64,000 bases of DNA from an uncultured Alcanivoracaceae bacterium. GTDB lineage: Bacteria; Pseudomonadota; Gammaproteobacteria; Xanthomonadales; Marinicellaceae. The notes under the pieces are model-generated. The model had not been told where the DNA came from. It did no database searches and saw only the letters and a list, made by a program, of their open reading frames with translations. The position numbers were made by a program, and so were the translations under genes. The stretch is taken from positions 12,676-76,675 of the forward strand of contig CAJXVJ010000001.1 in assembly GCA_913061105.1 (NCBI GenBank). The letters run 5' to 3'. Shown here piece by piece: positions 1 to 64,000 of the stretch; within the stretch, counting starts at the first letter, position 1; every line of letters starts with the position of its first letter.

Positions 1-2
1 CC

Positions 3-368
3 GTTTTACCTGCTAGCCTTCAAGGTGAATTAGAACAAATCACAACCTATGCTGTTCCCAATCTCCCCAAGATACCTTGGAATGTTAGTTTTTCAGACTT
101 ACGTGAATTTATCCGCAATCACCAGAAAATCGATGTGGCATATTCGGATGAAAACAAAAAAGAAACAAATCGTACATTGCGACCTTTGGCTTTATTGTTT
201 TTTAATCCGGTTTGGTTACTGGCTGCGTGGTGTGAAAAACGCAGGGATTTTCGTAACTTCAGGCTCGATAGAATTAATAACTTGAGTATCAACGACGAAA
301 AATTTGACGATGACCCATCCAAAAATTTAGCGGCATATCTTGCCACAATTGATGGATATAATAAATAA
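3..368 (+). CDS. WYL-domain transcriptional regulator, C-terminal part (5' end lies outside the window)
   Basis: Frame 3 is open from the window edge to the stop at 366-368. The tail ...RTLRPLALLFFNPVWLLAAWCEKRRDFRNFRLDRI... matches the WYL-domain core of YafY-type regulators as I remember it. Confidence 0.6.
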   Translation, partial: VLPASLQGELEQITTYAVPNLPKIPWNVSFSDLREFIRNHQKIDVAYSDENKKETNRTLRPLALLFFNPVWLLAAWCEKRRDFRNFRLDRINNLSINDEKFDDDPSKNLAAYLATIDGYNK

Positions 369-474
369 AGTCAAGCTAGACAAAAAATATCAGTATCCAT
401 TTGAATTACACTAAAACTGAGCCGAATTATATAAAAGTCATCCGCCCTGTCCTCTCTTATTTATATTAATCAGT

Positions 475-502
475 AAATGTCACATTTTTGTCGTGTTAAA
501 AT
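475..502 (+). promoter_or_regulatory. extended -10 promoter (TGtTAAAAT, 494..502) preceded by the palindrome AAATGTcACATTT (475..487)
   Basis: Read directly from the sequence. The palindrome occupies the -35 region of the XRE-2TM gene promoter. Confidence 0.4.
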
Positions 503-551
503 GAAGGCCAATCTCCTATTATACAGTCAACATCAATCAAGGGTCTTAAAA

Positions 552-1052
552 ATGATTATTAGAAAATTAAGAATTCAAAGAGGTTGGTCTCAAGAACAAC
601 TTGCTGAACTCACTGATGTTTCAGTAAGGACAATCCAACGAGTAGAACAAGGACATAAACCGGGGTTAGAAACAGCCAAAGCATTAGCAACTATCTTTGA
701 GGTTGATGTTGCCTTAATCACTAATGGAGATAACAAAATGAACATAGAAAATAATTTAAAACAAGATGAAGCAGAAGCCATACTTTATGTAAAAGGCATA
801 AAAGAATTCCAGACACACCTGGCATTCTATTTATTTAGCGTAGTAACAATTTTATTTGCCAGCTTATATTCTGGAGCCAGCATGAATCCGGGGTTGATCG
901 GTTGGCAACCAGGGACAATATTAACATGGACATTTATTGGATGGGGTATTGGCCTTTTAATTCATGGTTTAACAGTGTATGAAGTCATTAATTTATTCAA
1001 TTCAAACTGGGAAAAAAGAAAAATTGAAAAACGACTAGGTAGAAAACTTTAA
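552..1052 (+). CDS. XRE-family HTH protein fused to a C-terminal 2TM membrane domain
   Basis: ORF track gives 477..1052. I prefer the ATG at 552, which has AAGGG upstream. IRKLRIQRGWSQEQLAELTDVSVRTIQRVEQG is a classic Cro/XRE HTH. The C-terminal half has two hydrophobic helices and a basic NWEKRKIEKRL tail. Confidence 0.65.
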   Translation: MIIRKLRIQRGWSQEQLAELTDVSVRTIQRVEQGHKPGLETAKALATIFEVDVALITNGDNKMNIENNLKQDEAEAILYVKGIKEFQTHLAFYLFSVVTILFASLYSGASMNPGLIGWQPGTILTWTFIGWGIGLLIHGLTVYEVINLFNSNWEKRKIEKRLGRKL

Positions 1053-1120
1053 TTCTCTTTTTAATAAAAGAGCAGATCATTTCTCACACTAAGGCTCGAC
1101 TGAGATGACTGGAGTTTAAT

Positions 1121-1182
1121 GGTTTATTTTTTATACTTAGTGTTCTTCAATTGCATCATGGTGAGTAGCTTTTAATATTGAT
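1121..1182. repeat. intergenic direct repeat, copy A (pairs with 2256..2325)
   Basis: GGTTTATTTTTTATACTTAGTGTTCTTCAATTGCATCATGGTGAGTAGCTTTTAATATTGAT. It overlaps the ansB stop codon. Confidence 0.6.
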
Positions 1183-2194
1183 TAAAGTAATCTTGAATTT
1201 TTTTTGTATCTTTTGTTTTGGTCAGTGATAACATCAACAATATCCTTGCTTTGTTTGATGGTAAATCATTGGCTATAATAACCGGTGTTCCTTCAGGATT
1301 TGACCCCATTATTCTTCCAGATTTGATGCTTGAAGAAATAACAATGGGTTTATGGGTTGCAGGGTAATTAAATATCTGACCAAGTCCGCTACTCATGCGG
1401 CCTCCAGCAAAAGAACTTATGACCAACCCTTGGTTTGGTCGATCTGTGAAATATGTCAGTATTTTTGGGTCAAAACCAGCAAAATCCTGAACGATGTCTA
1501 TTTTAGGTAAACTGTCTAAGTGATAAACATCGAATTCACTTTTTAGGGTATGCCGTTTGATTGGAGATCGATAAAAAGTCACTTTTTCTGGATCACAAAA
1601 CCCAATATATCCCAGCTCAGTAGAGGGAAATGCATCGACTCTTCTGTTGTTCATCTTCAATAAATCCCTTGCTGCACTGATGTTGTCATTCATGACCACC
1701 AATACTCCCTTGCCAATTGCATCGGGAGATATACCGACTCGTACTGCATTGATTAAATTGGCAGGGCCATCTGCAGAGATTTCATTAGATGAACGCATTG
1801 AACCAACCAGAACAATGGGGACTTTGCTGTGGTGAGTTAGATTGAGAAAGAAGGCTGTTTCTTCCATTGTGTCAGTGCCGTGAGTAATAATGACGGTCTT
1901 AATTTTTGGATTAGCATCTAAAGCACTCTTAATGTGCTTGACCAGTTTAAGCCAAATTGATGGCGTCATCTTAGATGATCCAATGTTTACAAACTCATCA
2001 ACTTCAACAGTTGCGTAATTGTTTAGTTCTGGAACTGCTTGTATGAGCTCATGGCCTTCAATTAATGGAGCATTGGTTTTACTGGCAATTGTGCCACCAG
2101 TAGTGATAATTAGCACATGAGGTTTTGGTGTGTTTTGGGAATGTGACATAGACCAACAATAAAGTAGAATGATTAGGGTTACGATTTTATTCAT
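1172..2194 (-). CDS. ansB: periplasmic L-asparaginase (type II-like)
   Basis: 340 aa with a signal peptide. TTGGTIASK and HGTDTMEETAFFL motifs are typical of asparaginase/glutaminase. Confidence 0.75.
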   Translation of the reverse strand: MNKIVTLIILLYCWSMSHSQNTPKPHVLIITTGGTIASKTNAPLIEGHELIQAVPELNNYATVEVDEFVNIGSSKMTPSIWLKLVKHIKSALDANPKIKTVIITHGTDTMEETAFFLNLTHHSKVPIVLVGSMRSSNEISADGPANLINAVRVGISPDAIGKGVLVVMNDNISAARDLLKMNNRRVDAFPSTELGYIGFCDPEKVTFYRSPIKRHTLKSEFDVYHLDSLPKIDIVQDFAGFDPKILTYFTDRPNQGLVISSFAGGRMSSGLGQIFNYPATHKPIVISSSIKSGRIMGSNPEGTPVIIANDLPSNKARILLMLSLTKTKDTKKIQDYFNQY

Positions 2195-2244
2195 AAGTTA
2201 CGTACGTTCGTTTTTTTCTCTGTTTTATACGTGATATTGGTATT

Positions 2245-2253
2245 ATTGTAGCA
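2245..2253 (-). promoter_or_regulatory. extended -10 promoter element TGcTACAAT for the asparaginase gene
   Basis: The reverse complement of attgtagca lies about 45-60 nt upstream of the ATG at 2194. The same 9-mer recurs upstream of two other minus-strand genes. Confidence 0.45.
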
Positions 2254-2255
2254 CA

Positions 2256-2325
2256 AGTTTATTCTTTTTATACTCTGGGTTCTTCAAGCGCTTCATTGTG
2301 AATTGCTCTTGATTTTAATCTTGAT
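2256..2325. repeat. intergenic direct repeat, copy B (pairs with 1121..1182)
   Basis: AGTTTATTCTTTTTATACTCTGGGTTCTTCAAGCGCTTCATTGTGAATTGCTCTTGATTTTAATCTTGAT, same orientation as copy A, upstream of ansB. Confidence 0.6.
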
Positions 2326-2359
2326 GACCATGCTTGTCTGGTTTATTCAATGAAAACCT

Positions 2360-2545
2360 TTAATATTAAGAATTCAACCTTGACATTGAGAGTACATTCG
2401 TACACTGTTTTGACTGACAAATTATACTTTTCTAGTAAATCTTATAACCATTTCATATATAAACAGGGGTTTTGGTAATGGAAAAGCGTTAAAATTAGGA
2501 ATACAGTCTTGACACTGAGCGTACACTCGTACACTATACTGGTTT
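2360..2545 (+). repeat. two ~57-nt direct repeats 129 nt apart, each carrying TTGACA and GTACAYTCGTACAC
   Basis: Copy 1 is 2360..2416 (TTGACA at 2380..2385). Copy 2 is 2489..2545 (TTGACA at 2509..2514). About 80 percent identical by eye. Confidence 0.65.
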
Positions 2546-2571
2546 TAAATTAAACATTTCTAAAGAACCTT

Positions 2572-2931
2572 ATGGCTACTACATCAAAAAATACAGCGCA
2601 ACCATCAATACGTTTTTTCCATTCGACTGAGTTGAAAGAAAAAACTGATGCCGTGTTATCTGCACTAGAGTCAAACCCAGACTACACAAAACATGGTGAT
2701 GCCATGGCAGACTTGGTTTCCGAACTTATTGATGCGGGGATGGATTATTACTTTGTAAAGGCGCTCAAGCAGGCAAAAATAGGGTTTATCTCTGAGAAAT
2801 CAGCAATGTTGGGTATAGCAAGTGCGGTTAAGCTTATTAGTTCAGTAAGCCGTAAATTTATTGTCCGCATGGATACGAATCAATTAACGGTTGTTGCTAG
2901 TCATATTCAATCGCTTGCTTCCACAAAGTAG
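2572..2931 (+). CDS. hypothetical protein, 119 aa
   Basis: Clean ORF preceded by a duplicated promoter-like module. I recognise no family. Confidence 0.45.
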   Translation: MATTSKNTAQPSIRFFHSTELKEKTDAVLSALESNPDYTKHGDAMADLVSELIDAGMDYYFVKALKQAKIGFISEKSAMLGIASAVKLISSVSRKFIVRMDTNQLTVVASHIQSLASTK

Positions 2932-3128
2932 TTACTATCAATTCTGAATCAAAGTTCAAAATGGTTACTGATAATTAGGTCATTGTTGTTTTCTATGTGG
3001 TGCATAAGAATTTTTTGAATGATGTTTGCCTTTTATTAATTTGATCAATATCATTTTGATCTAACACGTCATAAATTTATTCTAAAATACGTAACAAATA
3101 GATACACAGCTAAATTAACAGAGAAATT

Positions 3129-4184
3129 ATGCAATCACAAACCACGATAAAAACCACCAGGCCTTTATTAATTAAAACAATCACAAGAATCTTACCATTT
3201 ACTGGGCTCTTGTTTTTAACCGCATGTGGTGACGCGGAAAAACCAAACCAAACCAATACCACCTCAACAACCTTAACAACTAATAAAGAGTCAATCAAAT
3301 CAGTGAATTTAGACCTATCATCTGCCCCACTTGAAAAACAAATATTCCTTGGTCTTATCACACCAACAGCGAAGGAAGCCGCTCCTTGCCCATTCCTATC
3401 TGATACAACTGCTGTGGAGACAGCAAAAACCTCTTGGGTTCTTAAGCGTCGTGAAACCTCCAATGAACGCTGTTATTGGTCTAAAAACCAAGGCTTTTCT
3501 ATTAAAGTAACAGTCGAACCATTGGCTACAGCGAAACCTGTGCAGGAGCGTGTTTATAATTTAGAAAGCCCGCCGGTACTGAAAGATCAGCCAGAACCTG
3601 GCAACAACGCGGTTATTTTGTATGACACTGTATGGGATAATGAGCGTCCTTATGCCATGGCTTTTGAACTAGACAACAAACTTGTCTGGATTAGTGTTAC
3701 TGGGATGGCCACTGATGCAAAACGCTTAACCGCTACTGCTAAAGAAGTGGCTGAGAAATTGCCGACTGCACCCAAGCTTGACCAGCGACAAAATAATACA
3801 GATACTTTTAGCCTGTGTTCAACATGGAGCGAAGCCGAAATAGCAGCCATCATCGGCAGCCCTGTGAAAGTGTTGTCGCGAGGACAGGACTGCAAGTGGG
3901 AAGCTGGATCGGAAACAGGTATAAAACATGTAAGTATAACTATTTATGATGGCAAGTCCTACCCATGGGAAAGTGTACTTGAACAAAGAGGGGTCGACAT
4001 TGCTGGTGTTGGTGAACGAGGGGTGATGGAAAGAAAACGAAAAAGAGGCGATGTTCCTGGTTATGTATTATTAAACGTTCTTTATAATGAAAGATTGGTT
4101 ACCATCAGTACCACCGATACCATTGGGGATCATGAGGCCGTGGCACTGGCATTATCGAAAAACATTGACAGTCGATTTAATTAA
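3129..4184 (+). CDS. lipoprotein of unknown function
   Basis: 351 aa. Signal peptide ends in the lipobox LFLTAC-GD. No recognised domain. Confidence 0.55.
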   Translation: MQSQTTIKTTRPLLIKTITRILPFTGLLFLTACGDAEKPNQTNTTSTTLTTNKESIKSVNLDLSSAPLEKQIFLGLITPTAKEAAPCPFLSDTTAVETAKTSWVLKRRETSNERCYWSKNQGFSIKVTVEPLATAKPVQERVYNLESPPVLKDQPEPGNNAVILYDTVWDNERPYAMAFELDNKLVWISVTGMATDAKRLTATAKEVAEKLPTAPKLDQRQNNTDTFSLCSTWSEAEIAAIIGSPVKVLSRGQDCKWEAGSETGIKHVSITIYDGKSYPWESVLEQRGVDIAGVGERGVMERKRKRGDVPGYVLLNVLYNERLVTISTTDTIGDHEAVALALSKNIDSRFN

Positions 4185-4335
4185 CACTTGCTCATTAGTT
4201 CCCTCTCTTGAGGGGATTGAGGTATGAATATTGGTCAACAATAACGCCATGTGTTTCATGGTGATTAGCTTTTGATGTTTATCTCTGTAATCTCGGTGAT
4301 TTATTCTTAATTGTTGCCTGGTTGGGCCATTAATT

Positions 4336-5097
4336 TTATGCCTTGTTGGCTTTAGTTTTTTCGTACCAATCTTTTGCGTTTTGAAATAATATTTTCTTTT
4401 GTTGGTCTGCTGAAAAATTCTCTTTTATCCTTATCAAATGATCATCTGTAAAAGGTTGTTTTGCTCTTGTTGAAGGCAAATCTGTTCCAAACATTAACGC
4501 ATCAGGGTTAATTGAATAAATCTTTTTCATGACAGTAATGGGATTAAAATCCACCCGTCCAAATCCCGTTGCTTTAATTTTCACACCTTTTTCGGCCCAG
4601 TAATACAAATCCATTAATCCCTTTTGAGAAAGTCCTAAATGGTCAATTGAAAATTTTGGAATTTGTTTCAGTACTGATTTCAATTCCTTTAAATCTTTAC
4701 TGTCAACATAGAGTTCCGTGTGCCAACCATAATGATCGTATAGTTTATTTGATAATTCTACCATATTCTTCAAACTTTCAGATCCTCCTCTTTTTAGGTT
4801 GAACCTAACCGCACGGATATTTGATTCGTTTAGTTTTTGTAACTCGCAGCCTTTCATTCCAATTGGAATATTCGCCACTCCAAAATAGTTATTACCGAAT
4901 GTTTTAAGAGCATCAAGTAAGTATTCTTGGTCAAATTTTTGAAAGGATCCTGAAACAATTGCTCCACCAACAATTTCATAATTTTTGACCTTTGCCCGAT
5001 AATTCTCAACTGTAAAATCAGGTGGTAAATATCCATTGTTTTCCACTAAAGGAAATTTCGGGTTGATGATGTGGAAATGTGAATCAAATATTTTCAA
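4336..5097 (-). CDS. amidohydrolase-2 family metal-dependent hydrolase
   Basis: 253 aa. The N-terminal MKIFDSHFHII (HxH metal motif) and C-terminal FGTDLP are typical of the PF04909-type TIM-barrel hydrolases. Confidence 0.6.
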   Translation of the reverse strand: MKIFDSHFHIINPKFPLVENNGYLPPDFTVENYRAKVKNYEIVGGAIVSGSFQKFDQEYLLDALKTFGNNYFGVANIPIGMKGCELQKLNESNIRAVRFNLKRGGSESLKNMVELSNKLYDHYGWHTELYVDSKDLKELKSVLKQIPKFSIDHLGLSQKGLMDLYYWAEKGVKIKATGFGRVDFNPITVMKKIYSINPDALMFGTDLPSTRAKQPFTDDHLIRIKENFSADQQKKILFQNAKDWYEKTKANKA

Positions 5098-5141
5098 TGG
5101 CGATTTAATAGAGTTGTAATCAGTGGTTTTGGTTTGGTTTT

Positions 5142-5150
5142 ATTGTAGCA
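5142..5150 (-). promoter_or_regulatory. extended -10 promoter element TGcTACAAT for the amidohydrolase gene
   Basis: The identical 9-mer lies about 45-55 nt upstream of the ATG at 5097. Confidence 0.45.
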
Positions 5151-5358
5151 CATATATTAAAAACTGTTCTGCCTGCCTTCGCAGATATAATGGAGTGGTT
5201 AATCGCATTTGATCTTGATTTTTACGTTCTTTGCATTAAGCTTTTGATTTTTAACTAATCAAAAATGTTAAAATATGTTTGTTGTTACAATAATTTTATA
5301 GGGCTTGCTTTATGTTCATTAAAAATTTCGATGGTAATTTCTATTGCGCCAATAAGAA

Positions 5359-6012
5359 ATGTTAAATATTACTATTCGTCATTTCACCTTGGGCTTTTTT
5401 CTTTTATTGCCTTATTTTGCACTTGTTAGTGTGGGTTTGATTAGGGCAGAGGGTTCTGGCTGGTTCTTTTTAACTGGTTGGTGTACTGCTTTTATTTTTC
5501 AGGTGTTTTTTCTGGCTGTAAACCAATCTAATAAAAACAGGGCTTTGCCACTTTATAGAGACATAGGTGCTCTTATAGTGCCGCTGATAGTATTAATTAA
5601 ACAATTGGTGTCTGGTGGTGGCTTAATGCTTTATATTATTGAGTTGATGGCGCTTGAGGTTATTGTCTTGAATATTGGGGTCGTGATCACTGTGCTTTTT
5701 ATGGCTAAAAATGATTGGTATGCGGCATTTTTTGGTGCTCTATTCTTTAGTTTGTTTTTAATACCTTCTTTTTTTGGGCTGTATGCTAATTGGAACATCC
5801 TTAATACTGATACCAGTTTGACCAACTTTTATATATTGGCTTTTGCCATTTTAAGTGGTGTCTTTGTTAATATCAGATTTTTGTTATCTGTTGGGAAATC
5901 TGAAATACATTTAAAAGATGTAAAAATCAATAATCCTGCCCTCTTTTTTGTTGGCCAAATTGTGTTGTGGTTTGTCATTATGGTGGCAACTGAGTATTTT
6001 ATAACAAAATAA
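5359..6012 (+). CDS. integral membrane protein, unknown function
   Basis: 217 aa, about six hydrophobic helices, no recognised motif. Confidence 0.45.
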   Translation: MLNITIRHFTLGFFLLLPYFALVSVGLIRAEGSGWFFLTGWCTAFIFQVFFLAVNQSNKNRALPLYRDIGALIVPLIVLIKQLVSGGGLMLYIIELMALEVIVLNIGVVITVLFMAKNDWYAAFFGALFFSLFLIPSFFGLYANWNILNTDTSLTNFYILAFAILSGVFVNIRFLLSVGKSEIHLKDVKINNPALFFVGQIVLWFVIMVATEYFITK

Positions 6013-6050
6013 AAAACACAAATAATATTAACTTTATGGTGTTTGTGTTT
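6011..6050. terminator. hairpin between convergent genes, probable bidirectional terminator
   Basis: AAACACAAA (6014..6022) pairs with TTTGTGTTT (6042..6050). An A-run lies on the left, which is a T-run for the minus-strand serine hydrolase gene. Confidence 0.5.
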
Positions 6051-6087
6051 AGCTTGCTATTTTTAATTCTGGTGTCTCACCTCTTCT

Positions 6088-7737
6088 TTATTGAAGAGGT
6101 TTTTTCTGAAAAATCACATTAAGCGTTCTACCTGAATAAACACTTAAATTTATAACCTCACCTTTTTTATTTCGGTTGAATTTGACGTAAAAGCCCCACT
6201 CTGTTGTAAAAAAGTCTTTGGCAGCTGGCATTAACGCTATCTCACCTAGCCAACGGTGTTTGATTGTTAAGTTTTTGTCTTTGATTATCAAATGATAAAC
6301 GGTTTCTAGTTCATCACTCCAGTAATTTCCTTTAAAAATATTGAGGTCGACTTCATTTGGTGTCCATTTTTCTGCTTTAAAATAGGAATATTTGGCACCA
6401 TCTGTAATTGTTAATTGTGTTTGGTTAGGTGTGTTTTTAAACTGGTATTTGACATCTCGTCCATCCAAATAAAATGTATTTGATGCGGTTGCAATAAGTT
6501 TTGTTTCTCCTTGTACTAACTTGCCTTCTTCGGTGTTTAAATCAAGGGTTCTGTTAAGTGTTTCTGCAACATACAGGCCTTTTAATTGCTCTAATTTTTC
6601 CTGTTTCACATCAATTTGCTCGCGGGCAGTTTTTATTGAAGGTATCATGTGTTTCTCAAGCAATATTTCGGCAATTTTTGATGTGTCTATCCATCCTTTT
6701 CCACCGTAATTTGTTACAGTATAAATACCTAAATCCTGTTCTGGATAATAGCTTAATTGGGTAAGAAAGGCTTCATGGCCGCCCGTGTGTCTGTAGCGTT
6801 TTAAGCCACGGTAGCTTTCATTTTTTATGCCCAAAGCATAATCTGAATTTGTGCCATCATTCAACATAAATGGTTTCAAGAATAACGTGTTAACATTTTG
6901 ACCACCAATTTCTGCTGTTTTGAAATTTTTTATCCACTTAACCATGTCATCAATATTAGAGTAAACTTCAGCTGCCCCAAAAATTGCGCGGTTGCTTTCT
7001 TCATTTTTAAAACCTTGTTTCTCATCATAAGAATAGGATTCTGCTGTATTAATGATTACATCTCCCACATAACTTTCAATCTGGGTATCCTTCATATCCA
7101 ATGGCTTTAAAATATTATCCTCAACCCATTTATCTGCAGGTTGACCAGTGACTTTTTCCAGCACTTCGGCCAATATCACCCAAGCTGTACTGTTGTAGGT
7201 ATAACGAGATCCAGGAATAAATTCTAACTCTGGTTGATTCCTGACTACATCCAAACATTCTTTTCGCGAAAGATGATCAACACCGACTATCCTACCAGCT
7301 AGATTTGACATGGTATAGGCTTCTCGATAACCGCTTGTGTGTGATAGCAGGTGTCTTAAGGTTACCTTGTGTTTGAACTCTGGCCAATCTTGCATGTACT
7401 TACCCACAGGGTCATCAAGGTTTAACTTTCCATCAACGTGTAACATAGCAAAAGCATATCCTAAAAATTGTTTACTCACAGAACCTGTGTTGTAAACCAT
7501 TTTTGGATCATTGGGCATGCCATAAGATATGTTGGCCATACCATAGCCTTTGCTGAATATCAGCTTATCTTTATGGACAATGCCAATGACAAGTCCTGGT
7601 GTCGAATCATTGATTTCAGCTGGAACCAATGCATTTATCTTTGCTTCAAGTTCCTTGTTACCAAGGGCTTTTGCATGAGTTGCTAAAAAGCAAGACAATG
7701 CGATACAGTATATTGTGTAGTTAAGTATTTTTTTCAT
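6088..7737 (-). CDS. serine hydrolase of the beta-lactamase / penicillin-binding family
   Basis: SxxK motif (GSVSKQF) and a YxN-like motif (YTYNST). The internal start MKKILNYTIYCIALSCF gives a signal peptide and avoids overlap with the upstream gene that ends at 7748. Confidence 0.7.
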   Translation of the reverse strand: MKKILNYTIYCIALSCFLATHAKALGNKELEAKINALVPAEINDSTPGLVIGIVHKDKLIFSKGYGMANISYGMPNDPKMVYNTGSVSKQFLGYAFAMLHVDGKLNLDDPVGKYMQDWPEFKHKVTLRHLLSHTSGYREAYTMSNLAGRIVGVDHLSRKECLDVVRNQPELEFIPGSRYTYNSTAWVILAEVLEKVTGQPADKWVEDNILKPLDMKDTQIESYVGDVIINTAESYSYDEKQGFKNEESNRAIFGAAEVYSNIDDMVKWIKNFKTAEIGGQNVNTLFLKPFMLNDGTNSDYALGIKNESYRGLKRYRHTGGHEAFLTQLSYYPEQDLGIYTVTNYGGKGWIDTSKIAEILLEKHMIPSIKTAREQIDVKQEKLEQLKGLYVAETLNRTLDLNTEEGKLVQGETKLIATASNTFYLDGRDVKYQFKNTPNQTQLTITDGAKYSYFKAEKWTPNEVDLNIFKGNYWSDELETVYHLIIKDKNLTIKHRWLGEIALMPAAKDFFTTEWGFYVKFNRNKKGEVINLSVYSGRTLNVIFQKKPLQ

Positions 7738-7747
7738 ATGAGTGTTT

Positions 7748-8278
7748 TTATTTATTAGGTAAATATTGACTTGGAATTGGGTTTTGATCGGATTCACTGG
7801 TCCAGTAGATGTTTATGACCCACCATCTCTGGCCATCATCAAAGAGTTGAATGCTATTAATGCCTCTTGCAAATGGAACGGTGTCTTTTGCTGTTTTGAA
7901 GGACTCATAAGTGCTAAAAACTTGAGTGATACTTCCGAATGTATCGATTTCTCTTTGAATCTCTTTTTCGAAAAAACCCTTTTCAACCAACCACACTCCG
8001 GGGCCATTTATATATTCATCTGGAGTGATATACTTAGCGATGAATCGGCCTTCTTTATTCTTTTGAGTAAAGATGAGTTTGGCATCAGGGTGAAACAGGG
8101 ATTTGAAGAGCGTCCAATCTCGCGCTTCTCCTTTTTCTCCAGAAATAACTGCGTAAAGAGTTGAGATAATCTTATCTATTGAGTCTAGATTGTTGTCCAC
8201 TTTTTTATTAGTTGATTGGCACAAAGCAGTCCATGATAAAACAGATAATACTATAATAAGAATTGAGTTTTTGTTCAT
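7748..8278 (-). CDS. secreted protein, possibly NTF2/SnoaL-like fold
   Basis: 176 aa with a signal peptide. Size and pattern (…RWWVINIYWTSE) suggest a DUF4440-like fold. Weak call. Confidence 0.4.
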   Translation of the reverse strand: MNKNSILIIVLSVLSWTALCQSTNKKVDNNLDSIDKIISTLYAVISGEKGEARDWTLFKSLFHPDAKLIFTQKNKEGRFIAKYITPDEYINGPGVWLVEKGFFEKEIQREIDTFGSITQVFSTYESFKTAKDTVPFARGINSIQLFDDGQRWWVINIYWTSESDQNPIPSQYLPNK

Positions 8279-8287
8279 ATGTTATCG

Positions 8288-9238
8288 TTATTTATGAAGT
8301 ATCTTTTTGATTTTTGTTATTATTTCTGGATTTGTGAGGTCTTTTTTATTGAGAATGGCATGTGCAAAATTATCTGCGGCAATTTCCTCTGGGTGGATTA
8401 TATATTGTGTGTTTTGTCCTACTTGTTCAAAAAACCCAGTGACTTGATTGTATGGATAGATAATAGGTTTGTCATCTTTGTACTCAATGGTTTTTATTGA
8501 ATCACCTGTTAAACTCAAAAAGCCAATATTAAGGTAGTTAAAAAAATGACCTCCATCATAATCTCGATTTGAATAAAGAATCATCATACAATTTTTGATT
8601 TCGCCATCAACTGTTAAGCTGATATAACTGTCTATTTGTGGTGCATCTGGATTAGTAATCCGATAAGCTTTTAGGTCTTCTGGATACTCAACATTGTTCA
8701 TTAGGTTAAACCCAAAAATCTGATACATTTCTTTTCTAAATTTAGGGTTGTTTCTGGTTAAAACATGAAATAATTCATGAGTAAAAAAGTGTTTTAGATC
8801 CGAATTTGGATCTGTAAAACTATTTTCATTGAGTACAATGTAATTGGCTCGAGTATAGCCGCCAGCACCACCCTCCTCTTCAGCTGTGGTTTTTACAATA
8901 TAAATTTCATCCGGATAATCAATTTTAAACCCTTGATCTACAATTTGTTTTTCTATCTCTTTATAAGTGGAAATAACCTGGCTTTTTTCGTCTGTTGTCC
9001 ACTCTCTGACTTGCTTGGTAATTAAATCAAATAAGTCTTCTTTTGTGCTTTGTTTTTTCTGCATTCTGGAATCAATATCAAATTGACTCCAGCTTCGCGT
9101 GAAACTGTCTTCTTGAGTTAACAGTTCTTTTGCTTTTTCAACTGATGCGAATTTTATTTTATCTACTAATAATTCAGCACAACACCCATTGACAATAAAT
9201 CCTATTAATAATAACCCTAATAATTTTTGTTTCTTCAT
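8288..9238 (-). CDS. lipoprotein with HExxH zinc-metalloprotease motif
   Basis: 316 aa. Lipobox-like IVNGC and an FFTHELFHVL (HExxH) motif. Confidence 0.5.
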   Translation of the reverse strand: MKKQKLLGLLLIGFIVNGCCAELLVDKIKFASVEKAKELLTQEDSFTRSWSQFDIDSRMQKKQSTKEDLFDLITKQVREWTTDEKSQVISTYKEIEKQIVDQGFKIDYPDEIYIVKTTAEEEGGAGGYTRANYIVLNENSFTDPNSDLKHFFTHELFHVLTRNNPKFRKEMYQIFGFNLMNNVEYPEDLKAYRITNPDAPQIDSYISLTVDGEIKNCMMILYSNRDYDGGHFFNYLNIGFLSLTGDSIKTIEYKDDKPIIYPYNQVTGFFEQVGQNTQYIIHPEEIAADNFAHAILNKKDLTNPEIITKIKKILHK

Positions 9239-9361
9239 TTAACTCACTTTTTTATATTATACAGAATGGCATAATTGCGATTTTTCATCATTGTAACATA
9301 GAATTAAGTGCTCATTTGTGTTGATAATAAGTGTTAATTGGCTTTTTAAGTCTATTTTATT

Positions 9362-10216
9362 TTACAGATTCTCTTTAACTGCTTTTCTCCAAAACAATAG
9401 GCCAAAACCAAAGGTGACAATCGCAAACATAATGCCGTTTTCACCAAGCCAATGTTCGCTTCCTTCAATTTTTGTTGTCAATGGTGGGAATATTTTCTGA
9501 ATATAAACATTGCTGACTGCATGAAATATTACCGCAGGCCATAAACTGTTTGATTTAAAGGTGTAATAGGTCATCATAAAAGACATTGATATAATAACCA
9601 CATAAAAACAAGCCATTTCTAGAACAATGTTATCGCCATAATAAACAATTATTGGCCAATGCCATGTTGCCCAAATAATACCACTAAAAAGTGAAACACC
9701 AGTAAATGATAACACTTTCCTTAATTCATAAATAAAAAAACCGCGCCAACCAATTTCTTCTCCTAAAGTCGTTGCCATGGCTCTTATTACACCTATGGTG
9801 CCTAATAAAACAACCCCAATAATCACAACATATGTTGGGCTTAATGTGCCTATTCCAATCAGACCAAGTTCTTTGGCCCACTCCAAAAGGCTTTCTTCAT
9901 TTGACATTGATCCTAGAGAAAACGACCAAACAAGTAATCCACATACCAAGGCATATAATGCTGGAATGATATATGACATTCTAATATATTTCCATTTTCC
10001 CCAACTCCAATTAAGCGAAGCTATCGGCCTTCCTTTTAGTTTCAATGTCATTATTGCTGCTAGCGCTGGTGTCCACATTAGCCCGCCGATATATATTCTT
10101 GAAGGATATAAGTTAACGATGGCATAATGAAAAACCGCGCTAAACAATGTGACGATTATCAAGAAAACACAAATGGTTTTCCAAGCTTCTTTTTTTTCGA
10201 TTAATTTGTTTGCCAT
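9362..10216 (-). CDS. CPBP-family intramembrane glutamic endopeptidase (CAAX protease-like)
   Basis: Polytopic membrane protein with EEIGWRGF and FHAVSN motifs. Confidence 0.7.
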   Translation of the reverse strand: MANKLIEKKEAWKTICVFLIIVTLFSAVFHYAIVNLYPSRIYIGGLMWTPALAAIMTLKLKGRPIASLNWSWGKWKYIRMSYIIPALYALVCGLLVWSFSLGSMSNEESLLEWAKELGLIGIGTLSPTYVVIIGVVLLGTIGVIRAMATTLGEEIGWRGFFIYELRKVLSFTGVSLFSGIIWATWHWPIIVYYGDNIVLEMACFYVVIISMSFMMTYYTFKSNSLWPAVIFHAVSNVYIQKIFPPLTTKIEGSEHWLGENGIMFAIVTFGFGLLFWRKAVKENL

Positions 10217-10295
10217 TTATGTTATTTTGTTTTGGTTAATAGAAGAACGAAAGGGTTTTTAGTTTGTTACAACGCTTTCTGTTCAATTGAGTGAT

Positions 10296-11203
10296 TCAAT
10301 CTGGTTCCCAGATAATGGTTTTATCATTGGTTTCATTGAGTTTAATCAAATAAGGTTTGGGTGTACTACCATCAAAAATGAGCTTTGATGAAAATAATAG
10401 TTTTTCATTGCCTAAAAAAGCAACCCAATGTGGTGTGAACGGTTCTGTTTGATTTAATAAGTTTTGTTGTTTTCCGTTTTCATCTATCACCTCGAAAGTC
10501 CTTTTTCCCCAATAAGCAAAAAGTAACTTACCATTTTTGTAATCTGCATCAAATATTTGGTTTCTGTTTAATGGTGTGCTTTTTGTGTCTTTACCTATCA
10601 AATTAAGCCATTGTTTCAATAGGGTACGTGTTGTACCATGAAACAAGCACTGTCATTCATTAATAAGATTAGATTAGGTGCCACTGCTCTTATTCTTTTT
10701 ATTGGTTGATCAAAATCAAAAAACTTTTTTGGCTTTTCTCCTTTTATCAATGAATATATTTCAGGATGCCTTGCAAAAACCATTTGATTGTCATTCAACA
10801 TAATAAAACCACCTTCCCCTATTCGCCAATCATCCTTGATCCAATTCCAAATAACTTTTGGTTGTGTATTGACAGTTGTTTTCAAGAGTCTCACTTCAAA
10901 GCTTTGGGTCGTTTGTAAAAACCTTCTTTCAACTATGTAGATTTCATCATTATTGTTGTATAGCATGAAGTCACTTGCAGAATGCTCAGATTGAAGAAAT
11001 ATTTTGGGTTCTGAGTTTTTGTTCCAGATCATGATGCTGGCTTTATGATTTGTATCATCAATTGGGTAGATATAGGGCCAAAGGACATCGTCTCCAACGG
11101 TTATCATATTTCCAGTTGGGTGAGATAATGCGGATATTGTTTGTATCAGCAATAATACTATTACAAATATGGCCTGTTTCTTTTTCGCGTTCATTTTTAT
11201 CAT
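10296..11203 (-). pseudogene. secreted beta-strand-rich (propeller-like) protein split by a frameshift, or two adjacent genes
   Basis: Two same-strand ORFs overlap by 31 nt in different frames: 10616..11203 (195 aa, signal peptide) and 10296..10646 (116 aa, only a TTG start). A TGA sits just upstream of the TTG in the second frame. Both halves have similar composition. Confidence 0.4.
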
Positions 11204-11395
11204 AATTTTAGCACAGTAATAAGATGTTTTTTACACGAATATTATTCTGCATCATCTGTGTATTGTGAAGAACCCCTGTTGTTTAACGTTTAGTACAATT
11301 AATGATACTCAAATCTAATAAAGCTTGATGTTAAAGATTGTCAAGTGTAAGTTAGTGCTTCTTTTTTACAAAGCTATTATATCTAAATTAATAAT

Positions 11396-12004
11396 ATGAA
11401 TGAAATCCTCTCAAATATTTCCACTGCCTTTTTAGCACAGTCTTGGTTGGAAGTAGTGGCTGTTGTTTCCGCGATCTTGTATTTAGTTTTGGTGATTAGA
11501 GAAAATATTTGGTGTTGGTTTTTTGCCTTTGTTAGTACAGCTATTTATGTTTATTTATTTTACAGCGTTGTTTTGTTATCAGAATCGCTACTGAATGTTT
11601 ATTACTTAATCATGGCCGTTTATGGCTGGTGGCAATGGCACACAGGAAATGATCATGAAGCTGTCATAATTCAGCATTGGCCCGTATCTAGGCACATAAA
11701 AATTCTAACCGTGTGTGCTTTATTGGTTGCTCCTGTTGGATATGGTATGAGCCAATTAGGCGCATCTTATGCTTACCTTGATGCTTTTGTGGCTTTACTA
11801 GCGGTATCTGCAACAATCATGCTGGCTTATAAAGTCTTTGAAAATTGGTATTATTGGCTATTGGTTGATACTTTGTCTATCTATTTGTTTTGGCAGAAAA
11901 GCATGTATCTAACAGCCCTATTGTTTGTTCTTTATATTGTTTTGATTTTTGTAGGCATTCAAAACTGGAAACGTTTAATAAATCAACAAACTAACGTCCA
12001 ATAA
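11396..12004 (+). CDS. pnuC: nicotinamide riboside transporter PnuC
   Basis: 202 aa, polytopic. The N-terminal WLEVVAVVSAILYLVLVIRENIWCW pattern and W-rich helices are typical of PnuC. Confidence 0.7.
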   Translation: MNEILSNISTAFLAQSWLEVVAVVSAILYLVLVIRENIWCWFFAFVSTAIYVYLFYSVVLLSESLLNVYYLIMAVYGWWQWHTGNDHEAVIIQHWPVSRHIKILTVCALLVAPVGYGMSQLGASYAYLDAFVALLAVSATIMLAYKVFENWYYWLLVDTLSIYLFWQKSMYLTALLFVLYIVLIFVGIQNWKRLINQQTNVQ

Positions 12005-12122
12005 AGAACTTTCTTTTTTATTTAAATGTATAGAAATTATTACGATTGCATGATTTATTGTAAAAAAGACCTTCTGTAAGATGTGAGATGACCTGTTTGC
12101 TTGATTTATCGCTTGACTCGTG

Positions 12123-12131
12123 TGATATAAT
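12123..12131 (+). promoter_or_regulatory. extended -10 promoter element TGaTATAAT immediately upstream of rnr
   Basis: A perfect TATAAT with TGn. Its last T is 7 nt before the A of the rnr ATG. Confidence 0.45.
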
Positions 12132-12137
12132 GCGCCC

Positions 12138-14327
12138 ATGAATAAAAACAAAAGTAAATACCCCTTTAATATCCCCGATCCTGATTTTTCCGAACAAGCC
12201 AACAAATACGAAAACCCCATTCCAAGTAGGCCAGCAATATTGGCTTATTTAACCAGCCATGAAAAGATTTTGTCATTGCACAAAATTGCCGATAAAATTG
12301 GCATCAACAATGAAATGCAATTAGAAGGCCTTAGACGCAGATTAAATGCCATGGTAAATGATGGCTCATTGTTTATTAACCGTAAAAAAGGCTATGGAGT
12401 TCGCGATAAAACCGACTTAATCAAAGGCATTGTTCAGGCACATGCTGATGGATTTGGCTTTTTGGCATCTTCTGAGCTCAAAGAAGACAGTTTTATTTTA
12501 CCGCGAGAAATGCGCAAAGTAATGGACGGAGACACTGTGCTTGCCAGTATTCAATCTGGTCGACGCAAAAATAAAGAAGAAGCTTATATCGTTGAGGTGC
12601 TAGAACGGGCTCACAAAACCCTGGTCGGCAAATTTTTTAATAAAAATGGCCAAGGCATAGTTGAACCTGATAATACTGCTATTGATGATATTATCATTCC
12701 ATCTGGAAGTGAAGCCACTGCCAATGATGGAGACTTTGTCACCGTACTAATCAATGAATATCCGAACCGACACCGTCCTGCCATTGGAGAAGTCATTGCC
12801 ATACTGGGACAGAAATTAAATTCACGTTTGGCTATGGAATTGACCATGGCTGCACAAAAATTACCACACGAATGGCCGGAAGATTTTGAGCGTGTTGTCT
12901 CTTATATTCCTTCTCAAGTGACCGATGAGGATATAACAGAAGATGTAAAGGACATCCGACACTTACCATTGGTTACCATTGATGGTGAGGATGCGCGTGA
13001 TTTTGATGATGCTGTTTATGCAGAGAAAAACGACAAAGGATGGCGTTTGATTGTTGCCATTGCCGATGTTTCAAAATATGTTCCGCCCAATTCTGAATTG
13101 GATAAAGAGGCTTTCAAGCGCGGAACTTCAGTGTATTTTCCAGGGAAAGTCATTCCCATGTTGCCCCTAGAAATTTCTAATGGCATTTGTTCGTTAAACC
13201 CGCATGTTGATAGAATGTGTATGGTTTGTGACATGCAAATAAATTCAATTGGGCAAATTCAATCGCACACTTTCTACCGAGCTGTGATGCACTCTCATGC
13301 CAGAATTACTTACAAACAGTGTTGGGATTATTTAGATAAAAATAACAAACAAGAGAAGTGGGACAACAAAATAACCGGTGCATTAGATACCATGAATGGG
13401 CTTTATAAGGCCATGACTGTAGAAAAATCAAAACGCGGTGCGATTACATTTAATTCAACTGATGTTCATATTTCTATTAATGCAGAAGGGCAAGTCTCAA
13501 GTATTACACCTTATAACCGCAATGATGCCCACAAATTGATTGAAGCCTTTATGATTGCTGCAAATATCAGCGCAGCCAAATTTGTTAGCAAACATAAAGT
13601 TCCTGCTGCATATAGGGTTCATGATACGCCCCCATTACAAAAGATTTCTGATTTAAAAGCCTTTTTACAATCTTTGGGAATAAAACCAAATTTCAGCGAT
13701 CCTGTTGCGCCAATGGATTTTGAAAAAATCATTCAACAAATTCAAGGTCGTGACGACGTTGCTTTGATTGAAAGTGTGTTATTGCGTTCACAAAGCTTAG
13801 CAGCCTATGAAGCCGAAAATGGTGGCCACTTTGGGTTAGCGCTAGAACATTATGCTCACTTTACTTCACCAATTCGACGCTACCCCGATTTAATGATTCA
13901 CCGTGCCATAGAATACATTATTAAAAAGAACAAGCCCAAAAGATATATCTACTCACCTAAAAAGGCCATTGATATGTGTATACAATGTTCACACAATGAG
14001 CGCCGAGCAGAAAATGCTTCTCGTGATGTTGATGCCCGTTTGAAATGCATGTTTATGGAACAGTATATAGGTGAAGAAATGGATGGCATTGTTTCAGGCG
14101 TAACCCATTTTGGTGTGTTTGTTACTTTGAACAATATCATGGTGGATGGCTTAATTCATGTCACTTCATTGCCCAACGATTATTATCAGCATGTGCCCAT
14201 TCAGCATAAACTGGTTGGTGAAAAATCAGGTTCGGTATTCCAATTGGCCGATAAAATCAAGATTAAAGTGGCCGCGGTTTCCATCGACCAAAGAAAGATT
14301 GATTTTGAATTTGTAGAGAAGTTGTGA
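12138..14327 (+). CDS. rnr: ribonuclease R
   Basis: 729 aa. The N-terminus (YENPIPSRPAILAYL…LEGLRRRLNAM) is collinear with E. coli RNase R. It has the RNB-domain motifs DGEDARDFDDAV and HFGLA…YAHFTSPIRRYPDL, and a C-terminal S1 domain. Confidence 0.9.
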   Translation: MNKNKSKYPFNIPDPDFSEQANKYENPIPSRPAILAYLTSHEKILSLHKIADKIGINNEMQLEGLRRRLNAMVNDGSLFINRKKGYGVRDKTDLIKGIVQAHADGFGFLASSELKEDSFILPREMRKVMDGDTVLASIQSGRRKNKEEAYIVEVLERAHKTLVGKFFNKNGQGIVEPDNTAIDDIIIPSGSEATANDGDFVTVLINEYPNRHRPAIGEVIAILGQKLNSRLAMELTMAAQKLPHEWPEDFERVVSYIPSQVTDEDITEDVKDIRHLPLVTIDGEDARDFDDAVYAEKNDKGWRLIVAIADVSKYVPPNSELDKEAFKRGTSVYFPGKVIPMLPLEISNGICSLNPHVDRMCMVCDMQINSIGQIQSHTFYRAVMHSHARITYKQCWDYLDKNNKQEKWDNKITGALDTMNGLYKAMTVEKSKRGAITFNSTDVHISINAEGQVSSITPYNRNDAHKLIEAFMIAANISAAKFVSKHKVPAAYRVHDTPPLQKISDLKAFLQSLGIKPNFSDPVAPMDFEKIIQQIQGRDDVALIESVLLRSQSLAAYEAENGGHFGLALEHYAHFTSPIRRYPDLMIHRAIEYIIKKNKPKRYIYSPKKAIDMCIQCSHNERRAENASRDVDARLKCMFMEQYIGEEMDGIVSGVTHFGVFVTLNNIMVDGLIHVTSLPNDYYQHVPIQHKLVGEKSGSVFQLADKIKIKVAAVSIDQRKIDFEFVEKL

Positions 14328-14346
14328 TTCAAGAGGGGAACTTACC

Positions 14347-15096
14347 ATGAGTAAAGCGCAAACAGAGTGGATATACGGGATTCATTCATTAGACAGTGCT
14401 TTGGCACAACATCCTGAAAACATCGTACAAATCGTTGTTGCCAGTAACAGCCGAAATCCTAGGTTAGATGGCATAATTGATGATGCAAAAAAAATAGGTT
14501 TACAGGTTTCCTTTGAGAAGTTACAGTTTTTAAATAAACACTGCAAAGAACGACATCAAGGCATCATTGCCTTAATTAAAGTGCCTAAATTACCTGATGA
14601 GTCAGATTTGAAATCTGATATTGTTGGCATAGAATCACCGTTAATTTTAATTCTTGATAATATTGAAGATCCAAGAAACCTTGGTGCTTGTTTGCGCAGT
14701 GCCGATGCTGCTGGTGTTGATTTGGTCATCTTTCCCAAACACAAGTCCGCAGGGTTGACTCCTGTAGCCAAAAAAACAGCTGCTGGAGCGGCTGAAAGTT
14801 TGAAAATTTATCAGGTCACAAACATAGTTAAGTCATTAGAAATACTGAAAGACAATGGTGTTTGGATTGCAGGAACCGATTTAACAGACGAATCAACCCC
14901 AATTTATCAAGCTGATTTTAAAGGTTCGATTGGAATAGTTTTGGGCAATGAAGGCAAAGGTATTCGCCCATTGGTTAGAAAACATTGTGATTTTTTAGTA
15001 CATATTCCCATGTATGGAAACGTACAAAGCCTGAATGTTTCAGTGGCCACAGGTATTACTCTTTTTGAAGCGACCCGACAAAGATCTGATCAATAA
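14347..15096 (+). CDS. rlmB: 23S rRNA (guanosine-2'-O)-methyltransferase RlmB
   Basis: SpoU/TrmH motifs (LDNIEDPRNLGACLRSA, GNEGKGIR, SLNVSVA) and the conserved position directly after rnr. Confidence 0.85.
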   Translation: MSKAQTEWIYGIHSLDSALAQHPENIVQIVVASNSRNPRLDGIIDDAKKIGLQVSFEKLQFLNKHCKERHQGIIALIKVPKLPDESDLKSDIVGIESPLILILDNIEDPRNLGACLRSADAAGVDLVIFPKHKSAGLTPVAKKTAAGAAESLKIYQVTNIVKSLEILKDNGVWIAGTDLTDESTPIYQADFKGSIGIVLGNEGKGIRPLVRKHCDFLVHIPMYGNVQSLNVSVATGITLFEATRQRSDQ

Positions 15097-15099
15097 TAC

Positions 15100-15275
15100 T
15101 TTTTAAGCAGTAAAAGAGCATTTATGAAGTAATGCAAATTTGGCATTGAGTTAATGGTTATTTAGATTGCTTTAGTAGCCCTCTTTAACAAGGCCTAAAA
15201 TCTGAATTGATAAGTATCAATGATGATTTTTAACGCAGTAAAAGGACATTTATGAAGTGATTTGAATCTGCCATT
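15100..15275. repeat. two ~48-nt imperfect direct repeats 127 nt apart between convergent rlmB and trkA
   Basis: 15100..15147 is TTTTTAAGCAGTAAAAGAGCATTTATGAAGTAATGC…. 15227..15275 is TTTTTAACGCAGTAAAAGGACATTTATGAAGTGATTT…. The second copy ends in the trkA stop codon. Confidence 0.6.
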
Positions 15276-16650
15276 ACATGTAGGTTGGTGAAACGTGGAA
15301 TAACCTTTCAATGTCATTAATGTTGCGTTTGTCTGTGACAAACAAAATAATGTGGTCTTCGTGCTCAACCATAACCTCTCTGTGGGCTATGATGACTTTC
15401 TTCCCTCTAATAATTCCACCAATGGTGGTGCCTGGAGGCAAGTTGATGTCTTGTAATTGTCTGCCAATCACTTTTGAGGTAGAAGCATCACCATGAACAA
15501 CCACTTCAATCGCTTCTGCTGCACCATTTCTTAATGAATGAATCCGTGCCATGTTGCCTTTGCGCACATGAACCAATAATCCACCAATGGTGATGTGTTG
15601 TGGTGAAATGGCAATATCAATTTGATCACGTTCGAGTAATTGTGCATAGTTATGTCGACTGATGAGAGTCAGCACTTTACCTGCTCCCATTTTCTTTGCC
15701 ATTAAGGCAGACAGTAAATTGGTTTGGTCATCGTTGGTTACCGCGCAGAAAATATCACATTGATCTATATTCTCTTCAAACATAATTTCCTCGGAAGTAC
15801 AATCGCCCTTGATAACCAGTGCCTTAGTGAGTTCTTCTGCTATAAAACGTGAGCGTTTTTTATTGCCTTCTATGACTTTAATGGAATGATTTTGTTCCAG
15901 CATTTTAGCCAAACTAAAACCGATGTTACCGCCACCTGCTAATATGACTTTTTTGACTGGTTTGTCGGTATGTCGTAAGGTTTTCATGACTGGTTTTATG
16001 TCTTTTTTTGCTGCAAAAAAGAATACCATGTCTCCGATTTTAATTACCGTATCTCCATCTGGAGAAATGGGCTTATTGTCTCGGAATATTGCGGCAACAC
16101 GGGCATCAACGCCTTCTGGCATATAATTATGAATTTCACGCAATTGATGACCAATCAAAGGTCCTTCGTTGTCTGCCACTATGGCTACCAATTGTGCCAA
16201 ACCATGAGCAAAATCCATGACTTGTAATGCCCCTGGGTAGTCAATCAGCCTTCTGATGTGTTCTGTCACCAACCTTTCAGGACTGATAAATACATCAATC
16301 GGCATATGGTCTGAATTAAATAAAGCAGGATAGTCTAGGTATTCTGACTGTCTCACCCGAGCAATTTTTAATGGTGTGTGAAAAATACTGTGACAAACCT
16401 GACAAGCAACCATGTTAATTTCATCGCTGTTTGTTAATGCAACAACCATGTCAGCATCTTCTGCTCCTGCTCTGGTTAATACACCAGGGTGAGAGGCATT
16501 GCCATGCACTGCGCGCAAATCCAAACGGTTTTGCATGTCCATAAGCTTTTCTAAATCGGTATCAACAACAGTAATGTCATTCCTTTCTTTAGAAAGGTGT
16601 TCTGCTATTGAGGCCCCAACTTGCCCCGCTCCAAGTACTAAAATTTTCAT
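15274..16650 (-). CDS. trkA: Trk potassium uptake protein TrkA
   Basis: 458 aa. Two Rossmann motifs (MKILVLGAGQVG and VILAGGGNIG), each with a TrkA-C part. Confidence 0.9.
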   Translation of the reverse strand: MKILVLGAGQVGASIAEHLSKERNDITVVDTDLEKLMDMQNRLDLRAVHGNASHPGVLTRAGAEDADMVVALTNSDEINMVACQVCHSIFHTPLKIARVRQSEYLDYPALFNSDHMPIDVFISPERLVTEHIRRLIDYPGALQVMDFAHGLAQLVAIVADNEGPLIGHQLREIHNYMPEGVDARVAAIFRDNKPISPDGDTVIKIGDMVFFFAAKKDIKPVMKTLRHTDKPVKKVILAGGGNIGFSLAKMLEQNHSIKVIEGNKKRSRFIAEELTKALVIKGDCTSEEIMFEENIDQCDIFCAVTNDDQTNLLSALMAKKMGAGKVLTLISRHNYAQLLERDQIDIAISPQHITIGGLLVHVRKGNMARIHSLRNGAAEAIEVVVHGDASTSKVIGRQLQDINLPPGTTIGGIIRGKKVIIAHREVMVEHEDHIILFVTDKRNINDIERLFHVSPTYM

Positions 16651-17981
16651 GTTTTCATCACGTCTTTGGGGTTAATGTTTAATACCCTTAACTTTCTATA
16701 GAGGTGGGTTCTTTCCATTCCTGCAACTTTTGCCAATTCGCCAACACGACCATCAACTGTTTTTAATTGGTGAATCAAATAATCCCGTTCAAAAGCTTCT
16801 CTGGCTTCTCGCAAAGGCAAATCATACCAATTGTGTTTTATATTTTGTGCCATATTGTCACCCTGTAACAACATAGAATCTACTTCTTCTTTAGATATTT
16901 CACCTTCTCCACCAAGAAGCTGCAATTGCCTCACTGTGTTTTTTAATTCAAGTATGTTATTGTTCCACTGGTGATTTCGGAGCAAATTTTGAGCAGCAAA
17001 TGACATTTTTCGATAAGGCGTATTTTCCTCATCAGGTAAGGTGTTTACATAATAATTTAACAGTTCAGGTATGTCTTCTTGACGGTCTTTTAATGCGGGT
17101 AACTCTAGTTTAACTTCTGCAAGAATTTCGTACAACTCACTTAAAAACTGTCCAGCCTTTACTAATTGACACAGATCGTTGGTACTAATGGCGACAATTT
17201 GAAAACCAATGCTATTGATCACATTTTGCTTATACAGGGCAAATTGTTTGTGTTTTAAAAAAGACAACAATATGGTTTGGTGGTTTAAGCTTAACAAATC
17301 GATGTTGTTAATAACCAAAGTTCCCTTTTTGGCTTTTATAAAATAACCGTTGTGCTGGGTTAGCTTTTCTTCAAATGCATCATCAACAGTCATTGCATCC
17401 AGAAGCACACAGGGTTCATTTTTTGCGTGTCTTTTATGATGAATCAACATGGCTGTGGCGCATTTTCCAACACCATTTGCTCCTTCAATAACTATGTGGT
17501 TTTTGGTTTTATATAATTTATCAAGAGCAGATCTTATTTGATTTATTGCAGGCGAATTTCCAATGGGCTCTATGACAGAGCCAATTGTGTCATTATTATC
17601 TGTAGTTTGTTCATACTGAGCCAAAGTATCGGTAACGGTTTGTAACAGTTTTGCTAGGGACAAGGGTTTTTCAATGAAATCTTTAGCACCCAATCTGGTT
17701 GCTTCAACAGCTGTTTCAACGGTCCCATGACCAGACATCATAACTATTGGCGCACTGACTAAATTTTTTTCATTCCAGCTTTTCATTAAACTAATGCCAT
17801 CAATATCTGGCATCCAAATGTCCAATAAGATTAAATGCGGCTGTTTGATATTTAACTGTTGGTTGGCCTCATCACCATTGGCCGCAGTAGAAACCGAGTA
17901 ACCTTCATCTTTCAAAATATCCGATATAAGGTTTCGAATATCTGGTTCATCATCAACAACTAATATATGCTCTTTGTTCAT
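16647..17981 (-). CDS. NtrC-family response regulator (REC + AAA+-like + Fis HTH) with degenerate sigma-54 activation motifs
   Basis: REC motifs VVDDEPD, LILLDIWMPDIDG and MMSGHG. The central domain has GANGVGK but no GAFTGA loop and no DE Walker B. C-terminal HTH is ELAKVAGMERTHLYRKLR. There are 4-nt ATGA overlaps with both neighbours. Confidence 0.75.
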   Translation of the reverse strand: MNKEHILVVDDEPDIRNLISDILKDEGYSVSTAANGDEANQQLNIKQPHLILLDIWMPDIDGISLMKSWNEKNLVSAPIVMMSGHGTVETAVEATRLGAKDFIEKPLSLAKLLQTVTDTLAQYEQTTDNNDTIGSVIEPIGNSPAINQIRSALDKLYKTKNHIVIEGANGVGKCATAMLIHHKRHAKNEPCVLLDAMTVDDAFEEKLTQHNGYFIKAKKGTLVINNIDLLSLNHQTILLSFLKHKQFALYKQNVINSIGFQIVAISTNDLCQLVKAGQFLSELYEILAEVKLELPALKDRQEDIPELLNYYVNTLPDEENTPYRKMSFAAQNLLRNHQWNNNILELKNTVRQLQLLGGEGEISKEEVDSMLLQGDNMAQNIKHNWYDLPLREAREAFERDYLIHQLKTVDGRVGELAKVAGMERTHLYRKLRVLNINPKDVMKT

Positions 17982-18301
17982 TTTGATTTCATGGGTATCC
18001 CAGGAAATTGTGCAATATTATCACCTTGTTTAATGTCGCGAATTTTGCATGATTTCTTTTTCTTTACTTCCTCAATGCGAATAACACTTTGCACTGGCAA
18101 ATGAAGAACATTAACGTTTTCAAACTCCTCTCTGAGTTTGTCTTCGGCTGGATCAATTACTATGCTTTGATTTTGATCAAAGACCAGTTCAGCAATATAA
18201 ATAAATCCATAAATTTCACTGGAAAACACGTCTCTGGCATACAGCTCGTAGACTTTGGATTTATTGATAAATACTATTTTAAAAAGGATACTGTCATTCA
18301 T
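17978..18301 (-). CDS. DUF1820-family protein
   Basis: 107 aa. FKIVFINKSKVYELYARDV…GFIYIAELVF…VIDPAEDKLREEF…VIRIEEV matches my memory of DUF1820. Confidence 0.55.
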   Translation of the reverse strand: MNDSILFKIVFINKSKVYELYARDVFSSEIYGFIYIAELVFDQNQSIVIDPAEDKLREEFENVNVLHLPVQSVIRIEEVKKKKSCKIRDIKQGDNIAQFPGIPMKSK

Positions 18302-18316
18302 GTCTTAATTGTACTC

Positions 18317-18958
18317 TTATGTTGTGATTCGATAAAGCCAAGCCATAAAAAAACCAACGATAAAACCAACAATATGTGAGACCCACACAATTGGATAATC
18401 AAAATTGCTCACTAGTTGAAGCATTATTTGAAGGGTTAGCCATGTAAAGGCTACTAACAGAATAGGAATTTTGGCTTTTTGTAAATAAAAACCTATGGGT
18501 ATAATTATGCTGATTTTTTGAGTTGGGAACAACAATAACCATGCGCCCAACAAACCCGATAATGCGCCACTGGCTCCCAACAAATAATTGCTTGAACTAC
18601 TCAGTTGGGAGATACAACTCATGTTTCCTGCAAAACCTGAAACCAAGTAAATAAGCATAAACCAAAAACCACCCACTTTTTTCTCTAATGGCAATGCAAT
18701 GATTAAAAACAGCACCATATTACCTGCCCAATGTTGCCAGCTTCCATGTAAAAACAAAGCACTAAAAAACCGCAAAACATACCACCAAGATTGTTCTATA
18801 TTGCTAGAAACTTCTGAAGGATTAATGGCAAATAACTTGTTTAAATCCAAAGATTCAGGATAGTAACTTGACCAAATCATAGTAGACAATGTCAATATCC
18901 ACAAGAATATTGACATGAGTGGAAATCGCGACTTCTTTTTGGATTTAAACTTTAGCAT
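18317..18958 (-). CDS. rhomboid-family intramembrane serine protease
   Basis: 213 aa, six TM helices. It has the GASGALSGLLGA catalytic-serine motif, an HxxxN-like motif (HWAGNM) and a distal His. Confidence 0.75.
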   Translation of the reverse strand: MLKFKSKKKSRFPLMSIFLWILTLSTMIWSSYYPESLDLNKLFAINPSEVSSNIEQSWWYVLRFFSALFLHGSWQHWAGNMVLFLIIALPLEKKVGGFWFMLIYLVSGFAGNMSCISQLSSSSNYLLGASGALSGLLGAWLLLFPTQKISIIIPIGFYLQKAKIPILLVAFTWLTLQIMLQLVSNFDYPIVWVSHIVGFIVGFFMAWLYRITT

Positions 18959-18987
18959 TGTTAAAACAAAGACCTTATTCTATTGGC

Positions 18988-18996
18988 ATTGTAGCA
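18988..18996 (-). promoter_or_regulatory. extended -10 promoter element TGcTACAAT for the rhomboid-DUF1820-regulator-trkA operon
   Basis: The same 9-mer lies about 30 nt upstream of the ATG at 18958. Confidence 0.4.
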
Positions 18997-19022
18997 TTCA
19001 AAACCTTATATAAAATAAATCA

Positions 19023-22000
19023 TTAATTGAGATTATTCTGATCTATTCTAAAATCGGTTAAAAACAAAGACAGTTTTCGCTTATCTTTGGAATCGACAAA
19101 ATCAGCAGGTGCTATCGCATCTGGCATTTCTAATTTAATAATAACAGATTGTACTTTTACATGTTTATCCAAATCAATTTGTATCTCGTGATTCGTTTTT
19201 TCTGTAAACTCAAGTGTTTTTACTGGTTTATCGTTGGCATAAATGATTAGCCTTTGTTTGTCATGCCTCCCTGGATAAACCAAGGGTTTAGCTGTTATTG
19301 ATAATGTCAATGACGATACACCCTCTTTTAGAGGAATAATAACCGCAACGTTAGAGCCTATCCATCGGGTATGTTTGTTGATTTTATGCCAGTCTCCAGA
19401 TGATATTAATTTGAAATCTTTATTAAATGCATCAAACTTTATACTGTTTATATTGTTTAAGTCGTCTATGTTGTTAGCTTTTAATGCTAAAAGCGCAGTT
19501 TTTTTAATTGGTGTTACTCTGTTCGTGGCTGAATTAAAAGCCTCAAACAATTTTCTTTGGTCTATATTACTATGATAGTTAAGTTCATTTAGGTGATTTT
19601 TTCCTCTAGATGCAAACACCCTAATTTTATGGTTCTCTATTTGAGGGTATTGGTCTATTGGTATTGTGATTTGATAACCAGAATCAACAATAGATTTGTA
19701 ACCAAATTTTGAAACTAAATAGGGCTTTTTTAATCCGGTGCTACTAGTTGCAACTAAAACATCATCTATAAAAACGTAGATTTGATCTGCTACTTCACCT
19801 TTCATGGTATCTGCTGCCCATCCTCCAATTTGATACATTAAATTATTATTGCCTAATCTTATCGATGCAATGCCATAAATATTTCCATTTTTCTTTATTG
19901 GAACCACTTTTCCTGATTCAAATATAACGTTATCATTCTCACCTATTCTTTGAATTTTGGCATTTACGATATTGTTTACCAATAGTTCATTTACAGTGTA
20001 TTTATTTTGTTTTTTTATTACTGAAAAAAACTGAAGTTTTAATGAACTTTGGGTTGTTGAGGACATTAATATTTTTGGGTCAATCATTCCAGCACATTCA
20101 CGCTCTTTTTTAGTAAACATAAAACAATGGCTCACTAATTTTCCATTAATAGCTACCAATATTTCATTGTTATTATCTTCAATGAGTTTCTCTAAACGAT
20201 AATAAACAGGTAAATACTTTCCCTTAACATTAATTTTATTAAATAAATTAGCATTTAGAAGGTTTATGGCGTTTGGATGTGTTCTATTAATGTCAAGAGC
20301 GCTAACGTCTTTATTTATAAAGTCAGTACTGCCTATTGGGTTATAGACACTGTTCCAACCATCTCCCATAAACAAGTCATTTTTATCAATAAAATATTGC
20401 TTTATCAACCCATCATAGTTTTCAGGTATTTCAGTTTTAATTCCTTTTTCTTGATATATTACAAGAGGGTTATTTCGTTTATCATCTTTGATAAGACTTT
20501 TTCCTTCTGTTTCAAAAGAAGAATCGATATTATACACATCCATTAAAGTCGGATAAACGTCCATATTGCTTGCATTACGTGTATCAACTTTCCCTTTTGT
20601 TTGATTTGGATATTTAATAAACAATGGTATCGAAGCTATTTGTGGAATATTTTCATCGTGAGCATAACGTCTTGATAAGTCAGGAATAAAAGCAGAACCA
20701 TGATCGGAAACAATAATAATAGTCGCTTTATCATAAAGTCCAAGCCTTTTAATTTCATCAATTGCTTCAGCAATGAGTTTATCTGCTGCCCCTACTTGTA
20801 ACAGATGTCTGCGCCATGATAATTGTGTTGACCATGTGTTGTTTTCCCAAAGGCTTGGTATTTTTCTTTCGCCAGAATCTTTTCTATCTAGCTCTCCTGG
20901 TGTTCCATCTTTTTCAAAAAAGCCATATAAAGTTAAATCAGGTAGAATTCTCCATGGAGAATGTGGCAATAATATATGTAGATAATGAAGGGTGTTTTCT
21001 TGATAGTTATCAATGGTGTTTATAAAATCTTTAAATTCAGCTAACCTCTCTGAATAACTGTGACGTTCCTTTTCTTCATTTTTCATTTCTCTTAAATACC
21101 CAATCCACCTATCACCTATAGGCGGTAAGTGTTCAATTAAACTTTGAGGATAGATAATATGTAAATAACTGATTATTGAATCTTCAATGAGTAAACGATA
21201 AGGATCGGATATACCCGAAACACAAAGGTGAGGCGGGCACATATTAGTAGCATACTCCTTTGCATGAATCGAATGGGATGCAGATATTTGTGTAAAAATG
21301 TTTTGTGGGTATTGTTGGAAAGTACCTAAATAACTTGAATCCTTGGGCTCGATTCCACTTAATATTGCAGGTACAGAGATATCTGTAACAGAAGAAATTG
21401 CAGTTGTATTAGGGTACCATGTAAAATCTTCAGCAATTTTTGCAAATGTTGGAAACCTACTTGTATCAATTTTTCCCTTACTTTTTAAGATGGATAATAA
21501 AGGAAATTCATCCAACATAAAAACAAATATTGGTCCTTGAGATTCAGATCCAGTATTGCTTTTATAAAAACCTTGTGTTGATATTAACCCACTTGCTGGT
21601 GAAAAAAACCAAAATATCAAAATAAAGACTAAACTTACTGGAGAAAACCACAATGCAATATCTCTAACTAACTGTATTTTTAATAAAAAGAATAAAATAG
21701 CTATAGAAATTAATATAACAGATACAAACCCAAGATAGATATGTAAATCTTTTACAAAAGGCAATAAAAACAATACCAACATTATGACGATAAAGCCTTT
21801 TGATAGTGCTTCTTTCAAAACATGTGATATTAATCCACTTAATAATATTGTTATCCACAATATCACTGGTGGGATAAAGTTTAAAACCAAAGTCATAAGT
21901 ATAAGAGACCAACCGCGCACTTCATGCGCTATTAAAAAAACAGGTTGTTCGCCAAACAATGTCATAAGAGGCTGAGCTACTGCCAAAGACCAAAATAGAA

Positions 22001-22055
22001 ATAGGTATAAAAATAATTTAAAATTACTTGATGAGAGTATGTATTTGTTTTTCAT
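19023..22055 (-). CDS. membrane-anchored alkaline-phosphatase-superfamily (sulfatase / LTA-synthase / phosphotransferase-like) protein with a long unassigned C-terminal region
   Basis: 1010 aa. It has about 5 N-terminal TM helices. The sulfatase-type core shows FVFMLDEFP, SSVTDISVPAILSG and IIIVSDHGSAF. About 470 further residues are unassigned and include a GGWAAD…YVFIDDVLVA module. Confidence 0.65.
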   Translation of the reverse strand: MKNKYILSSSNFKLFLYLFLFWSLAVAQPLMTLFGEQPVFLIAHEVRGWSLILMTLVLNFIPPVILWITILLSGLISHVLKEALSKGFIVIMLVLFLLPFVKDLHIYLGFVSVILISIAILFFLLKIQLVRDIALWFSPVSLVFILIFWFFSPASGLISTQGFYKSNTGSESQGPIFVFMLDEFPLLSILKSKGKIDTSRFPTFAKIAEDFTWYPNTTAISSVTDISVPAILSGIEPKDSSYLGTFQQYPQNIFTQISASHSIHAKEYATNMCPPHLCVSGISDPYRLLIEDSIISYLHIIYPQSLIEHLPPIGDRWIGYLREMKNEEKERHSYSERLAEFKDFINTIDNYQENTLHYLHILLPHSPWRILPDLTLYGFFEKDGTPGELDRKDSGERKIPSLWENNTWSTQLSWRRHLLQVGAADKLIAEAIDEIKRLGLYDKATIIIVSDHGSAFIPDLSRRYAHDENIPQIASIPLFIKYPNQTKGKVDTRNASNMDVYPTLMDVYNIDSSFETEGKSLIKDDKRNNPLVIYQEKGIKTEIPENYDGLIKQYFIDKNDLFMGDGWNSVYNPIGSTDFINKDVSALDINRTHPNAINLLNANLFNKINVKGKYLPVYYRLEKLIEDNNNEILVAINGKLVSHCFMFTKKERECAGMIDPKILMSSTTQSSLKLQFFSVIKKQNKYTVNELLVNNIVNAKIQRIGENDNVIFESGKVVPIKKNGNIYGIASIRLGNNNLMYQIGGWAADTMKGEVADQIYVFIDDVLVATSSTGLKKPYLVSKFGYKSIVDSGYQITIPIDQYPQIENHKIRVFASRGKNHLNELNYHSNIDQRKLFEAFNSATNRVTPIKKTALLALKANNIDDLNNINSIKFDAFNKDFKLISSGDWHKINKHTRWIGSNVAVIIPLKEGVSSLTLSITAKPLVYPGRHDKQRLIIYANDKPVKTLEFTEKTNHEIQIDLDKHVKVQSVIIKLEMPDAIAPADFVDSKDKRKLSLFLTDFRIDQNNLN

Positions 22056-22133
22056 GTCAAATGTTTTTTAAAGTGTAATTTGGTATAATTGAAAAAAATC
22101 AGTCTATACAGCAGATTTTTGACTATAAATTTT

Positions 22134-22179
22134 TTTGTGTTGAAAACTTAATATATAATCATTGGGTTTTCAACACAAA
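22134..22179. promoter_or_regulatory. perfect 14-bp inverted repeat (TTTGTGTTGAAAAC / GTTTTCAACACAAA) bracketing a TATAAT (22154..22159)
   Basis: The arms are 22134..22147 and 22166..22179, with an 18-nt spacer. It lies in the divergent intergenic region between the 1010-aa gene and the 2OG oxygenase gene. Confidence 0.6.
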
Positions 22180-22197
22180 TCACCTTATTATACTACG

Positions 22198-23250
22198 ATG
22201 CAAGACATACTTAATATATCCACTATCGAATTAGCTGACAAAATACAAAACAGTTTTATCAACAACCTACCTTTTAAACACGTTGTTATTGATGATTTTT
22301 TTACAACTGAATTTTGCCAAGCATTATTAGATGATTTTCCTGACTTTGATAAAAAACTGGCCACTGATGAGAATGGGAACATAGGCAGAAAGGCTGTACA
22401 TGAACACGTTTCCCAAATTAGTGGCAAGTATAAAAAACTGGACAAAATGATTCAAAGTAAACCTTTTTTGGAACTGATTGAACAGTTTACAGGTATCAAA
22501 GGGTTAAAATATGACCCACATTATTTTGGTGGTGGTACGCACAATAATTTAGATGGACAGGATTTAGATCCACACGTAGATTTTACCCATCATCCAATTT
22601 CTGGTCATCACCGCAGGTTAAATTTAATTGTTTATCTCAATAAAGAGTGGCACAAAGATTGGGGCGGCAATATTGAGTTGCATAAAAACCCAAGGTTAGA
22701 TCCTGAAAATGATGATATTGTCAGCGTAGAGCCTTTATTTAATCGTGCTGTTATATTTGAGACCAATAATATTTCATGGCATGGCTTTCCCCGCATTAAT
22801 CTACCAGATGATAAAAAGGACTGGTCTAGAAAATCTTTTGCATTGTATTATTACACTGACAGCCGTGATGAAGCAATAAAACCACATTCAACCATTTACG
22901 TTGAACGACACTTGCCTGAAAGAATCAAAGCAGATGCAAATTTATCAAATTCTGACTATCAAGAGATTAAAACCTTATTAGCCAGAAGAGATCAACATTT
23001 AGAAAGGCTATATGGTTATATTACCAACATGACTGAAGAAGTATCAGGTTTAAAATACCAACTTTTACAAAAACAAACACCAGGTAATAAAGTAGATTCA
23101 GAAGCAACCCCTAGCCCTCATGATGCTAATGCTTCAGTGAAGAGTTATGATGAAACACGACTATTGGCAAAAATTCAAGAATATGAAAACTCAACATCTT
23201 GGAAAATTACTGCACCGTTGCGTAAACTGGTTAATTTATTTAGGAAATAA
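22198..23250 (+). CDS. 2OG-Fe(II) oxygenase (prolyl-hydroxylase-like) with C-terminal coiled-coil tail
   Basis: FKHVVIDDFF, HxD (DPHVDF), distal His (ISWHGF) and RKSFALYYY. The tail ends in STSWKITAPLRKL. I chose the ATG at 22198 rather than the TTG at 22162, which sits directly after a TATAAT. Confidence 0.7.
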   Translation: MQDILNISTIELADKIQNSFINNLPFKHVVIDDFFTTEFCQALLDDFPDFDKKLATDENGNIGRKAVHEHVSQISGKYKKLDKMIQSKPFLELIEQFTGIKGLKYDPHYFGGGTHNNLDGQDLDPHVDFTHHPISGHHRRLNLIVYLNKEWHKDWGGNIELHKNPRLDPENDDIVSVEPLFNRAVIFETNNISWHGFPRINLPDDKKDWSRKSFALYYYTDSRDEAIKPHSTIYVERHLPERIKADANLSNSDYQEIKTLLARRDQHLERLYGYITNMTEEVSGLKYQLLQKQTPGNKVDSEATPSPHDANASVKSYDETRLLAKIQEYENSTSWKITAPLRKLVNLFRK

Positions 23251-23257
23251 ACACAAC

Positions 23258-23650
23258 ATGATTATCGAACAAACCATACAAAAATGGCATCAAGTAGTAG
23301 ATGCTAAAGATCCCAGTCAATTAAAAAGCCTTTTAGCCGATGATGTTGTTTTCCATTCCCCTGTTCTGCACACGCCTCAAAAAGGCAAGGCCTTAACAAC
23401 CATGTATTTGTCCGCAGCTTTTTATGTTTTGGCCAATGAGAACTTTAAGTACAATCGTCAAATATTACAAGATAACCAAGCTGTGCTTGAATTTGAAGCC
23501 AATATTGATGGCATTGTTATTAATGGTGTTGATATGATTGAGTGTAATAGTAATGGAAAAATTACCGATTTCAAAGTCATGGTAAGGCCACTAAAAGGCT
23601 TACAAATAGTTCAACAAAAAATGTTTGATTTGTTGAGTAAAAACAAATAA
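23258..23650 (+). CDS. NTF2/SnoaL-like small protein
   Basis: I prefer the ATG at 23258 (MIIEQTIQKWHQVVDAKDP…), which starts 8 nt after the upstream stop. Size and pattern fit a SnoaL-like fold. Confidence 0.5.
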   Translation: MIIEQTIQKWHQVVDAKDPSQLKSLLADDVVFHSPVLHTPQKGKALTTMYLSAAFYVLANENFKYNRQILQDNQAVLEFEANIDGIVINGVDMIECNSNGKITDFKVMVRPLKGLQIVQQKMFDLLSKNK

Positions 23651-23651
23651 A

Positions 23652-24560
23652 TTATTTGGTTTTCTCAATCCAAATACTACAACCACCAAAACCCTGTTTT
23701 TTTTCATCATTAAGTGCTTTTACAACCAGATCAGGGAACTTGTAATATGCATATGAACAACCAAACAATACTTTGAAAGTATCAGAATACATGAGTAAAG
23801 CCCTGAGTAAGTACTGTTCATTCCAGGAACGGTTATCTTTTAAAACCCATTCTTTTGGGTAATCGTAAGGAAAAAAGATATCATGAATGTGTATTTTTAC
23901 ACCTTTTTTTAATATCGGCAATATTTCAAAAAACAGGAAATTAACATCGCTGCCAGTTTTAGACACATGAGATGAGTCAATAAATAAAATATCACCGGCT
24001 TCTAGTGCGGTAAAAAAGGCTTTGTCCACATCTTCAACTTTTTCAACTATAACTTTGTTAAGGCCTGGGATTTTTTTCTTTAAAAACTCTCTTGGATAAG
24101 GCTCGACACATGAAAAGTCAATAGAGTCTTCTAAATAATTATGATTAACATGTGCTGTTAACAATGAAGAAAAGCCACTGCCAACTTCAATCATTCTTTT
24201 GGGTTTCCACTGGTTTAACAAGACAAATAAAGTGCGTGAATCAAGCCAACTGAATTGTGAGTTTTGGGTATAGTATTGCGTATCTGTAAAAGTTTCACCT
24301 GGTAGCTCAGGATATTGATAGGCTGAAATATATCTTGGAAAAATTTCATTCAATACTTTTTGGTGATATATATCATTAAAATTTATGCCTTTAATAATTG
24401 GATTGTCTGGCCAAATTTGGTCTTCTTTATCCAATAAATCTTTTGGGTTAACAATGGGTGAATAGAAATAGCCTGCTGGGTGAGCTGTTTTAACCTTAAT
24501 ATTAAAGATGTAGCCCCTTTTAATCCTTTTGGTAATAGCATTTATTATTCTTTTAATCAT
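23652..24560 (-). CDS. class I SAM-dependent methyltransferase
   Basis: 302 aa. Motif I is MIEVGSGFSS, with the acidic motif ILFIDSSH. The N-terminal GYFYSPIVNP motif is seen in glycan or natural-product methyltransferases. Confidence 0.6.
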   Translation of the reverse strand: MIKRIINAITKRIKRGYIFNIKVKTAHPAGYFYSPIVNPKDLLDKEDQIWPDNPIIKGINFNDIYHQKVLNEIFPRYISAYQYPELPGETFTDTQYYTQNSQFSWLDSRTLFVLLNQWKPKRMIEVGSGFSSLLTAHVNHNYLEDSIDFSCVEPYPREFLKKKIPGLNKVIVEKVEDVDKAFFTALEAGDILFIDSSHVSKTGSDVNFLFFEILPILKKGVKIHIHDIFFPYDYPKEWVLKDNRSWNEQYLLRALLMYSDTFKVLFGCSYAYYKFPDLVVKALNDEKKQGFGGCSIWIEKTK

Positions 24561-24582
24561 CTATTGCCTCTATTAAATAAAC

Positions 24583-25098
24583 TCATAGAGGAAGACATAA
24601 GTTAACATTTATTAACCCTTCCAATTCTAACAGTTGTTGTTTAATATCTAGCCCGCTTGCAAACCCTGTTAAATCACCATTTTTGCCAATCACTCTGTGA
24701 CAGGGAATAATTATGGGAATGGGGTTTTTGTTATTTGCCATGCCTATGGCTCTTGCAGCTTTAGGGTTGTTTATTTCTTGGGCAATTTCTGCATAATATT
24801 TGGTTTTTCCAAATTTGATTTGTTCCAACTTATTCCAAACATTTTTTTGAAATTGCGTGCCTTGTGGGTTAAGTTTTACATCAAAACGTTGTCTTTTTTT
24901 GGCGAAGTATTCATCCAATTGGGCCATTACCGATGCAAATGATTTAACATCAAGTTTCCAGTTATCTTCAATACTAATATTGCATTCAAACTGGATGTGC
25001 TGTAACCCATCACAATTGCCTGCCAATAATAACTGTCCAACAGGATAATCATAGATACAATAATTAATTAGAGCGGGTTTATTATTCATAACAGTCAC
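24583..25098 (-). CDS. ogt: methylated-DNA--protein-cysteine methyltransferase
   Basis: IPCHRVIG active-site motif and the AIGMANNKNPIPIIIP context. Confidence 0.85.
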   Translation of the reverse strand: MTVMNNKPALINYCIYDYPVGQLLLAGNCDGLQHIQFECNISIEDNWKLDVKSFASVMAQLDEYFAKKRQRFDVKLNPQGTQFQKNVWNKLEQIKFGKTKYYAEIAQEINNPKAARAIGMANNKNPIPIIIPCHRVIGKNGDLTGFASGLDIKQQLLELEGLINVNLCLPL

Positions 25099-25234
25099 AT
25101 TTTACAATGTCAACATTCTATCATTTTTATCAGTTATGAAAATGTTAAAACCTTTGAATTAAACATATTTGTTTTCGATAATTGATAATCTGTACAATAT
25201 AGGCTTTAATGTGCTTTTTAATTCTTTATCATAA

Positions 25235-25735
25235 ATGATGCTTCGCTCTGTTTCTTTAATTATTTGTTTTCTTATTATAGGTTTTAAGGCGCATTCTGAT
25301 GGTTACGAAAGCATGCTTAAACTAGATAGCTTTGAAACACTAAGCAAAAAGGCCTGCAATGAAAATAAAGTCATGGTTGTTATGGTTGGTCTTGAAGGTT
25401 GTCCATATTGCGCAAAACTAAAAAAACAAGTTCTGATACCTGAGCTTAAAAATGGAGAGCTGAATAACAAATGGTTATTGCGGGAATTGTTAATAGATAA
25501 TGAAGCCACACATATTGGGTTTGATGGTAAATCAATAAATTCATTGGCGTTTGCCCAATCAATAAAAGCCACTGTTACCCCAACTTTGTTGTTCTTAAGT
25601 CCAAATGGTGTAGAAATTGGCAAACGCATCATCGGCACAGGTGGCGCACTAGATTTTTATGATTTTTATTTAAAGCGTTCGATAAATGAAGCTTTAGATA
25701 AACAAATCTGTACAAACAATCTCACGGAGAAATAA
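25235..25735 (+). CDS. periplasmic thioredoxin-fold protein
   Basis: Signal peptide and a CPYC redox motif in the context VMVGLEGCPYCAKLK. Confidence 0.55.
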   Translation: MMLRSVSLIICFLIIGFKAHSDGYESMLKLDSFETLSKKACNENKVMVVMVGLEGCPYCAKLKKQVLIPELKNGELNNKWLLRELLIDNEATHIGFDGKSINSLAFAQSIKATVTPTLLFLSPNGVEIGKRIIGTGGALDFYDFYLKRSINEALDKQICTNNLTEK

Positions 25736-26104
25736 ATGTACCCAGCATTAAAACATTCACACATGTTATTTGTTGCCATCAGTATCCTGTTATTCGAATA
25801 CCGTTTCATCCTAAAAATGATGAAAAAAACCACAGGGAAAACGTTAAAAATAGCACCCCATGTCAACGATACCTTGTTGTTGGCCACTGGTATCAGTCTC
25901 GCCTATATCGCACAAATAAACCCGATTCATCAAATTTGGTTGGGCTCGAAAATTGTGGTATTGCTTTTTTATATTGGTTTTGGCATGATGGCATTAAAAT
26001 CTGAAGGAAACAAGAGTATCATTGGCTATATTCTGGCGACTGCTTGTTTTGTCTTTATTTTATTCACGGCGATAACAAAAAATCCTTTGTTTATTAACTT
26101 ATAA
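25736..26104 (+). CDS. SirB2-family membrane protein
   Basis: 122 aa, four helices. The N-terminus MYPALKHSHMLFVAISILLFEYRF resembles the SirB family. The start abuts the upstream stop. Confidence 0.55.
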   Translation: MYPALKHSHMLFVAISILLFEYRFILKMMKKTTGKTLKIAPHVNDTLLLATGISLAYIAQINPIHQIWLGSKIVVLLFYIGFGMMALKSEGNKSIIGYILATACFVFILFTAITKNPLFINL

Positions 26105-26692
26105 TCTATTGATTAATTCTATTTCGAAACAATCCAAAAGACCGTGAATATTTTGCTTTGAGAATTTTGCTTTTTTTATATTGTTTTTTGTAGGGTCTAT
26201 AGAAAAATTAACTGCCGATTGGAAATCAACCTGGCTTAGGTTCGTTCTATCGAAAGTAGCTAAAACTAAATCACAATCATCAAAGGATGATTGGCTAAAA
26301 TCGGCCTGGCTAAAATCGACTTGTTTCATTTGGCAATCTTTAAAGGCCGTTTGCTGCAATTTACATTGATAAAAACCACTGTGGTCTAAAACACACAGTT
26401 CAAAGGCAAAAGACAAATTAAATTGATTACATTCATCAAACTGTAAGCCCAACATTTTACAGCACTTAAAGACGGCCTCTTGAAAGGAAGCGTTTTGTAT
26501 CTTTGCCGAACTGAAATTACAGCCTTCGAATTGACACTCAGTAAAAATCACATCGGTTAAATCAGCTTCCGAAAAATCACACTTATTAAATTGGCAATTG
26601 TCATATTCTTTTGCTGGCTTTTCTTCTCTGGAAAAATTGACAGCTTGATAAGATTCGTCTTGTATGTATTCTTGCATTACGTTTTTAACCAA
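26099..26692 (-). CDS. pentapeptide-repeat protein (Qnr/McbG-like size)
   Basis: 197 aa, almost entirely A(D/N)LXX-type pentapeptide repeats (CDFSEADLTDVIFTECQFEGCNFSSAKIQNASF…). Confidence 0.75.
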   Translation of the reverse strand: MVKNVMQEYIQDESYQAVNFSREEKPAKEYDNCQFNKCDFSEADLTDVIFTECQFEGCNFSSAKIQNASFQEAVFKCCKMLGLQFDECNQFNLSFAFELCVLDHSGFYQCKLQQTAFKDCQMKQVDFSQADFSQSSFDDCDLVLATFDRTNLSQVDFQSAVNFSIDPTKNNIKKAKFSKQNIHGLLDCFEIELINRL

Positions 26693-26749
26693 GATTAAGT
26701 ATATAAATCTTACATCAAAAGACCGTTATTTTACTCGTGTTATGCGTTA

Positions 26750-26783
26750 AAAAGGTAAAAAGGCACACTTATTTGTGCGCCTT
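26750..26783 (-). terminator. rho-independent terminator after the tail-fibre-like gene
   Basis: AGGCACAC…GTGCGCCT stem with one mismatch, flanked by A/T runs on both sides. Confidence 0.5.
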
Positions 26784-26822
26784 TTCAATATATCGGATCA
26801 AGTGCTTTTTGCTATTTACTCT

Positions 26823-28094
26823 TTAATAAACTAAAACCATAATTGACCCTGCAGCACCCGCGCCTGTTGATGGGTTAAATCTTGCGCATGTCAAGTTACC
26901 ACCAATAATTGTGCAATTCGCAGCCCTTACACTTCCTGCTCCAGTACTTTGACTCATGGCTGAAACTTGAAAATATCTGTCAGAAATATCAGATGGAAAA
27001 TCAATAACACATTTACCAGCAGAACCACCATCAGAAATTGATATTGAGCCTGTGCCTATCCCGTTGTAAGATCTTGTAATACTTGATGATGATTCATTAC
27101 AAACTGCTCTTACCATGTATTTCATCATGCCATTATTTTCTAATGTTTGTTTTGTGTCACCAAAAAAGTTACTGGTGCCATCCCCTTTTACCCAAAACTT
27201 TGTGTTACCACCTACTCTTACTCTTAATGCATCTTCAGTATCATCTTCACTATCCACTTGTAATTTTGCAAATGGGTTTACAGTTCCAATTCCTACCAAA
27301 CCATTAGCATCTATTGTAACTCTTGGGTTATTACTTCCTGTGACCAAGTGTAAATTTCCAATTGAACCGCTAGTGGTTCCAATTTCAAAATCTTCGTCCA
27401 ATATGTTTCCACCTGGTGTTTGATAGGAACCAACATAACCTCTTCCTTCTCCATTTTCTTCAAAATACACAAACATTCGATCTCCACCATTAAAGGTTGC
27501 AGAAAGGTCACTAGAAGTTGCAACATTTAAACCCGAAGCCGTAAGGGAGGTGGTTTCGTTTCCAATATTTACACGGCCCGAAGTATAGGAAATTGTACTA
27601 CCATTTACACTCCAAGGTGAAGGAGTGGTCACAGCTGGATCCGCTGGATTCCATTGAAAACCATTAAATGTTAATACTTGACCATTTGTTGCACTGCCAT
27701 TGGTCAAATTTGTTGCAAGAGGAACCGCTTGGACTGTTTGAGAACCCAGTGTTGTGAACGCCCCTCCAGGGCCCTCTGAAGTTTTACGAACACTAACTGT
27801 AACTGTAAAATTTTTGTATCCATCAAAGGCGTCTATATCAAAATCAGCATTGACACTAAACAATCCATTGGCTACTTCAACAGGAGAATGAATTGACGTG
27901 TTCCCCCAAGGTGTCATGTCGCCGTCAATTAAATCTAAATTTATGTCATATTGTCCATTTGCGGGTACTCCGTTATCTATCAATTCTCCTTGATAAGTGA
28001 ACGAACTATCAACTTGACTCATTGCATTGTTAAATACAAAAAAGGAAAAAAGTAGTGTTATTAAGGTGTTGTTTATTATTTTGTTTTTCATCAT
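26823..28094 (-). CDS. secreted tail-fibre-like protein
   Basis: 423 aa with a signal peptide. Motifs FTYQGELIDNGVPANGQYDINLDL, GQVLTFNGFQWNPADP and GLVGIGTVNPFAKLQV. Confidence 0.5.
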   Translation of the reverse strand: MMKNKIINNTLITLLFSFFVFNNAMSQVDSSFTYQGELIDNGVPANGQYDINLDLIDGDMTPWGNTSIHSPVEVANGLFSVNADFDIDAFDGYKNFTVTVSVRKTSEGPGGAFTTLGSQTVQAVPLATNLTNGSATNGQVLTFNGFQWNPADPAVTTPSPWSVNGSTISYTSGRVNIGNETTSLTASGLNVATSSDLSATFNGGDRMFVYFEENGEGRGYVGSYQTPGGNILDEDFEIGTTSGSIGNLHLVTGSNNPRVTIDANGLVGIGTVNPFAKLQVDSEDDTEDALRVRVGGNTKFWVKGDGTSNFFGDTKQTLENNGMMKYMVRAVCNESSSSITRSYNGIGTGSISISDGGSAGKCVIDFPSDISDRYFQVSAMSQSTGAGSVRAANCTIIGGNLTCARFNPSTGAGAAGSIMVLVY

Positions 28095-28106
28095 AGTCTC
28101 CTGGAT

Positions 28107-28370
28107 TTATTCAAATCCATTTTTAAAAATTATATCGTTTTGCTCTTGCCAAAAACCTGCATTAAGAGAATAATCTCCATTTGCTTGTGTGTTACTGGCA
28201 TCGGTCTGAGCAATGCTAGAAGTCATTTCATATTGACCTTCGCTCATTGTCGAACCACCGCTGTTTATCGTGTATTTTCTTATCTCATACTGAGCAAATG
28301 ACTGGCTGAAAACCATGCCCAGTATTATTAAGGAAATTGCTTTTTTGTATTTGAATGCTTTTTCTATCAT
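28107..28370 (-). CDS. small secreted protein (87 aa) ending in IFKNGFE
   Basis: Signal peptide, then the pattern Y-x-I…INSGG…GQYEM…IAQTD…GDYSLNAGFW. It lies 12 nt upstream of the tail-fibre-like gene on the same strand. Confidence 0.45.
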   Translation of the reverse strand: MIEKAFKYKKAISLIILGMVFSQSFAQYEIRKYTINSGGSTMSEGQYEMTSSIAQTDASNTQANGDYSLNAGFWQEQNDIIFKNGFE

Positions 28371-28560
28371 TTCATGTTTGCTCCTTTATTTTTTAATTAC
28401 TTATAAATACGGTGGCTTAGAAATTTTGGTGACACATTGTTTGTGTCCTGTTCATTTTCAATTCATCATGTGTGTTTCGTGATTACTAAATTTGAAGGTA
28501 AATAAATATAAAATGACTTGTTACACATGCAATTTTTTAAAAACACTCTAAAATAAAATA

Positions 28561-29031
28561 ATGGAAAATTTAACTTATAAAAATTTAGAATCCGAACATT
28601 TGACATTAAGCCGCCTTGTTTTAACCATTGTTTTTGTCATTCTGTCACTTGCTTATCTATTAATGTTTATCCTTGTAGAACAGATACCATTAAAAATATT
28701 TGGTTTGAAGTTATTGATTTCATGGTCCTTGTATCTACTAATCTTTATCTATACTGGCGCAGCTCACAGACGTTTCAAATACACAATGAACGAACACGGT
28801 TTATTTATTCACCGCGGGGTTTTTTGGCGCAGAAAGATAGTCGTCCCTAGAAATCGTGTACAACATACCGATGTCACACAAGGACCTTTAGAGCGTAAGT
28901 TTGATTTGGCTGAGTTAGTGGTTCACACAGCAGGTACTCGAAATGCCTCCGTCAAATTACCAGGCATTTACCACAAGGATGCAGAAGCGCTCCGCGAGTC
29001 ATTGTCTTTTGAAGAAAGTGATGATGTATGA
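28561..29031 (+). CDS. membrane protein with bacterial PH (bPH_2) domain, YdbS-like
   Basis: 156 aa. Two TM helices, then RNRVQHTDVTQGPLERKFDLAELVVHTAG, which is typical of bPH_2. Confidence 0.6.
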   Translation: MENLTYKNLESEHLTLSRLVLTIVFVILSLAYLLMFILVEQIPLKIFGLKLLISWSLYLLIFIYTGAAHRRFKYTMNEHGLFIHRGVFWRRKIVVPRNRVQHTDVTQGPLERKFDLAELVVHTAGTRNASVKLPGIYHKDAEALRESLSFEESDDV

Positions 29032-30590
29032 CTGATGCCAGTGAAGCAGAAATGAGCTCAAATGACAACGGCACTAGGCTACACAAGTCTTCACCGTTGT
29101 TCATTCTTATTCATGTTGTTATCAAATCCATTATTCCGTTGGCTTTTGGTGTATTTACCTATGGTACTTCAAAGTATTCAAATATATTGGTAATCGCAGC
29201 TACAGTATTTATTGCTTCGTTTGCTTTGTTACAATATTGGTTTTATCATTATTGGATTAAAGAAGAAAAAATTGAGATAAAAGAAGGCATCTTCTTCAAA
29301 AACAACCGTAAAGTCCCTTACACCAGAATTCAGAATGTCAATGTTTCCCAAAACCCATTACAGCGCATTTTTAAAGTGGCAACATTACAATTAGAATCTG
29401 CCTCTGGGGGAAAACCCGAAGCTGTGATGCGAGTGGTTGATTTAGGAGTTGTTGAAAGAATTAAACACAAGGTTAAGCAGGCCAATGCTTTGGTTTCGGC
29501 TTCATCTGTTGAAACTGGTGACCCTGGTATTGAAAACAGTGATACAGACGCTGATGCAGTTGTTGGTGACAAACCATTACATACCATGTCAACCTTTGAG
29601 GTTATCAAGTATGGCATTATTTCACAAAAAGGCATGTTTTATGGTGCCATTATATTTGGCTTTCTGGCTCAAAACCAAGTTCTTATGAGCGCTGCTTATA
29701 AATATTTTGAACTGTTTTACAGCGTGCCTGACTTTACCAAAATCACATTGGCCGAAGGTTTCGTCTATGTATTGGTCATAGGTCTGGTCATGTTTGTGTT
29801 TTTACAACTGATGTCCATATTGTGGTCTCTGATGAAATTTTATGATTTCAAGATTGAAAAACAAGGCGACAGACTACAAGCTCACATGGGCTTGTTATCA
29901 AAAGTGGCTGCCACCATTCCTCTTAAAAAAATTCAGCTGTACCGACTCAGTGAAAACCCATTGCACAAGTTTTTTAAAGCCCGCACCATAACCATCGAAA
30001 CCGCCGGTGGTGTCAACACCGATAACAGTGGTATCGTCATGCGTTGGTTGGCACCATCAATTAATACTAACAAAGTTAGAAGCTTTATTCATGAAATTGA
30101 GCCCAAAATCAAATTGGGTTCTGTTGATTGGCAATTGATTCCTTACCGTGCATGGAAACGTGTATTAAAAAGATCGCTTTTTACCTTGGCTTTTTTTAGT
30201 GCAATTCTTATTGGCGTTGCCAGCTTGCCACAAATTACATTAAAAGCTTATGCCTGGGCAATAATGGTGGCCATGATTCCTGTTTGTTACTTTTATTCAA
30301 AAAACTACGTAAAGAAAACCGCTTATTACATTAATGATGACATCATTTGTTTTAAAAGTGGCGTCTGGTTTGGTAAGCAAAGTTTTGTTAAAATCAGTAA
30401 AATTCAAACAGTTGAAATTCTAGAGTCTCCTTGGGACAGAAGAAATAAAATGGCAACCCTTGAAATAGATACAGCTGGTTCAAATCCACTGTTACACCAT
30501 GTCAGAATCCCATATTTAGAACTGGCTGATGCCTATGAGCTTCAGGCCTTTATTCAAAACCGATTGGATGAAACAGAGTTTAATTGGTAA
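29028..30590 (+). CDS. membrane protein with three bPH_2 domains, YdbT-like
   Basis: 520 aa. The motif recurs three times (YTRIQNVNVSQNPLQRIFKVATLQLESA; KIQLYRLSENPLHKFFKARTITIETAG; KIQTVEILESPWDRRNKMATLEIDTAG). ATGA overlap with the upstream gene. Confidence 0.6.
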   Translation: MTDASEAEMSSNDNGTRLHKSSPLFILIHVVIKSIIPLAFGVFTYGTSKYSNILVIAATVFIASFALLQYWFYHYWIKEEKIEIKEGIFFKNNRKVPYTRIQNVNVSQNPLQRIFKVATLQLESASGGKPEAVMRVVDLGVVERIKHKVKQANALVSASSVETGDPGIENSDTDADAVVGDKPLHTMSTFEVIKYGIISQKGMFYGAIIFGFLAQNQVLMSAAYKYFELFYSVPDFTKITLAEGFVYVLVIGLVMFVFLQLMSILWSLMKFYDFKIEKQGDRLQAHMGLLSKVAATIPLKKIQLYRLSENPLHKFFKARTITIETAGGVNTDNSGIVMRWLAPSINTNKVRSFIHEIEPKIKLGSVDWQLIPYRAWKRVLKRSLFTLAFFSAILIGVASLPQITLKAYAWAIMVAMIPVCYFYSKNYVKKTAYYINDDIICFKSGVWFGKQSFVKISKIQTVEILESPWDRRNKMATLEIDTAGSNPLLHHVRIPYLELADAYELQAFIQNRLDETEFNW

Positions 30591-30675
30591 TGTCTTCCAT
30601 GGTGTGCCTGTAAATTAACACTTTTTCAGGTACAAATAATTCCGTTCATTGACAATGGTCTTTTGACTTCAAATT

Positions 30676-30684
30676 TGTTATAAT
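30676..30684 (+). promoter_or_regulatory. extended -10 promoter element TGtTATAAT upstream of prpB
   Basis: About 38 nt upstream of the prpB ATG, which has an AAGG Shine-Dalgarno. Confidence 0.45.
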
Positions 30685-30721
30685 ACGCGCGCTTATTCCA
30701 AGCTAACATTAAGGTTAATCT

Positions 30722-31606
30722 ATGACAAATAAAATTCAATCAGCTGGCGCTTTATTCAGGGCAGCTGTCAAAGACAACAATCCACTATCCGTAGTGGGAA
30801 CCATTACAGCCTTATCAGCATTAATGGCTGAAAAAGTTGGACACAAAGCCATTTATTTATCAGGAGGTGGGGTTGCCGCCAATTCTTTGGGCATGCCTGA
30901 TTTGGGCATTTCATCACTTGAAGATGTGTTAATCGACACACGAAGAATCACAGATGTTTGTAAACTGCCCCTATTAATTGATGTGGATACTTGTTGGGGT
31001 GGTGCTTTTAATATTGCCCGCACAACTCGTAGCGTGATTAAAGCTGGCGCTGGTGCCATGCACATGGAAGATCAGGTGGCTGAAAAACGCTGTGGTCATA
31101 GGCCCAATAAAGAAGTGGTCACAAAACAAGAAATGGTAGACAGGGTCAAAGCCGCTGTCGATGCGCGCACCGATGATGAGTTTGTGATTATGGCTAGAAC
31201 GGATGCATTGGCTATCGAAGGCATAGATTTGGCGATTGAACGCATGGTGGCTTATGCTGAGGCTGGCGCTGATATGATTTTCCCTGAAGCGGTTCAATCA
31301 TTAGAGCAATACAAAAAAATTAAAGCAGCTGTTAAAGTTCCTATTTTGGCAAACATTACAGAGTTTGGTAAAACTGAACTCTATTCACAATCAGAGCTGG
31401 GTGCTCACGATGTTGATATCGTACTTTATTGTTGTGGTGCGTATCGTGCCATGAACAAAGGCGCACAAAATGTTTATGAAGCTTTGCTTAATGATGGCCA
31501 CCAACGCAATGTCATCGATATTATGCAACCCAGAGAAGACATGTATGAGTTTTTGGGTTATCACAAATACGAACAAAAATTAGATGAGTTGTTTTCAAAG
31601 AAATAA
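30722..31606 (+). CDS. prpB: 2-methylisocitrate lyase
   Basis: 294 aa. Motifs [17 protein letters not shown] and [14 protein letters not shown] (the KRCGH motif), with prpC directly downstream. Confidence 0.9.
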
Positions 31607-31707
31607 CCGACATTTGTTATACTAAAGAACAGTGTTATTATTTTAGTACCACTGTTAAAGTACAATATTAACAGAAAATATAAACATTAAATTGAAAGAG
31701 AATTATT

Positions 31708-32841
31708 ATGGCAGAAGGAAAAAAGAAAGTAGGCGGAGCTGGGCTTCGTGGACAATCCGCAGGTGAAACAAAATTATGTACAGTAGGTAAAACTGGATCT
31801 GGATTGACCTATAATGGTTATGATGTGGCTGATTTGGCTGAAAATGCCAGTTTTTATGAAACGGCTTATTTGATTTTTCATGGTGAATTGCCCAATCAAG
31901 CTCAACTAGATGAGTACAGTGCAAAAATCATGGCAAACAGAGCTTTGCCTGAAGAATTAAGAAAAACGTTGGAAATGATTCCAAAAGACACGCACCCAAT
32001 GGATGTGATGCGCACAGGTGCTTCTATGTTAGGTAACTTAGAGCCTGAAACAGATTTTTCACAACAACAAGACGCTGCTGACAGATTGCTGGGCGCTTTT
32101 CCTTCCATTATTTGTTATTGGTACAAATTTTCACACGATGGTGTTCGCATAGAAACGGCGCTAGATGACGATTCAATTGGCGGTCATTTCTTGCACATGC
32201 TGCGTGGTGAAAAACCCAATGATTTACATGCCAAAGTGATGGATGTTTCATTAATTCTGTATGCAGAGCATGAGTTTAATGCCTCAACTTTCACAGGACG
32301 TGTTGTTGCTTCAACTTTATCTGACATGTATTCTTGTGTGACAGCCTCAGTTGGCGCATTGCGCGGACCTTTGCACGGTGGTGCTAATGAAGCGGCCATG
32401 GCGATGCTATCACAATGGAAGTCAACCGATGAAGCCATTGCTGGTATTGATGAAATGTTAGCAACCAAACAATTAATCATGGGTTTTGGTCACGCTGTTT
32501 ATACAGAAAGCGATCCAAGAAACGCCTTAATCAAACGTTGGTCTAAAGAATTATCTGAAGACGTGGGCGATGAGTGTTTGTATGATGTGTCTTGTGCTGT
32601 TGAGAAAAAATTGTGGGACGAAAAACGCATCTTCCCAAATGCGGATTTTTTCCACGCATCGGCTTATCACTTTATGGACATCCCAACACCGTTATTCACA
32701 CCAATCTTTGTGATGTCGCGAATCACCGGTTGGGCAGCACATGTGATGGAACAAAGAGCCAACAACAGAATCATTCGCCCAAATGCGGATTATGTTGGTG
32801 TCGGCCCCAGAGAAGTGAATGACATAAAAGACCGGGCTTAA
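31708..32841 (+). CDS. prpC: 2-methylcitrate synthase
   Basis: 377 aa citrate-synthase family (GPLHGGANE, GFGHAVY). Its size and its position after prpB fit PrpC. Confidence 0.9.
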   Translation: MAEGKKKVGGAGLRGQSAGETKLCTVGKTGSGLTYNGYDVADLAENASFYETAYLIFHGELPNQAQLDEYSAKIMANRALPEELRKTLEMIPKDTHPMDVMRTGASMLGNLEPETDFSQQQDAADRLLGAFPSIICYWYKFSHDGVRIETALDDDSIGGHFLHMLRGEKPNDLHAKVMDVSLILYAEHEFNASTFTGRVVASTLSDMYSCVTASVGALRGPLHGGANEAAMAMLSQWKSTDEAIAGIDEMLATKQLIMGFGHAVYTESDPRNALIKRWSKELSEDVGDECLYDVSCAVEKKLWDEKRIFPNADFFHASAYHFMDIPTPLFTPIFVMSRITGWAAHVMEQRANNRIIRPNADYVGVGPREVNDIKDRA

Positions 32842-32858
32842 TTAAAACCTCCAACGAT

Positions 32859-32886
32859 GAGGCGCTCAATTTGGGCGCCTTTTTCT
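32859..32886 (+). terminator. rho-independent terminator after prpC
   Basis: AGGCGC-loop-GCGCCT followed by TTTTTC. Confidence 0.6.
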
Positions 32887-32894
32887 GTATACAG

Positions 32895-34028
32895 TTATTG
32901 ATTAAACTCAATAACTTTAATTAATTGATATTTGCTTTTATTCTTTTTAAACTTATACTCTTTTACAGCATTTATTGCTGAAAGCTCAAACAATTTATCA
33001 CTCGATTGTAAAACTTGTGATTCAATTACTCTTCCTTTCTTATTAATTAACATGGCAACACGCACCCATTGATTAGGTGGCTTTTTTAATTGGTATACTA
33101 TTTCATTTGACCAGAGAAGCCTGTTGTTTTTTTGTGAGGTTACAAACGCCTCTAATCTTGCTGTAAACTTCCTTGAAACTATTTTGTTTTTTATAGTTGC
33201 AGGCAAGAATTTCAAATTTGAAAGCATTTGCTTAATAGCTTCTTTATTTTTAAACTTTTTATCATATTTTTTAATTTTAAACTTCTTAACATTTCCTTCT
33301 TCATCAATTATAAACTCTACTTTTAGTTTTATAATTTCGACATAATCTTTAAAAGGAAGAGAGTTTAATTTAGATAGTAATATTGGCGCACAATTTTCAG
33401 ATATGCACATTTTTTGAAACTGATTAAAAGCTCCAGATGTTTTTATAATACTTGATTTGGCATGTTTTATTATTTTATCTTGAACGATTGAAAAATTAGG
33501 TATTTGTGTATTCTGATTCGGCCAAAGTAACAATTGCTGATTAATTTCAATATCTTTAAAATAAGCTATTGTATTAATATAATCGTTTTCATTTTGTTCC
33601 TCAATTTTCATTTCATAGACAGCTAAAAATGGTATATCACTTGGCTCTTTAAGAGCTAATAATTCAAGTGTTGAGGGTTTTTTTGTGAGCTCTTCTGGTA
33701 GTTTGAATTCTATTCTTTGAGTGGAAACCTGTTCAACTGCTTTATTATCAACTATTTTTGGAATGAATTTGTATTTAGAGACTGCTTGAACTGCAACTTT
33801 ATTAAAAATGTCTTTTGGTTCAGCATCAATAACTTTTACATTCTTTACACCTCCATTAACATCAACAACAAATTCAACACTGACAAATCCCTCTAATCGT
33901 TCAAGTATAGCTTTCGTTGGATATTGTGGTGCTACAGTAACAATTGGCTTTATTTCAGAAGTAACAACACCTTCAGCTAGAACTGAATTAAAGCTAAGCA
34001 AGATAAATATTATATATATGGTATTCAT
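32895..34028 (-). CDS. secreted protein with repeated TonB-C-terminal-like domains
   Basis: I chose the start MNTIYIIFILLSFNSVLA (signal peptide), which abuts the prpF stop. The first module PQYPTKAILERLEGFVSVEFVVDVNGGVKNVKV… is a clear TonB_C. Two further, weaker copies follow. Confidence 0.5.
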   Translation of the reverse strand: MNTIYIIFILLSFNSVLAEGVVTSEIKPIVTVAPQYPTKAILERLEGFVSVEFVVDVNGGVKNVKVIDAEPKDIFNKVAVQAVSKYKFIPKIVDNKAVEQVSTQRIEFKLPEELTKKPSTLELLALKEPSDIPFLAVYEMKIEEQNENDYINTIAYFKDIEINQQLLLWPNQNTQIPNFSIVQDKIIKHAKSSIIKTSGAFNQFQKMCISENCAPILLSKLNSLPFKDYVEIIKLKVEFIIDEEGNVKKFKIKKYDKKFKNKEAIKQMLSNLKFLPATIKNKIVSRKFTARLEAFVTSQKNNRLLWSNEIVYQLKKPPNQWVRVAMLINKKGRVIESQVLQSSDKLFELSAINAVKEYKFKKNKSKYQLIKVIEFNQ

Positions 34029-34030
34029 TA

Positions 34031-35206
34031 TTATATTTCCACAGGAATACAAACTTTCCCTTCCATCAACACTCTGGCACTGCGACTCATGATCACTTTT
34101 TCGGCTTTCCATTCTCCATCAATTTTATTAACTTCGGCACCGACTTTTAATGTGCCAGAAGGGTGACCAAAACGCAGAGTGTTTCGTTCACCACCACCTG
34201 CGGCTAAATTGACCAATGTTCCGGGAATCGCAGAGGCTGTGGCTATTGCCACGGCAGCCGTTCCCATCATGGCGTGGTGTAATAAACCCATGGATAACGC
34301 ACGTACATTTAAGTCGATATCATCGGCATGTATTTCTTTACCACTAGATGATGTATAAGCATCTGGAGGTGCTAAAAAGGCTACTTTTGGTGTGTGTTGG
34401 CGGGTTTTTGCCTCATCGATATTATTAATTAACCCCATTTTCACTGCACCATAAGCGCGTATGGTTTCAAACATTTCTAATGCCTTCGCATCACCATTAA
34501 TGTCTCCTTGTAATTCGATTCCTTTATAACCAATATCACCAGCATTTAAAAATATGGTCGGAATGCCAGCAGTAATCATGGTCACTTGGAAAGTGCCAAC
34601 TCCCGGAACATCCAACTCATCAATCAGACTGCCTGTTGGAAACAAGGCTTCATCGCCAACCGGTTTTACAAATTCAATCTTGACTTCGGCTGCTGGGAAT
34701 GTAACACCATCCAACTCGAAACCGCCGGTTTCTTGCACTTGGCCATTGGTTATTGGCACATGGGCAATAATGGTTTTTTTGATGTTGGCCTGCCAAATTC
34801 GCACCACGGCAATGCCATTATCTGGAATGCGTGATGAATCAACCAAACCATTTGTAATGGCAAAAGACCCAACTGCTGCGGTTAAGTTGCCACAGTTGCC
34901 ACTAAAATCTACAAAAGCTTTATCAATCGCTACTTGGCCAAACAAATAATCCACATCATGACCGGGTTCAGAGCTTTTAGATAAAATCACAGATTTGCTT
35001 GTACTAGACGTTGCTCCGCCCATGCCATCGGTTTGTTTCCCGTAAGGGTCTGGAGAACCAATAACACGCAGTATTAGGTTATTTCGCGCTTCTCCGGCAA
35101 CTTGTGCGGGACCTGGTAAATCCGCAAGGTTGAAGAATACGCCTTTTGAAGTGCCGCCGCGCATATACGTGGCAGGGATTTTTATTTGGGGTTTGAATGT
35201 TGTCAT
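34031..35206 (-). CDS. prpF: AcnD-accessory protein PrpF (2-methylaconitate isomerase)
   Basis: I prefer the start MTTFKPQIKIPATYMRGGTSKGVFF. Collinear with the PrpF family. Confidence 0.85.
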   Translation of the reverse strand: MTTFKPQIKIPATYMRGGTSKGVFFNLADLPGPAQVAGEARNNLILRVIGSPDPYGKQTDGMGGATSSTSKSVILSKSSEPGHDVDYLFGQVAIDKAFVDFSGNCGNLTAAVGSFAITNGLVDSSRIPDNGIAVVRIWQANIKKTIIAHVPITNGQVQETGGFELDGVTFPAAEVKIEFVKPVGDEALFPTGSLIDELDVPGVGTFQVTMITAGIPTIFLNAGDIGYKGIELQGDINGDAKALEMFETIRAYGAVKMGLINNIDEAKTRQHTPKVAFLAPPDAYTSSSGKEIHADDIDLNVRALSMGLLHHAMMGTAAVAIATASAIPGTLVNLAAGGGERNTLRFGHPSGTLKVGAEVNKIDGEWKAEKVIMSRSARVLMEGKVCIPVEI

Positions 35207-35326
35207 GCAATTCTCTTTTATAAATCTATTACTCTTAACAATGTTTGTATTGGGCTTCATACAATAAAACGGTGTGATCATTTTAACCCATTATTAGTCT
35301 TAATTGATGGTTTTTAATTGCGCTAA

Positions 35327-35929
35327 TTATATGTTTTTCAGCTCCACACGCTTTGACTGAGTCTCTTTTGAATTGTCTGAGTATTTTATTTGAAGAATAC
35401 CCTTGTTGTGTTTTATTGATAGAGAAGCTCCTAAAATGTAATTGTATGAACAGTTCAAAAGGTGTGGATAGTTAAGTTTTATAGATTGTTTGGTCTTGCC
35501 TGTTTTGCAATTAAGCTTAATCAGGTTTAAATCTCGATCGGTATTAAAATTAAAAGGCTCTTCACCTGAAACCAAGAACCAAAGATACTTATCATCAAGT
35601 ATGATTTTACTGTTATAACTGCCAGCAAATTGATTTAAAACATTGCCATTTATATCCAGCAATTGCATTTCATATTCAACATGTCCGCCTTTTGAGTGTT
35701 CATTAATCTGATAAACAATAAAGGCTTTTCCAGGAAGATTAAACAAATATGTTGCATGCAACATGGCGTAACCTTGATATACACTGGGGAAAAAATGGGT
35801 CCACTTGTTGCTTCTTCTGTTGCTATCGCAGATAACTTTACAAACATTTAAATGGCCCTGTTTTTCTTCCGTGACTACTATAGAACAGTTGTATTTTTTA
35901 ATGTTGTTTGTTTTTTCAACAAAATTCAT
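35327..35929 (-). CDS. hypothetical protein, 200 aa
   Basis: Clean ORF, no signal peptide, no recognised motif. Confidence 0.4.
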   Translation of the reverse strand: MNFVEKTNNIKKYNCSIVVTEEKQGHLNVCKVICDSNRRSNKWTHFFPSVYQGYAMLHATYLFNLPGKAFIVYQINEHSKGGHVEYEMQLLDINGNVLNQFAGSYNSKIILDDKYLWFLVSGEEPFNFNTDRDLNLIKLNCKTGKTKQSIKLNYPHLLNCSYNYILGASLSIKHNKGILQIKYSDNSKETQSKRVELKNI

Positions 35930-35935
35930 TTTAAA

Positions 35936-36907
35936 TCATTCATTGTCTAATTCTAGAATATGTTTAAATACGCCATAAACTACTTTTGCCATAGATAGGT
36001 AATCTAGTTTTTCATAGGTGTCTTCGGCAGTATGGTAATTATTGTTTCTATAAAAAGAGGTATCTGTCACCATCACTGCAGGGAAATCAAACTTCCAGTA
36101 ATTGCGGTGATCCGAAAAATCTATGCCTTCAATCGCTATGGGGGCATTGGTGGAATATGCAGGCAAATCTGTGTATTTGTTTATGCTGTTTTTAAGGCCG
36201 CTTGCTGAGGTTGAAAACACTTGGTCAACAATGGAAATAAAATTTCCTTTTGTTGGATACACTGCTTTCATCAGAGAAATTGGAAAAAACTGCGAGTCTT
36301 CTTCGTCAGTAAAATATCCAATCATTTCCAATGAAATCATGAGTATGACATTTTTATCCTTAACCGAATCTGCATGAATGTAACTACCCATATACTTACT
36401 GGCAAAATACGGAGGCTCTTCTAATGTATAAGCCACCAACTCTACTCTGTTTTTTAAATCAACCTGACTTAGTAGCCTTCCTAATTCAATTAATCCAGCG
36501 ACGCCACTGGCATTGTCATCAGCTCCAGCATATTCTCCCATCACATCATAATGGGCACCAATAACTATCATATCCTTAGTATTGGGGCCAAATCTGGCTA
36601 TGACATTTTTGTATTCATTGTCTTTGGCTTGGTATTGTTGAAAACTGACATCTTTAGAGTAGTTTTGTAATTGGTCTTTAATGTACTTGGCTGATTGGTT
36701 TAAGTTGCTTAAGTTTTTATAACTACGCGGTGAAAGGTTTTCTGATAAATGTACAACGTGCTTTTTTAATGCATCGGAATTTACTGTTATGGTTTCTGGT
36801 TCATGTTTTTCGAAAAAAGTCGGACGCACAACAATATACCCAACGATTAATAAACAGAAAATGAAAAAGAGCATAATTCGGAGTATTGCTTTTATAAATA
36901 TATTCAT
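35936..36907 (-). CDS. M28-family zinc aminopeptidase
   Basis: N-terminal anchor, then GAHYDV, DDNASGVAGLIELGR and LEEPPY motifs. Confidence 0.7.
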   Translation of the reverse strand: MNIFIKAILRIMLFFIFCLLIVGYIVVRPTFFEKHEPETITVNSDALKKHVVHLSENLSPRSYKNLSNLNQSAKYIKDQLQNYSKDVSFQQYQAKDNEYKNVIARFGPNTKDMIVIGAHYDVMGEYAGADDNASGVAGLIELGRLLSQVDLKNRVELVAYTLEEPPYFASKYMGSYIHADSVKDKNVILMISLEMIGYFTDEEDSQFFPISLMKAVYPTKGNFISIVDQVFSTSASGLKNSINKYTDLPAYSTNAPIAIEGIDFSDHRNYWKFDFPAVMVTDTSFYRNNNYHTAEDTYEKLDYLSMAKVVYGVFKHILELDNE

Positions 36908-37044
36908 ATGACTTGGAATTTAAAACCCCCATTAGTTCAATAGTGTTTTATTATACCCTAATGCCGATTTAGTAATACAGTTGATAATGCACATCAATTA
37001 CTTGTGCTAGCACCGTATTATCTAAACCTGGATTTGGGTAATAC

Positions 37045-37076
37045 AAAAAAGCCACTTCATCTTTCAATGAAATGGC
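37045..37076 (-). terminator. rho-independent terminator after ompW
   Basis: GCCACTTCAT / ATGAAATGGC stem with one mismatch. On the minus strand it is followed by TTTTTT. Confidence 0.6.
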
Positions 37077-37192
37077 TTTATAAATAAATATATTTGTATT
37101 TAGTAAATTAATTTAATTTGACAAATATTTGCCTCGATTGGAGCTTTTATCATTCTTTTTTTCATCGTCCCAGAGTTATACAAAGGTCTCTT

Positions 37193-37879
37193 TTAAAAGG
37201 TTCTTCCAAACCCAACTCCTAGAACCAAAGGATTTATATCTATGTCAACAGATACAGGGCCTAAAGCTGAGTCAAAGGTTGCTTCTGTGTCAATTTGAAT
37301 GTATTTTACATCAACGTTAAAAGACCAATTATTTTTCATTTCAAAATCTATGCCGAATTGGCCAGCTAAACCAAATGATGAATCAATGTCTAGATTACCT
37401 GCACCCAGTGCTGAAACCGCACCGGCAGTAAGGTCATCATTAAAAAACAGGGTGTAGTTTAGTCCCACACCAGCATAAGGTCTAACCTTGCCTTTGGGAT
37501 TAAAATGGTATTGAGCAAACAATGTCGGTGGCAAAACATTAGTTTCAACCACTTCGGTCCCATCTGGCACACCAAGGGCTTCTGGCAAGCCATAGACACT
37601 GGCACTGTGCTTACTGCTTAAATCAGCCAAAACCTCTAATGAAAAATTATCCGTCAACATATACCCAATTGATATATCTAACGAAGGATTGTCATCAACA
37701 GTGACTCCGGTTCCTGCCAAATCTGAACCACCAACATTTAATGCGCTGCTGTCATCATTTGGATTAACATTAATGGCTCTAACATGTAACAACCAATCGC
37801 CTTTTTCAACTGCCAATGCGTTTGATGAAACGCCTGCAAGGGCCAATAAACTTAGTGGTAATAACTTTCTTAATTTCAT
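37193..37879 (-). CDS. ompW: outer membrane protein OmpW family
   Basis: 228 aa with a signal peptide. It has an alternating beta-strand pattern, a C-terminal …GVGFGRTF and the typical motif PYAGVGLNYT. Confidence 0.8.
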   Translation of the reverse strand: MKLRKLLPLSLLALAGVSSNALAVEKGDWLLHVRAINVNPNDDSSALNVGGSDLAGTGVTVDDNPSLDISIGYMLTDNFSLEVLADLSSKHSASVYGLPEALGVPDGTEVVETNVLPPTLFAQYHFNPKGKVRPYAGVGLNYTLFFNDDLTAGAVSALGAGNLDIDSSFGLAGQFGIDFEMKNNWSFNVDVKYIQIDTEATFDSALGPVSVDIDINPLVLGVGFGRTF

Positions 37880-38255
37880 ATTTTTTCTCTATTGTTTTGA
37901 TGGTGAAATTATATGGGTTATTGTGGTTTTTTTAATTGACTAAAATCAAAAATTTAAAGATAGTTTATATAACTTATTGCTCCTCTTTTATTGTTAGATA
38001 ATAGTCATTACACACTTGTGTTTTTAGGCGTTAATATTGAGATTAAAGTTGTTACAATTGACTGTTGTTTTTACTTACTTTTTATGGATTGGCCTCTTAA
38101 TTCTATCAATTTAACTGTTATAGTAGAATCCGTTTACCTCATTAATAAGCTTAACAATGTCTTATAATTGACTGATTTCCCTTAAAAACACCCATGAATC
38201 GTCAATTTGAAGGTTTTTTATTGAAAATAGTCAGGTAATTGTTAGAAGGATGCTC

Positions 38256-38499
38256 TATAATGCACGCAAATCAGGCGTTGACGCAAAATGTTATGTTTTG
38301 TCAATGCGGGTTGAGAATACAAGCACTAAGACTTATGTGAGTTTAACTCGCTGTCAATGCCCACATCTTATCTATACTACATTTTACTTAAATTTTTTTT
38401 TGTAATTTTGAATCCTGAATTTACATGAAATTCTTACATCGAAACGGTGAATTCGATTGTAGGATTATTTATTTTTCACCAACAAAGAAGAAGTATATT
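38256..38499 (+). promoter_or_regulatory. cspA promoter (-10 TATAAT at 38256..38261) and a long (~230 nt) 5' UTR
   Basis: A TATAAT hexamer is followed by a long untranslated stretch with an imperfect hairpin (about 38277-38312). A long structured leader is a hallmark of cold-shock csp genes. Confidence 0.4.
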
Positions 38500-38706
38500 A
38501 TGAGTAAAGGTACAGTTAAGTGGTTCAACCCTGATAAAGGTTTTGGTTTTATTACCCCTGAAGATGGCAGCAAAGATTTGTTTGTTCATCACACAGCAAT
38601 TCAAAGTGGTGGCGGTTTCGCTACTTTAAACGACGGCCAAGCCGTTGAGTTTGAAATTGGTGAAGGCCAAAAAGGCCCATGTGCAAACAACGTCGTTCCT
38701 CAATAA
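38500..38706 (+). CDS. cspA: cold-shock protein, CspA family
   Basis: [31 protein letters not shown] contains the RNP1 and RNP2 motifs. I chose the ATG at 38500 rather than 38425. Confidence 0.9.
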
Positions 38707-38729
38707 GAGTAACAACAGTTTAAACATCA

Positions 38730-38759
38730 AAAAAGCCGGTCTTGTTCCGGCTTTTTTTG
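38730..38759 (+). terminator. rho-independent terminator after cspA
   Basis: AAAAAGCCGG-tcttgt-TCCGGCTTTTTTT. Confidence 0.75.
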
Positions 38760-38778
38760 TGTTTTTTTATTCTGACTA

Positions 38779-39225
38779 TTATTGACTTATAGAATATTTG
38801 GAACTGTGGTTTTCAATATAATACAAAGCCCCAATCTCATTTGTTATCTGCTTATTTTCAAAAGGCTTAAGTTGAACATACCATTCTTTTTTAATTTCTT
38901 TCAAATAGTCTGCATGTGATAATATGGCAAATTTAATAATTTGTTCATCGTATTTTCCATTTATCACATCAAGTACTTTCGCTTCATGGGTGTACCAAAA
39001 AGACATTGGTATACAATCAAACCCTTCAGAACATTGACTACTTGAGGGATATAAGCCGGTCCAAGTTGTTCTGTTTACTTTTACAACTAATAACAATTCA
39101 TTTGTATTAAGATCGAATTTATTCACTATGTTAGGGTTTGGACCAACATAACGATTAACGCAACCAATTAAAGAAGTAAAAATTAAATAAGCTACTAATA
39201 ATTTTAATATGTTTAGACCTGTCAT
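38779..39225 (-). CDS. lipoprotein, unknown function
   Basis: 148 aa. Lipobox SLIGC-V. Confidence 0.45.
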   Translation of the reverse strand: MTGLNILKLLVAYLIFTSLIGCVNRYVGPNPNIVNKFDLNTNELLLVVKVNRTTWTGLYPSSSQCSEGFDCIPMSFWYTHEAKVLDVINGKYDEQIIKFAILSHADYLKEIKKEWYVQLKPFENKQITNEIGALYYIENHSSKYSISQ

Positions 39226-39350
39226 AATTATTCTCTTAAAAGTTCCACGTTGGTTTTGTGCTCTTATTTATTGATTAACTACTTTAATAAAAATTCACGG
39301 TTTTCAATGAGGTTCCCGCCTTCGTGGGAATGACGGTTTTATTTATATAA

Positions 39351-41942
39351 TTAGGAGTTAGAGCTCAAAAAATCATTAGCAAATCTTTGTAACACTCCAC
39401 CAGCATCATAAACAGAAACCTCGTCTTCGGTATCTAGTCGACATTTGACGGGTATCTCAATGCTTTCAACATTTTTGCGGTGCATAATCACCCGCATATT
39501 TGAGCCTGCTGCGATTTCGCCTTGGACATCATAAGTTTCTGTGCCATCAATTTTGTAAGTTTTTCGGGTTTCATTGTTGGTGAACTCTAACGGCAAAACA
39601 CCCATGCCCAATAAGTTTGTGCGGTGAATGCGTTCGAAGCCTTCAGCCACAATAACTTCAACTCCTGCTAATCGCACGCCTTTGGCGGCCCAGTCTCTGG
39701 ATGAGCCTTGTCCATAATCGGCACCGGCAATAATACACAGCGGTTGAGAACGGTCCATATAGGTTTCGATGGTTTCCCACATGCGCATTTGGGTTCCTTC
39801 TGGCTCTAATCTGGCCAGTGAACCTTGTTTGATTTCACCGTTTTCATCAAGAACCATTTCATTAAACAGTTTTGGATTAGCAAAAGTGGCACGTTGTGCG
39901 GTTAAGTGGTCTCCCCGATGGGTGGCATAAGAATTGAAGTCCACTTCTGGCAAACCCATCTTATCCAAATATGCACCAGCGGCGCTGGATAATTGTATTG
40001 CGTTTGATGGGGACAAATGATCGGTGGTGATGTTGTCACCCAATACTGCCAAGGGTCGCATGCCTTTCATGGTACGTTTTGCTGCCAGCGCTCCTTCCCA
40101 ATACGGCGGTCGGCGAATGTAGGTGCTTTGTGAACGCCAATCATACAAAGGATTGCTTTTTTCGCCAGAATCAATGTTGAGCTTAAACATGGGCTCATAG
40201 ACTTTGGTGAAGTGTTCTGGTTTGACACTGGCCTTAATAACAGCATTGATTTCTGCATCTGTTGGCCAGATGTCTTTGAGGGTAATTTCATTGCCCTTTT
40301 GATCTGTTCCTAATACATCTTTTTCAATATCAAATCGAATCGAACCGGCTATGGCATAAGCCACCACCAATGGCGGTGAGGCCAAAAAGGCTTGGTCGGC
40401 ATTTGGATGAATGCGGCCATCGAAATTTCGGTTGCCAGAAAGCACGGCGACTGAAAATAAATCGCGGTCTTCGATTTCTTTTTTAATCTTTGGGTCTAAA
40501 GCGCCACTCATGCCATTACAAGAGGTACAGGCATAACCCACCACGCCAAAGCCTAACTGTTCTAATTCGGGCAATAAGTTTGATTCTTCTAAATAAAGGG
40601 TAACGGCTTTTGAACCTGGTGCCAATGATGTTTTGACCCAAGGTTTACGGGTTAATCCCAACCTGTTTGCATTGCGTGCGATTAACCCTGCGGCTATCAT
40701 GTTGCGCGGATTACTGGTATTGGTACACGAAGTAATGGCAGCAATGATACAAGCACCATCAGGCATGAGTCCATCATGTGAATGATAATCACCGGTGATG
40801 CCTCTGGCAGCCAAGTCTTTGACGGGTAATTTGGTGTGTGGATTGGAAGGTCCTGCCAATGTGCGCTCTACTTCTGATAAATTAAAAGTCAGTACACGCT
40901 CATATTCGGCGCCAACCATGTCATCTGCCCACAACCCTGTTTGTTTGGCATAGGTTTCAACCAATTTTACTTGTTCTGCATCTCTGCCGGTTAAATTTAA
41001 ATAATCTATGGTTTGTTGGTCGATTGAAAACATGGCAGCTGTGGCGCCAAACTCAGGAGTCATATTGGATATGGTAGCGCGATCACCCAATGTTAAGGCG
41101 CTTGCTCCTTCACCATAAAATTCTATATAACTTGAAACCACTTTTGAGTTGCGCAAAAATTCGGTGATAGCCAAAACAATATCAGTACTTGTAATGCCTT
41201 CTTGTGGTTTGCCTAATAATTCTACTCCAATAATGTCTGGCAGGCGCATATAAGATGGACGACCCAACATGACGCTCTCGGCCTCTAATCCACCCACTCC
41301 AACAGCAATAACTCCCAAAGCATCGACCATCGGTGTGTGTGAGTCCGTGCCAACCAAAGTATCTGGAAAAGCCACACCATCGCGTGCTTGTATTACTGGC
41401 GACATGCGCTCTAAATTAATTTGATGCATAATACCATTGCCAGGAGGAACCACATTAACGTTTTTAAAGGCTGTTTTGCACCAATCGATAAAGTGAAAAC
41501 GGTCTTCGTTTCGGCGGTCTTCGATGGCTCGGTTTTTCTCAAAAGCATCTTTTTCAAAACCAGCATGTTCAACAGCCAAGGAGTGATCGACAATTAATTG
41601 CGTTGGTACCACTGGATTGATTTGTGCAGGATCGCCGCCTTTATCAGCAATCGCATCGCGCAAACCCGCCAAATCAACAAAGGCCGTTTGACCCAAAATA
41701 TCATGACAGACTACACGGGCAGGAAACCAGGGAAAATCCAAATCGCTTTTGCGTTGAATCAGTTGGCTTAAAGCCGCATTTAAATCTTGTGGGGGACAAC
41801 GGCGCACCAAGTTTTCAGCCAAAACCTTCGAAGTATACGGCAATTTGGCATAAGCGCCTGCTTCAATGCTTTCAACGGCTTGTTTGGTATCGAAATAATC
41901 CAACCTTGTGTTGGCTAAGGGTTTGCGAAAATTTGTGTTCAT
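39351..41942 (-). CDS. acnD: Fe/S-dependent 2-methylisocitrate dehydratase AcnD
   Basis: 863-aa aconitase-family protein. The N-terminus (LDYFDTKQAVESIEAGAYAKLPYTSKVLAENLVRRC) and the length match AcnD rather than AcnA. prpF and prpBC lie nearby. Confidence 0.8.
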   Translation of the reverse strand: MNTNFRKPLANTRLDYFDTKQAVESIEAGAYAKLPYTSKVLAENLVRRCPPQDLNAALSQLIQRKSDLDFPWFPARVVCHDILGQTAFVDLAGLRDAIADKGGDPAQINPVVPTQLIVDHSLAVEHAGFEKDAFEKNRAIEDRRNEDRFHFIDWCKTAFKNVNVVPPGNGIMHQINLERMSPVIQARDGVAFPDTLVGTDSHTPMVDALGVIAVGVGGLEAESVMLGRPSYMRLPDIIGVELLGKPQEGITSTDIVLAITEFLRNSKVVSSYIEFYGEGASALTLGDRATISNMTPEFGATAAMFSIDQQTIDYLNLTGRDAEQVKLVETYAKQTGLWADDMVGAEYERVLTFNLSEVERTLAGPSNPHTKLPVKDLAARGITGDYHSHDGLMPDGACIIAAITSCTNTSNPRNMIAAGLIARNANRLGLTRKPWVKTSLAPGSKAVTLYLEESNLLPELEQLGFGVVGYACTSCNGMSGALDPKIKKEIEDRDLFSVAVLSGNRNFDGRIHPNADQAFLASPPLVVAYAIAGSIRFDIEKDVLGTDQKGNEITLKDIWPTDAEINAVIKASVKPEHFTKVYEPMFKLNIDSGEKSNPLYDWRSQSTYIRRPPYWEGALAAKRTMKGMRPLAVLGDNITTDHLSPSNAIQLSSAAGAYLDKMGLPEVDFNSYATHRGDHLTAQRATFANPKLFNEMVLDENGEIKQGSLARLEPEGTQMRMWETIETYMDRSQPLCIIAGADYGQGSSRDWAAKGVRLAGVEVIVAEGFERIHRTNLLGMGVLPLEFTNNETRKTYKIDGTETYDVQGEIAAGSNMRVIMHRKNVESIEIPVKCRLDTEDEVSVYDAGGVLQRFANDFLSSNS

Positions 41943-42031
41943 GTGTTTTCCCAGAATAATGTTATTTGTTAATATGTAGTTTATGCATGAGCAGAAATAG
42001 ATTATACAACTATCGGCTTTATCCTGATACT

Positions 42032-42553
42032 TTACAGCATCAACTTCATTAAGATATCTGTTTGTTTATCTACACCTACGATGAATATGTGTTTATCGAA
42101 AGCGATAAAACCATTTTTTTCATAAAAGCGAATCGCTTTAGAATTGTGTTCCCAAACACCCAACCACAAGTATTTTGACTTTTGAGTTTTGGCTATGCTT
42201 AAGGTTTTGTCATGCAACAATTGTCCTATGTTTTTGCCTTGAAACCCGTTTAAAACATAAATGCGTTCTAGCTCTAATGCTTGCATATCATGTTGTTCCG
42301 TCTGAGCCTTTGACCAATTAATCTTTAAATAACCCACCGTTTTATCATCGAGAATGGCAAAATAAAAAGCCGAATTTGGGTTGTTAAGCTCTTGGGTTAA
42401 TTGTTCTTCAGAAAAATTTTGTTGTAAATACTTTTGCATGTCTTCATCAGAATTGCTGTCTGCAAACGTTTCGAAAAAAGTTTGTTTTCCAATTTTTTGC
42501 AGTGTTTTTAAATCAGAAACACTTGCTTTAACTATTCTTATATTTTTTTCCAT
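42032..42553 (-). CDS. GNAT-family N-acetyltransferase
   Basis: 173 aa. The acetyl-CoA motif is RIYVLNGFQGKNIGQLL, followed by AIRFYEKNGF. Confidence 0.7.
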   Translation of the reverse strand: MEKNIRIVKASVSDLKTLQKIGKQTFFETFADSNSDEDMQKYLQQNFSEEQLTQELNNPNSAFYFAILDDKTVGYLKINWSKAQTEQHDMQALELERIYVLNGFQGKNIGQLLHDKTLSIAKTQKSKYLWLGVWEHNSKAIRFYEKNGFIAFDKHIFIVGVDKQTDILMKLML

Positions 42554-42724
42554 GTATTTCTATTTTATACATTTAAAAGATTAAAGTTATTATAACCTTA
42601 ATATTTTTGTTAAAACTCATAATTAATTGTGTTGGTTTTGTTGTGCCAGATAGTGTTTAATATTCTCTGCTCTAAAGACTATTATAGGTTATACTGGTGT
42701 TAACCATAATTATAGGGCACATCA

Positions 42725-44035
42725 TTGAAAACTTCTTCTGAAAAATATACCGCTCGTTCTGCAACATCAGTAATAGTTGCCAACATGATTGGAACTGGTG
42801 TCTTCGCAAGCCTTGGATTTCAGCTGGTTGATATTCAATCGGGTTTTGTCATTCTTATGTTGTGGGCAGTGGCCGGTTTAACTGCTTTGTGTGGTGCTTT
42901 AAGTTATGCTGAACTGGGTTCTGCCATGCCACGAGGTGGTGGTGAATACCACTTTTTAAGCAAAATATACCATCCAATGGTTGGTTTTGTCACCGGTTGG
43001 GTATCCGCTACAATTGGGTTTGCTGCTCCTGTTGCAGTTGTGGCTATTTTGTTTGCTGGATATTTTACTTCTGTTTATGACATTATCAATGACCAATTAT
43101 TGGCTGTTGGTTTAATTGTAACCATAACTGCTATTCATATTACTAACCACAAAAGCAGCGGAGGATTTCATCAATTAATGACTTTGTTTAAATTATTGGT
43201 GATTTTTGCTTTTATTGGTTCTGCATTGTTTCTGGTTGATAATCCTCAAGATATTTCTTTCATGCCATCGATAGCTGATAAGGATATAGTTTTTAGTGGC
43301 TCTTTTGCTGTTGCACTAATATTTGCTAATTACGCTTATATGGGTTGGAATTCAGCCACTTATTTATCCAGTGAAATTGAAAACCCAAGTAAAAATTTAC
43401 CAAAAATACTATTAACAGGAACCCTGATAGTTGCCATATTGTATGTGATTTTAAACTTTGTATTTTTATATGTCGCTCCAATTTCTGAAATGGTAGGGGT
43501 TAAAGAAATTGGTTATGTGGCTGCCCAACATATTTTTGGTGAAAAAGGTGCTGCCATAATGGGCATTAGTTTATCTATTGTTCTCATCTCTTCAGTAAGT
43601 GCCATGACCATGGCAGGACCTCGCGCTTTTCATGCCATAGGACAAGACTATACTGTGTTTTCAAAGTTGGCCAAAACCAACCAACACAATATTCCTGTTA
43701 ATGCCATTATTTTACAATCAGCTCTTAGTATCTTATTTGTGTTGACTTCTTCTTTTGAATTTATTTTAGTGTTTGCGGGTTTTACATTAGGCGTCAGTAA
43801 TTTTGCTACTGTTTTAGGCGTATTAGTATTAAGAAAAACCCAACCCGAATTGAAAAGACCCTATAGAACATGGTTATATCCTTTAACGCCAATTCTCTAT
43901 TTATGTCTAATGGGCTGGACCTTAGTTTACATCATAAAAGACAAACCAGACGAGGCATTAATGAGCTTGGGTGTGATTGTCTTGGGAATAATCATGTACT
44001 TAATATCCAGCGCATTATCTAAACGAAGCGCTTAA
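42725..44035 (+). CDS. APC-superfamily amino acid permease
   Basis: 436 aa, 12 TM helices. The N-terminal ANMIGTGVFASLGF motif must lie after the start, so the TTG start at 42725 is kept. Confidence 0.65.
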   Translation: MKTSSEKYTARSATSVIVANMIGTGVFASLGFQLVDIQSGFVILMLWAVAGLTALCGALSYAELGSAMPRGGGEYHFLSKIYHPMVGFVTGWVSATIGFAAPVAVVAILFAGYFTSVYDIINDQLLAVGLIVTITAIHITNHKSSGGFHQLMTLFKLLVIFAFIGSALFLVDNPQDISFMPSIADKDIVFSGSFAVALIFANYAYMGWNSATYLSSEIENPSKNLPKILLTGTLIVAILYVILNFVFLYVAPISEMVGVKEIGYVAAQHIFGEKGAAIMGISLSIVLISSVSAMTMAGPRAFHAIGQDYTVFSKLAKTNQHNIPVNAIILQSALSILFVLTSSFEFILVFAGFTLGVSNFATVLGVLVLRKTQPELKRPYRTWLYPLTPILYLCLMGWTLVYIIKDKPDEALMSLGVIVLGIIMYLISSALSKRSA

Positions 44036-45423
44036 GCTTTAACGGTTTTATCTTTTGTTTTAAATAAAGCAATGCCGAAATAAGCAAAAACAATGGCTAA
44101 CAAAGGATTGAAATAGTTCAATAGAGCGTATGGAGCATAGTCTAAGGTTTGTACGCCCAATGTTGTGACATAAAATATACTGGTTGTGCTCCAAGGAATC
44201 AAAGCGGTGGTCAAGGTTGAGCCTTCTTCAACTGATCGAGATAAGACCGATGATTTAACACCTTTGTCTTTGTAGGCTTTTTTGTACAATTGGCTATTTA
44301 GAATAATCACAATATAGGTTTCTCCCATTGATAAGTTACCAGCAAAGGCCGTTGCTATGGTTGCTGCTACCAACGTTCCTGCTGATTTTATTCGAGCAAT
44401 AATGCCTTTAAGCAAAACTGTTAAAAATCCTGCACTGTGTAAAATCCCACCCATTGCAATCGCCATGAGCGACAATAACAATGTCCATGCCATGGAATAG
44501 AGACCTCCTCTTCCCAACAAATCATCAATCATTTTTGTTCCTGTTTCTGCAGGTTTGTTTTCCCACAATGCATTGGCAACCGTTGTGACAGAGTTTTCCT
44601 GATAGAGTATGGCAATAATGCTGGCCACAATAATGCTGGCAGTCATGGTCACTTCAGGAGCGTATCTTTTCATGCTTAATACGAACAGAACAATAATTGG
44701 AATAAAAGTAATAAAAGGATTGAGGTTAAAATGAGCTGCCAATACGCCTCGAATGGTTTCAATCTCTGCAAATGAAGCGGTTTGATCCACACCATATCCC
44801 ATGTAGGCAAACACCACTAATACAATTAAGAATGTTGGAACCGTTGTATATAACATAGATCGAATGTGTTCGTACAAGTCGGTATCAGAACTCATGGCGG
44901 CCAAATTTGTGGTATCAGAAACCGGCGACATTTTATCACCAAATGTGGCTCCCGAAATAATCATGCCCGCAACCAAAGGCAAAGGAATATTAAGCACCGT
45001 GCCTATGCCAATAAAGACCACACCCAAAGTACCTACTGTGCCCCATGAAGTGCCGGTGGCCAATGACATAAACGCACACAAAATTAATCCAACTGGTAAA
45101 AACCATTGGGCAGTTATCCAATCAAGCCCATAATAAATTAATGCCACCACAGTGCCACTTTTCATAAAGGAAGCAATCACCATGCCAATCAGCAAAAACA
45201 CGTAAATAGCAGAAAGAGAGCGTGAAATGCTCTCGCCCATCATGCGCCGAATGTCACCAAAACTGTGCCCCAATAATCTTGCGTTGATCGCCACCCAAAT
45301 TAATACAAGATATAAGACGATGTGCAAAGAAATGCCCATCTTGAAAAAACCAAATGAAATCATTAAAACTAAAGTGAGAAAAACCAGAATTGCATGGGGT
45401 AACGAACTGCTCTTTACTTGCAT
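44032..45423 (-). CDS. nhaC: Na+/H+ antiporter NhaC family
   Basis: 463 aa, polytopic. Length and helix pattern are typical of NhaC. Confidence 0.65.
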   Translation of the reverse strand: MQVKSSSLPHAILVFLTLVLMISFGFFKMGISLHIVLYLVLIWVAINARLLGHSFGDIRRMMGESISRSLSAIYVFLLIGMVIASFMKSGTVVALIYYGLDWITAQWFLPVGLILCAFMSLATGTSWGTVGTLGVVFIGIGTVLNIPLPLVAGMIISGATFGDKMSPVSDTTNLAAMSSDTDLYEHIRSMLYTTVPTFLIVLVVFAYMGYGVDQTASFAEIETIRGVLAAHFNLNPFITFIPIIVLFVLSMKRYAPEVTMTASIIVASIIAILYQENSVTTVANALWENKPAETGTKMIDDLLGRGGLYSMAWTLLLSLMAIAMGGILHSAGFLTVLLKGIIARIKSAGTLVAATIATAFAGNLSMGETYIVIILNSQLYKKAYKDKGVKSSVLSRSVEEGSTLTTALIPWSTTSIFYVTTLGVQTLDYAPYALLNYFNPLLAIVFAYFGIALFKTKDKTVKA

Positions 45424-45475
45424 TTTTAACCTTTAAATTTTAATATTGTTATTATCATAAAACTTCTGGTGTTAA

Positions 45476-46276
45476 ATGTCTCGTTTAAAAGGAAAAATTG
45501 CTCTGGTTACTGGTGCTGCCCGTGGTATTGGTCAAGCCGTTGCTGAAATGTTTGTTGCCCAAGGCGCCCGTGTCATTGTCTCAGATATAAACAATCAAGA
45601 AGGCAAAATTGTTGCTAGAAGTTTGGGCGAAAATGCTGAATACATATCACTGGATGTAGGAGTTGAATCTGATTGGGAAAAGGTTTCAGAACATATTTTA
45701 AACGCTTATGGTCAGTTGGATATATTGGTGAACAATGCTGGCATTACGGGCTTTTTTGAAACCTCTGGCCCCCATGATCCAGAAAATCTAGACCTTGAGA
45801 GTTGGCACAAAGTGCACCAAACCAATTTAGATGGTGTGGCACTGGGCTGCAAATATGCAATTGCATTAATGAAAAAATCAAACGCTGCCAGTATTGTCAA
45901 TATTTCTTCACGCTCTGGCATTGTTGGTATACCAGGTGCTGCCGCTTATGCCTCAAGCAAAGCTGCTGTGCGAAATCACAGCAAATCAGTGGCGCTTTAT
46001 TGCGCTGAGCAAAGTTACAAAATACGTTGTAATTCCATCCACCCTGGAGCCATTCTCACTCCCATGTGGGATGCCATGCTTGGTGATGGAGAGGCAAGAA
46101 TTGAGGCGATTAAAACAGTGGCCGCCGATGTGCCGTTACAAACCATGGGCGAACCAGATGATGTGGCTTATGCTGCGGTTTATTTGGCATCAGATGAATC
46201 TAAATACATTACCGGCATAGAATTAAATATCGATGGTGGAATTTTGGCAGGGAGTTCTGCTGCGCCCACACGTTAA
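45476..46276 (+). CDS. short-chain dehydrogenase/reductase (SDR)
   Basis: [10 protein letters not shown] cofactor motif, NNAG, and the catalytic YASSK (YxxxK). Confidence 0.8.
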
Positions 46277-46828
46277 AGGTTTTTCTTCTTTTTTTCATTA
46301 TAAGCCCTATTAATGCGGCATGTTGACAGGTGACAAAGTTTTAACTTGGTGGTTTTTCTTAATCTTTTATTTCGTTTTGACTATTTTTACAACCAGCTTT
46401 GTATTGTTGCTAAAAGCTGCTAACATTCTTTAAAAACATGACAAAATGCTCGTATTTACTCACTTGTGATAAAAGCAAGCCTGTTTCCTGTTTTGTCTAA
46501 TCTCTTTTTTTAATCTTTGTTTACATTGTTTATGTTAAATAAATATCAAAAAAAAGGTAGTATTAAATACCACTAAATTATTTTAATTTTTGACTTGTTT
46601 TTAAAGGCATATGAAGTTTACAGCTCTTAACATATTTAAAATTGAGAATGTGTTTTCAAAATTGATTACCTTTTCTAATGCTGTGCTCGTTAAAAACACC
46701 TGTAAACACTACCCCAAAGCGTTGGTTAAAAAGTTGTTTGGTAAAATCTATTTTTTCTACCAAGCCCTTATCAATACCGTTCGGCCCCCTCAATTAAATG
46801 ACACTCCTTATCAAAGGATAAAAACATT

Positions 46829-49800
46829 ATGAAAACAAAATTTCTCTTTTTAGGTTTCCTTATCATAAACCACTCGTTCGCTGCAAACTCCTCTGCCATT
46901 AAAGCAGAACCTAACGATGAGGCCAAAACTGTTATAACGCTGAACTCTGTTGATAGTAGCCCAAAAACATTAGGTTTTCCTAAGTCACTGACCTATACTG
47001 CTACATTATCTAATCAGGTAAAACTACGAAAAAAGAAAACCCACAAAATCACCATTGAATATTACAAAAAAGACAGTAATATTCTTTTGTTTGAAGAAAC
47101 TCACAAAAAAATTTCAATCATTGAAAATAAAGTACCTTTAAAGCTAGGCAAAGGGAAGGCAAAAACAATTAAGTACAGCTCATTACAAGCCTTGTTTGCC
47201 AATAATACTGAAGTAGAAATGTCTTGGACAATTGATGGCGAAAAGCTCTATCCTAAAATTGGTATATTGCCGTCTGGTCACTCTTATAAATCAGGATTGC
47301 TGTTAAAAGGTGTTAAGGTCAATGACCAAGCCCTTCATTGGAAAGGGTTTGATAACCCTTCTGCCGTCTCAGCGTTTGCTTCCACTACATTGACTCCTGT
47401 CAGGACAAATATAGTCCATGACTCAAATATAAAAACCAACCCTTTCGAACTCGAAATGAATGGCCCCTACCTAAGTATTCCTGTTAGAGACATGCCACTT
47501 GCCGTAAGGTCAACAACTCCTTTTGCGGAAAAAGAAGTCAATACCCTTCGACACGAACAACTATATGATAAAAATGGTGCTCGGTTTGGAACCAAGTCCC
47601 CCAAACAAGACGATCAATTGGCTCAAATGTCAACAAGAAACCCTGGCGGCTTAAGAACACCCACTACCTCATTAGATTTTCCTGGTATGCCAAACATCAG
47701 TGGCTTTTATCCTCCTGACATAGAAGGAGCTGTTGGCGAAAACTATTATGTTCAAATGGTTAATTCAACCTATGCTATATTTAATAAAAGTGATGGCTCA
47801 ATTGCTCAAGCGGCTCGTAACACTAACACATTGTGGTCAAGCCATGGGGGAAGGTGTCAATCTGATAACGATGGAGATGCCATTGCGCTTTATGATGAAC
47901 AGGCACAAAGGTGGGTTCTCACTCAATTTGCTGTTACTGCAGCACCAGAGTCGGTTTGTTTTGCTATCTCACAAACCAGTGATCCTACTGGTGCTTATTA
48001 CACTTATGATTTAGCAGCACAGCGTTTTCCTGATTATTACAAATTAGGGGTCTGGCCTGTATCAGGCAACAACGCCTATTTTATGGGAACAAACTCTGGC
48101 TTACAAGGTCAGTACGATGTTTATGCCTTAGACCGTGAAAACATGTTGTTGGGTCTGCCTGCCAGGCCAGCTCAGTTTTTTCAAAGTTACCCTAATTTGT
48201 TAATGCCTGCTGACAGTGATGGCGATACACCTCCTCCGGCAAATGCCCCCGGCTTGTTGTATTCAATTCGAGATGCTGGTGAAGCCTATTTTGGAAACCC
48301 TGCAAATGACAGCATAGACGTCTATGAGTTTGACGTTGATTGGGCAAATTCATCAAATTCGACTTTTACCTTGTCACAAGTTATCACTAATGCTGATGGT
48401 TTAAGCAACTTTAATTGGACTGTTTGTGGTTTTTTTGTCAGTGATTGTTTGCCTCAAGGAGGCACTTCTGTAAACATTGACAGCGGTTCTTGGTGGCCAC
48501 AACAAAGACTTCAATACCGAAATTTTGGCGGTTTCGAAACTTTGGTTGGAACTTGGACTGTGGATGTTTTAGCTGTAGGCGACCACGCAGCACCAAGGTG
48601 GTTTGAGTTGCGTAGAAATATTGGTGCCGGCAGTTGGAATTTGCGCCAAGAAGGCACTTTTGCCCCTGATTCCGACCACCGTTTTAATCCAAGTATATCA
48701 ATGGATGCTTCAGAAAACATTGGTCTAGGTTATTCTGTTACATCCTCAAGCTCTTTTCCTTCTATCCGATTTACAGTTCATGATGCATCTGTTGATCCAT
48801 TGGGAACTATGGAGCCAGAAGAAGTCATGGTAGCAGGTGGAGGTTCACAAACCGGCACTGCTAACCGTTGGGGGGATTATGCATCAATGGATGTTGATCC
48901 TGTTGATGATTGTACTTTTTGGTTTACTTCTGAATATTATACTTCTACTAGTGCAGCAGGGTGGACAACCCGCATTGGCGCGTTCAAAATTCCTACGTGT
49001 AAAAATTATTTGATAACTGCCGTAGATGACACCATTGAAGTCTGTAAAGCAGATGACACCACAAGTTTTAGTCTAAGTTTGAGCAATAGTTTCGATGCCA
49101 CGACCAATATGAGTCAAGTCGGTTGTCCAGCTGGTGCCAGTTGTGCCTTTTCTCCCAACCCAGTTGTTAACCCTCTATCAACCACTGATTTAAACATTAC
49201 TGGCTTGGCAGGAGCTACTGGTGGAGCGCACTTGATTACCGCTACTGCTACGGACTCAGTAGATAACTTAGCAACAAACGACATTGATTTAAACCTGTTT
49301 TTATTTAATGGAAACCCAGGAACTCCAGTTTTATCCTCTCCGTTAGATGGAGCCTTTGCCCCTTCATTGGGCCCAGATCTAACCTGGTCTGCCGTGACTG
49401 ATGGGCAAGATTATTTTGTTGAAGTTGACAACGATCCTGCTTTTGGCAGTGTGGACTTTTCAACTACCGTTAATGGGGGATTAACCACAGCAGCCGCTTC
49501 GGGATTAAGTGAAAATACGTGTTATTATTGGCGTGTCACTCCATCGAATTTATGTGGCAATGGAACAACTTCTAATGTTTTTGAATTCTATACAGGAGCC
49601 TCACAATCAACAACTGATTTTACCAGTACTGATGTTCCCATATCAATAGGTACTGTGCCAGTAACCATTACTTCAACATTGACAATAGCAGGTGTTGGAG
49701 CCATTAATGACGTGAATGTTGTTGACATAGATATGACCCATTCTTATGCAGGGGATTTAACCCTAACATTAGAATCACCTACAGGAACAGTGGTGACAAT

Positions 49801-52800
49801 CATGAACGTTGGTTGTGGAACCGACAATAATATAGACTTAAGCTTGGATGACGAAGCGGCTGGCACATGGGGTTGTGCTGGTGGTGGTCCTGTTGGAGGC
49901 GGGGGTACCTTCCAACCAAGTAGTGCTCTTTCTGCTTTTGATGGAGAAAATGCCAATGGTGTGTGGACACTTACAGTAATTGACGGTTTTAATGGAGATG
50001 GTGGATCCTTAAATGGTTGGGGATTAAACTTTGAAAATTTTGCCGACAATGGCAATCAATGCCCTTCTGGCTTTACTGTTGGTGGTAATGTTTCTGGGTT
50101 AACGGGTTCTGGATTGGTTTTACAAAACAACCTAGGTGATAATTTATCCATAGCAGCTGATGGTAGTTTTGTCTTTCCAACATCATTACCAGATTTTGAT
50201 CCTTATGCAGTAACTGTATTAACACAACCAAATACGCCAAGCCAAACATGTTCAGTAACTAATTCTTCTGGTAATATTTCTGGAGCAAATGTTGTTAGTG
50301 TTTCTGTTACTTGTACTACCGATTCTTTTACCGTTGGAGGAAATATTTCTGGATTGACAGGCTCAGGTTTAGTATTACAAAACAATGCAGGGGATAATTT
50401 ACCCATAGCAGCGGATGGTAGTTTTACTTTTTCTGCTTCATTAGTGGATTTAAGCTCATATGTGGTTACCGTATTAACTCAGCCCTCTTCTCCGAATCAA
50501 TCATGCGCAGTGACAAATGCATCAGGAAACTTAGCAGGTACAAATATAACAAACGTGGCCATTTCATGTGGAGCTGTTACCTATACAGTTGGTGGCAATG
50601 TTTCTAATTTGACCGGTTCTGGATTGGTTTTACAAAACAACCTAGGTGATAATTTGCCCATAGCTAATGATGGTAGTTTTGTCTTTCCTACATCATTACC
50701 AGATTTTGATCCATATTCTGTTACCGTATTATCCCAACCTAATACTCCCAGTCAAACATGCACGGTGACCAATGCTTCTGGTAATGTTTCTGGATCAAAT
50801 ATAACCAATGTAGATGTCAGTTGTGCATTAACTCCTGACATTTCTTTTGCTGGGACCAATTTAATACAAGATGTTTGTATCAACCCTGGTCCAACAGCTA
50901 TCAACCCTGTTACACTTACCTCCATCGCTTTAAATGGCTACAACAACACCATTAGTTTGGCCTTTAACCCGGTATTGCCAACAGGAATTAGTGGAGGCTT
51001 TAGTAATAACAATTTTGTTCCTGCAACGGCCCCTGGAACAGATTCACTATTAAACCTAAATATAGATAACACGGCAACCGCTGGTTTAAACACAATAACA
51101 ATTGAGGCCTCGGGAGCGGGTATTTCTACAAAATCAATTGATGTTGATTTAACTGTCATTTTTGGTTTATCTGCAAGCCCTGTTGTTTCTTCACCCAGTG
51201 ATGGCAGCATTAGTGTGGCAACCAACACCTCTTTTACTTGGAGTGCTATTAGTGGTGCCAATAATTATGATATAGATATTTCTACCGATCCAACTTTTTC
51301 ATCCATTGATTTCTCTGCCAATGTTGCTGGAACCTCTTTTTCCCCTGGTGCTGCCTTAGCAACAGGTACAGTCTATTATTGGAGAGTAAGAGCTAATAAC
51401 ACCTGTGGTGCAACCAGTTTTGTTATTGCTGCTTTTGAAACCATAGGAGGGGGAGGAAGTACAACTATGTCTTTTTGTAATTCACCTGCTCTTGCGATAC
51501 CGGACAATGACAGTAACGGAACATCTGATACATTAAACATAGCTACAATTGCAACCATAACTGATATCGATGTCAGTTTAGATGTTTCTCATACATGGGT
51601 TGGGGATCTAATTTTTAATGTTGAAAACGATACAACCAACACAAATGTCACAATCATAGATCGACCAGGTCGTGATGGTTCGGGGTTAGGGTGTTCAAGA
51701 AATAACATTGATACAACCCTTGATGATGATTCGGTTACTCCTGTAGAAGGGGTTTGTGCCAATCCAGCGGATCCCACAATTGGAGCAGGGCCGTTTTCAC
51801 CAAACAACCCGTTAAGCGCTTTTAATGCTGAAAGTTTGGCAGGAGATTGGACGCTAAGTATTTCTGATAACGCAAACAATGATGATGGCACAGTTAATGA
51901 ATGGTGTGTAATTGCTACATATGGCTCTGGTTCTGGCCTAGCAGCAGCAGATTACAGTGACTTAGACAGTTCTTACGGAGTAGCGCGACACGAAGGAGAT
52001 GGAACATCTAGGCTTGGAAATAATTGGACGGCTGATTTGTCATTTGTTGAAGGTGGCGACTCTCCAATCAGCGAAGGAGGTTCTGGTGATGATGATGGCA
52101 TTGTTGCCAGTGGTCTTTGGACAGAAGCCAGCCCTAATGCGGTCATTGAAGCAACGGTTAGCACCAGCGGTTTTTTGTACTGTTGGTTTGATTGGAATAA
52201 CGATGGCACATTTGAAGGAAGTGAGTTAGGTGTCTCTTCTTCTTTATCATTAATTAGTCCATTGAGCAATAGCATTCCTGTCACCGTTCCCTCAACATCC
52301 TTTGGTGATGGTAATGATGAATTACTTGAAACTCGTTGTCGTTTTTATGCTGTTGAACAAACTTTGGCCCCACCTAACCCAATAGGCTCAACGGACTCTG
52401 GTGAAGTGGAAGATTATAAACTACCAGCCGATCAACTAACCCCTGTCACACTGGCGTTTATTAAAAGTGAGAGAATCAACTCATCATTAGTAATAGATTG
52501 GACAACTACTACAGAGTCTGGAACGATAGGCTTTAACGTTCTTGGGCTTGTAAACAATGTTTGGAGACAATTAAATGCTCAACCAATCTCTGCAAAAGGC
52601 ATGAATTCAGTCAGTCCACATGATTATCAATTTAATGCTGGAGACTTAATGATAGAGGCCTTTAAAATTGAAGAGTTGACAATAAATGGTGAGAAACAAT
52701 CTTACGGTCCTTATGTCTCTTATAAAACACATGGCAAGTACCCTAATAACAGGATAATAAACTGGCAAAGTATTACACAGGAATCAAATCTATTGGCATC

Positions 52801-54916
52801 AAATAGACAAGAGAGCTTAAAACAAGGCTTTAGTTTTGTAAAAGTTTCTGTTAATGAAACAGGAATACAAAGAATCACCCATGAAGACTTGGTTTCTGCT
52901 GGCGTTGATTGGCAAGGTGTTAGTGCCAATGAAATCTCAATAAGTTTTGAAAACAAATCTATTGCACGCCTTGTATCTAGTGATGTTTTTGGACCAGGGT
53001 CTCATATTGATTTTGTTGGTTTTACTGCTGATTCCTTGTATACAAATACTAACGTTTATGTGTTAAAGCTTGATGTATACCAAAGTAAAAATGCTATTGC
53101 CATAACTGATGACTCATATGGTGTTGATAATTCTGCTTATCACATGGCAACAAGCATTAACAACAAGGATGTTGTATATTCTTTTGCTTCACCTACCAAT
53201 AGCCCCTGGCTTTTACAATCCATGTTGGCTTTTACCTCTCCTAAAGAATGGTCTTTTCCAATCAATGCCCCATATTTGTTAAATAACAATGTTTCTTCAA
53301 CATTAAATGTTAACGCCTGGGGTGGCACAGATTGGCCACAAACAAATGACCACCACTTACAAGTCTTGTTAAATAATCAACTTGTTAGTGATGTCTACAG
53401 CGATGGACTGGATACAATTAATATTACAGAAAACTTAAATCATTCACAAATCAACGGTGCTTCTTCGATAACATTTAGGTTGCCTGCAGATACGGGTGTT
53501 GATTATGATTTAATTCAACTTGATAGCTTTTCAATAGATTTTCCTGCTGAAATACACGCCATAAACAATAAGCTGTCTTTTGTTCCTGTTGTTAACACTT
53601 CAATTAATCCTGATGTTATACATACCAATGGTTTTGAAAACAATTTTGCAGATGATGGTTTTGTCGTTAAAGGGCTATCAACCCAAGAGACAACTATTTA
53701 TGCAGTAAATGGGTCTAATCTATACGATTTTCCTCTTAAGAAAACCAATTCTGTCACTGGTGGGTATGAAATAGAAATACCGAAGATACCAAGTACAGGT
53801 GTTAAGTATTACATTAATAGTAACAATGCTTTAATACGGCCCAGTTTGTCTTTGGCTAACAACTCAAGTTTGGATTTAAATCAACAATATGATTATTTGA
53901 TGATTTCTCACCCTGATTTTATAAGTTCTTTAAATCAATTGGTCAACTATCATCAAGCAAGCGGACTAAGTGTTTTGGTTGTGAACGTTGAAGATGTTTA
54001 TGCTGAATACTCTTTCCACAGGAAAGATGCTAATGCCATAAAAACTTTTATAAAGGATGCCAATTTAATGACGGGCATTGAAACTGTTTTACTGGTTGGG
54101 AGTGACACTTCAGATTATTTAGATAATTTGGATCTAGGCTCTAAAAGTTTTGTTCCTACATTATATTTTCCTACTGACGAAATTATTAAATATGCTCCTG
54201 TTGACTCGTTATTTGTCGATACCAACAACGATTTAATTCCAGATTTATCTATTGGTAGATTGCCCGTTCGAACCAATATTGAGTTGCAAGATATCATAGA
54301 TAAAATAATACAATATGCTAATCGTAGCTATAAAGATACTGCTATCTTTGCTTCTGATAGATCGTCCTCATTTGATTTGTTTTCTAATCAAATGGTCGGA
54401 CTACTACCTCAAAATTGGCAGGTTGAAAAAGCTTATGTATCTGTTCTTGATATTAATGCGGCTCAATCATCCATAATCAACAGTATCGAATCTGGCGTTT
54501 CTCTTACTAGTTATTTTGGTCACTCAGGCCCTAATACTTGGTCATTTGAACACCTGTTTGACAACAATGACATTTTGGCACTAAACAACCTAAACAAGCC
54601 AACTGTAATTAATCAGTTTGGTTGTTGGAATACTTATTATGTCATGCCTGAGTTTGATACCATGGCACACCACTTTATGAGCCAAGAAAACAAAGGTGCC
54701 GTGGCAGTATTAGGGGCCAGTACCTTGACGCAAAGTAATCATGAATCAATGTTGGGTAACCTTCTAATTCCTAGAATAACCCAAAACAATGTTCCTGTAG
54801 GTTTAGCTATTCTTCAAGCCAAACAGGCATTGGCCCAAAACCACCCTGGTTATTTAGATGTTCTTTTAGGTTGGAACTTATTAGGTGATCCTATGATTTA
54901 CCTAAATCAAGAGTAA
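46829..54916 (+). CDS. giant secreted multidomain protein (2695 aa): propeller-like region, 2x (FN3-like + P-domain), 3x 85-aa repeats, GEVED domain, C-terminal peptidase C25-like unit
   Basis: Uninterrupted 8088-nt ORF. AAGGA lies about 10 nt upstream, and there is a signal peptide. P-domain motifs: HSYAGDLTLTLESPTGT / GVWTLTVID and HTWVGDLIFNV / GDWTLSISD. GEVED motif: SGEVEDYKL. C25-like motifs: FGHSGPNTW and QFGCWN. Confidence 0.85.
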   Translation: MKTKFLFLGFLIINHSFAANSSAIKAEPNDEAKTVITLNSVDSSPKTLGFPKSLTYTATLSNQVKLRKKKTHKITIEYYKKDSNILLFEETHKKISIIENKVPLKLGKGKAKTIKYSSLQALFANNTEVEMSWTIDGEKLYPKIGILPSGHSYKSGLLLKGVKVNDQALHWKGFDNPSAVSAFASTTLTPVRTNIVHDSNIKTNPFELEMNGPYLSIPVRDMPLAVRSTTPFAEKEVNTLRHEQLYDKNGARFGTKSPKQDDQLAQMSTRNPGGLRTPTTSLDFPGMPNISGFYPPDIEGAVGENYYVQMVNSTYAIFNKSDGSIAQAARNTNTLWSSHGGRCQSDNDGDAIALYDEQAQRWVLTQFAVTAAPESVCFAISQTSDPTGAYYTYDLAAQRFPDYYKLGVWPVSGNNAYFMGTNSGLQGQYDVYALDRENMLLGLPARPAQFFQSYPNLLMPADSDGDTPPPANAPGLLYSIRDAGEAYFGNPANDSIDVYEFDVDWANSSNSTFTLSQVITNADGLSNFNWTVCGFFVSDCLPQGGTSVNIDSGSWWPQQRLQYRNFGGFETLVGTWTVDVLAVGDHAAPRWFELRRNIGAGSWNLRQEGTFAPDSDHRFNPSISMDASENIGLGYSVTSSSSFPSIRFTVHDASVDPLGTMEPEEVMVAGGGSQTGTANRWGDYASMDVDPVDDCTFWFTSEYYTSTSAAGWTTRIGAFKIPTCKNYLITAVDDTIEVCKADDTTSFSLSLSNSFDATTNMSQVGCPAGASCAFSPNPVVNPLSTTDLNITGLAGATGGAHLITATATDSVDNLATNDIDLNLFLFNGNPGTPVLSSPLDGAFAPSLGPDLTWSAVTDGQDYFVEVDNDPAFGSVDFSTTVNGGLTTAAASGLSENTCYYWRVTPSNLCGNGTTSNVFEFYTGASQSTTDFTSTDVPISIGTVPVTITSTLTIAGVGAINDVNVVDIDMTHSYAGDLTLTLESPTGTVVTIMNVGCGTDNNIDLSLDDEAAGTWGCAGGGPVGGGGTFQPSSALSAFDGENANGVWTLTVIDGFNGDGGSLNGWGLNFENFADNGNQCPSGFTVGGNVSGLTGSGLVLQNNLGDNLSIAADGSFVFPTSLPDFDPYAVTVLTQPNTPSQTCSVTNSSGNISGANVVSVSVTCTTDSFTVGGNISGLTGSGLVLQNNAGDNLPIAADGSFTFSASLVDLSSYVVTVLTQPSSPNQSCAVTNASGNLAGTNITNVAISCGAVTYTVGGNVSNLTGSGLVLQNNLGDNLPIANDGSFVFPTSLPDFDPYSVTVLSQPNTPSQTCTVTNASGNVSGSNITNVDVSCALTPDISFAGTNLIQDVCINPGPTAINPVTLTSIALNGYNNTISLAFNPVLPTGISGGFSNNNFVPATAPGTDSLLNLNIDNTATAGLNTITIEASGAGISTKSIDVDLTVIFGLSASPVVSSPSDGSISVATNTSFTWSAISGANNYDIDISTDPTFSSIDFSANVAGTSFSPGAALATGTVYYWRVRANNTCGATSFVIAAFETIGGGGSTTMSFCNSPALAIPDNDSNGTSDTLNIATIATITDIDVSLDVSHTWVGDLIFNVENDTTNTNVTIIDRPGRDGSGLGCSRNNIDTTLDDDSVTPVEGVCANPADPTIGAGPFSPNNPLSAFNAESLAGDWTLSISDNANNDDGTVNEWCVIATYGSGSGLAAADYSDLDSSYGVARHEGDGTSRLGNNWTADLSFVEGGDSPISEGGSGDDDGIVASGLWTEASPNAVIEATVSTSGFLYCWFDWNNDGTFEGSELGVSSSLSLISPLSNSIPVTVPSTSFGDGNDELLETRCRFYAVEQTLAPPNPIGSTDSGEVEDYKLPADQLTPVTLAFIKSERINSSLVIDWTTTTESGTIGFNVLGLVNNVWRQLNAQPISAKGMNSVSPHDYQFNAGDLMIEAFKIEELTINGEKQSYGPYVSYKTHGKYPNNRIINWQSITQESNLLASNRQESLKQGFSFVKVSVNETGIQRITHEDLVSAGVDWQGVSANEISISFENKSIARLVSSDVFGPGSHIDFVGFTADSLYTNTNVYVLKLDVYQSKNAIAITDDSYGVDNSAYHMATSINNKDVVYSFASPTNSPWLLQSMLAFTSPKEWSFPINAPYLLNNNVSSTLNVNAWGGTDWPQTNDHHLQVLLNNQLVSDVYSDGLDTINITENLNHSQINGASSITFRLPADTGVDYDLIQLDSFSIDFPAEIHAINNKLSFVPVVNTSINPDVIHTNGFENNFADDGFVVKGLSTQETTIYAVNGSNLYDFPLKKTNSVTGGYEIEIPKIPSTGVKYYINSNNALIRPSLSLANNSSLDLNQQYDYLMISHPDFISSLNQLVNYHQASGLSVLVVNVEDVYAEYSFHRKDANAIKTFIKDANLMTGIETVLLVGSDTSDYLDNLDLGSKSFVPTLYFPTDEIIKYAPVDSLFVDTNNDLIPDLSIGRLPVRTNIELQDIIDKIIQYANRSYKDTAIFASDRSSSFDLFSNQMVGLLPQNWQVEKAYVSVLDINAAQSSIINSIESGVSLTSYFGHSGPNTWSFEHLFDNNDILALNNLNKPTVINQFGCWNTYYVMPEFDTMAHHFMSQENKGAVAVLGASTLTQSNHESMLGNLLIPRITQNNVPVGLAILQAKQALAQNHPGYLDVLLGWNLLGDPMIYLNQE
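50072..50836 (+). repeat. three in-frame tandem repeats of 255 nt (85 aa) inside the giant gene
   Basis: Units start at 50072, 50327 and 50582. Each begins (F/Y)TVGGN(V/I)SGLTGSGLVLQNN and ends in a Cys. Units 1 and 3 share identical runs of about 40 nt. Confidence 0.9.
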
Positions 54917-54940
54917 TCTTAGGCTTATGGTCTGTAAACT

Positions 54941-56434
54941 CTATTTGTTTGCAGACCTATAATTGCTTTCATTAGATTTTGTAATGATTAAAAGACCTGA
55001 ATACATTAATGCGCCATTAACTAACAACAACTCGAAACCAAATTTATAACCAAATAAAAGTTGTTCAGAGTAAATATCTATAATATATGTCAATATCGGA
55101 GCAAGCACTGCAATGTATGGAACATACATGTCTCTGATTGATTTTTTACTGAAAATTCCAAAAGCAAACAAGCCCAATAATGGTCCATATGTAAAACCAG
55201 CCATTCTAAATAAGTTTTGGATGACAGAGGCTTCCAAAACATACCTAAATATTAAAATTGTAGCAAATAAAACCAAGGTAAACCCTATGTGTATGAGCAT
55301 ACGTTTAACCGTTGGTGTGTTTATCTTGCCCAAAATATCAACACAAAATGATGTGGTTAGTGATGTTAAAGCAGAATCTGCTGTAGAATAAGCGGCTGCC
55401 AATAATCCAACTAAAAAGACAACACCCAAATAGGCGGGCATGTGATTAAGGGCAATTGTTGGGAATGTTTTATCAGTAACTATCGCACCAGCCTCGTTTA
55501 CTGGCAAAGACAAACCAACTTTTTCAGCATAAATGTATAAAAAAGCACCCATTGCCATAAAAATTACATTAACAATAACTAAAATAACAAAAAACCACCT
55601 GATGTTTTTTTGAGAGTCTTTTAAGTTTTTACAACTGAGGTTTTTCTGCATCATGTCTTGATCAAGGCCTGTCATGACAATGGCAATAAAAGCACCACCT
55701 AAAAACTGTTTAAAAAAGTTATTTTTATCTTCCCAACCACCATCAAAAAAGAATATTTGTGAATGCTGACTGGAATTTATTTCATTGTATACGCTTGAAA
55801 AATCAAAATTAAGCTGTGTAGCTATTGTCATGACCGCCACTATAACGGCTATGATCATAAACAGGGTCTGTAAGGTGTCGGTCCAAATAATGGTTTTAAT
55901 GCCACCTTTTACCGTATAACTCCAAATTAACACCAAACTGACCAATAAAGTTAACCAAAAAGGAACACCAAAGTGAACAAAAATAAAATCATGTAAAACC
56001 ATCGTCATTAAATACATCCTGAACGATGCACCAATAATTCGAGACAGCATAAAAAAAACAGAACCTGTTTTTTGAGAATATTTCCCGAAACGCTGGTTTA
56101 AATAACCATAGATAGATATTAGGTTTCTCTTGTAGTACAAGGGCAATAACACATACATAATAACGGCATAACCCACTGCATAGCCCATCACCATTTGTAA
56201 ATAGGCAAACTGGTTGTTTAATACCGAACCTGGCAATGATACAAATGTGACTCCAGATAATGATGCGCCAACCATTCCAAATGCAACCACAAACCATGGA
56301 GAAGTTTTGGAGGCATTATAAAAATCAAGGTTGTTGGCGTCTTTAGAAGTGTAATGCGCAATAAAATACAACACGGTAAAATAAAGTATAATGACCAAAG
56401 CCAATATTGTAGGCGTTAAGTTTAAAGCGTTCAT
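54941..56434 (-). CDS. sodium:solute symporter family transporter
   Basis: 497 aa, about 13 TM helices, SSF-like pattern (…GGIKTIIWTDTLQT…). Confidence 0.7.
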   Translation of the reverse strand: MNALNLTPTILALVIILYFTVLYFIAHYTSKDANNLDFYNASKTSPWFVVAFGMVGASLSGVTFVSLPGSVLNNQFAYLQMVMGYAVGYAVIMYVLLPLYYKRNLISIYGYLNQRFGKYSQKTGSVFFMLSRIIGASFRMYLMTMVLHDFIFVHFGVPFWLTLLVSLVLIWSYTVKGGIKTIIWTDTLQTLFMIIAVIVAVMTIATQLNFDFSSVYNEINSSQHSQIFFFDGGWEDKNNFFKQFLGGAFIAIVMTGLDQDMMQKNLSCKNLKDSQKNIRWFFVILVIVNVIFMAMGAFLYIYAEKVGLSLPVNEAGAIVTDKTFPTIALNHMPAYLGVVFLVGLLAAAYSTADSALTSLTTSFCVDILGKINTPTVKRMLIHIGFTLVLFATILIFRYVLEASVIQNLFRMAGFTYGPLLGLFAFGIFSKKSIRDMYVPYIAVLAPILTYIIDIYSEQLLFGYKFGFELLLVNGALMYSGLLIITKSNESNYRSANK

Positions 56435-57282
56435 TGTCTTAAAAAACTCTCAATTATTGAAAAAACTTCAGGTGCGTTGTCCATGTGTAAGTGGTGGTGG
56501 CCTTCAATTGAAATGAACTCACTGGGGTTTAGTGCTTTTATTCTTTGTTCTACACTTTTATAACTTAATGCGTAAGTGTAAGGTTTTGCCAAAATTAGTT
56601 GCGTTTTGGGCTTTTCGGATGAAAGCATGTCTTGTATTACTGTTTCTGAAAACCTAAACGGACTGCGCAACCTTAATCGCTTATCGGTTCGCCAATGATA
56701 ACCTTTTCTTGTTTTTTTTAATCCTCTTTCTACCATAAGATAAAGGTTGTTTTCTTTAATCGGCGTTACCTTTTTTCGGGCCTTTAATGCGGTTTTTACA
56801 TTGGGATAATAATGCTTGTGTTCAGTTGTGTGATTGTGCCATTGGATTAATGCTTCTTTTAAATTGGTCGAAGCCGTACCTTTTTCATATGCTGGCACTG
56901 GGCCAATATTTTCTATCATAACAAGTTGATCAATTTTTTCTGGAAAACTTACAGCAAACATTTGTGCCATCGCTGCACCCATAGAGTGACCTAATAGTAT
57001 CGGCTTTTCCCAATTAAGGTTGCTTAGTACGTCTTGAATATCCAGAATAAAATCAATAAAATGCGTAAAATGCCCTGGAGCTCTGTGATCAGAATGACCA
57101 TGTCCAGCAAAATCAATGGCAACCACTTCGTAGCCTGATTCAGCCAACAAAGGCGCCAATTGTGCAAACGAGGCGGCGTTGTCTAGCCATCCGTGTAATG
57201 CCAATATTTTTCTCGGGTTACCTTTTCCCCAACACAGGCCAGCAATTTTCCCAAACTTACAGTTAAATGAAACTTCTTTCAT
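56431..57282 (-). CDS. alpha/beta-fold hydrolase
   Basis: The start MKEVSFNCKFGKIAG overlaps the uppP stop by 4 nt. Motifs HGWLDNA and the nucleophile elbow GHSMGA. Confidence 0.7.
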   Translation of the reverse strand: MKEVSFNCKFGKIAGLCWGKGNPRKILALHGWLDNAASFAQLAPLLAESGYEVVAIDFAGHGHSDHRAPGHFTHFIDFILDIQDVLSNLNWEKPILLGHSMGAAMAQMFAVSFPEKIDQLVMIENIGPVPAYEKGTASTNLKEALIQWHNHTTEHKHYYPNVKTALKARKKVTPIKENNLYLMVERGLKKTRKGYHWRTDKRLRLRSPFRFSETVIQDMLSSEKPKTQLILAKPYTYALSYKSVEQRIKALNPSEFISIEGHHHLHMDNAPEVFSIIESFLRQ

Positions 57283-58052
57283 TGTAAAAATACCACGATT
57301 AGGGCGCCCAAGATTATTCGATACCACATAAATGAAGCCATAGAAATTTTGTTAATTAATTTGAGAAATACTTTTATAGAAAACAGTGAAGCAAGAAAAC
57401 TAACGATTAATACTGTCAATATACCCACAATATTATAATCACTGGGTTGTTGGTACAATTTCATAAAGCCATAACCCGTAGTCATCAGCAATGCTGGAAT
57501 CGCCAAAAGAAACGAAAATCGAGCGGCTTTTTTCCTATCAAAGCCCATCGACATGGCAGCGCTCATTGTCACTCCCGACCTTGATGCACCTGGAATTAAT
57601 GCCAATATTTGTGAAAATCCTACGATAACAGCTTGCTTAATTCCAAACTCGCTTTGGTTTGGTTTGGTTTTTTGAACCTTGTCTGATAAAAACAAAATCA
57701 CACCAAATATAATACTAGATGCTGTTATAACCATTGGAGAACGCAGATGTTGCTCTATGCTGCCGGCAAAAATATAACCGCAAATGGCCAATGGAATACT
57801 GGCCAAGGCCAGTTGAATAAATAATTTCCAGTTTTTTCCTTTAAATAGTTTTAACAACTCATCCTTAAAGTACCACATAACAGCCAACAAAGAACCTCCA
57901 TGCGCAGCAATGTCCATAACCAAGCCTTGGTCGGGCCATTTCATTATTTTTGAAACCAAAATAAGATGGGCCGATGATGATATTGGTAAATATTCTGTTA
58001 TGCCTTGTATCAAAGCAAGCACCAACCATTGGATAAAACTGGTTTCTTCCAT
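57279..58052 (-). CDS. uppP: undecaprenyl-diphosphate phosphatase
   Basis: 257 aa, BacA/UppP motifs (QGITEYLPISSSAHL, PGASRSG). Confidence 0.9.
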   Translation of the reverse strand: MEETSFIQWLVLALIQGITEYLPISSSAHLILVSKIMKWPDQGLVMDIAAHGGSLLAVMWYFKDELLKLFKGKNWKLFIQLALASIPLAICGYIFAGSIEQHLRSPMVITASSIIFGVILFLSDKVQKTKPNQSEFGIKQAVIVGFSQILALIPGASRSGVTMSAAMSMGFDRKKAARFSFLLAIPALLMTTGYGFMKLYQQPSDYNIVGILTVLIVSFLASLFSIKVFLKLINKISMASFMWYRIILGALIVVFLQ

Positions 58053-58054
58053 GG

Positions 58055-59050
58055 TTATTGTTCCTCCTCTGGTGTTTCATTGTTTTCTGAACTGTTTTCA
58101 ATGATATATTTTTCAACCCAGCTATTTAATGACCAACTGATTATAAAGCCACAGTGACCGCCATGTTTGCTGGTTACTAGTTTTATGAACTGCCTTTTAT
58201 CTAATAGACTAAAATCTTCAAAGGGTATGACTGGATCATCCCAAGAAGCCAATACATGACAGGGAACTTTAATATTTTCTATTACTTCTTCATCAATTTG
58301 ATAGGCTTCAAAATATTCATCCGTAGTCTTATATTCAGAATGTCTTATAATTAATAGCTGTGTTAAATCATCTAAGGATTTAATGCTTTTGTATTCAACA
58401 TCTGCAAATTTTTGTGGATAAATTGAGTGTTTTTTTTGTAAAGATTTCTGCCATTTTCGCATAAAGTAAGTTGAGTAAAGCTTACTTTTTTCGATTGCTA
58501 TCATGCTGTTTTTTGGAACAAGTGGCGGAGACACGGCAAATACTTTTGTTAACTTAATTCCCGCTCTGTCAGCTTTTGCTGCCACCCGTAATGAAAAGTT
58601 TCCACCCAGTGAATACCCGCATAAATAAACACTCTTGTGCGGGTACTTGTCTGTAATTATCTTAACTGCATCTACGACTTCGTTCAATCTACACGAATGA
58701 AACAGCTCCTCATTCAAGTGATGGGTGGCCCCATGGTCCCTGAAATTTAGCCGATAAATACTGCTCTTTTCCTGTTTATATAAAGCATTTGCTAACAATT
58801 GAATATAAGTAGATTGAGCAGATCCTTCCCAGCCATGTAATAGAATATAAAGCTTGTCTGCTTTTTCTGCTTTTGTATAAAAACCCTGTAATTTTGCCTC
58901 TTTGGTTTCTAAGAGCTCTTCTTCTGAGTTTTTTGAAACAGGGTTGTTGTTTTTTAATTTAAGTAGGCGAATTTTAGAGCTAGCTAAAATAGACTGTAAG
59001 TGTTTATTTTTCGGCTTAATGCCTGGGTTACATATAATCATTTTCTGCAA
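58055..59050 (-). CDS. alpha/beta hydrolase, YheT-like
   Basis: LLHGWEGSAQSTY and GYSLGGN motifs. The N-terminus is collinear with my memory of E. coli YheT. Overlaps the upstream gene by 23 nt. Confidence 0.6.
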   Translation of the reverse strand: MQKMIICNPGIKPKNKHLQSILASSKIRLLKLKNNNPVSKNSEEELLETKEAKLQGFYTKAEKADKLYILLHGWEGSAQSTYIQLLANALYKQEKSSIYRLNFRDHGATHHLNEELFHSCRLNEVVDAVKIITDKYPHKSVYLCGYSLGGNFSLRVAAKADRAGIKLTKVFAVSPPLVPKNSMIAIEKSKLYSTYFMRKWQKSLQKKHSIYPQKFADVEYKSIKSLDDLTQLLIIRHSEYKTTDEYFEAYQIDEEVIENIKVPCHVLASWDDPVIPFEDFSLLDKRQFIKLVTSKHGGHCGFIISWSLNSWVEKYIIENSSENNETPEEEQ

Positions 59051-59783
59051 GTATGGTGGCGACTTGATTGTGACTGGTTTGTGCTACTTCTCTTGCACTG
59101 ATTAATTTTGTATCGATCGGCTCACAAAAAGTGAGCTCAACGGTACATGTGGGCAAACTGATTATTCTAAAAACATTAGATACAAATTTTTCATCGTCCT
59201 TAAAACACACTTGTTTATTTCTTGAGCCGTCTCTTTTTATGTATTTAATGGCGATGGCCTGAACAGTTGTATTGGTCTCAACAGCCGCCTGCATTAATTG
59301 TCGGTGGAACCTACCCAGCTTGACTCCATTGGTGGCTTTGCCTTCAGGAAATACGGCAATTGATCGCCCCTGGTTAAGCCTTTCTTCTATTTTTTCCAAA
59401 ACCAATCGCCTAGATTCGTGTTTTCCTCGAGCAATAAACAATGTTTCTCCGCTTTTAATGGCCCACCCTAAAAACGGCCAACGTGAGATTTCTTCCTTGG
59501 CAACAAAACCTGCTAATTTATAACTATGAATAACGGGAATATCTAGCCAAGAAACATGATTGGCAACTATAAACACTGGCTTGGATTGAATATTTCCACG
59601 AATTTTTAGCTTTAATCCACAAATATAACAAAGAAGTTTTGACCAAAACTTAACCGCTTTCTTATTTAATGTTCTTTTGTTTAATTTTAGAGCAATTGCT
59701 ATGACAAGTATCACCAAAGGAAATACCAAAAACAAGGCCAAGAGCAAGGCCACTAACCTAATAATAAATCTAATCGCAATCAT
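59028..59783 (-). CDS. lysophospholipid (1-acyl-sn-glycerol-3-phosphate) acyltransferase family
   Basis: N-terminal TM helix. HxxxxD motif NHVSWLD, and FPEGK. Confidence 0.75.
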   Translation of the reverse strand: MIAIRFIIRLVALLLALFLVFPLVILVIAIALKLNKRTLNKKAVKFWSKLLCYICGLKLKIRGNIQSKPVFIVANHVSWLDIPVIHSYKLAGFVAKEEISRWPFLGWAIKSGETLFIARGKHESRRLVLEKIEERLNQGRSIAVFPEGKATNGVKLGRFHRQLMQAAVETNTTVQAIAIKYIKRDGSRNKQVCFKDDEKFVSNVFRIISLPTCTVELTFCEPIDTKLISAREVAQTSHNQVATILAENDYM

Positions 59784-60211
59784 CGTTTAGCTGGAATGAC
59801 AGTGACAGTTAATCGGGACGTAGAGACCTGTTTAAAATCTTGGTTATGAATGTCTATTTGCCATACTTGGGTTAAGCGCCCCACATGTATGGCTGTTGCT
59901 TTAGCTGTTAGTGTTCCTGAATTTATCGCTTTTAAATGATTAATGTTTAGCTCTAAACCAACTGTCCTTTGTGTTTTTCCATCTACACACAACCAGCCTG
60001 CTATACTGGCAACTGTTTCAGCCAAAGAGGCTGTAGCTCCGCCATGAACGATGCCAAAAGGTTGCAAATGCTTTGACTTTACTGGCATTTCTGCTCTTAG
60101 CCAATTGTTCCCTCGAGATACAATTTTTATTTCAAGCATTTCTGCAAGCCCACCAACTCTGTGGTTATTGAGTTTGTTTAATGCAAAATGTTGTTTCCAA
60201 ATTGATCTCAT
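59780..60211 (-). CDS. PaaI-family hotdog-fold thioesterase
   Basis: 143 aa. The GIVHGGATASLAET motif. Confidence 0.7.
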   Translation of the reverse strand: MRSIWKQHFALNKLNNHRVGGLAEMLEIKIVSRGNNWLRAEMPVKSKHLQPFGIVHGGATASLAETVASIAGWLCVDGKTQRTVGLELNINHLKAINSGTLTAKATAIHVGRLTQVWQIDIHNQDFKQVSTSRLTVTVIPAKR

Positions 60212-60673
60212 TTAATGGTACTTTTTATTGTTATACATGACCCAACCATAAGGATTATTGTCTTTTTTATGTGTCCAATGAACAACCCCTCCTTTGTCGT
60301 TCCATTCGTATTGTCCATTTACTGTAATGGTATCATTCTTTTTCACTGGAACCCTATCAGCAACATCAATATTGTGCGCCAATAATACTGTCATGTTGTT
60401 GTGTTCTAAAATTAATCTTTGGTGTCTAGAACCGTCATTATCATCACTCAGTATATTTATAACTTTTGCTTTAAATGTGACAAAAACACCTGAAGTCTTT
60501 GATTTATAAAGCATTTCTAGTGTTTTGTTTTGATTTAAAACCTCCTTATTTGAATCATAAGGACTTTCTATTGTATTGCTTTGGTTAGGTGAATCATTGT
60601 CATTTAAGTTAAAAACAACAAACAACATCAACAATATTGGTATAAACAGCTTAACTTTTTTATTATTAATCAT
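60212..60673 (-). CDS. DUF3465-family secreted protein
   Basis: 153 aa. GSRHQRLILEH…LLAHNIDVADRV…GQYEWNDKGGVVHWTH matches my memory of DUF3465. Confidence 0.5.
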   Translation of the reverse strand: MINNKKVKLFIPILLMLFVVFNLNDNDSPNQSNTIESPYDSNKEVLNQNKTLEMLYKSKTSGVFVTFKAKVINILSDDNDGSRHQRLILEHNNMTVLLAHNIDVADRVPVKKNDTITVNGQYEWNDKGGVVHWTHKKDNNPYGWVMYNNKKYH

Positions 60674-60704
60674 CTATAAACCTGAAAATGGCTTAATTTA
60701 AGTT

Positions 60705-61601
60705 TTAACTAAACCACTCAGTAACACCGCCAACCAAGTTATTTACATTGGTATAACCTTTTTTGCGGTAAAACTCACACGCCCCTTGACTGCTATTTCC
60801 TACATGACAAACAAATACCAAAGGTGTGTCTTTTTCAAAGTCTTCAATTTCCTGCATATTGGGCTTATCTAATCTTTTTGATCCATCAATCGAGCGATTA
60901 AGAAAGTCTGATTCAGACCTAACGTCATATATATGATTGTATTGTCCTGATTCGATGCCTTTTTGCAAATCTGCTTTACTTAGTTGATTAACTTTTTTTG
61001 GCTCGTTTGGATTTTTTATAACCAAACCTGCACCATTTAAATCTTCTACCCAGTCAATTTCAATGCCATCGGCTCTTTTTGCAGTGCCTATGTCCATGTA
61101 AATTTTAATTTCTTCTATTTCAGATACAACTTCATAGCCTTTTGGTTCTTCTATTGAGAACCGGGTATTAAATTGTCCATCGATTGAAAGCATTAAAACA
61201 CTTGAACCAATATTTTCAATGCCTGCTAGAATATTTTCTTTGGCTTTATCAGAAATAGTAATGCTGGCAATTTTTCTCTCAGGTTGGGGTAAGTTTAATA
61301 ATGATTGTAACTCGCCTGTGTTAAACATCTCAGTGACAATATCATTGCCACCAACAAGTTCCTTGTTAATATATAACTGAGGGATTGTTGGCCAATTACC
61401 ATATTCCTTTATCCCTTCTCTAATTTCTTGGTCTTCTAACACATTAAAATAGTCAAAATCATCACCTATAAGATCATGTAATATCTTAACTGTGTTGCTA
61501 GAGAACCCACACTGTGGGTGTTTTGGGTTGCCTTTCATAAATAGCACACAGGTGTTTTTACTGATTAGGCTTTCTATGGTTTGTTTAGTTTGCTCGTTCA
61601 T
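60705..61601 (-). CDS. monothiol glutaredoxin (Grx4, CGFS) fused to an IscA/HesB-like domain without cysteines and a rhodanese-like domain
   Basis: The N-terminus VLFMKGNPKHPQCGFS…WPTIPQLYI is Grx4-type. The middle ITISDKAKENI…GLVIKNPNEP is an IscA-like fold. The C-terminus VFVCHVGNSSQGA…GGVTEW is rhodanese-like. Confidence 0.7.
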   Translation of the reverse strand: MNEQTKQTIESLISKNTCVLFMKGNPKHPQCGFSSNTVKILHDLIGDDFDYFNVLEDQEIREGIKEYGNWPTIPQLYINKELVGGNDIVTEMFNTGELQSLLNLPQPERKIASITISDKAKENILAGIENIGSSVLMLSIDGQFNTRFSIEEPKGYEVVSEIEEIKIYMDIGTAKRADGIEIDWVEDLNGAGLVIKNPNEPKKVNQLSKADLQKGIESGQYNHIYDVRSESDFLNRSIDGSKRLDKPNMQEIEDFEKDTPLVFVCHVGNSSQGACEFYRKKGYTNVNNLVGGVTEWFS

Positions 61602-61604
61602 TTT

Positions 61605-64000
<2,396 letters not shown>

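Follow-up and report, generated by a model that had tools for sequence, protein, structure and literature searches.

What is a complete C25 peptidase unit doing at the extreme C-terminus of a giant secreted mosaic protein in a marine gammaproteobacterium? To our knowledge, nearly all that is known of family C25 comes from Porphyromonas gingipains and PorU. The gene that raises this question lies at 46829..54916 of the window, by which we mean the whole 64,000-nucleotide stretch of DNA analyzed here; it and the parts of it described below are on the + strand. As a preliminary description of the sequence had stated, it is a single uninterrupted 8088-nt frame, complete from its ATG start through 2695 aa to the stop codon. 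Taking ~6% stops per random codon, we roughly estimate the chance of 2695 stop-free codons at e^-175. The source is a metagenome assembly and GC content rises modestly in the middle of the gene, to 0.44, and both points could speak for an assembly chimera joining two or more genes. This reading was rejected, and we give it practically no weight, because the identical protein recurs on 3 independently deposited contigs (the largest of 129.7 kb), independent assemblies contain collinear orthologues of full length, and the gene is syntenic in locus L002. The orthologue P0002 covers 100% of the query at 64% identity. P0003 and the cluster P0004/P0247, found on 17 contigs (largest 308 kb), are likewise full-length, and all of them have the same domain order as the query.

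That order had been read by eye in the preliminary description, and it held for the whole protein. At the N-terminus, a Sec-type signal peptide (aa 1-18, 46829..46882) was recognized by inspection. The sequence MKTKFLFLGFLIINHSFA, which precedes AN, combines a basic n-region with a hydrophobic core and S-x-A at -3/-1, and it has no lipobox Cys; cleavage is predicted between SFA and AN, and the N-termini of the orthologues resemble this segment. AlphaFold2 (AF2) modeling of the N-terminal region (mean pLDDT 68) yielded a beta-sandwich domain (aa ~54-215, 46988..47473; local pLDDT about 90), a low-confidence, disordered linker (aa 228-276), and a predicted beta-propeller head (aa ~279-725, 47663..49003) that contains RWGDYASMDVDPVDDCTFWFT, in keeping with the propeller-like motifs noticed earlier. 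Foldseek matched the N-terminal model to generic propellers (CylK, pseudaminidase/sialidases, WD40; E~1e-6). A sialidase-type function of the head was considered and dropped, this generic fold likeness being all that backed it. Neither sequence nor profile searches of the PDB with the N-terminal 800 aa returned anything useful, and Pfam and NCBIfam both lack a model for the region. The propeller is an uncurated domain that is also common to ~1500-aa PKD/MAM/cadherin proteins.

Behind the head, an FN3-like module (aa 830-921) and a first P-domain (Pfam aa 965-1068) occupy 49316..50032. Pfam matched P_proprotein in two stretches (75.2 bits), the better one being aa 965-1068. Three tandem 85-aa repeats of beta-sandwich type follow (aa 1083-1337, 50075..50839), with pairwise identities of 64-78% at the protein level. 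TRF found no tandem repeat in the DNA, leaving the repeats visible at the protein level only, and the orthologues P0003 and P0004 carry a single copy. The second FN3-like and P-domain pair (aa 1448-1693, 51170..51907) is a duplicate of the pair at aa 830-1065 (E=4.7e-35). It is followed by a GEVED domain (aa 1783-1865, 52175..52423; Pfam, 52.1 bits), a domain defined from the streptococcal adhesin CshA (PMC10952558). P-domains, repeats and GEVED domain stand as first described. The FN3-like assignment is more tentative, as the Pfam fn3 model gave no match at threshold in the 2695-aa protein and the equivalent module of the L017 paralogue scored just under the cut-off (23.8 bits vs. 25).

The preliminary description had regarded P-domains without a neighboring subtilase as unusual. 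Pfam indeed detected no Peptidase_S8 (PF00082) in the 2695-aa protein, but the arrangement is common among the protein's matches. The gene sits between an NhaC antiporter gene and genes for an SSF symporter, an alpha/beta-hydrolase and UppP, a slot that is conserved in related genomes. Among related Marinicellaceae/Lysobacterales genomes, this slot is filled by genes whose constant body of Ig-like, FN3-like, P-domain, GEVED and C25 modules is headed by a subtilase (S8), headed by a beta-propeller as here, or without a head. The syntenic genes in L003, L004 and L017 all place a Peptidase_S8 head before the same FN3-like/P-domain/GEVED/C25 body. We explain the missing subtilase next to the P-domains by a swapping of heads at this slot, where sister genomes have the S8 version. 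The likeness to kexin-like proteases, in which a subtilase is combined with a P-domain, lies in the two P_proprotein domains, each after an FN3-like module, whereas the place of their S8 domain is taken by the propeller. Fibrillar adhesins of the CshA type with GEVED stalks (PMC10952558) share the GEVED domain, repeated Ig-like or beta-sandwich modules and mosaic shuffling. Unlike them, the protein has no CshA NR2 domain and no recognizable C-terminal anchor, and it terminates in a protease unit. A slot at which a propeller, a subtilase or no head precedes a constant body is a clear natural case of domain shuffling among secreted proteins.

The conserved C25 unit comprises the last 830 aa (aa 1866-2695, 52424..54913) and consists of four beta domains and a helix followed by the catalytic domain (AF2: pLDDT 82, pTM 0.77). 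Pfam places Peptidase_C25 at aa 2356-2690 (53894..54898; E=2.9e-66), with 224.7 bits against a cut-off of 23 and profile positions 1-372 of 374 covered; significant matches to Peptidase_C25, P_proprotein and GEVED had all been anticipated. The putative catalytic residues had also been located correctly. His2565 (FGHSG, codon 54521..54523) aligns with RgpB His211, and Cys2599 (QFGCW, codon 54623..54625) aligns with RgpB Cys244 as well as with the Cys of PorU ...TATCDF; the roles of the RgpB residues follow PMC9559808 and PMC10882967. Both residues are kept in all 148 family sequences (148/148), as are D2426, D2429, D2459, D2464, G2476-R2477, W2571 and Q2596, and many more positions of the catalytic domain are invariant among sequences that are ~35% identical. 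In the AF2 model this domain adopts the caspase-haemoglobinase-type alpha/beta fold and matches RgpB and Kgp at E values of 1e-15 to 1e-17; Foldseek matched the unit to other clan-CD enzymes too (separase, TPR-CHAT). Asp2516 aligns with RgpB Asp163, the acidic S1 residue behind Arg/Lys specificity in gingipains, in a loop where the alignment is uncertain and the family column varies (S/K/T/A/R).

In principle the unit could lack catalytic activity and serve only for binding or as a scaffold, the whole protein then being purely an adhesin. Its GEVED domain and Ig-like repeats are adhesin-type stalk modules, and relatives carry DUF11, SdrD_B or SpaA. We rejected such a pseudo-enzyme, and consider it very improbable, because His and Cys persist in 148/148 sequences and the catalytic domain has so many other invariant residues. 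The C25 unit is thus apparently an intact and active cysteine protease.

The preliminary description called the last ~830 aa gingipain-like. A full C25 domain is present, but the unit as a whole is nearer to PorU by sequence, profile and fold. In a PDB sequence search the unit matched PorU at E=2.5e-12 and RgpB at 7e-5. A family profile extended this difference (PorU 4.9e-29, in three collinear pieces, vs. RgpB 6e-16), and Foldseek aligned 805-819 of the 830 columns with PorU (6ZA2, E=1e-27) compared to 367 with RgpB. Superposition on RgpB and Kgp, proposed earlier for the model of aa 1866-2695, recovers the catalytic fold, but PorU is the better match. The gingipains (PDB 1CVR, 4IEF, 4RBM) share this fold with the unit (Foldseek E~3e-17 over 367 columns; target-normalized TM-score 0.66, rmsd 3.2 A against the model), with His211 and Cys244 aligned. 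They differ in carrying a Propeptide_C25 prodomain, for which Pfam gave no match (PF08126) in the 2695-aa protein, in having an IgSF and a type IX secretion system (T9SS) C-terminal domain where here nothing follows the catalytic domain, and in placing that domain N-terminal rather than C-terminal to the accessory modules.

PorU (PG0026, a C25 member of the Porphyromonas gingivalis T9SS) acts both as C-terminal signal peptidase and as sortase (PMC4560394, PMC11285876). It shares with the unit the order of beta domains before the catalytic domain and the aligned His and Cys, and the match spans nearly all 830 aa. Identity in the structural alignment is only 15-16%, and the unit scores well under the cut-offs of the PorU model NF033707 (132.9 vs. 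420 bits) and of the related model NF052324 (116.3 vs. 450) in NCBIfam. PorU also has post-catalytic domains and a T9SS C-terminal domain, whereas the 2695-aa protein ends 5 residues past its catalytic domain, has no match to the T9SS sorting domain models PF18962 and TIGR04183, and carries the unit fused behind 1865 residues of other modules. The host of PorU is a T9SS-bearing member of the Bacteroidota; the present host belongs to the Gammaproteobacteria, and the 64-kb window revealed no T9SS gene. One account (PMC5445135) describes the T9SS as restricted to Bacteroidota. Judged by sequence and predicted structure, the 830-aa unit looks more like PorU than like a gingipain, and we suggest the label "PorU-like C25 peptidase, non-T9SS" for such genes rather than gingipain or proprotein convertase.

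A C25 domain at the very C-terminus with no sorting domain behind it had likewise been noted as a peculiarity. This holds for the protein itself, but it is the norm in a large family. Counted as representatives of clusters at 50% identity, relatives of the unit number 10597 at E<=1e-3 and, under the stricter limit of E<=1e-30, at least 2315, and the same unit terminates thousands of uncharacterized proteins whose N-terminal regions are unrelated. Among the 147 best relatives the unit ends the protein, to within 5 residues, in 126, and 2-4340 residues precede it. The named members belong to the Gamma- and Deltaproteobacteria, Nitrospirae and Verrucomicrobia. From these comparisons, a terminal C25 unit without a sorting domain is the rule in a large unnamed family, for which we found neither a dedicated curated model nor, in a literature search, a paper on a PorU-like C25 subfamily. 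A complete PorU-like unit, its dyad always intact, ends secreted proteins in phyla without a described T9SS, and PorU could plausibly have evolved from this family. It also raises a tractable question: are its members general proteases, self-processing modules or sortase-like enzymes?

We lean, with modest confidence, towards an active, secreted, PorU-like C25 endopeptidase that would act in trans, independently of a T9SS, and carry exchangeable N-terminal modules. The protein would be exported via Sec from its Marinicellaceae/Lysobacterales host and would probably cross the outer membrane, with a type II secretion system as the most plausible route. The C25 unit would be the catalytic end, acting on other proteins, and the swappable modules (propeller, P-domains, Ig-like repeats, GEVED stalk) may bind or position the enzyme on a substrate or surface; alternatively, the N-terminal modules could supply a second activity. 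In favor of this proposal we argue from stand-alone units. P0172 consists of a signal peptide or anchor and then the unit alone, and P0245 of a signal peptide and a unit complete but for its first beta domain, which suggests an enzyme working alone in trans. Against it, free exchange of heads would fit equally well a generic service of the unit to its passenger, such as release, maturation or anchoring, and PorU, the closest relative with a solved structure, works as a C-terminal signal peptidase and transpeptidase and not as a general protease.

One such service would be cis-acting maturation, in which the unit cleaves its own polyprotein, for instance in the inter-module linkers or at the junction of GEVED and unit, and so frees or matures the N-terminal passenger, as in the gingipain polyprotein or with the clan-CD protease domain of MARTX. 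Self-processing in clan CD is documented for families C25 and C80 (PMC4357240), and this precedent counts for cis-maturation, as do the constant C-terminal position of the unit behind highly variable, exchangeable passengers and a low-confidence loop with a conserved motif inside the unit. The cysteine protease domain of MARTX and TcdA/TcdB offers a parallel for autoprocessing by a clan-CD protease within a giant multi-module secreted protein (PMC4357240), but it belongs to a separate family (C80) with no sequence match observed, and we treat it as an analogy only. We regard cis-maturation as unlikely. The self-processing adhesin/protease suggested in the preliminary description may be correct, but passenger-free units such as P0172 speak against a role confined to cis-processing, and some relatives have just ~130-230 residues ahead of the unit. 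Four domains plus a catalytic domain, 830 aa in all, would be large for a single-turnover job, and no conserved cleavage motif was found at the junction except the first beta-strand of the unit (TPVTL).

The motif in the loop is relevant to a further possibility. This protein's version of [LI]F.[DN][GS]FE, VIHTNGFE (aa 2263-2270, 53615..53638), sits in a low-confidence insertion loop of the AF2 model. About 15 distinct C25-unit proteins have the motif in the same loop, at a distance of 421-440 residues from their end, among them proteins that share only ~36% identity with the query. In 5 secreted paralogues from Marinicellaceae/Lysobacterales loci, and in P0005, it lies 0-5 residues from the C-terminus, and in P0233 it occurs in a tail behind the unit. 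Together with the collinearity of the whole unit with PorU, these occurrences would fit a T9SS-independent PorU analogue: as a C-terminal signal peptidase or sortase-like transpeptidase it would recognize such tails on the organism's other secreted proteins, and the loop copy would serve as a pseudo-substrate or keep the enzyme latent. However, the loci form a biased sample, having been fetched for their homology to the 2695-aa protein; the loop motif is absent from most family members; a tail that ends exactly in ...GFE leaves no residue beyond the motif to be removed; and the motif may be just a common linker of this lineage. We consider this analogue improbable. We would also call improbable the broader proposal of the unit as a type-IX-independent counterpart of PorU, either recognizing tails or processing its own passenger in cis, with PorU as a specialized offshoot of an older family. 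If true, such a counterpart would occur widely, with Proteobacteria, Nitrospirae, Verrucomicrobia and further phyla among its hosts.

The surroundings of the gene were examined as well. In the 550-bp spacer upstream of the ORF, a promoter and terminator scan detected neither a sigma-70-like site on the + strand nor any terminator, and Rfam and tRNA scans of the whole window gave no matches. A 73-aa ORF just upstream in the ENA record (46611-46832) was treated as spurious, because no related locus has a homologue of it. The window also encodes AcnD/PrpF/PrpC, a TonB_C protein and gyrB, a Gram-negative gammaproteobacterial context. Synteny and flanking genes place it in Marinicellaceae/Lysobacterales, the flanking genes sharing 62-86% identity with their counterparts in Lysobacterales/Marinicellaceae metagenome-assembled genomes.

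The giant gene forms one uninterrupted, ATG-initiated open reading frame of 2695 codons (46829-54916, + strand), with a putative ribosome-binding site (AAGGA) 11 nt 5' of its start. The preliminary description of this ORF was accurate as an observation and partly right in its interpretation. It had raised an assembly chimera of two genes as a concern. Such a chimera is very unlikely, because three deposited contigs (up to 129.7 kb, in TREM17-1 metagenome scaffold_34) carry the identical 2695-aa sequence and three homologous proteins are collinear full-length orthologues: P0002 (64% identity, 100% query coverage), P0003 and P0004 (both 57%). The P0004 cluster alone accounts for 17 contigs, the longest 308 kb, and is represented by GenBank entries.

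According to the window annotation, the gene lies amid ordinary chromosomal genes. One flank carries AcnD/PrpF/PrpC methylcitrate genes, a GNAT acetyltransferase, an amino-acid permease, NhaC and an SDR, and the other a sodium:solute symporter, two alpha/beta hydrolases, UppP, an acyltransferase and gyrB. The window further encodes RNase R, TrkA and a TonB_C protein. The methylcitrate-cycle set lies upstream of the giant gene at 31708-41942 and includes a PrpC-like citrate synthase (31708-32841), PrpF (34031-35281) and AcnD (39351-41942; 1670.8 bits to TIGR02333). In a 1010-aa ORF at 19023-22055 (- strand), a sulfatase/phosphodiesterase-type domain is confined to aa 200-508 and the remainder is without assignment. 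The AT-rich spacer 5' of the giant gene is unusually long (46277-46828, 552 bp); a simple scan found neither a sigma-70-like promoter on the + strand nor a terminator in it, and it shares no DNA similarity with the related loci. The public annotation places a 73-aa ORF at 46611-46832 (+ strand), which overlaps the giant-gene start codon (ATGA overlap). This ORF is probably spurious, since no Pfam hit is recorded for it and every related locus lacks a homologue.

Three Pfam families exceeded threshold in the 2695-aa protein, all of them anticipated in the preliminary description: Peptidase_C25 (aa 2356-2690, E=2.9e-66, full-length profile), P_proprotein in two stretches, and GEVED (aa 1783-1865). 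The proposed FN3-like modules do belong to a duplicated pair with the P-domain (aa 830-1065 vs. 1448-1693, E=4.7e-35), but their assignment to the fn3 family itself fell below threshold. Three 85-aa repeats (aa 1083-1337) share 64-78% pairwise identity; P0003 and P0004 have a single copy. Sequence searches with the N-terminal 800 residues gave no Pfam, NCBIfam or PDB match. An AF2 model of this region (mean pLDDT 68) predicts a beta-sandwich (aa 54-215) joined by a disordered linker to a beta-propeller (aa ~279-725), in agreement with the propeller-like motifs noted by eye. Foldseek matched the model to generic propellers alone (CylK, pseudaminidase, sialidases and WD40 proteins, E~1e-6), so no function can be inferred for the propeller head. 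This head is common to ~1500-aa proteins that continue into PKD, MAM-like, P-domain or cadherin-like modules. The ~450-aa segment (47663-49003), for which there is no Pfam or NCBIfam model, also occurs well conserved in the homologous proteins P0006-P0012, with ~48% identity to ~1500-aa PKD-domain proteins and the invariant motifs GDAI.LYDEQA, RFPDYYKLGVWP and RWGDY...DP.D.CTFW.

The His (codon 54521-54523) and Cys (codon 54623-54625) proposed as catalytic align with His211 and Cys244 of RgpB, the catalytic residues of that gingipain (PMC9559808, PMC10882967); PMC4357240 prints His221 for the catalytic His, yet gives Gly210 and Gly212 as its flanking residues. Membership of family C25 and the RgpB dyad thus held for the unit described as gingipain-like, but its closest match was PorU, the sortase of the Bacteroidota type IX secretion system (T9SS). 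A PDB sequence search with the C25 unit (aa 1866-2695) gave E=2.5e-12 for PorU vs. 7e-5 for RgpB, and a profile of the C25-unit family gave 4.9e-29 for PorU, in three collinear segments reaching back to PorU residue ~15, and 6e-16 for RgpB. The only NCBIfam matches were two PorU models covering aa 2002-2693, both far under cut-off. The AF2 model of the unit (pLDDT 82, pTM 0.77) comprises four beta domains, a helix and an alpha/beta catalytic domain; Foldseek ranked PorU (6ZA2) first (E=1e-27, 805-819 aligned columns), followed by RgpB and Kgp with matches restricted to the catalytic domain. By sequence comparison and by modelling alike, PorU is a better match than the gingipains. The giant protein is nevertheless not a PorU, because it ends without the post-catalytic domains of PorU, the T9SS C-terminal domain among them, it fails the curated NCBIfam cut-offs, and its host is gammaproteobacterial whereas PorU belongs to Bacteroidota. 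A passage in PMC5445135 reports the T9SS as restricted to Bacteroidota. The analysis of this genome covered the 64-kb window, in which the flanking genes share synteny and 62-86% identity with their counterparts in MAGs that bear the labels Lysobacterales, Marinicellaceae or "Alcanivoracaceae".

When the 830-aa unit was run exhaustively with phmmer against 1.84 billion cluster representatives, 10597 proteins matched at E<=1e-3, 2315 of them at E<=1e-30; the unit defines a large family. For the best 147 representatives the match covers nearly the whole unit, which is preceded by 2-4340 residues in proteins of 692-5174 aa. The C-terminal position of the C25 unit had been regarded as unusual; the architecture is not unique, as in 126 of these 147 the C-terminus lies no more than 5 residues beyond the unit. 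His2565 and Cys2599 are kept in all 148 sequences (148/148), likewise D2459, G2476-R2477, W2571 and Q2596, among others. Among 40 shorter members the region ahead of the unit mostly lacks a Pfam domain, the others carrying stalk/adhesin-type modules (DUF11, SdrD_B, SpaA, CarboxypepD_reg, GEVED or P-domain), and in at least one member, P0172, a signal peptide or anchor leads directly into the unit. Where sources name these proteins, they appear as "hypothetical protein", "C25 family cysteine peptidase", "DUF11 domain-containing protein" or "proprotein convertase P-domain-containing protein", and the named sources are MAGs of Gammaproteobacteria/Xanthomonadales, Deltaproteobacteria, Nitrospirae and Verrucomicrobia. 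A literature search found no paper on a PorU-like, non-T9SS subfamily of C25. We predict that the giant protein is a family-C25 peptidase of such a subfamily, previously undescribed.

The giant gene occupies one conserved slot (window 44032-57327), which the window shares with four related loci, L002, L003, L005 and L017. The slot adjoins the symporter/hydrolase/UppP genes, with NhaC opposite wherever a locus reaches that far. The constant body (window aa ~1335-2693: Ig-like, FN3-like, P-domain, GEVED, C25 unit) follows a beta-propeller head in the window (2695 aa) and L002 (2497 aa) and a Peptidase_S8 subtilase head in L003 (2136 aa) and L017 (2501 aa), while in L005 (1262 aa) a new signal peptide is joined to the body without any head. 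Between L003 and L005 the flanking genes are 90-96% identical and the bodies 82%, the difference being the entire head. Relative to its flanks the gene is inverted in L003, L005 and L017 vs. the window and L002. The L004 contig lacks the shared flanks; its protein (2134 aa) matches that of L003 end to end at 57% identity, head region included. The L006 protein (1925 aa) has a propeller head. The P-domains had seemed anomalous without a neighbouring subtilase; they are explained by head exchange on a subtilase-type body, of which they are part.

The C25 active site is intact and strongly conserved within a C-terminal, PorU-like multi-domain unit, and the N-terminus combines a Sec-type signal with an exchangeable set of modules. 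We propose that the protein would be exported out of the periplasm, most plausibly via a type II system, and that the C25 unit would then act in trans as an endopeptidase, bound or positioned by the N-terminal modules. PorU-likeness and free head exchange also keep alive two other readings, in which the unit may process its own protein or may carry out sortase-like C-terminal processing of others. Stand-alone C25 units speak against a purely cis-acting processing module and favour the trans-acting enzyme. Cleavage specificity is not readable from sequence, because the column of Asp2516, which aligns with RgpB Asp163, varies across the family and the loop alignment is uncertain.

The sortase-like reading of tail processing is tentative and draws on the role of PorU as a C-terminal signal peptidase (PMC4560394) and on the placement of a motif, [LI]F.[DN][GS]FE. 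In five secreted paralogues from the related loci, a biased sample, it lies at the very C-terminus, 0-5 residues before the stop; these paralogues have propeller, MAM-like, P-domain or cadherin-like architecture (L008:7917-11180, L014:7908-11258, L015:2-1720 and 1862-4870, and L016:6557-11257). P0005 ends in the motif as well. The motif could be a signal for sorting or for recognition, or just a linker typical of the lineage. A second setting is the C25 unit itself, where the motif occupies a disordered insertion loop that lies 421-440 residues before the C-terminus and is modelled at pLDDT <50 (in the giant protein VIHTNGFE, aa 2263-2270, window 53615-53638). This loop motif recurs in ~15 distinct family members, some just ~36% identical to the query, and in P0233 the motif stands in a longer tail after the C25 unit, SIFSDGFETGDASRWSTAVN.
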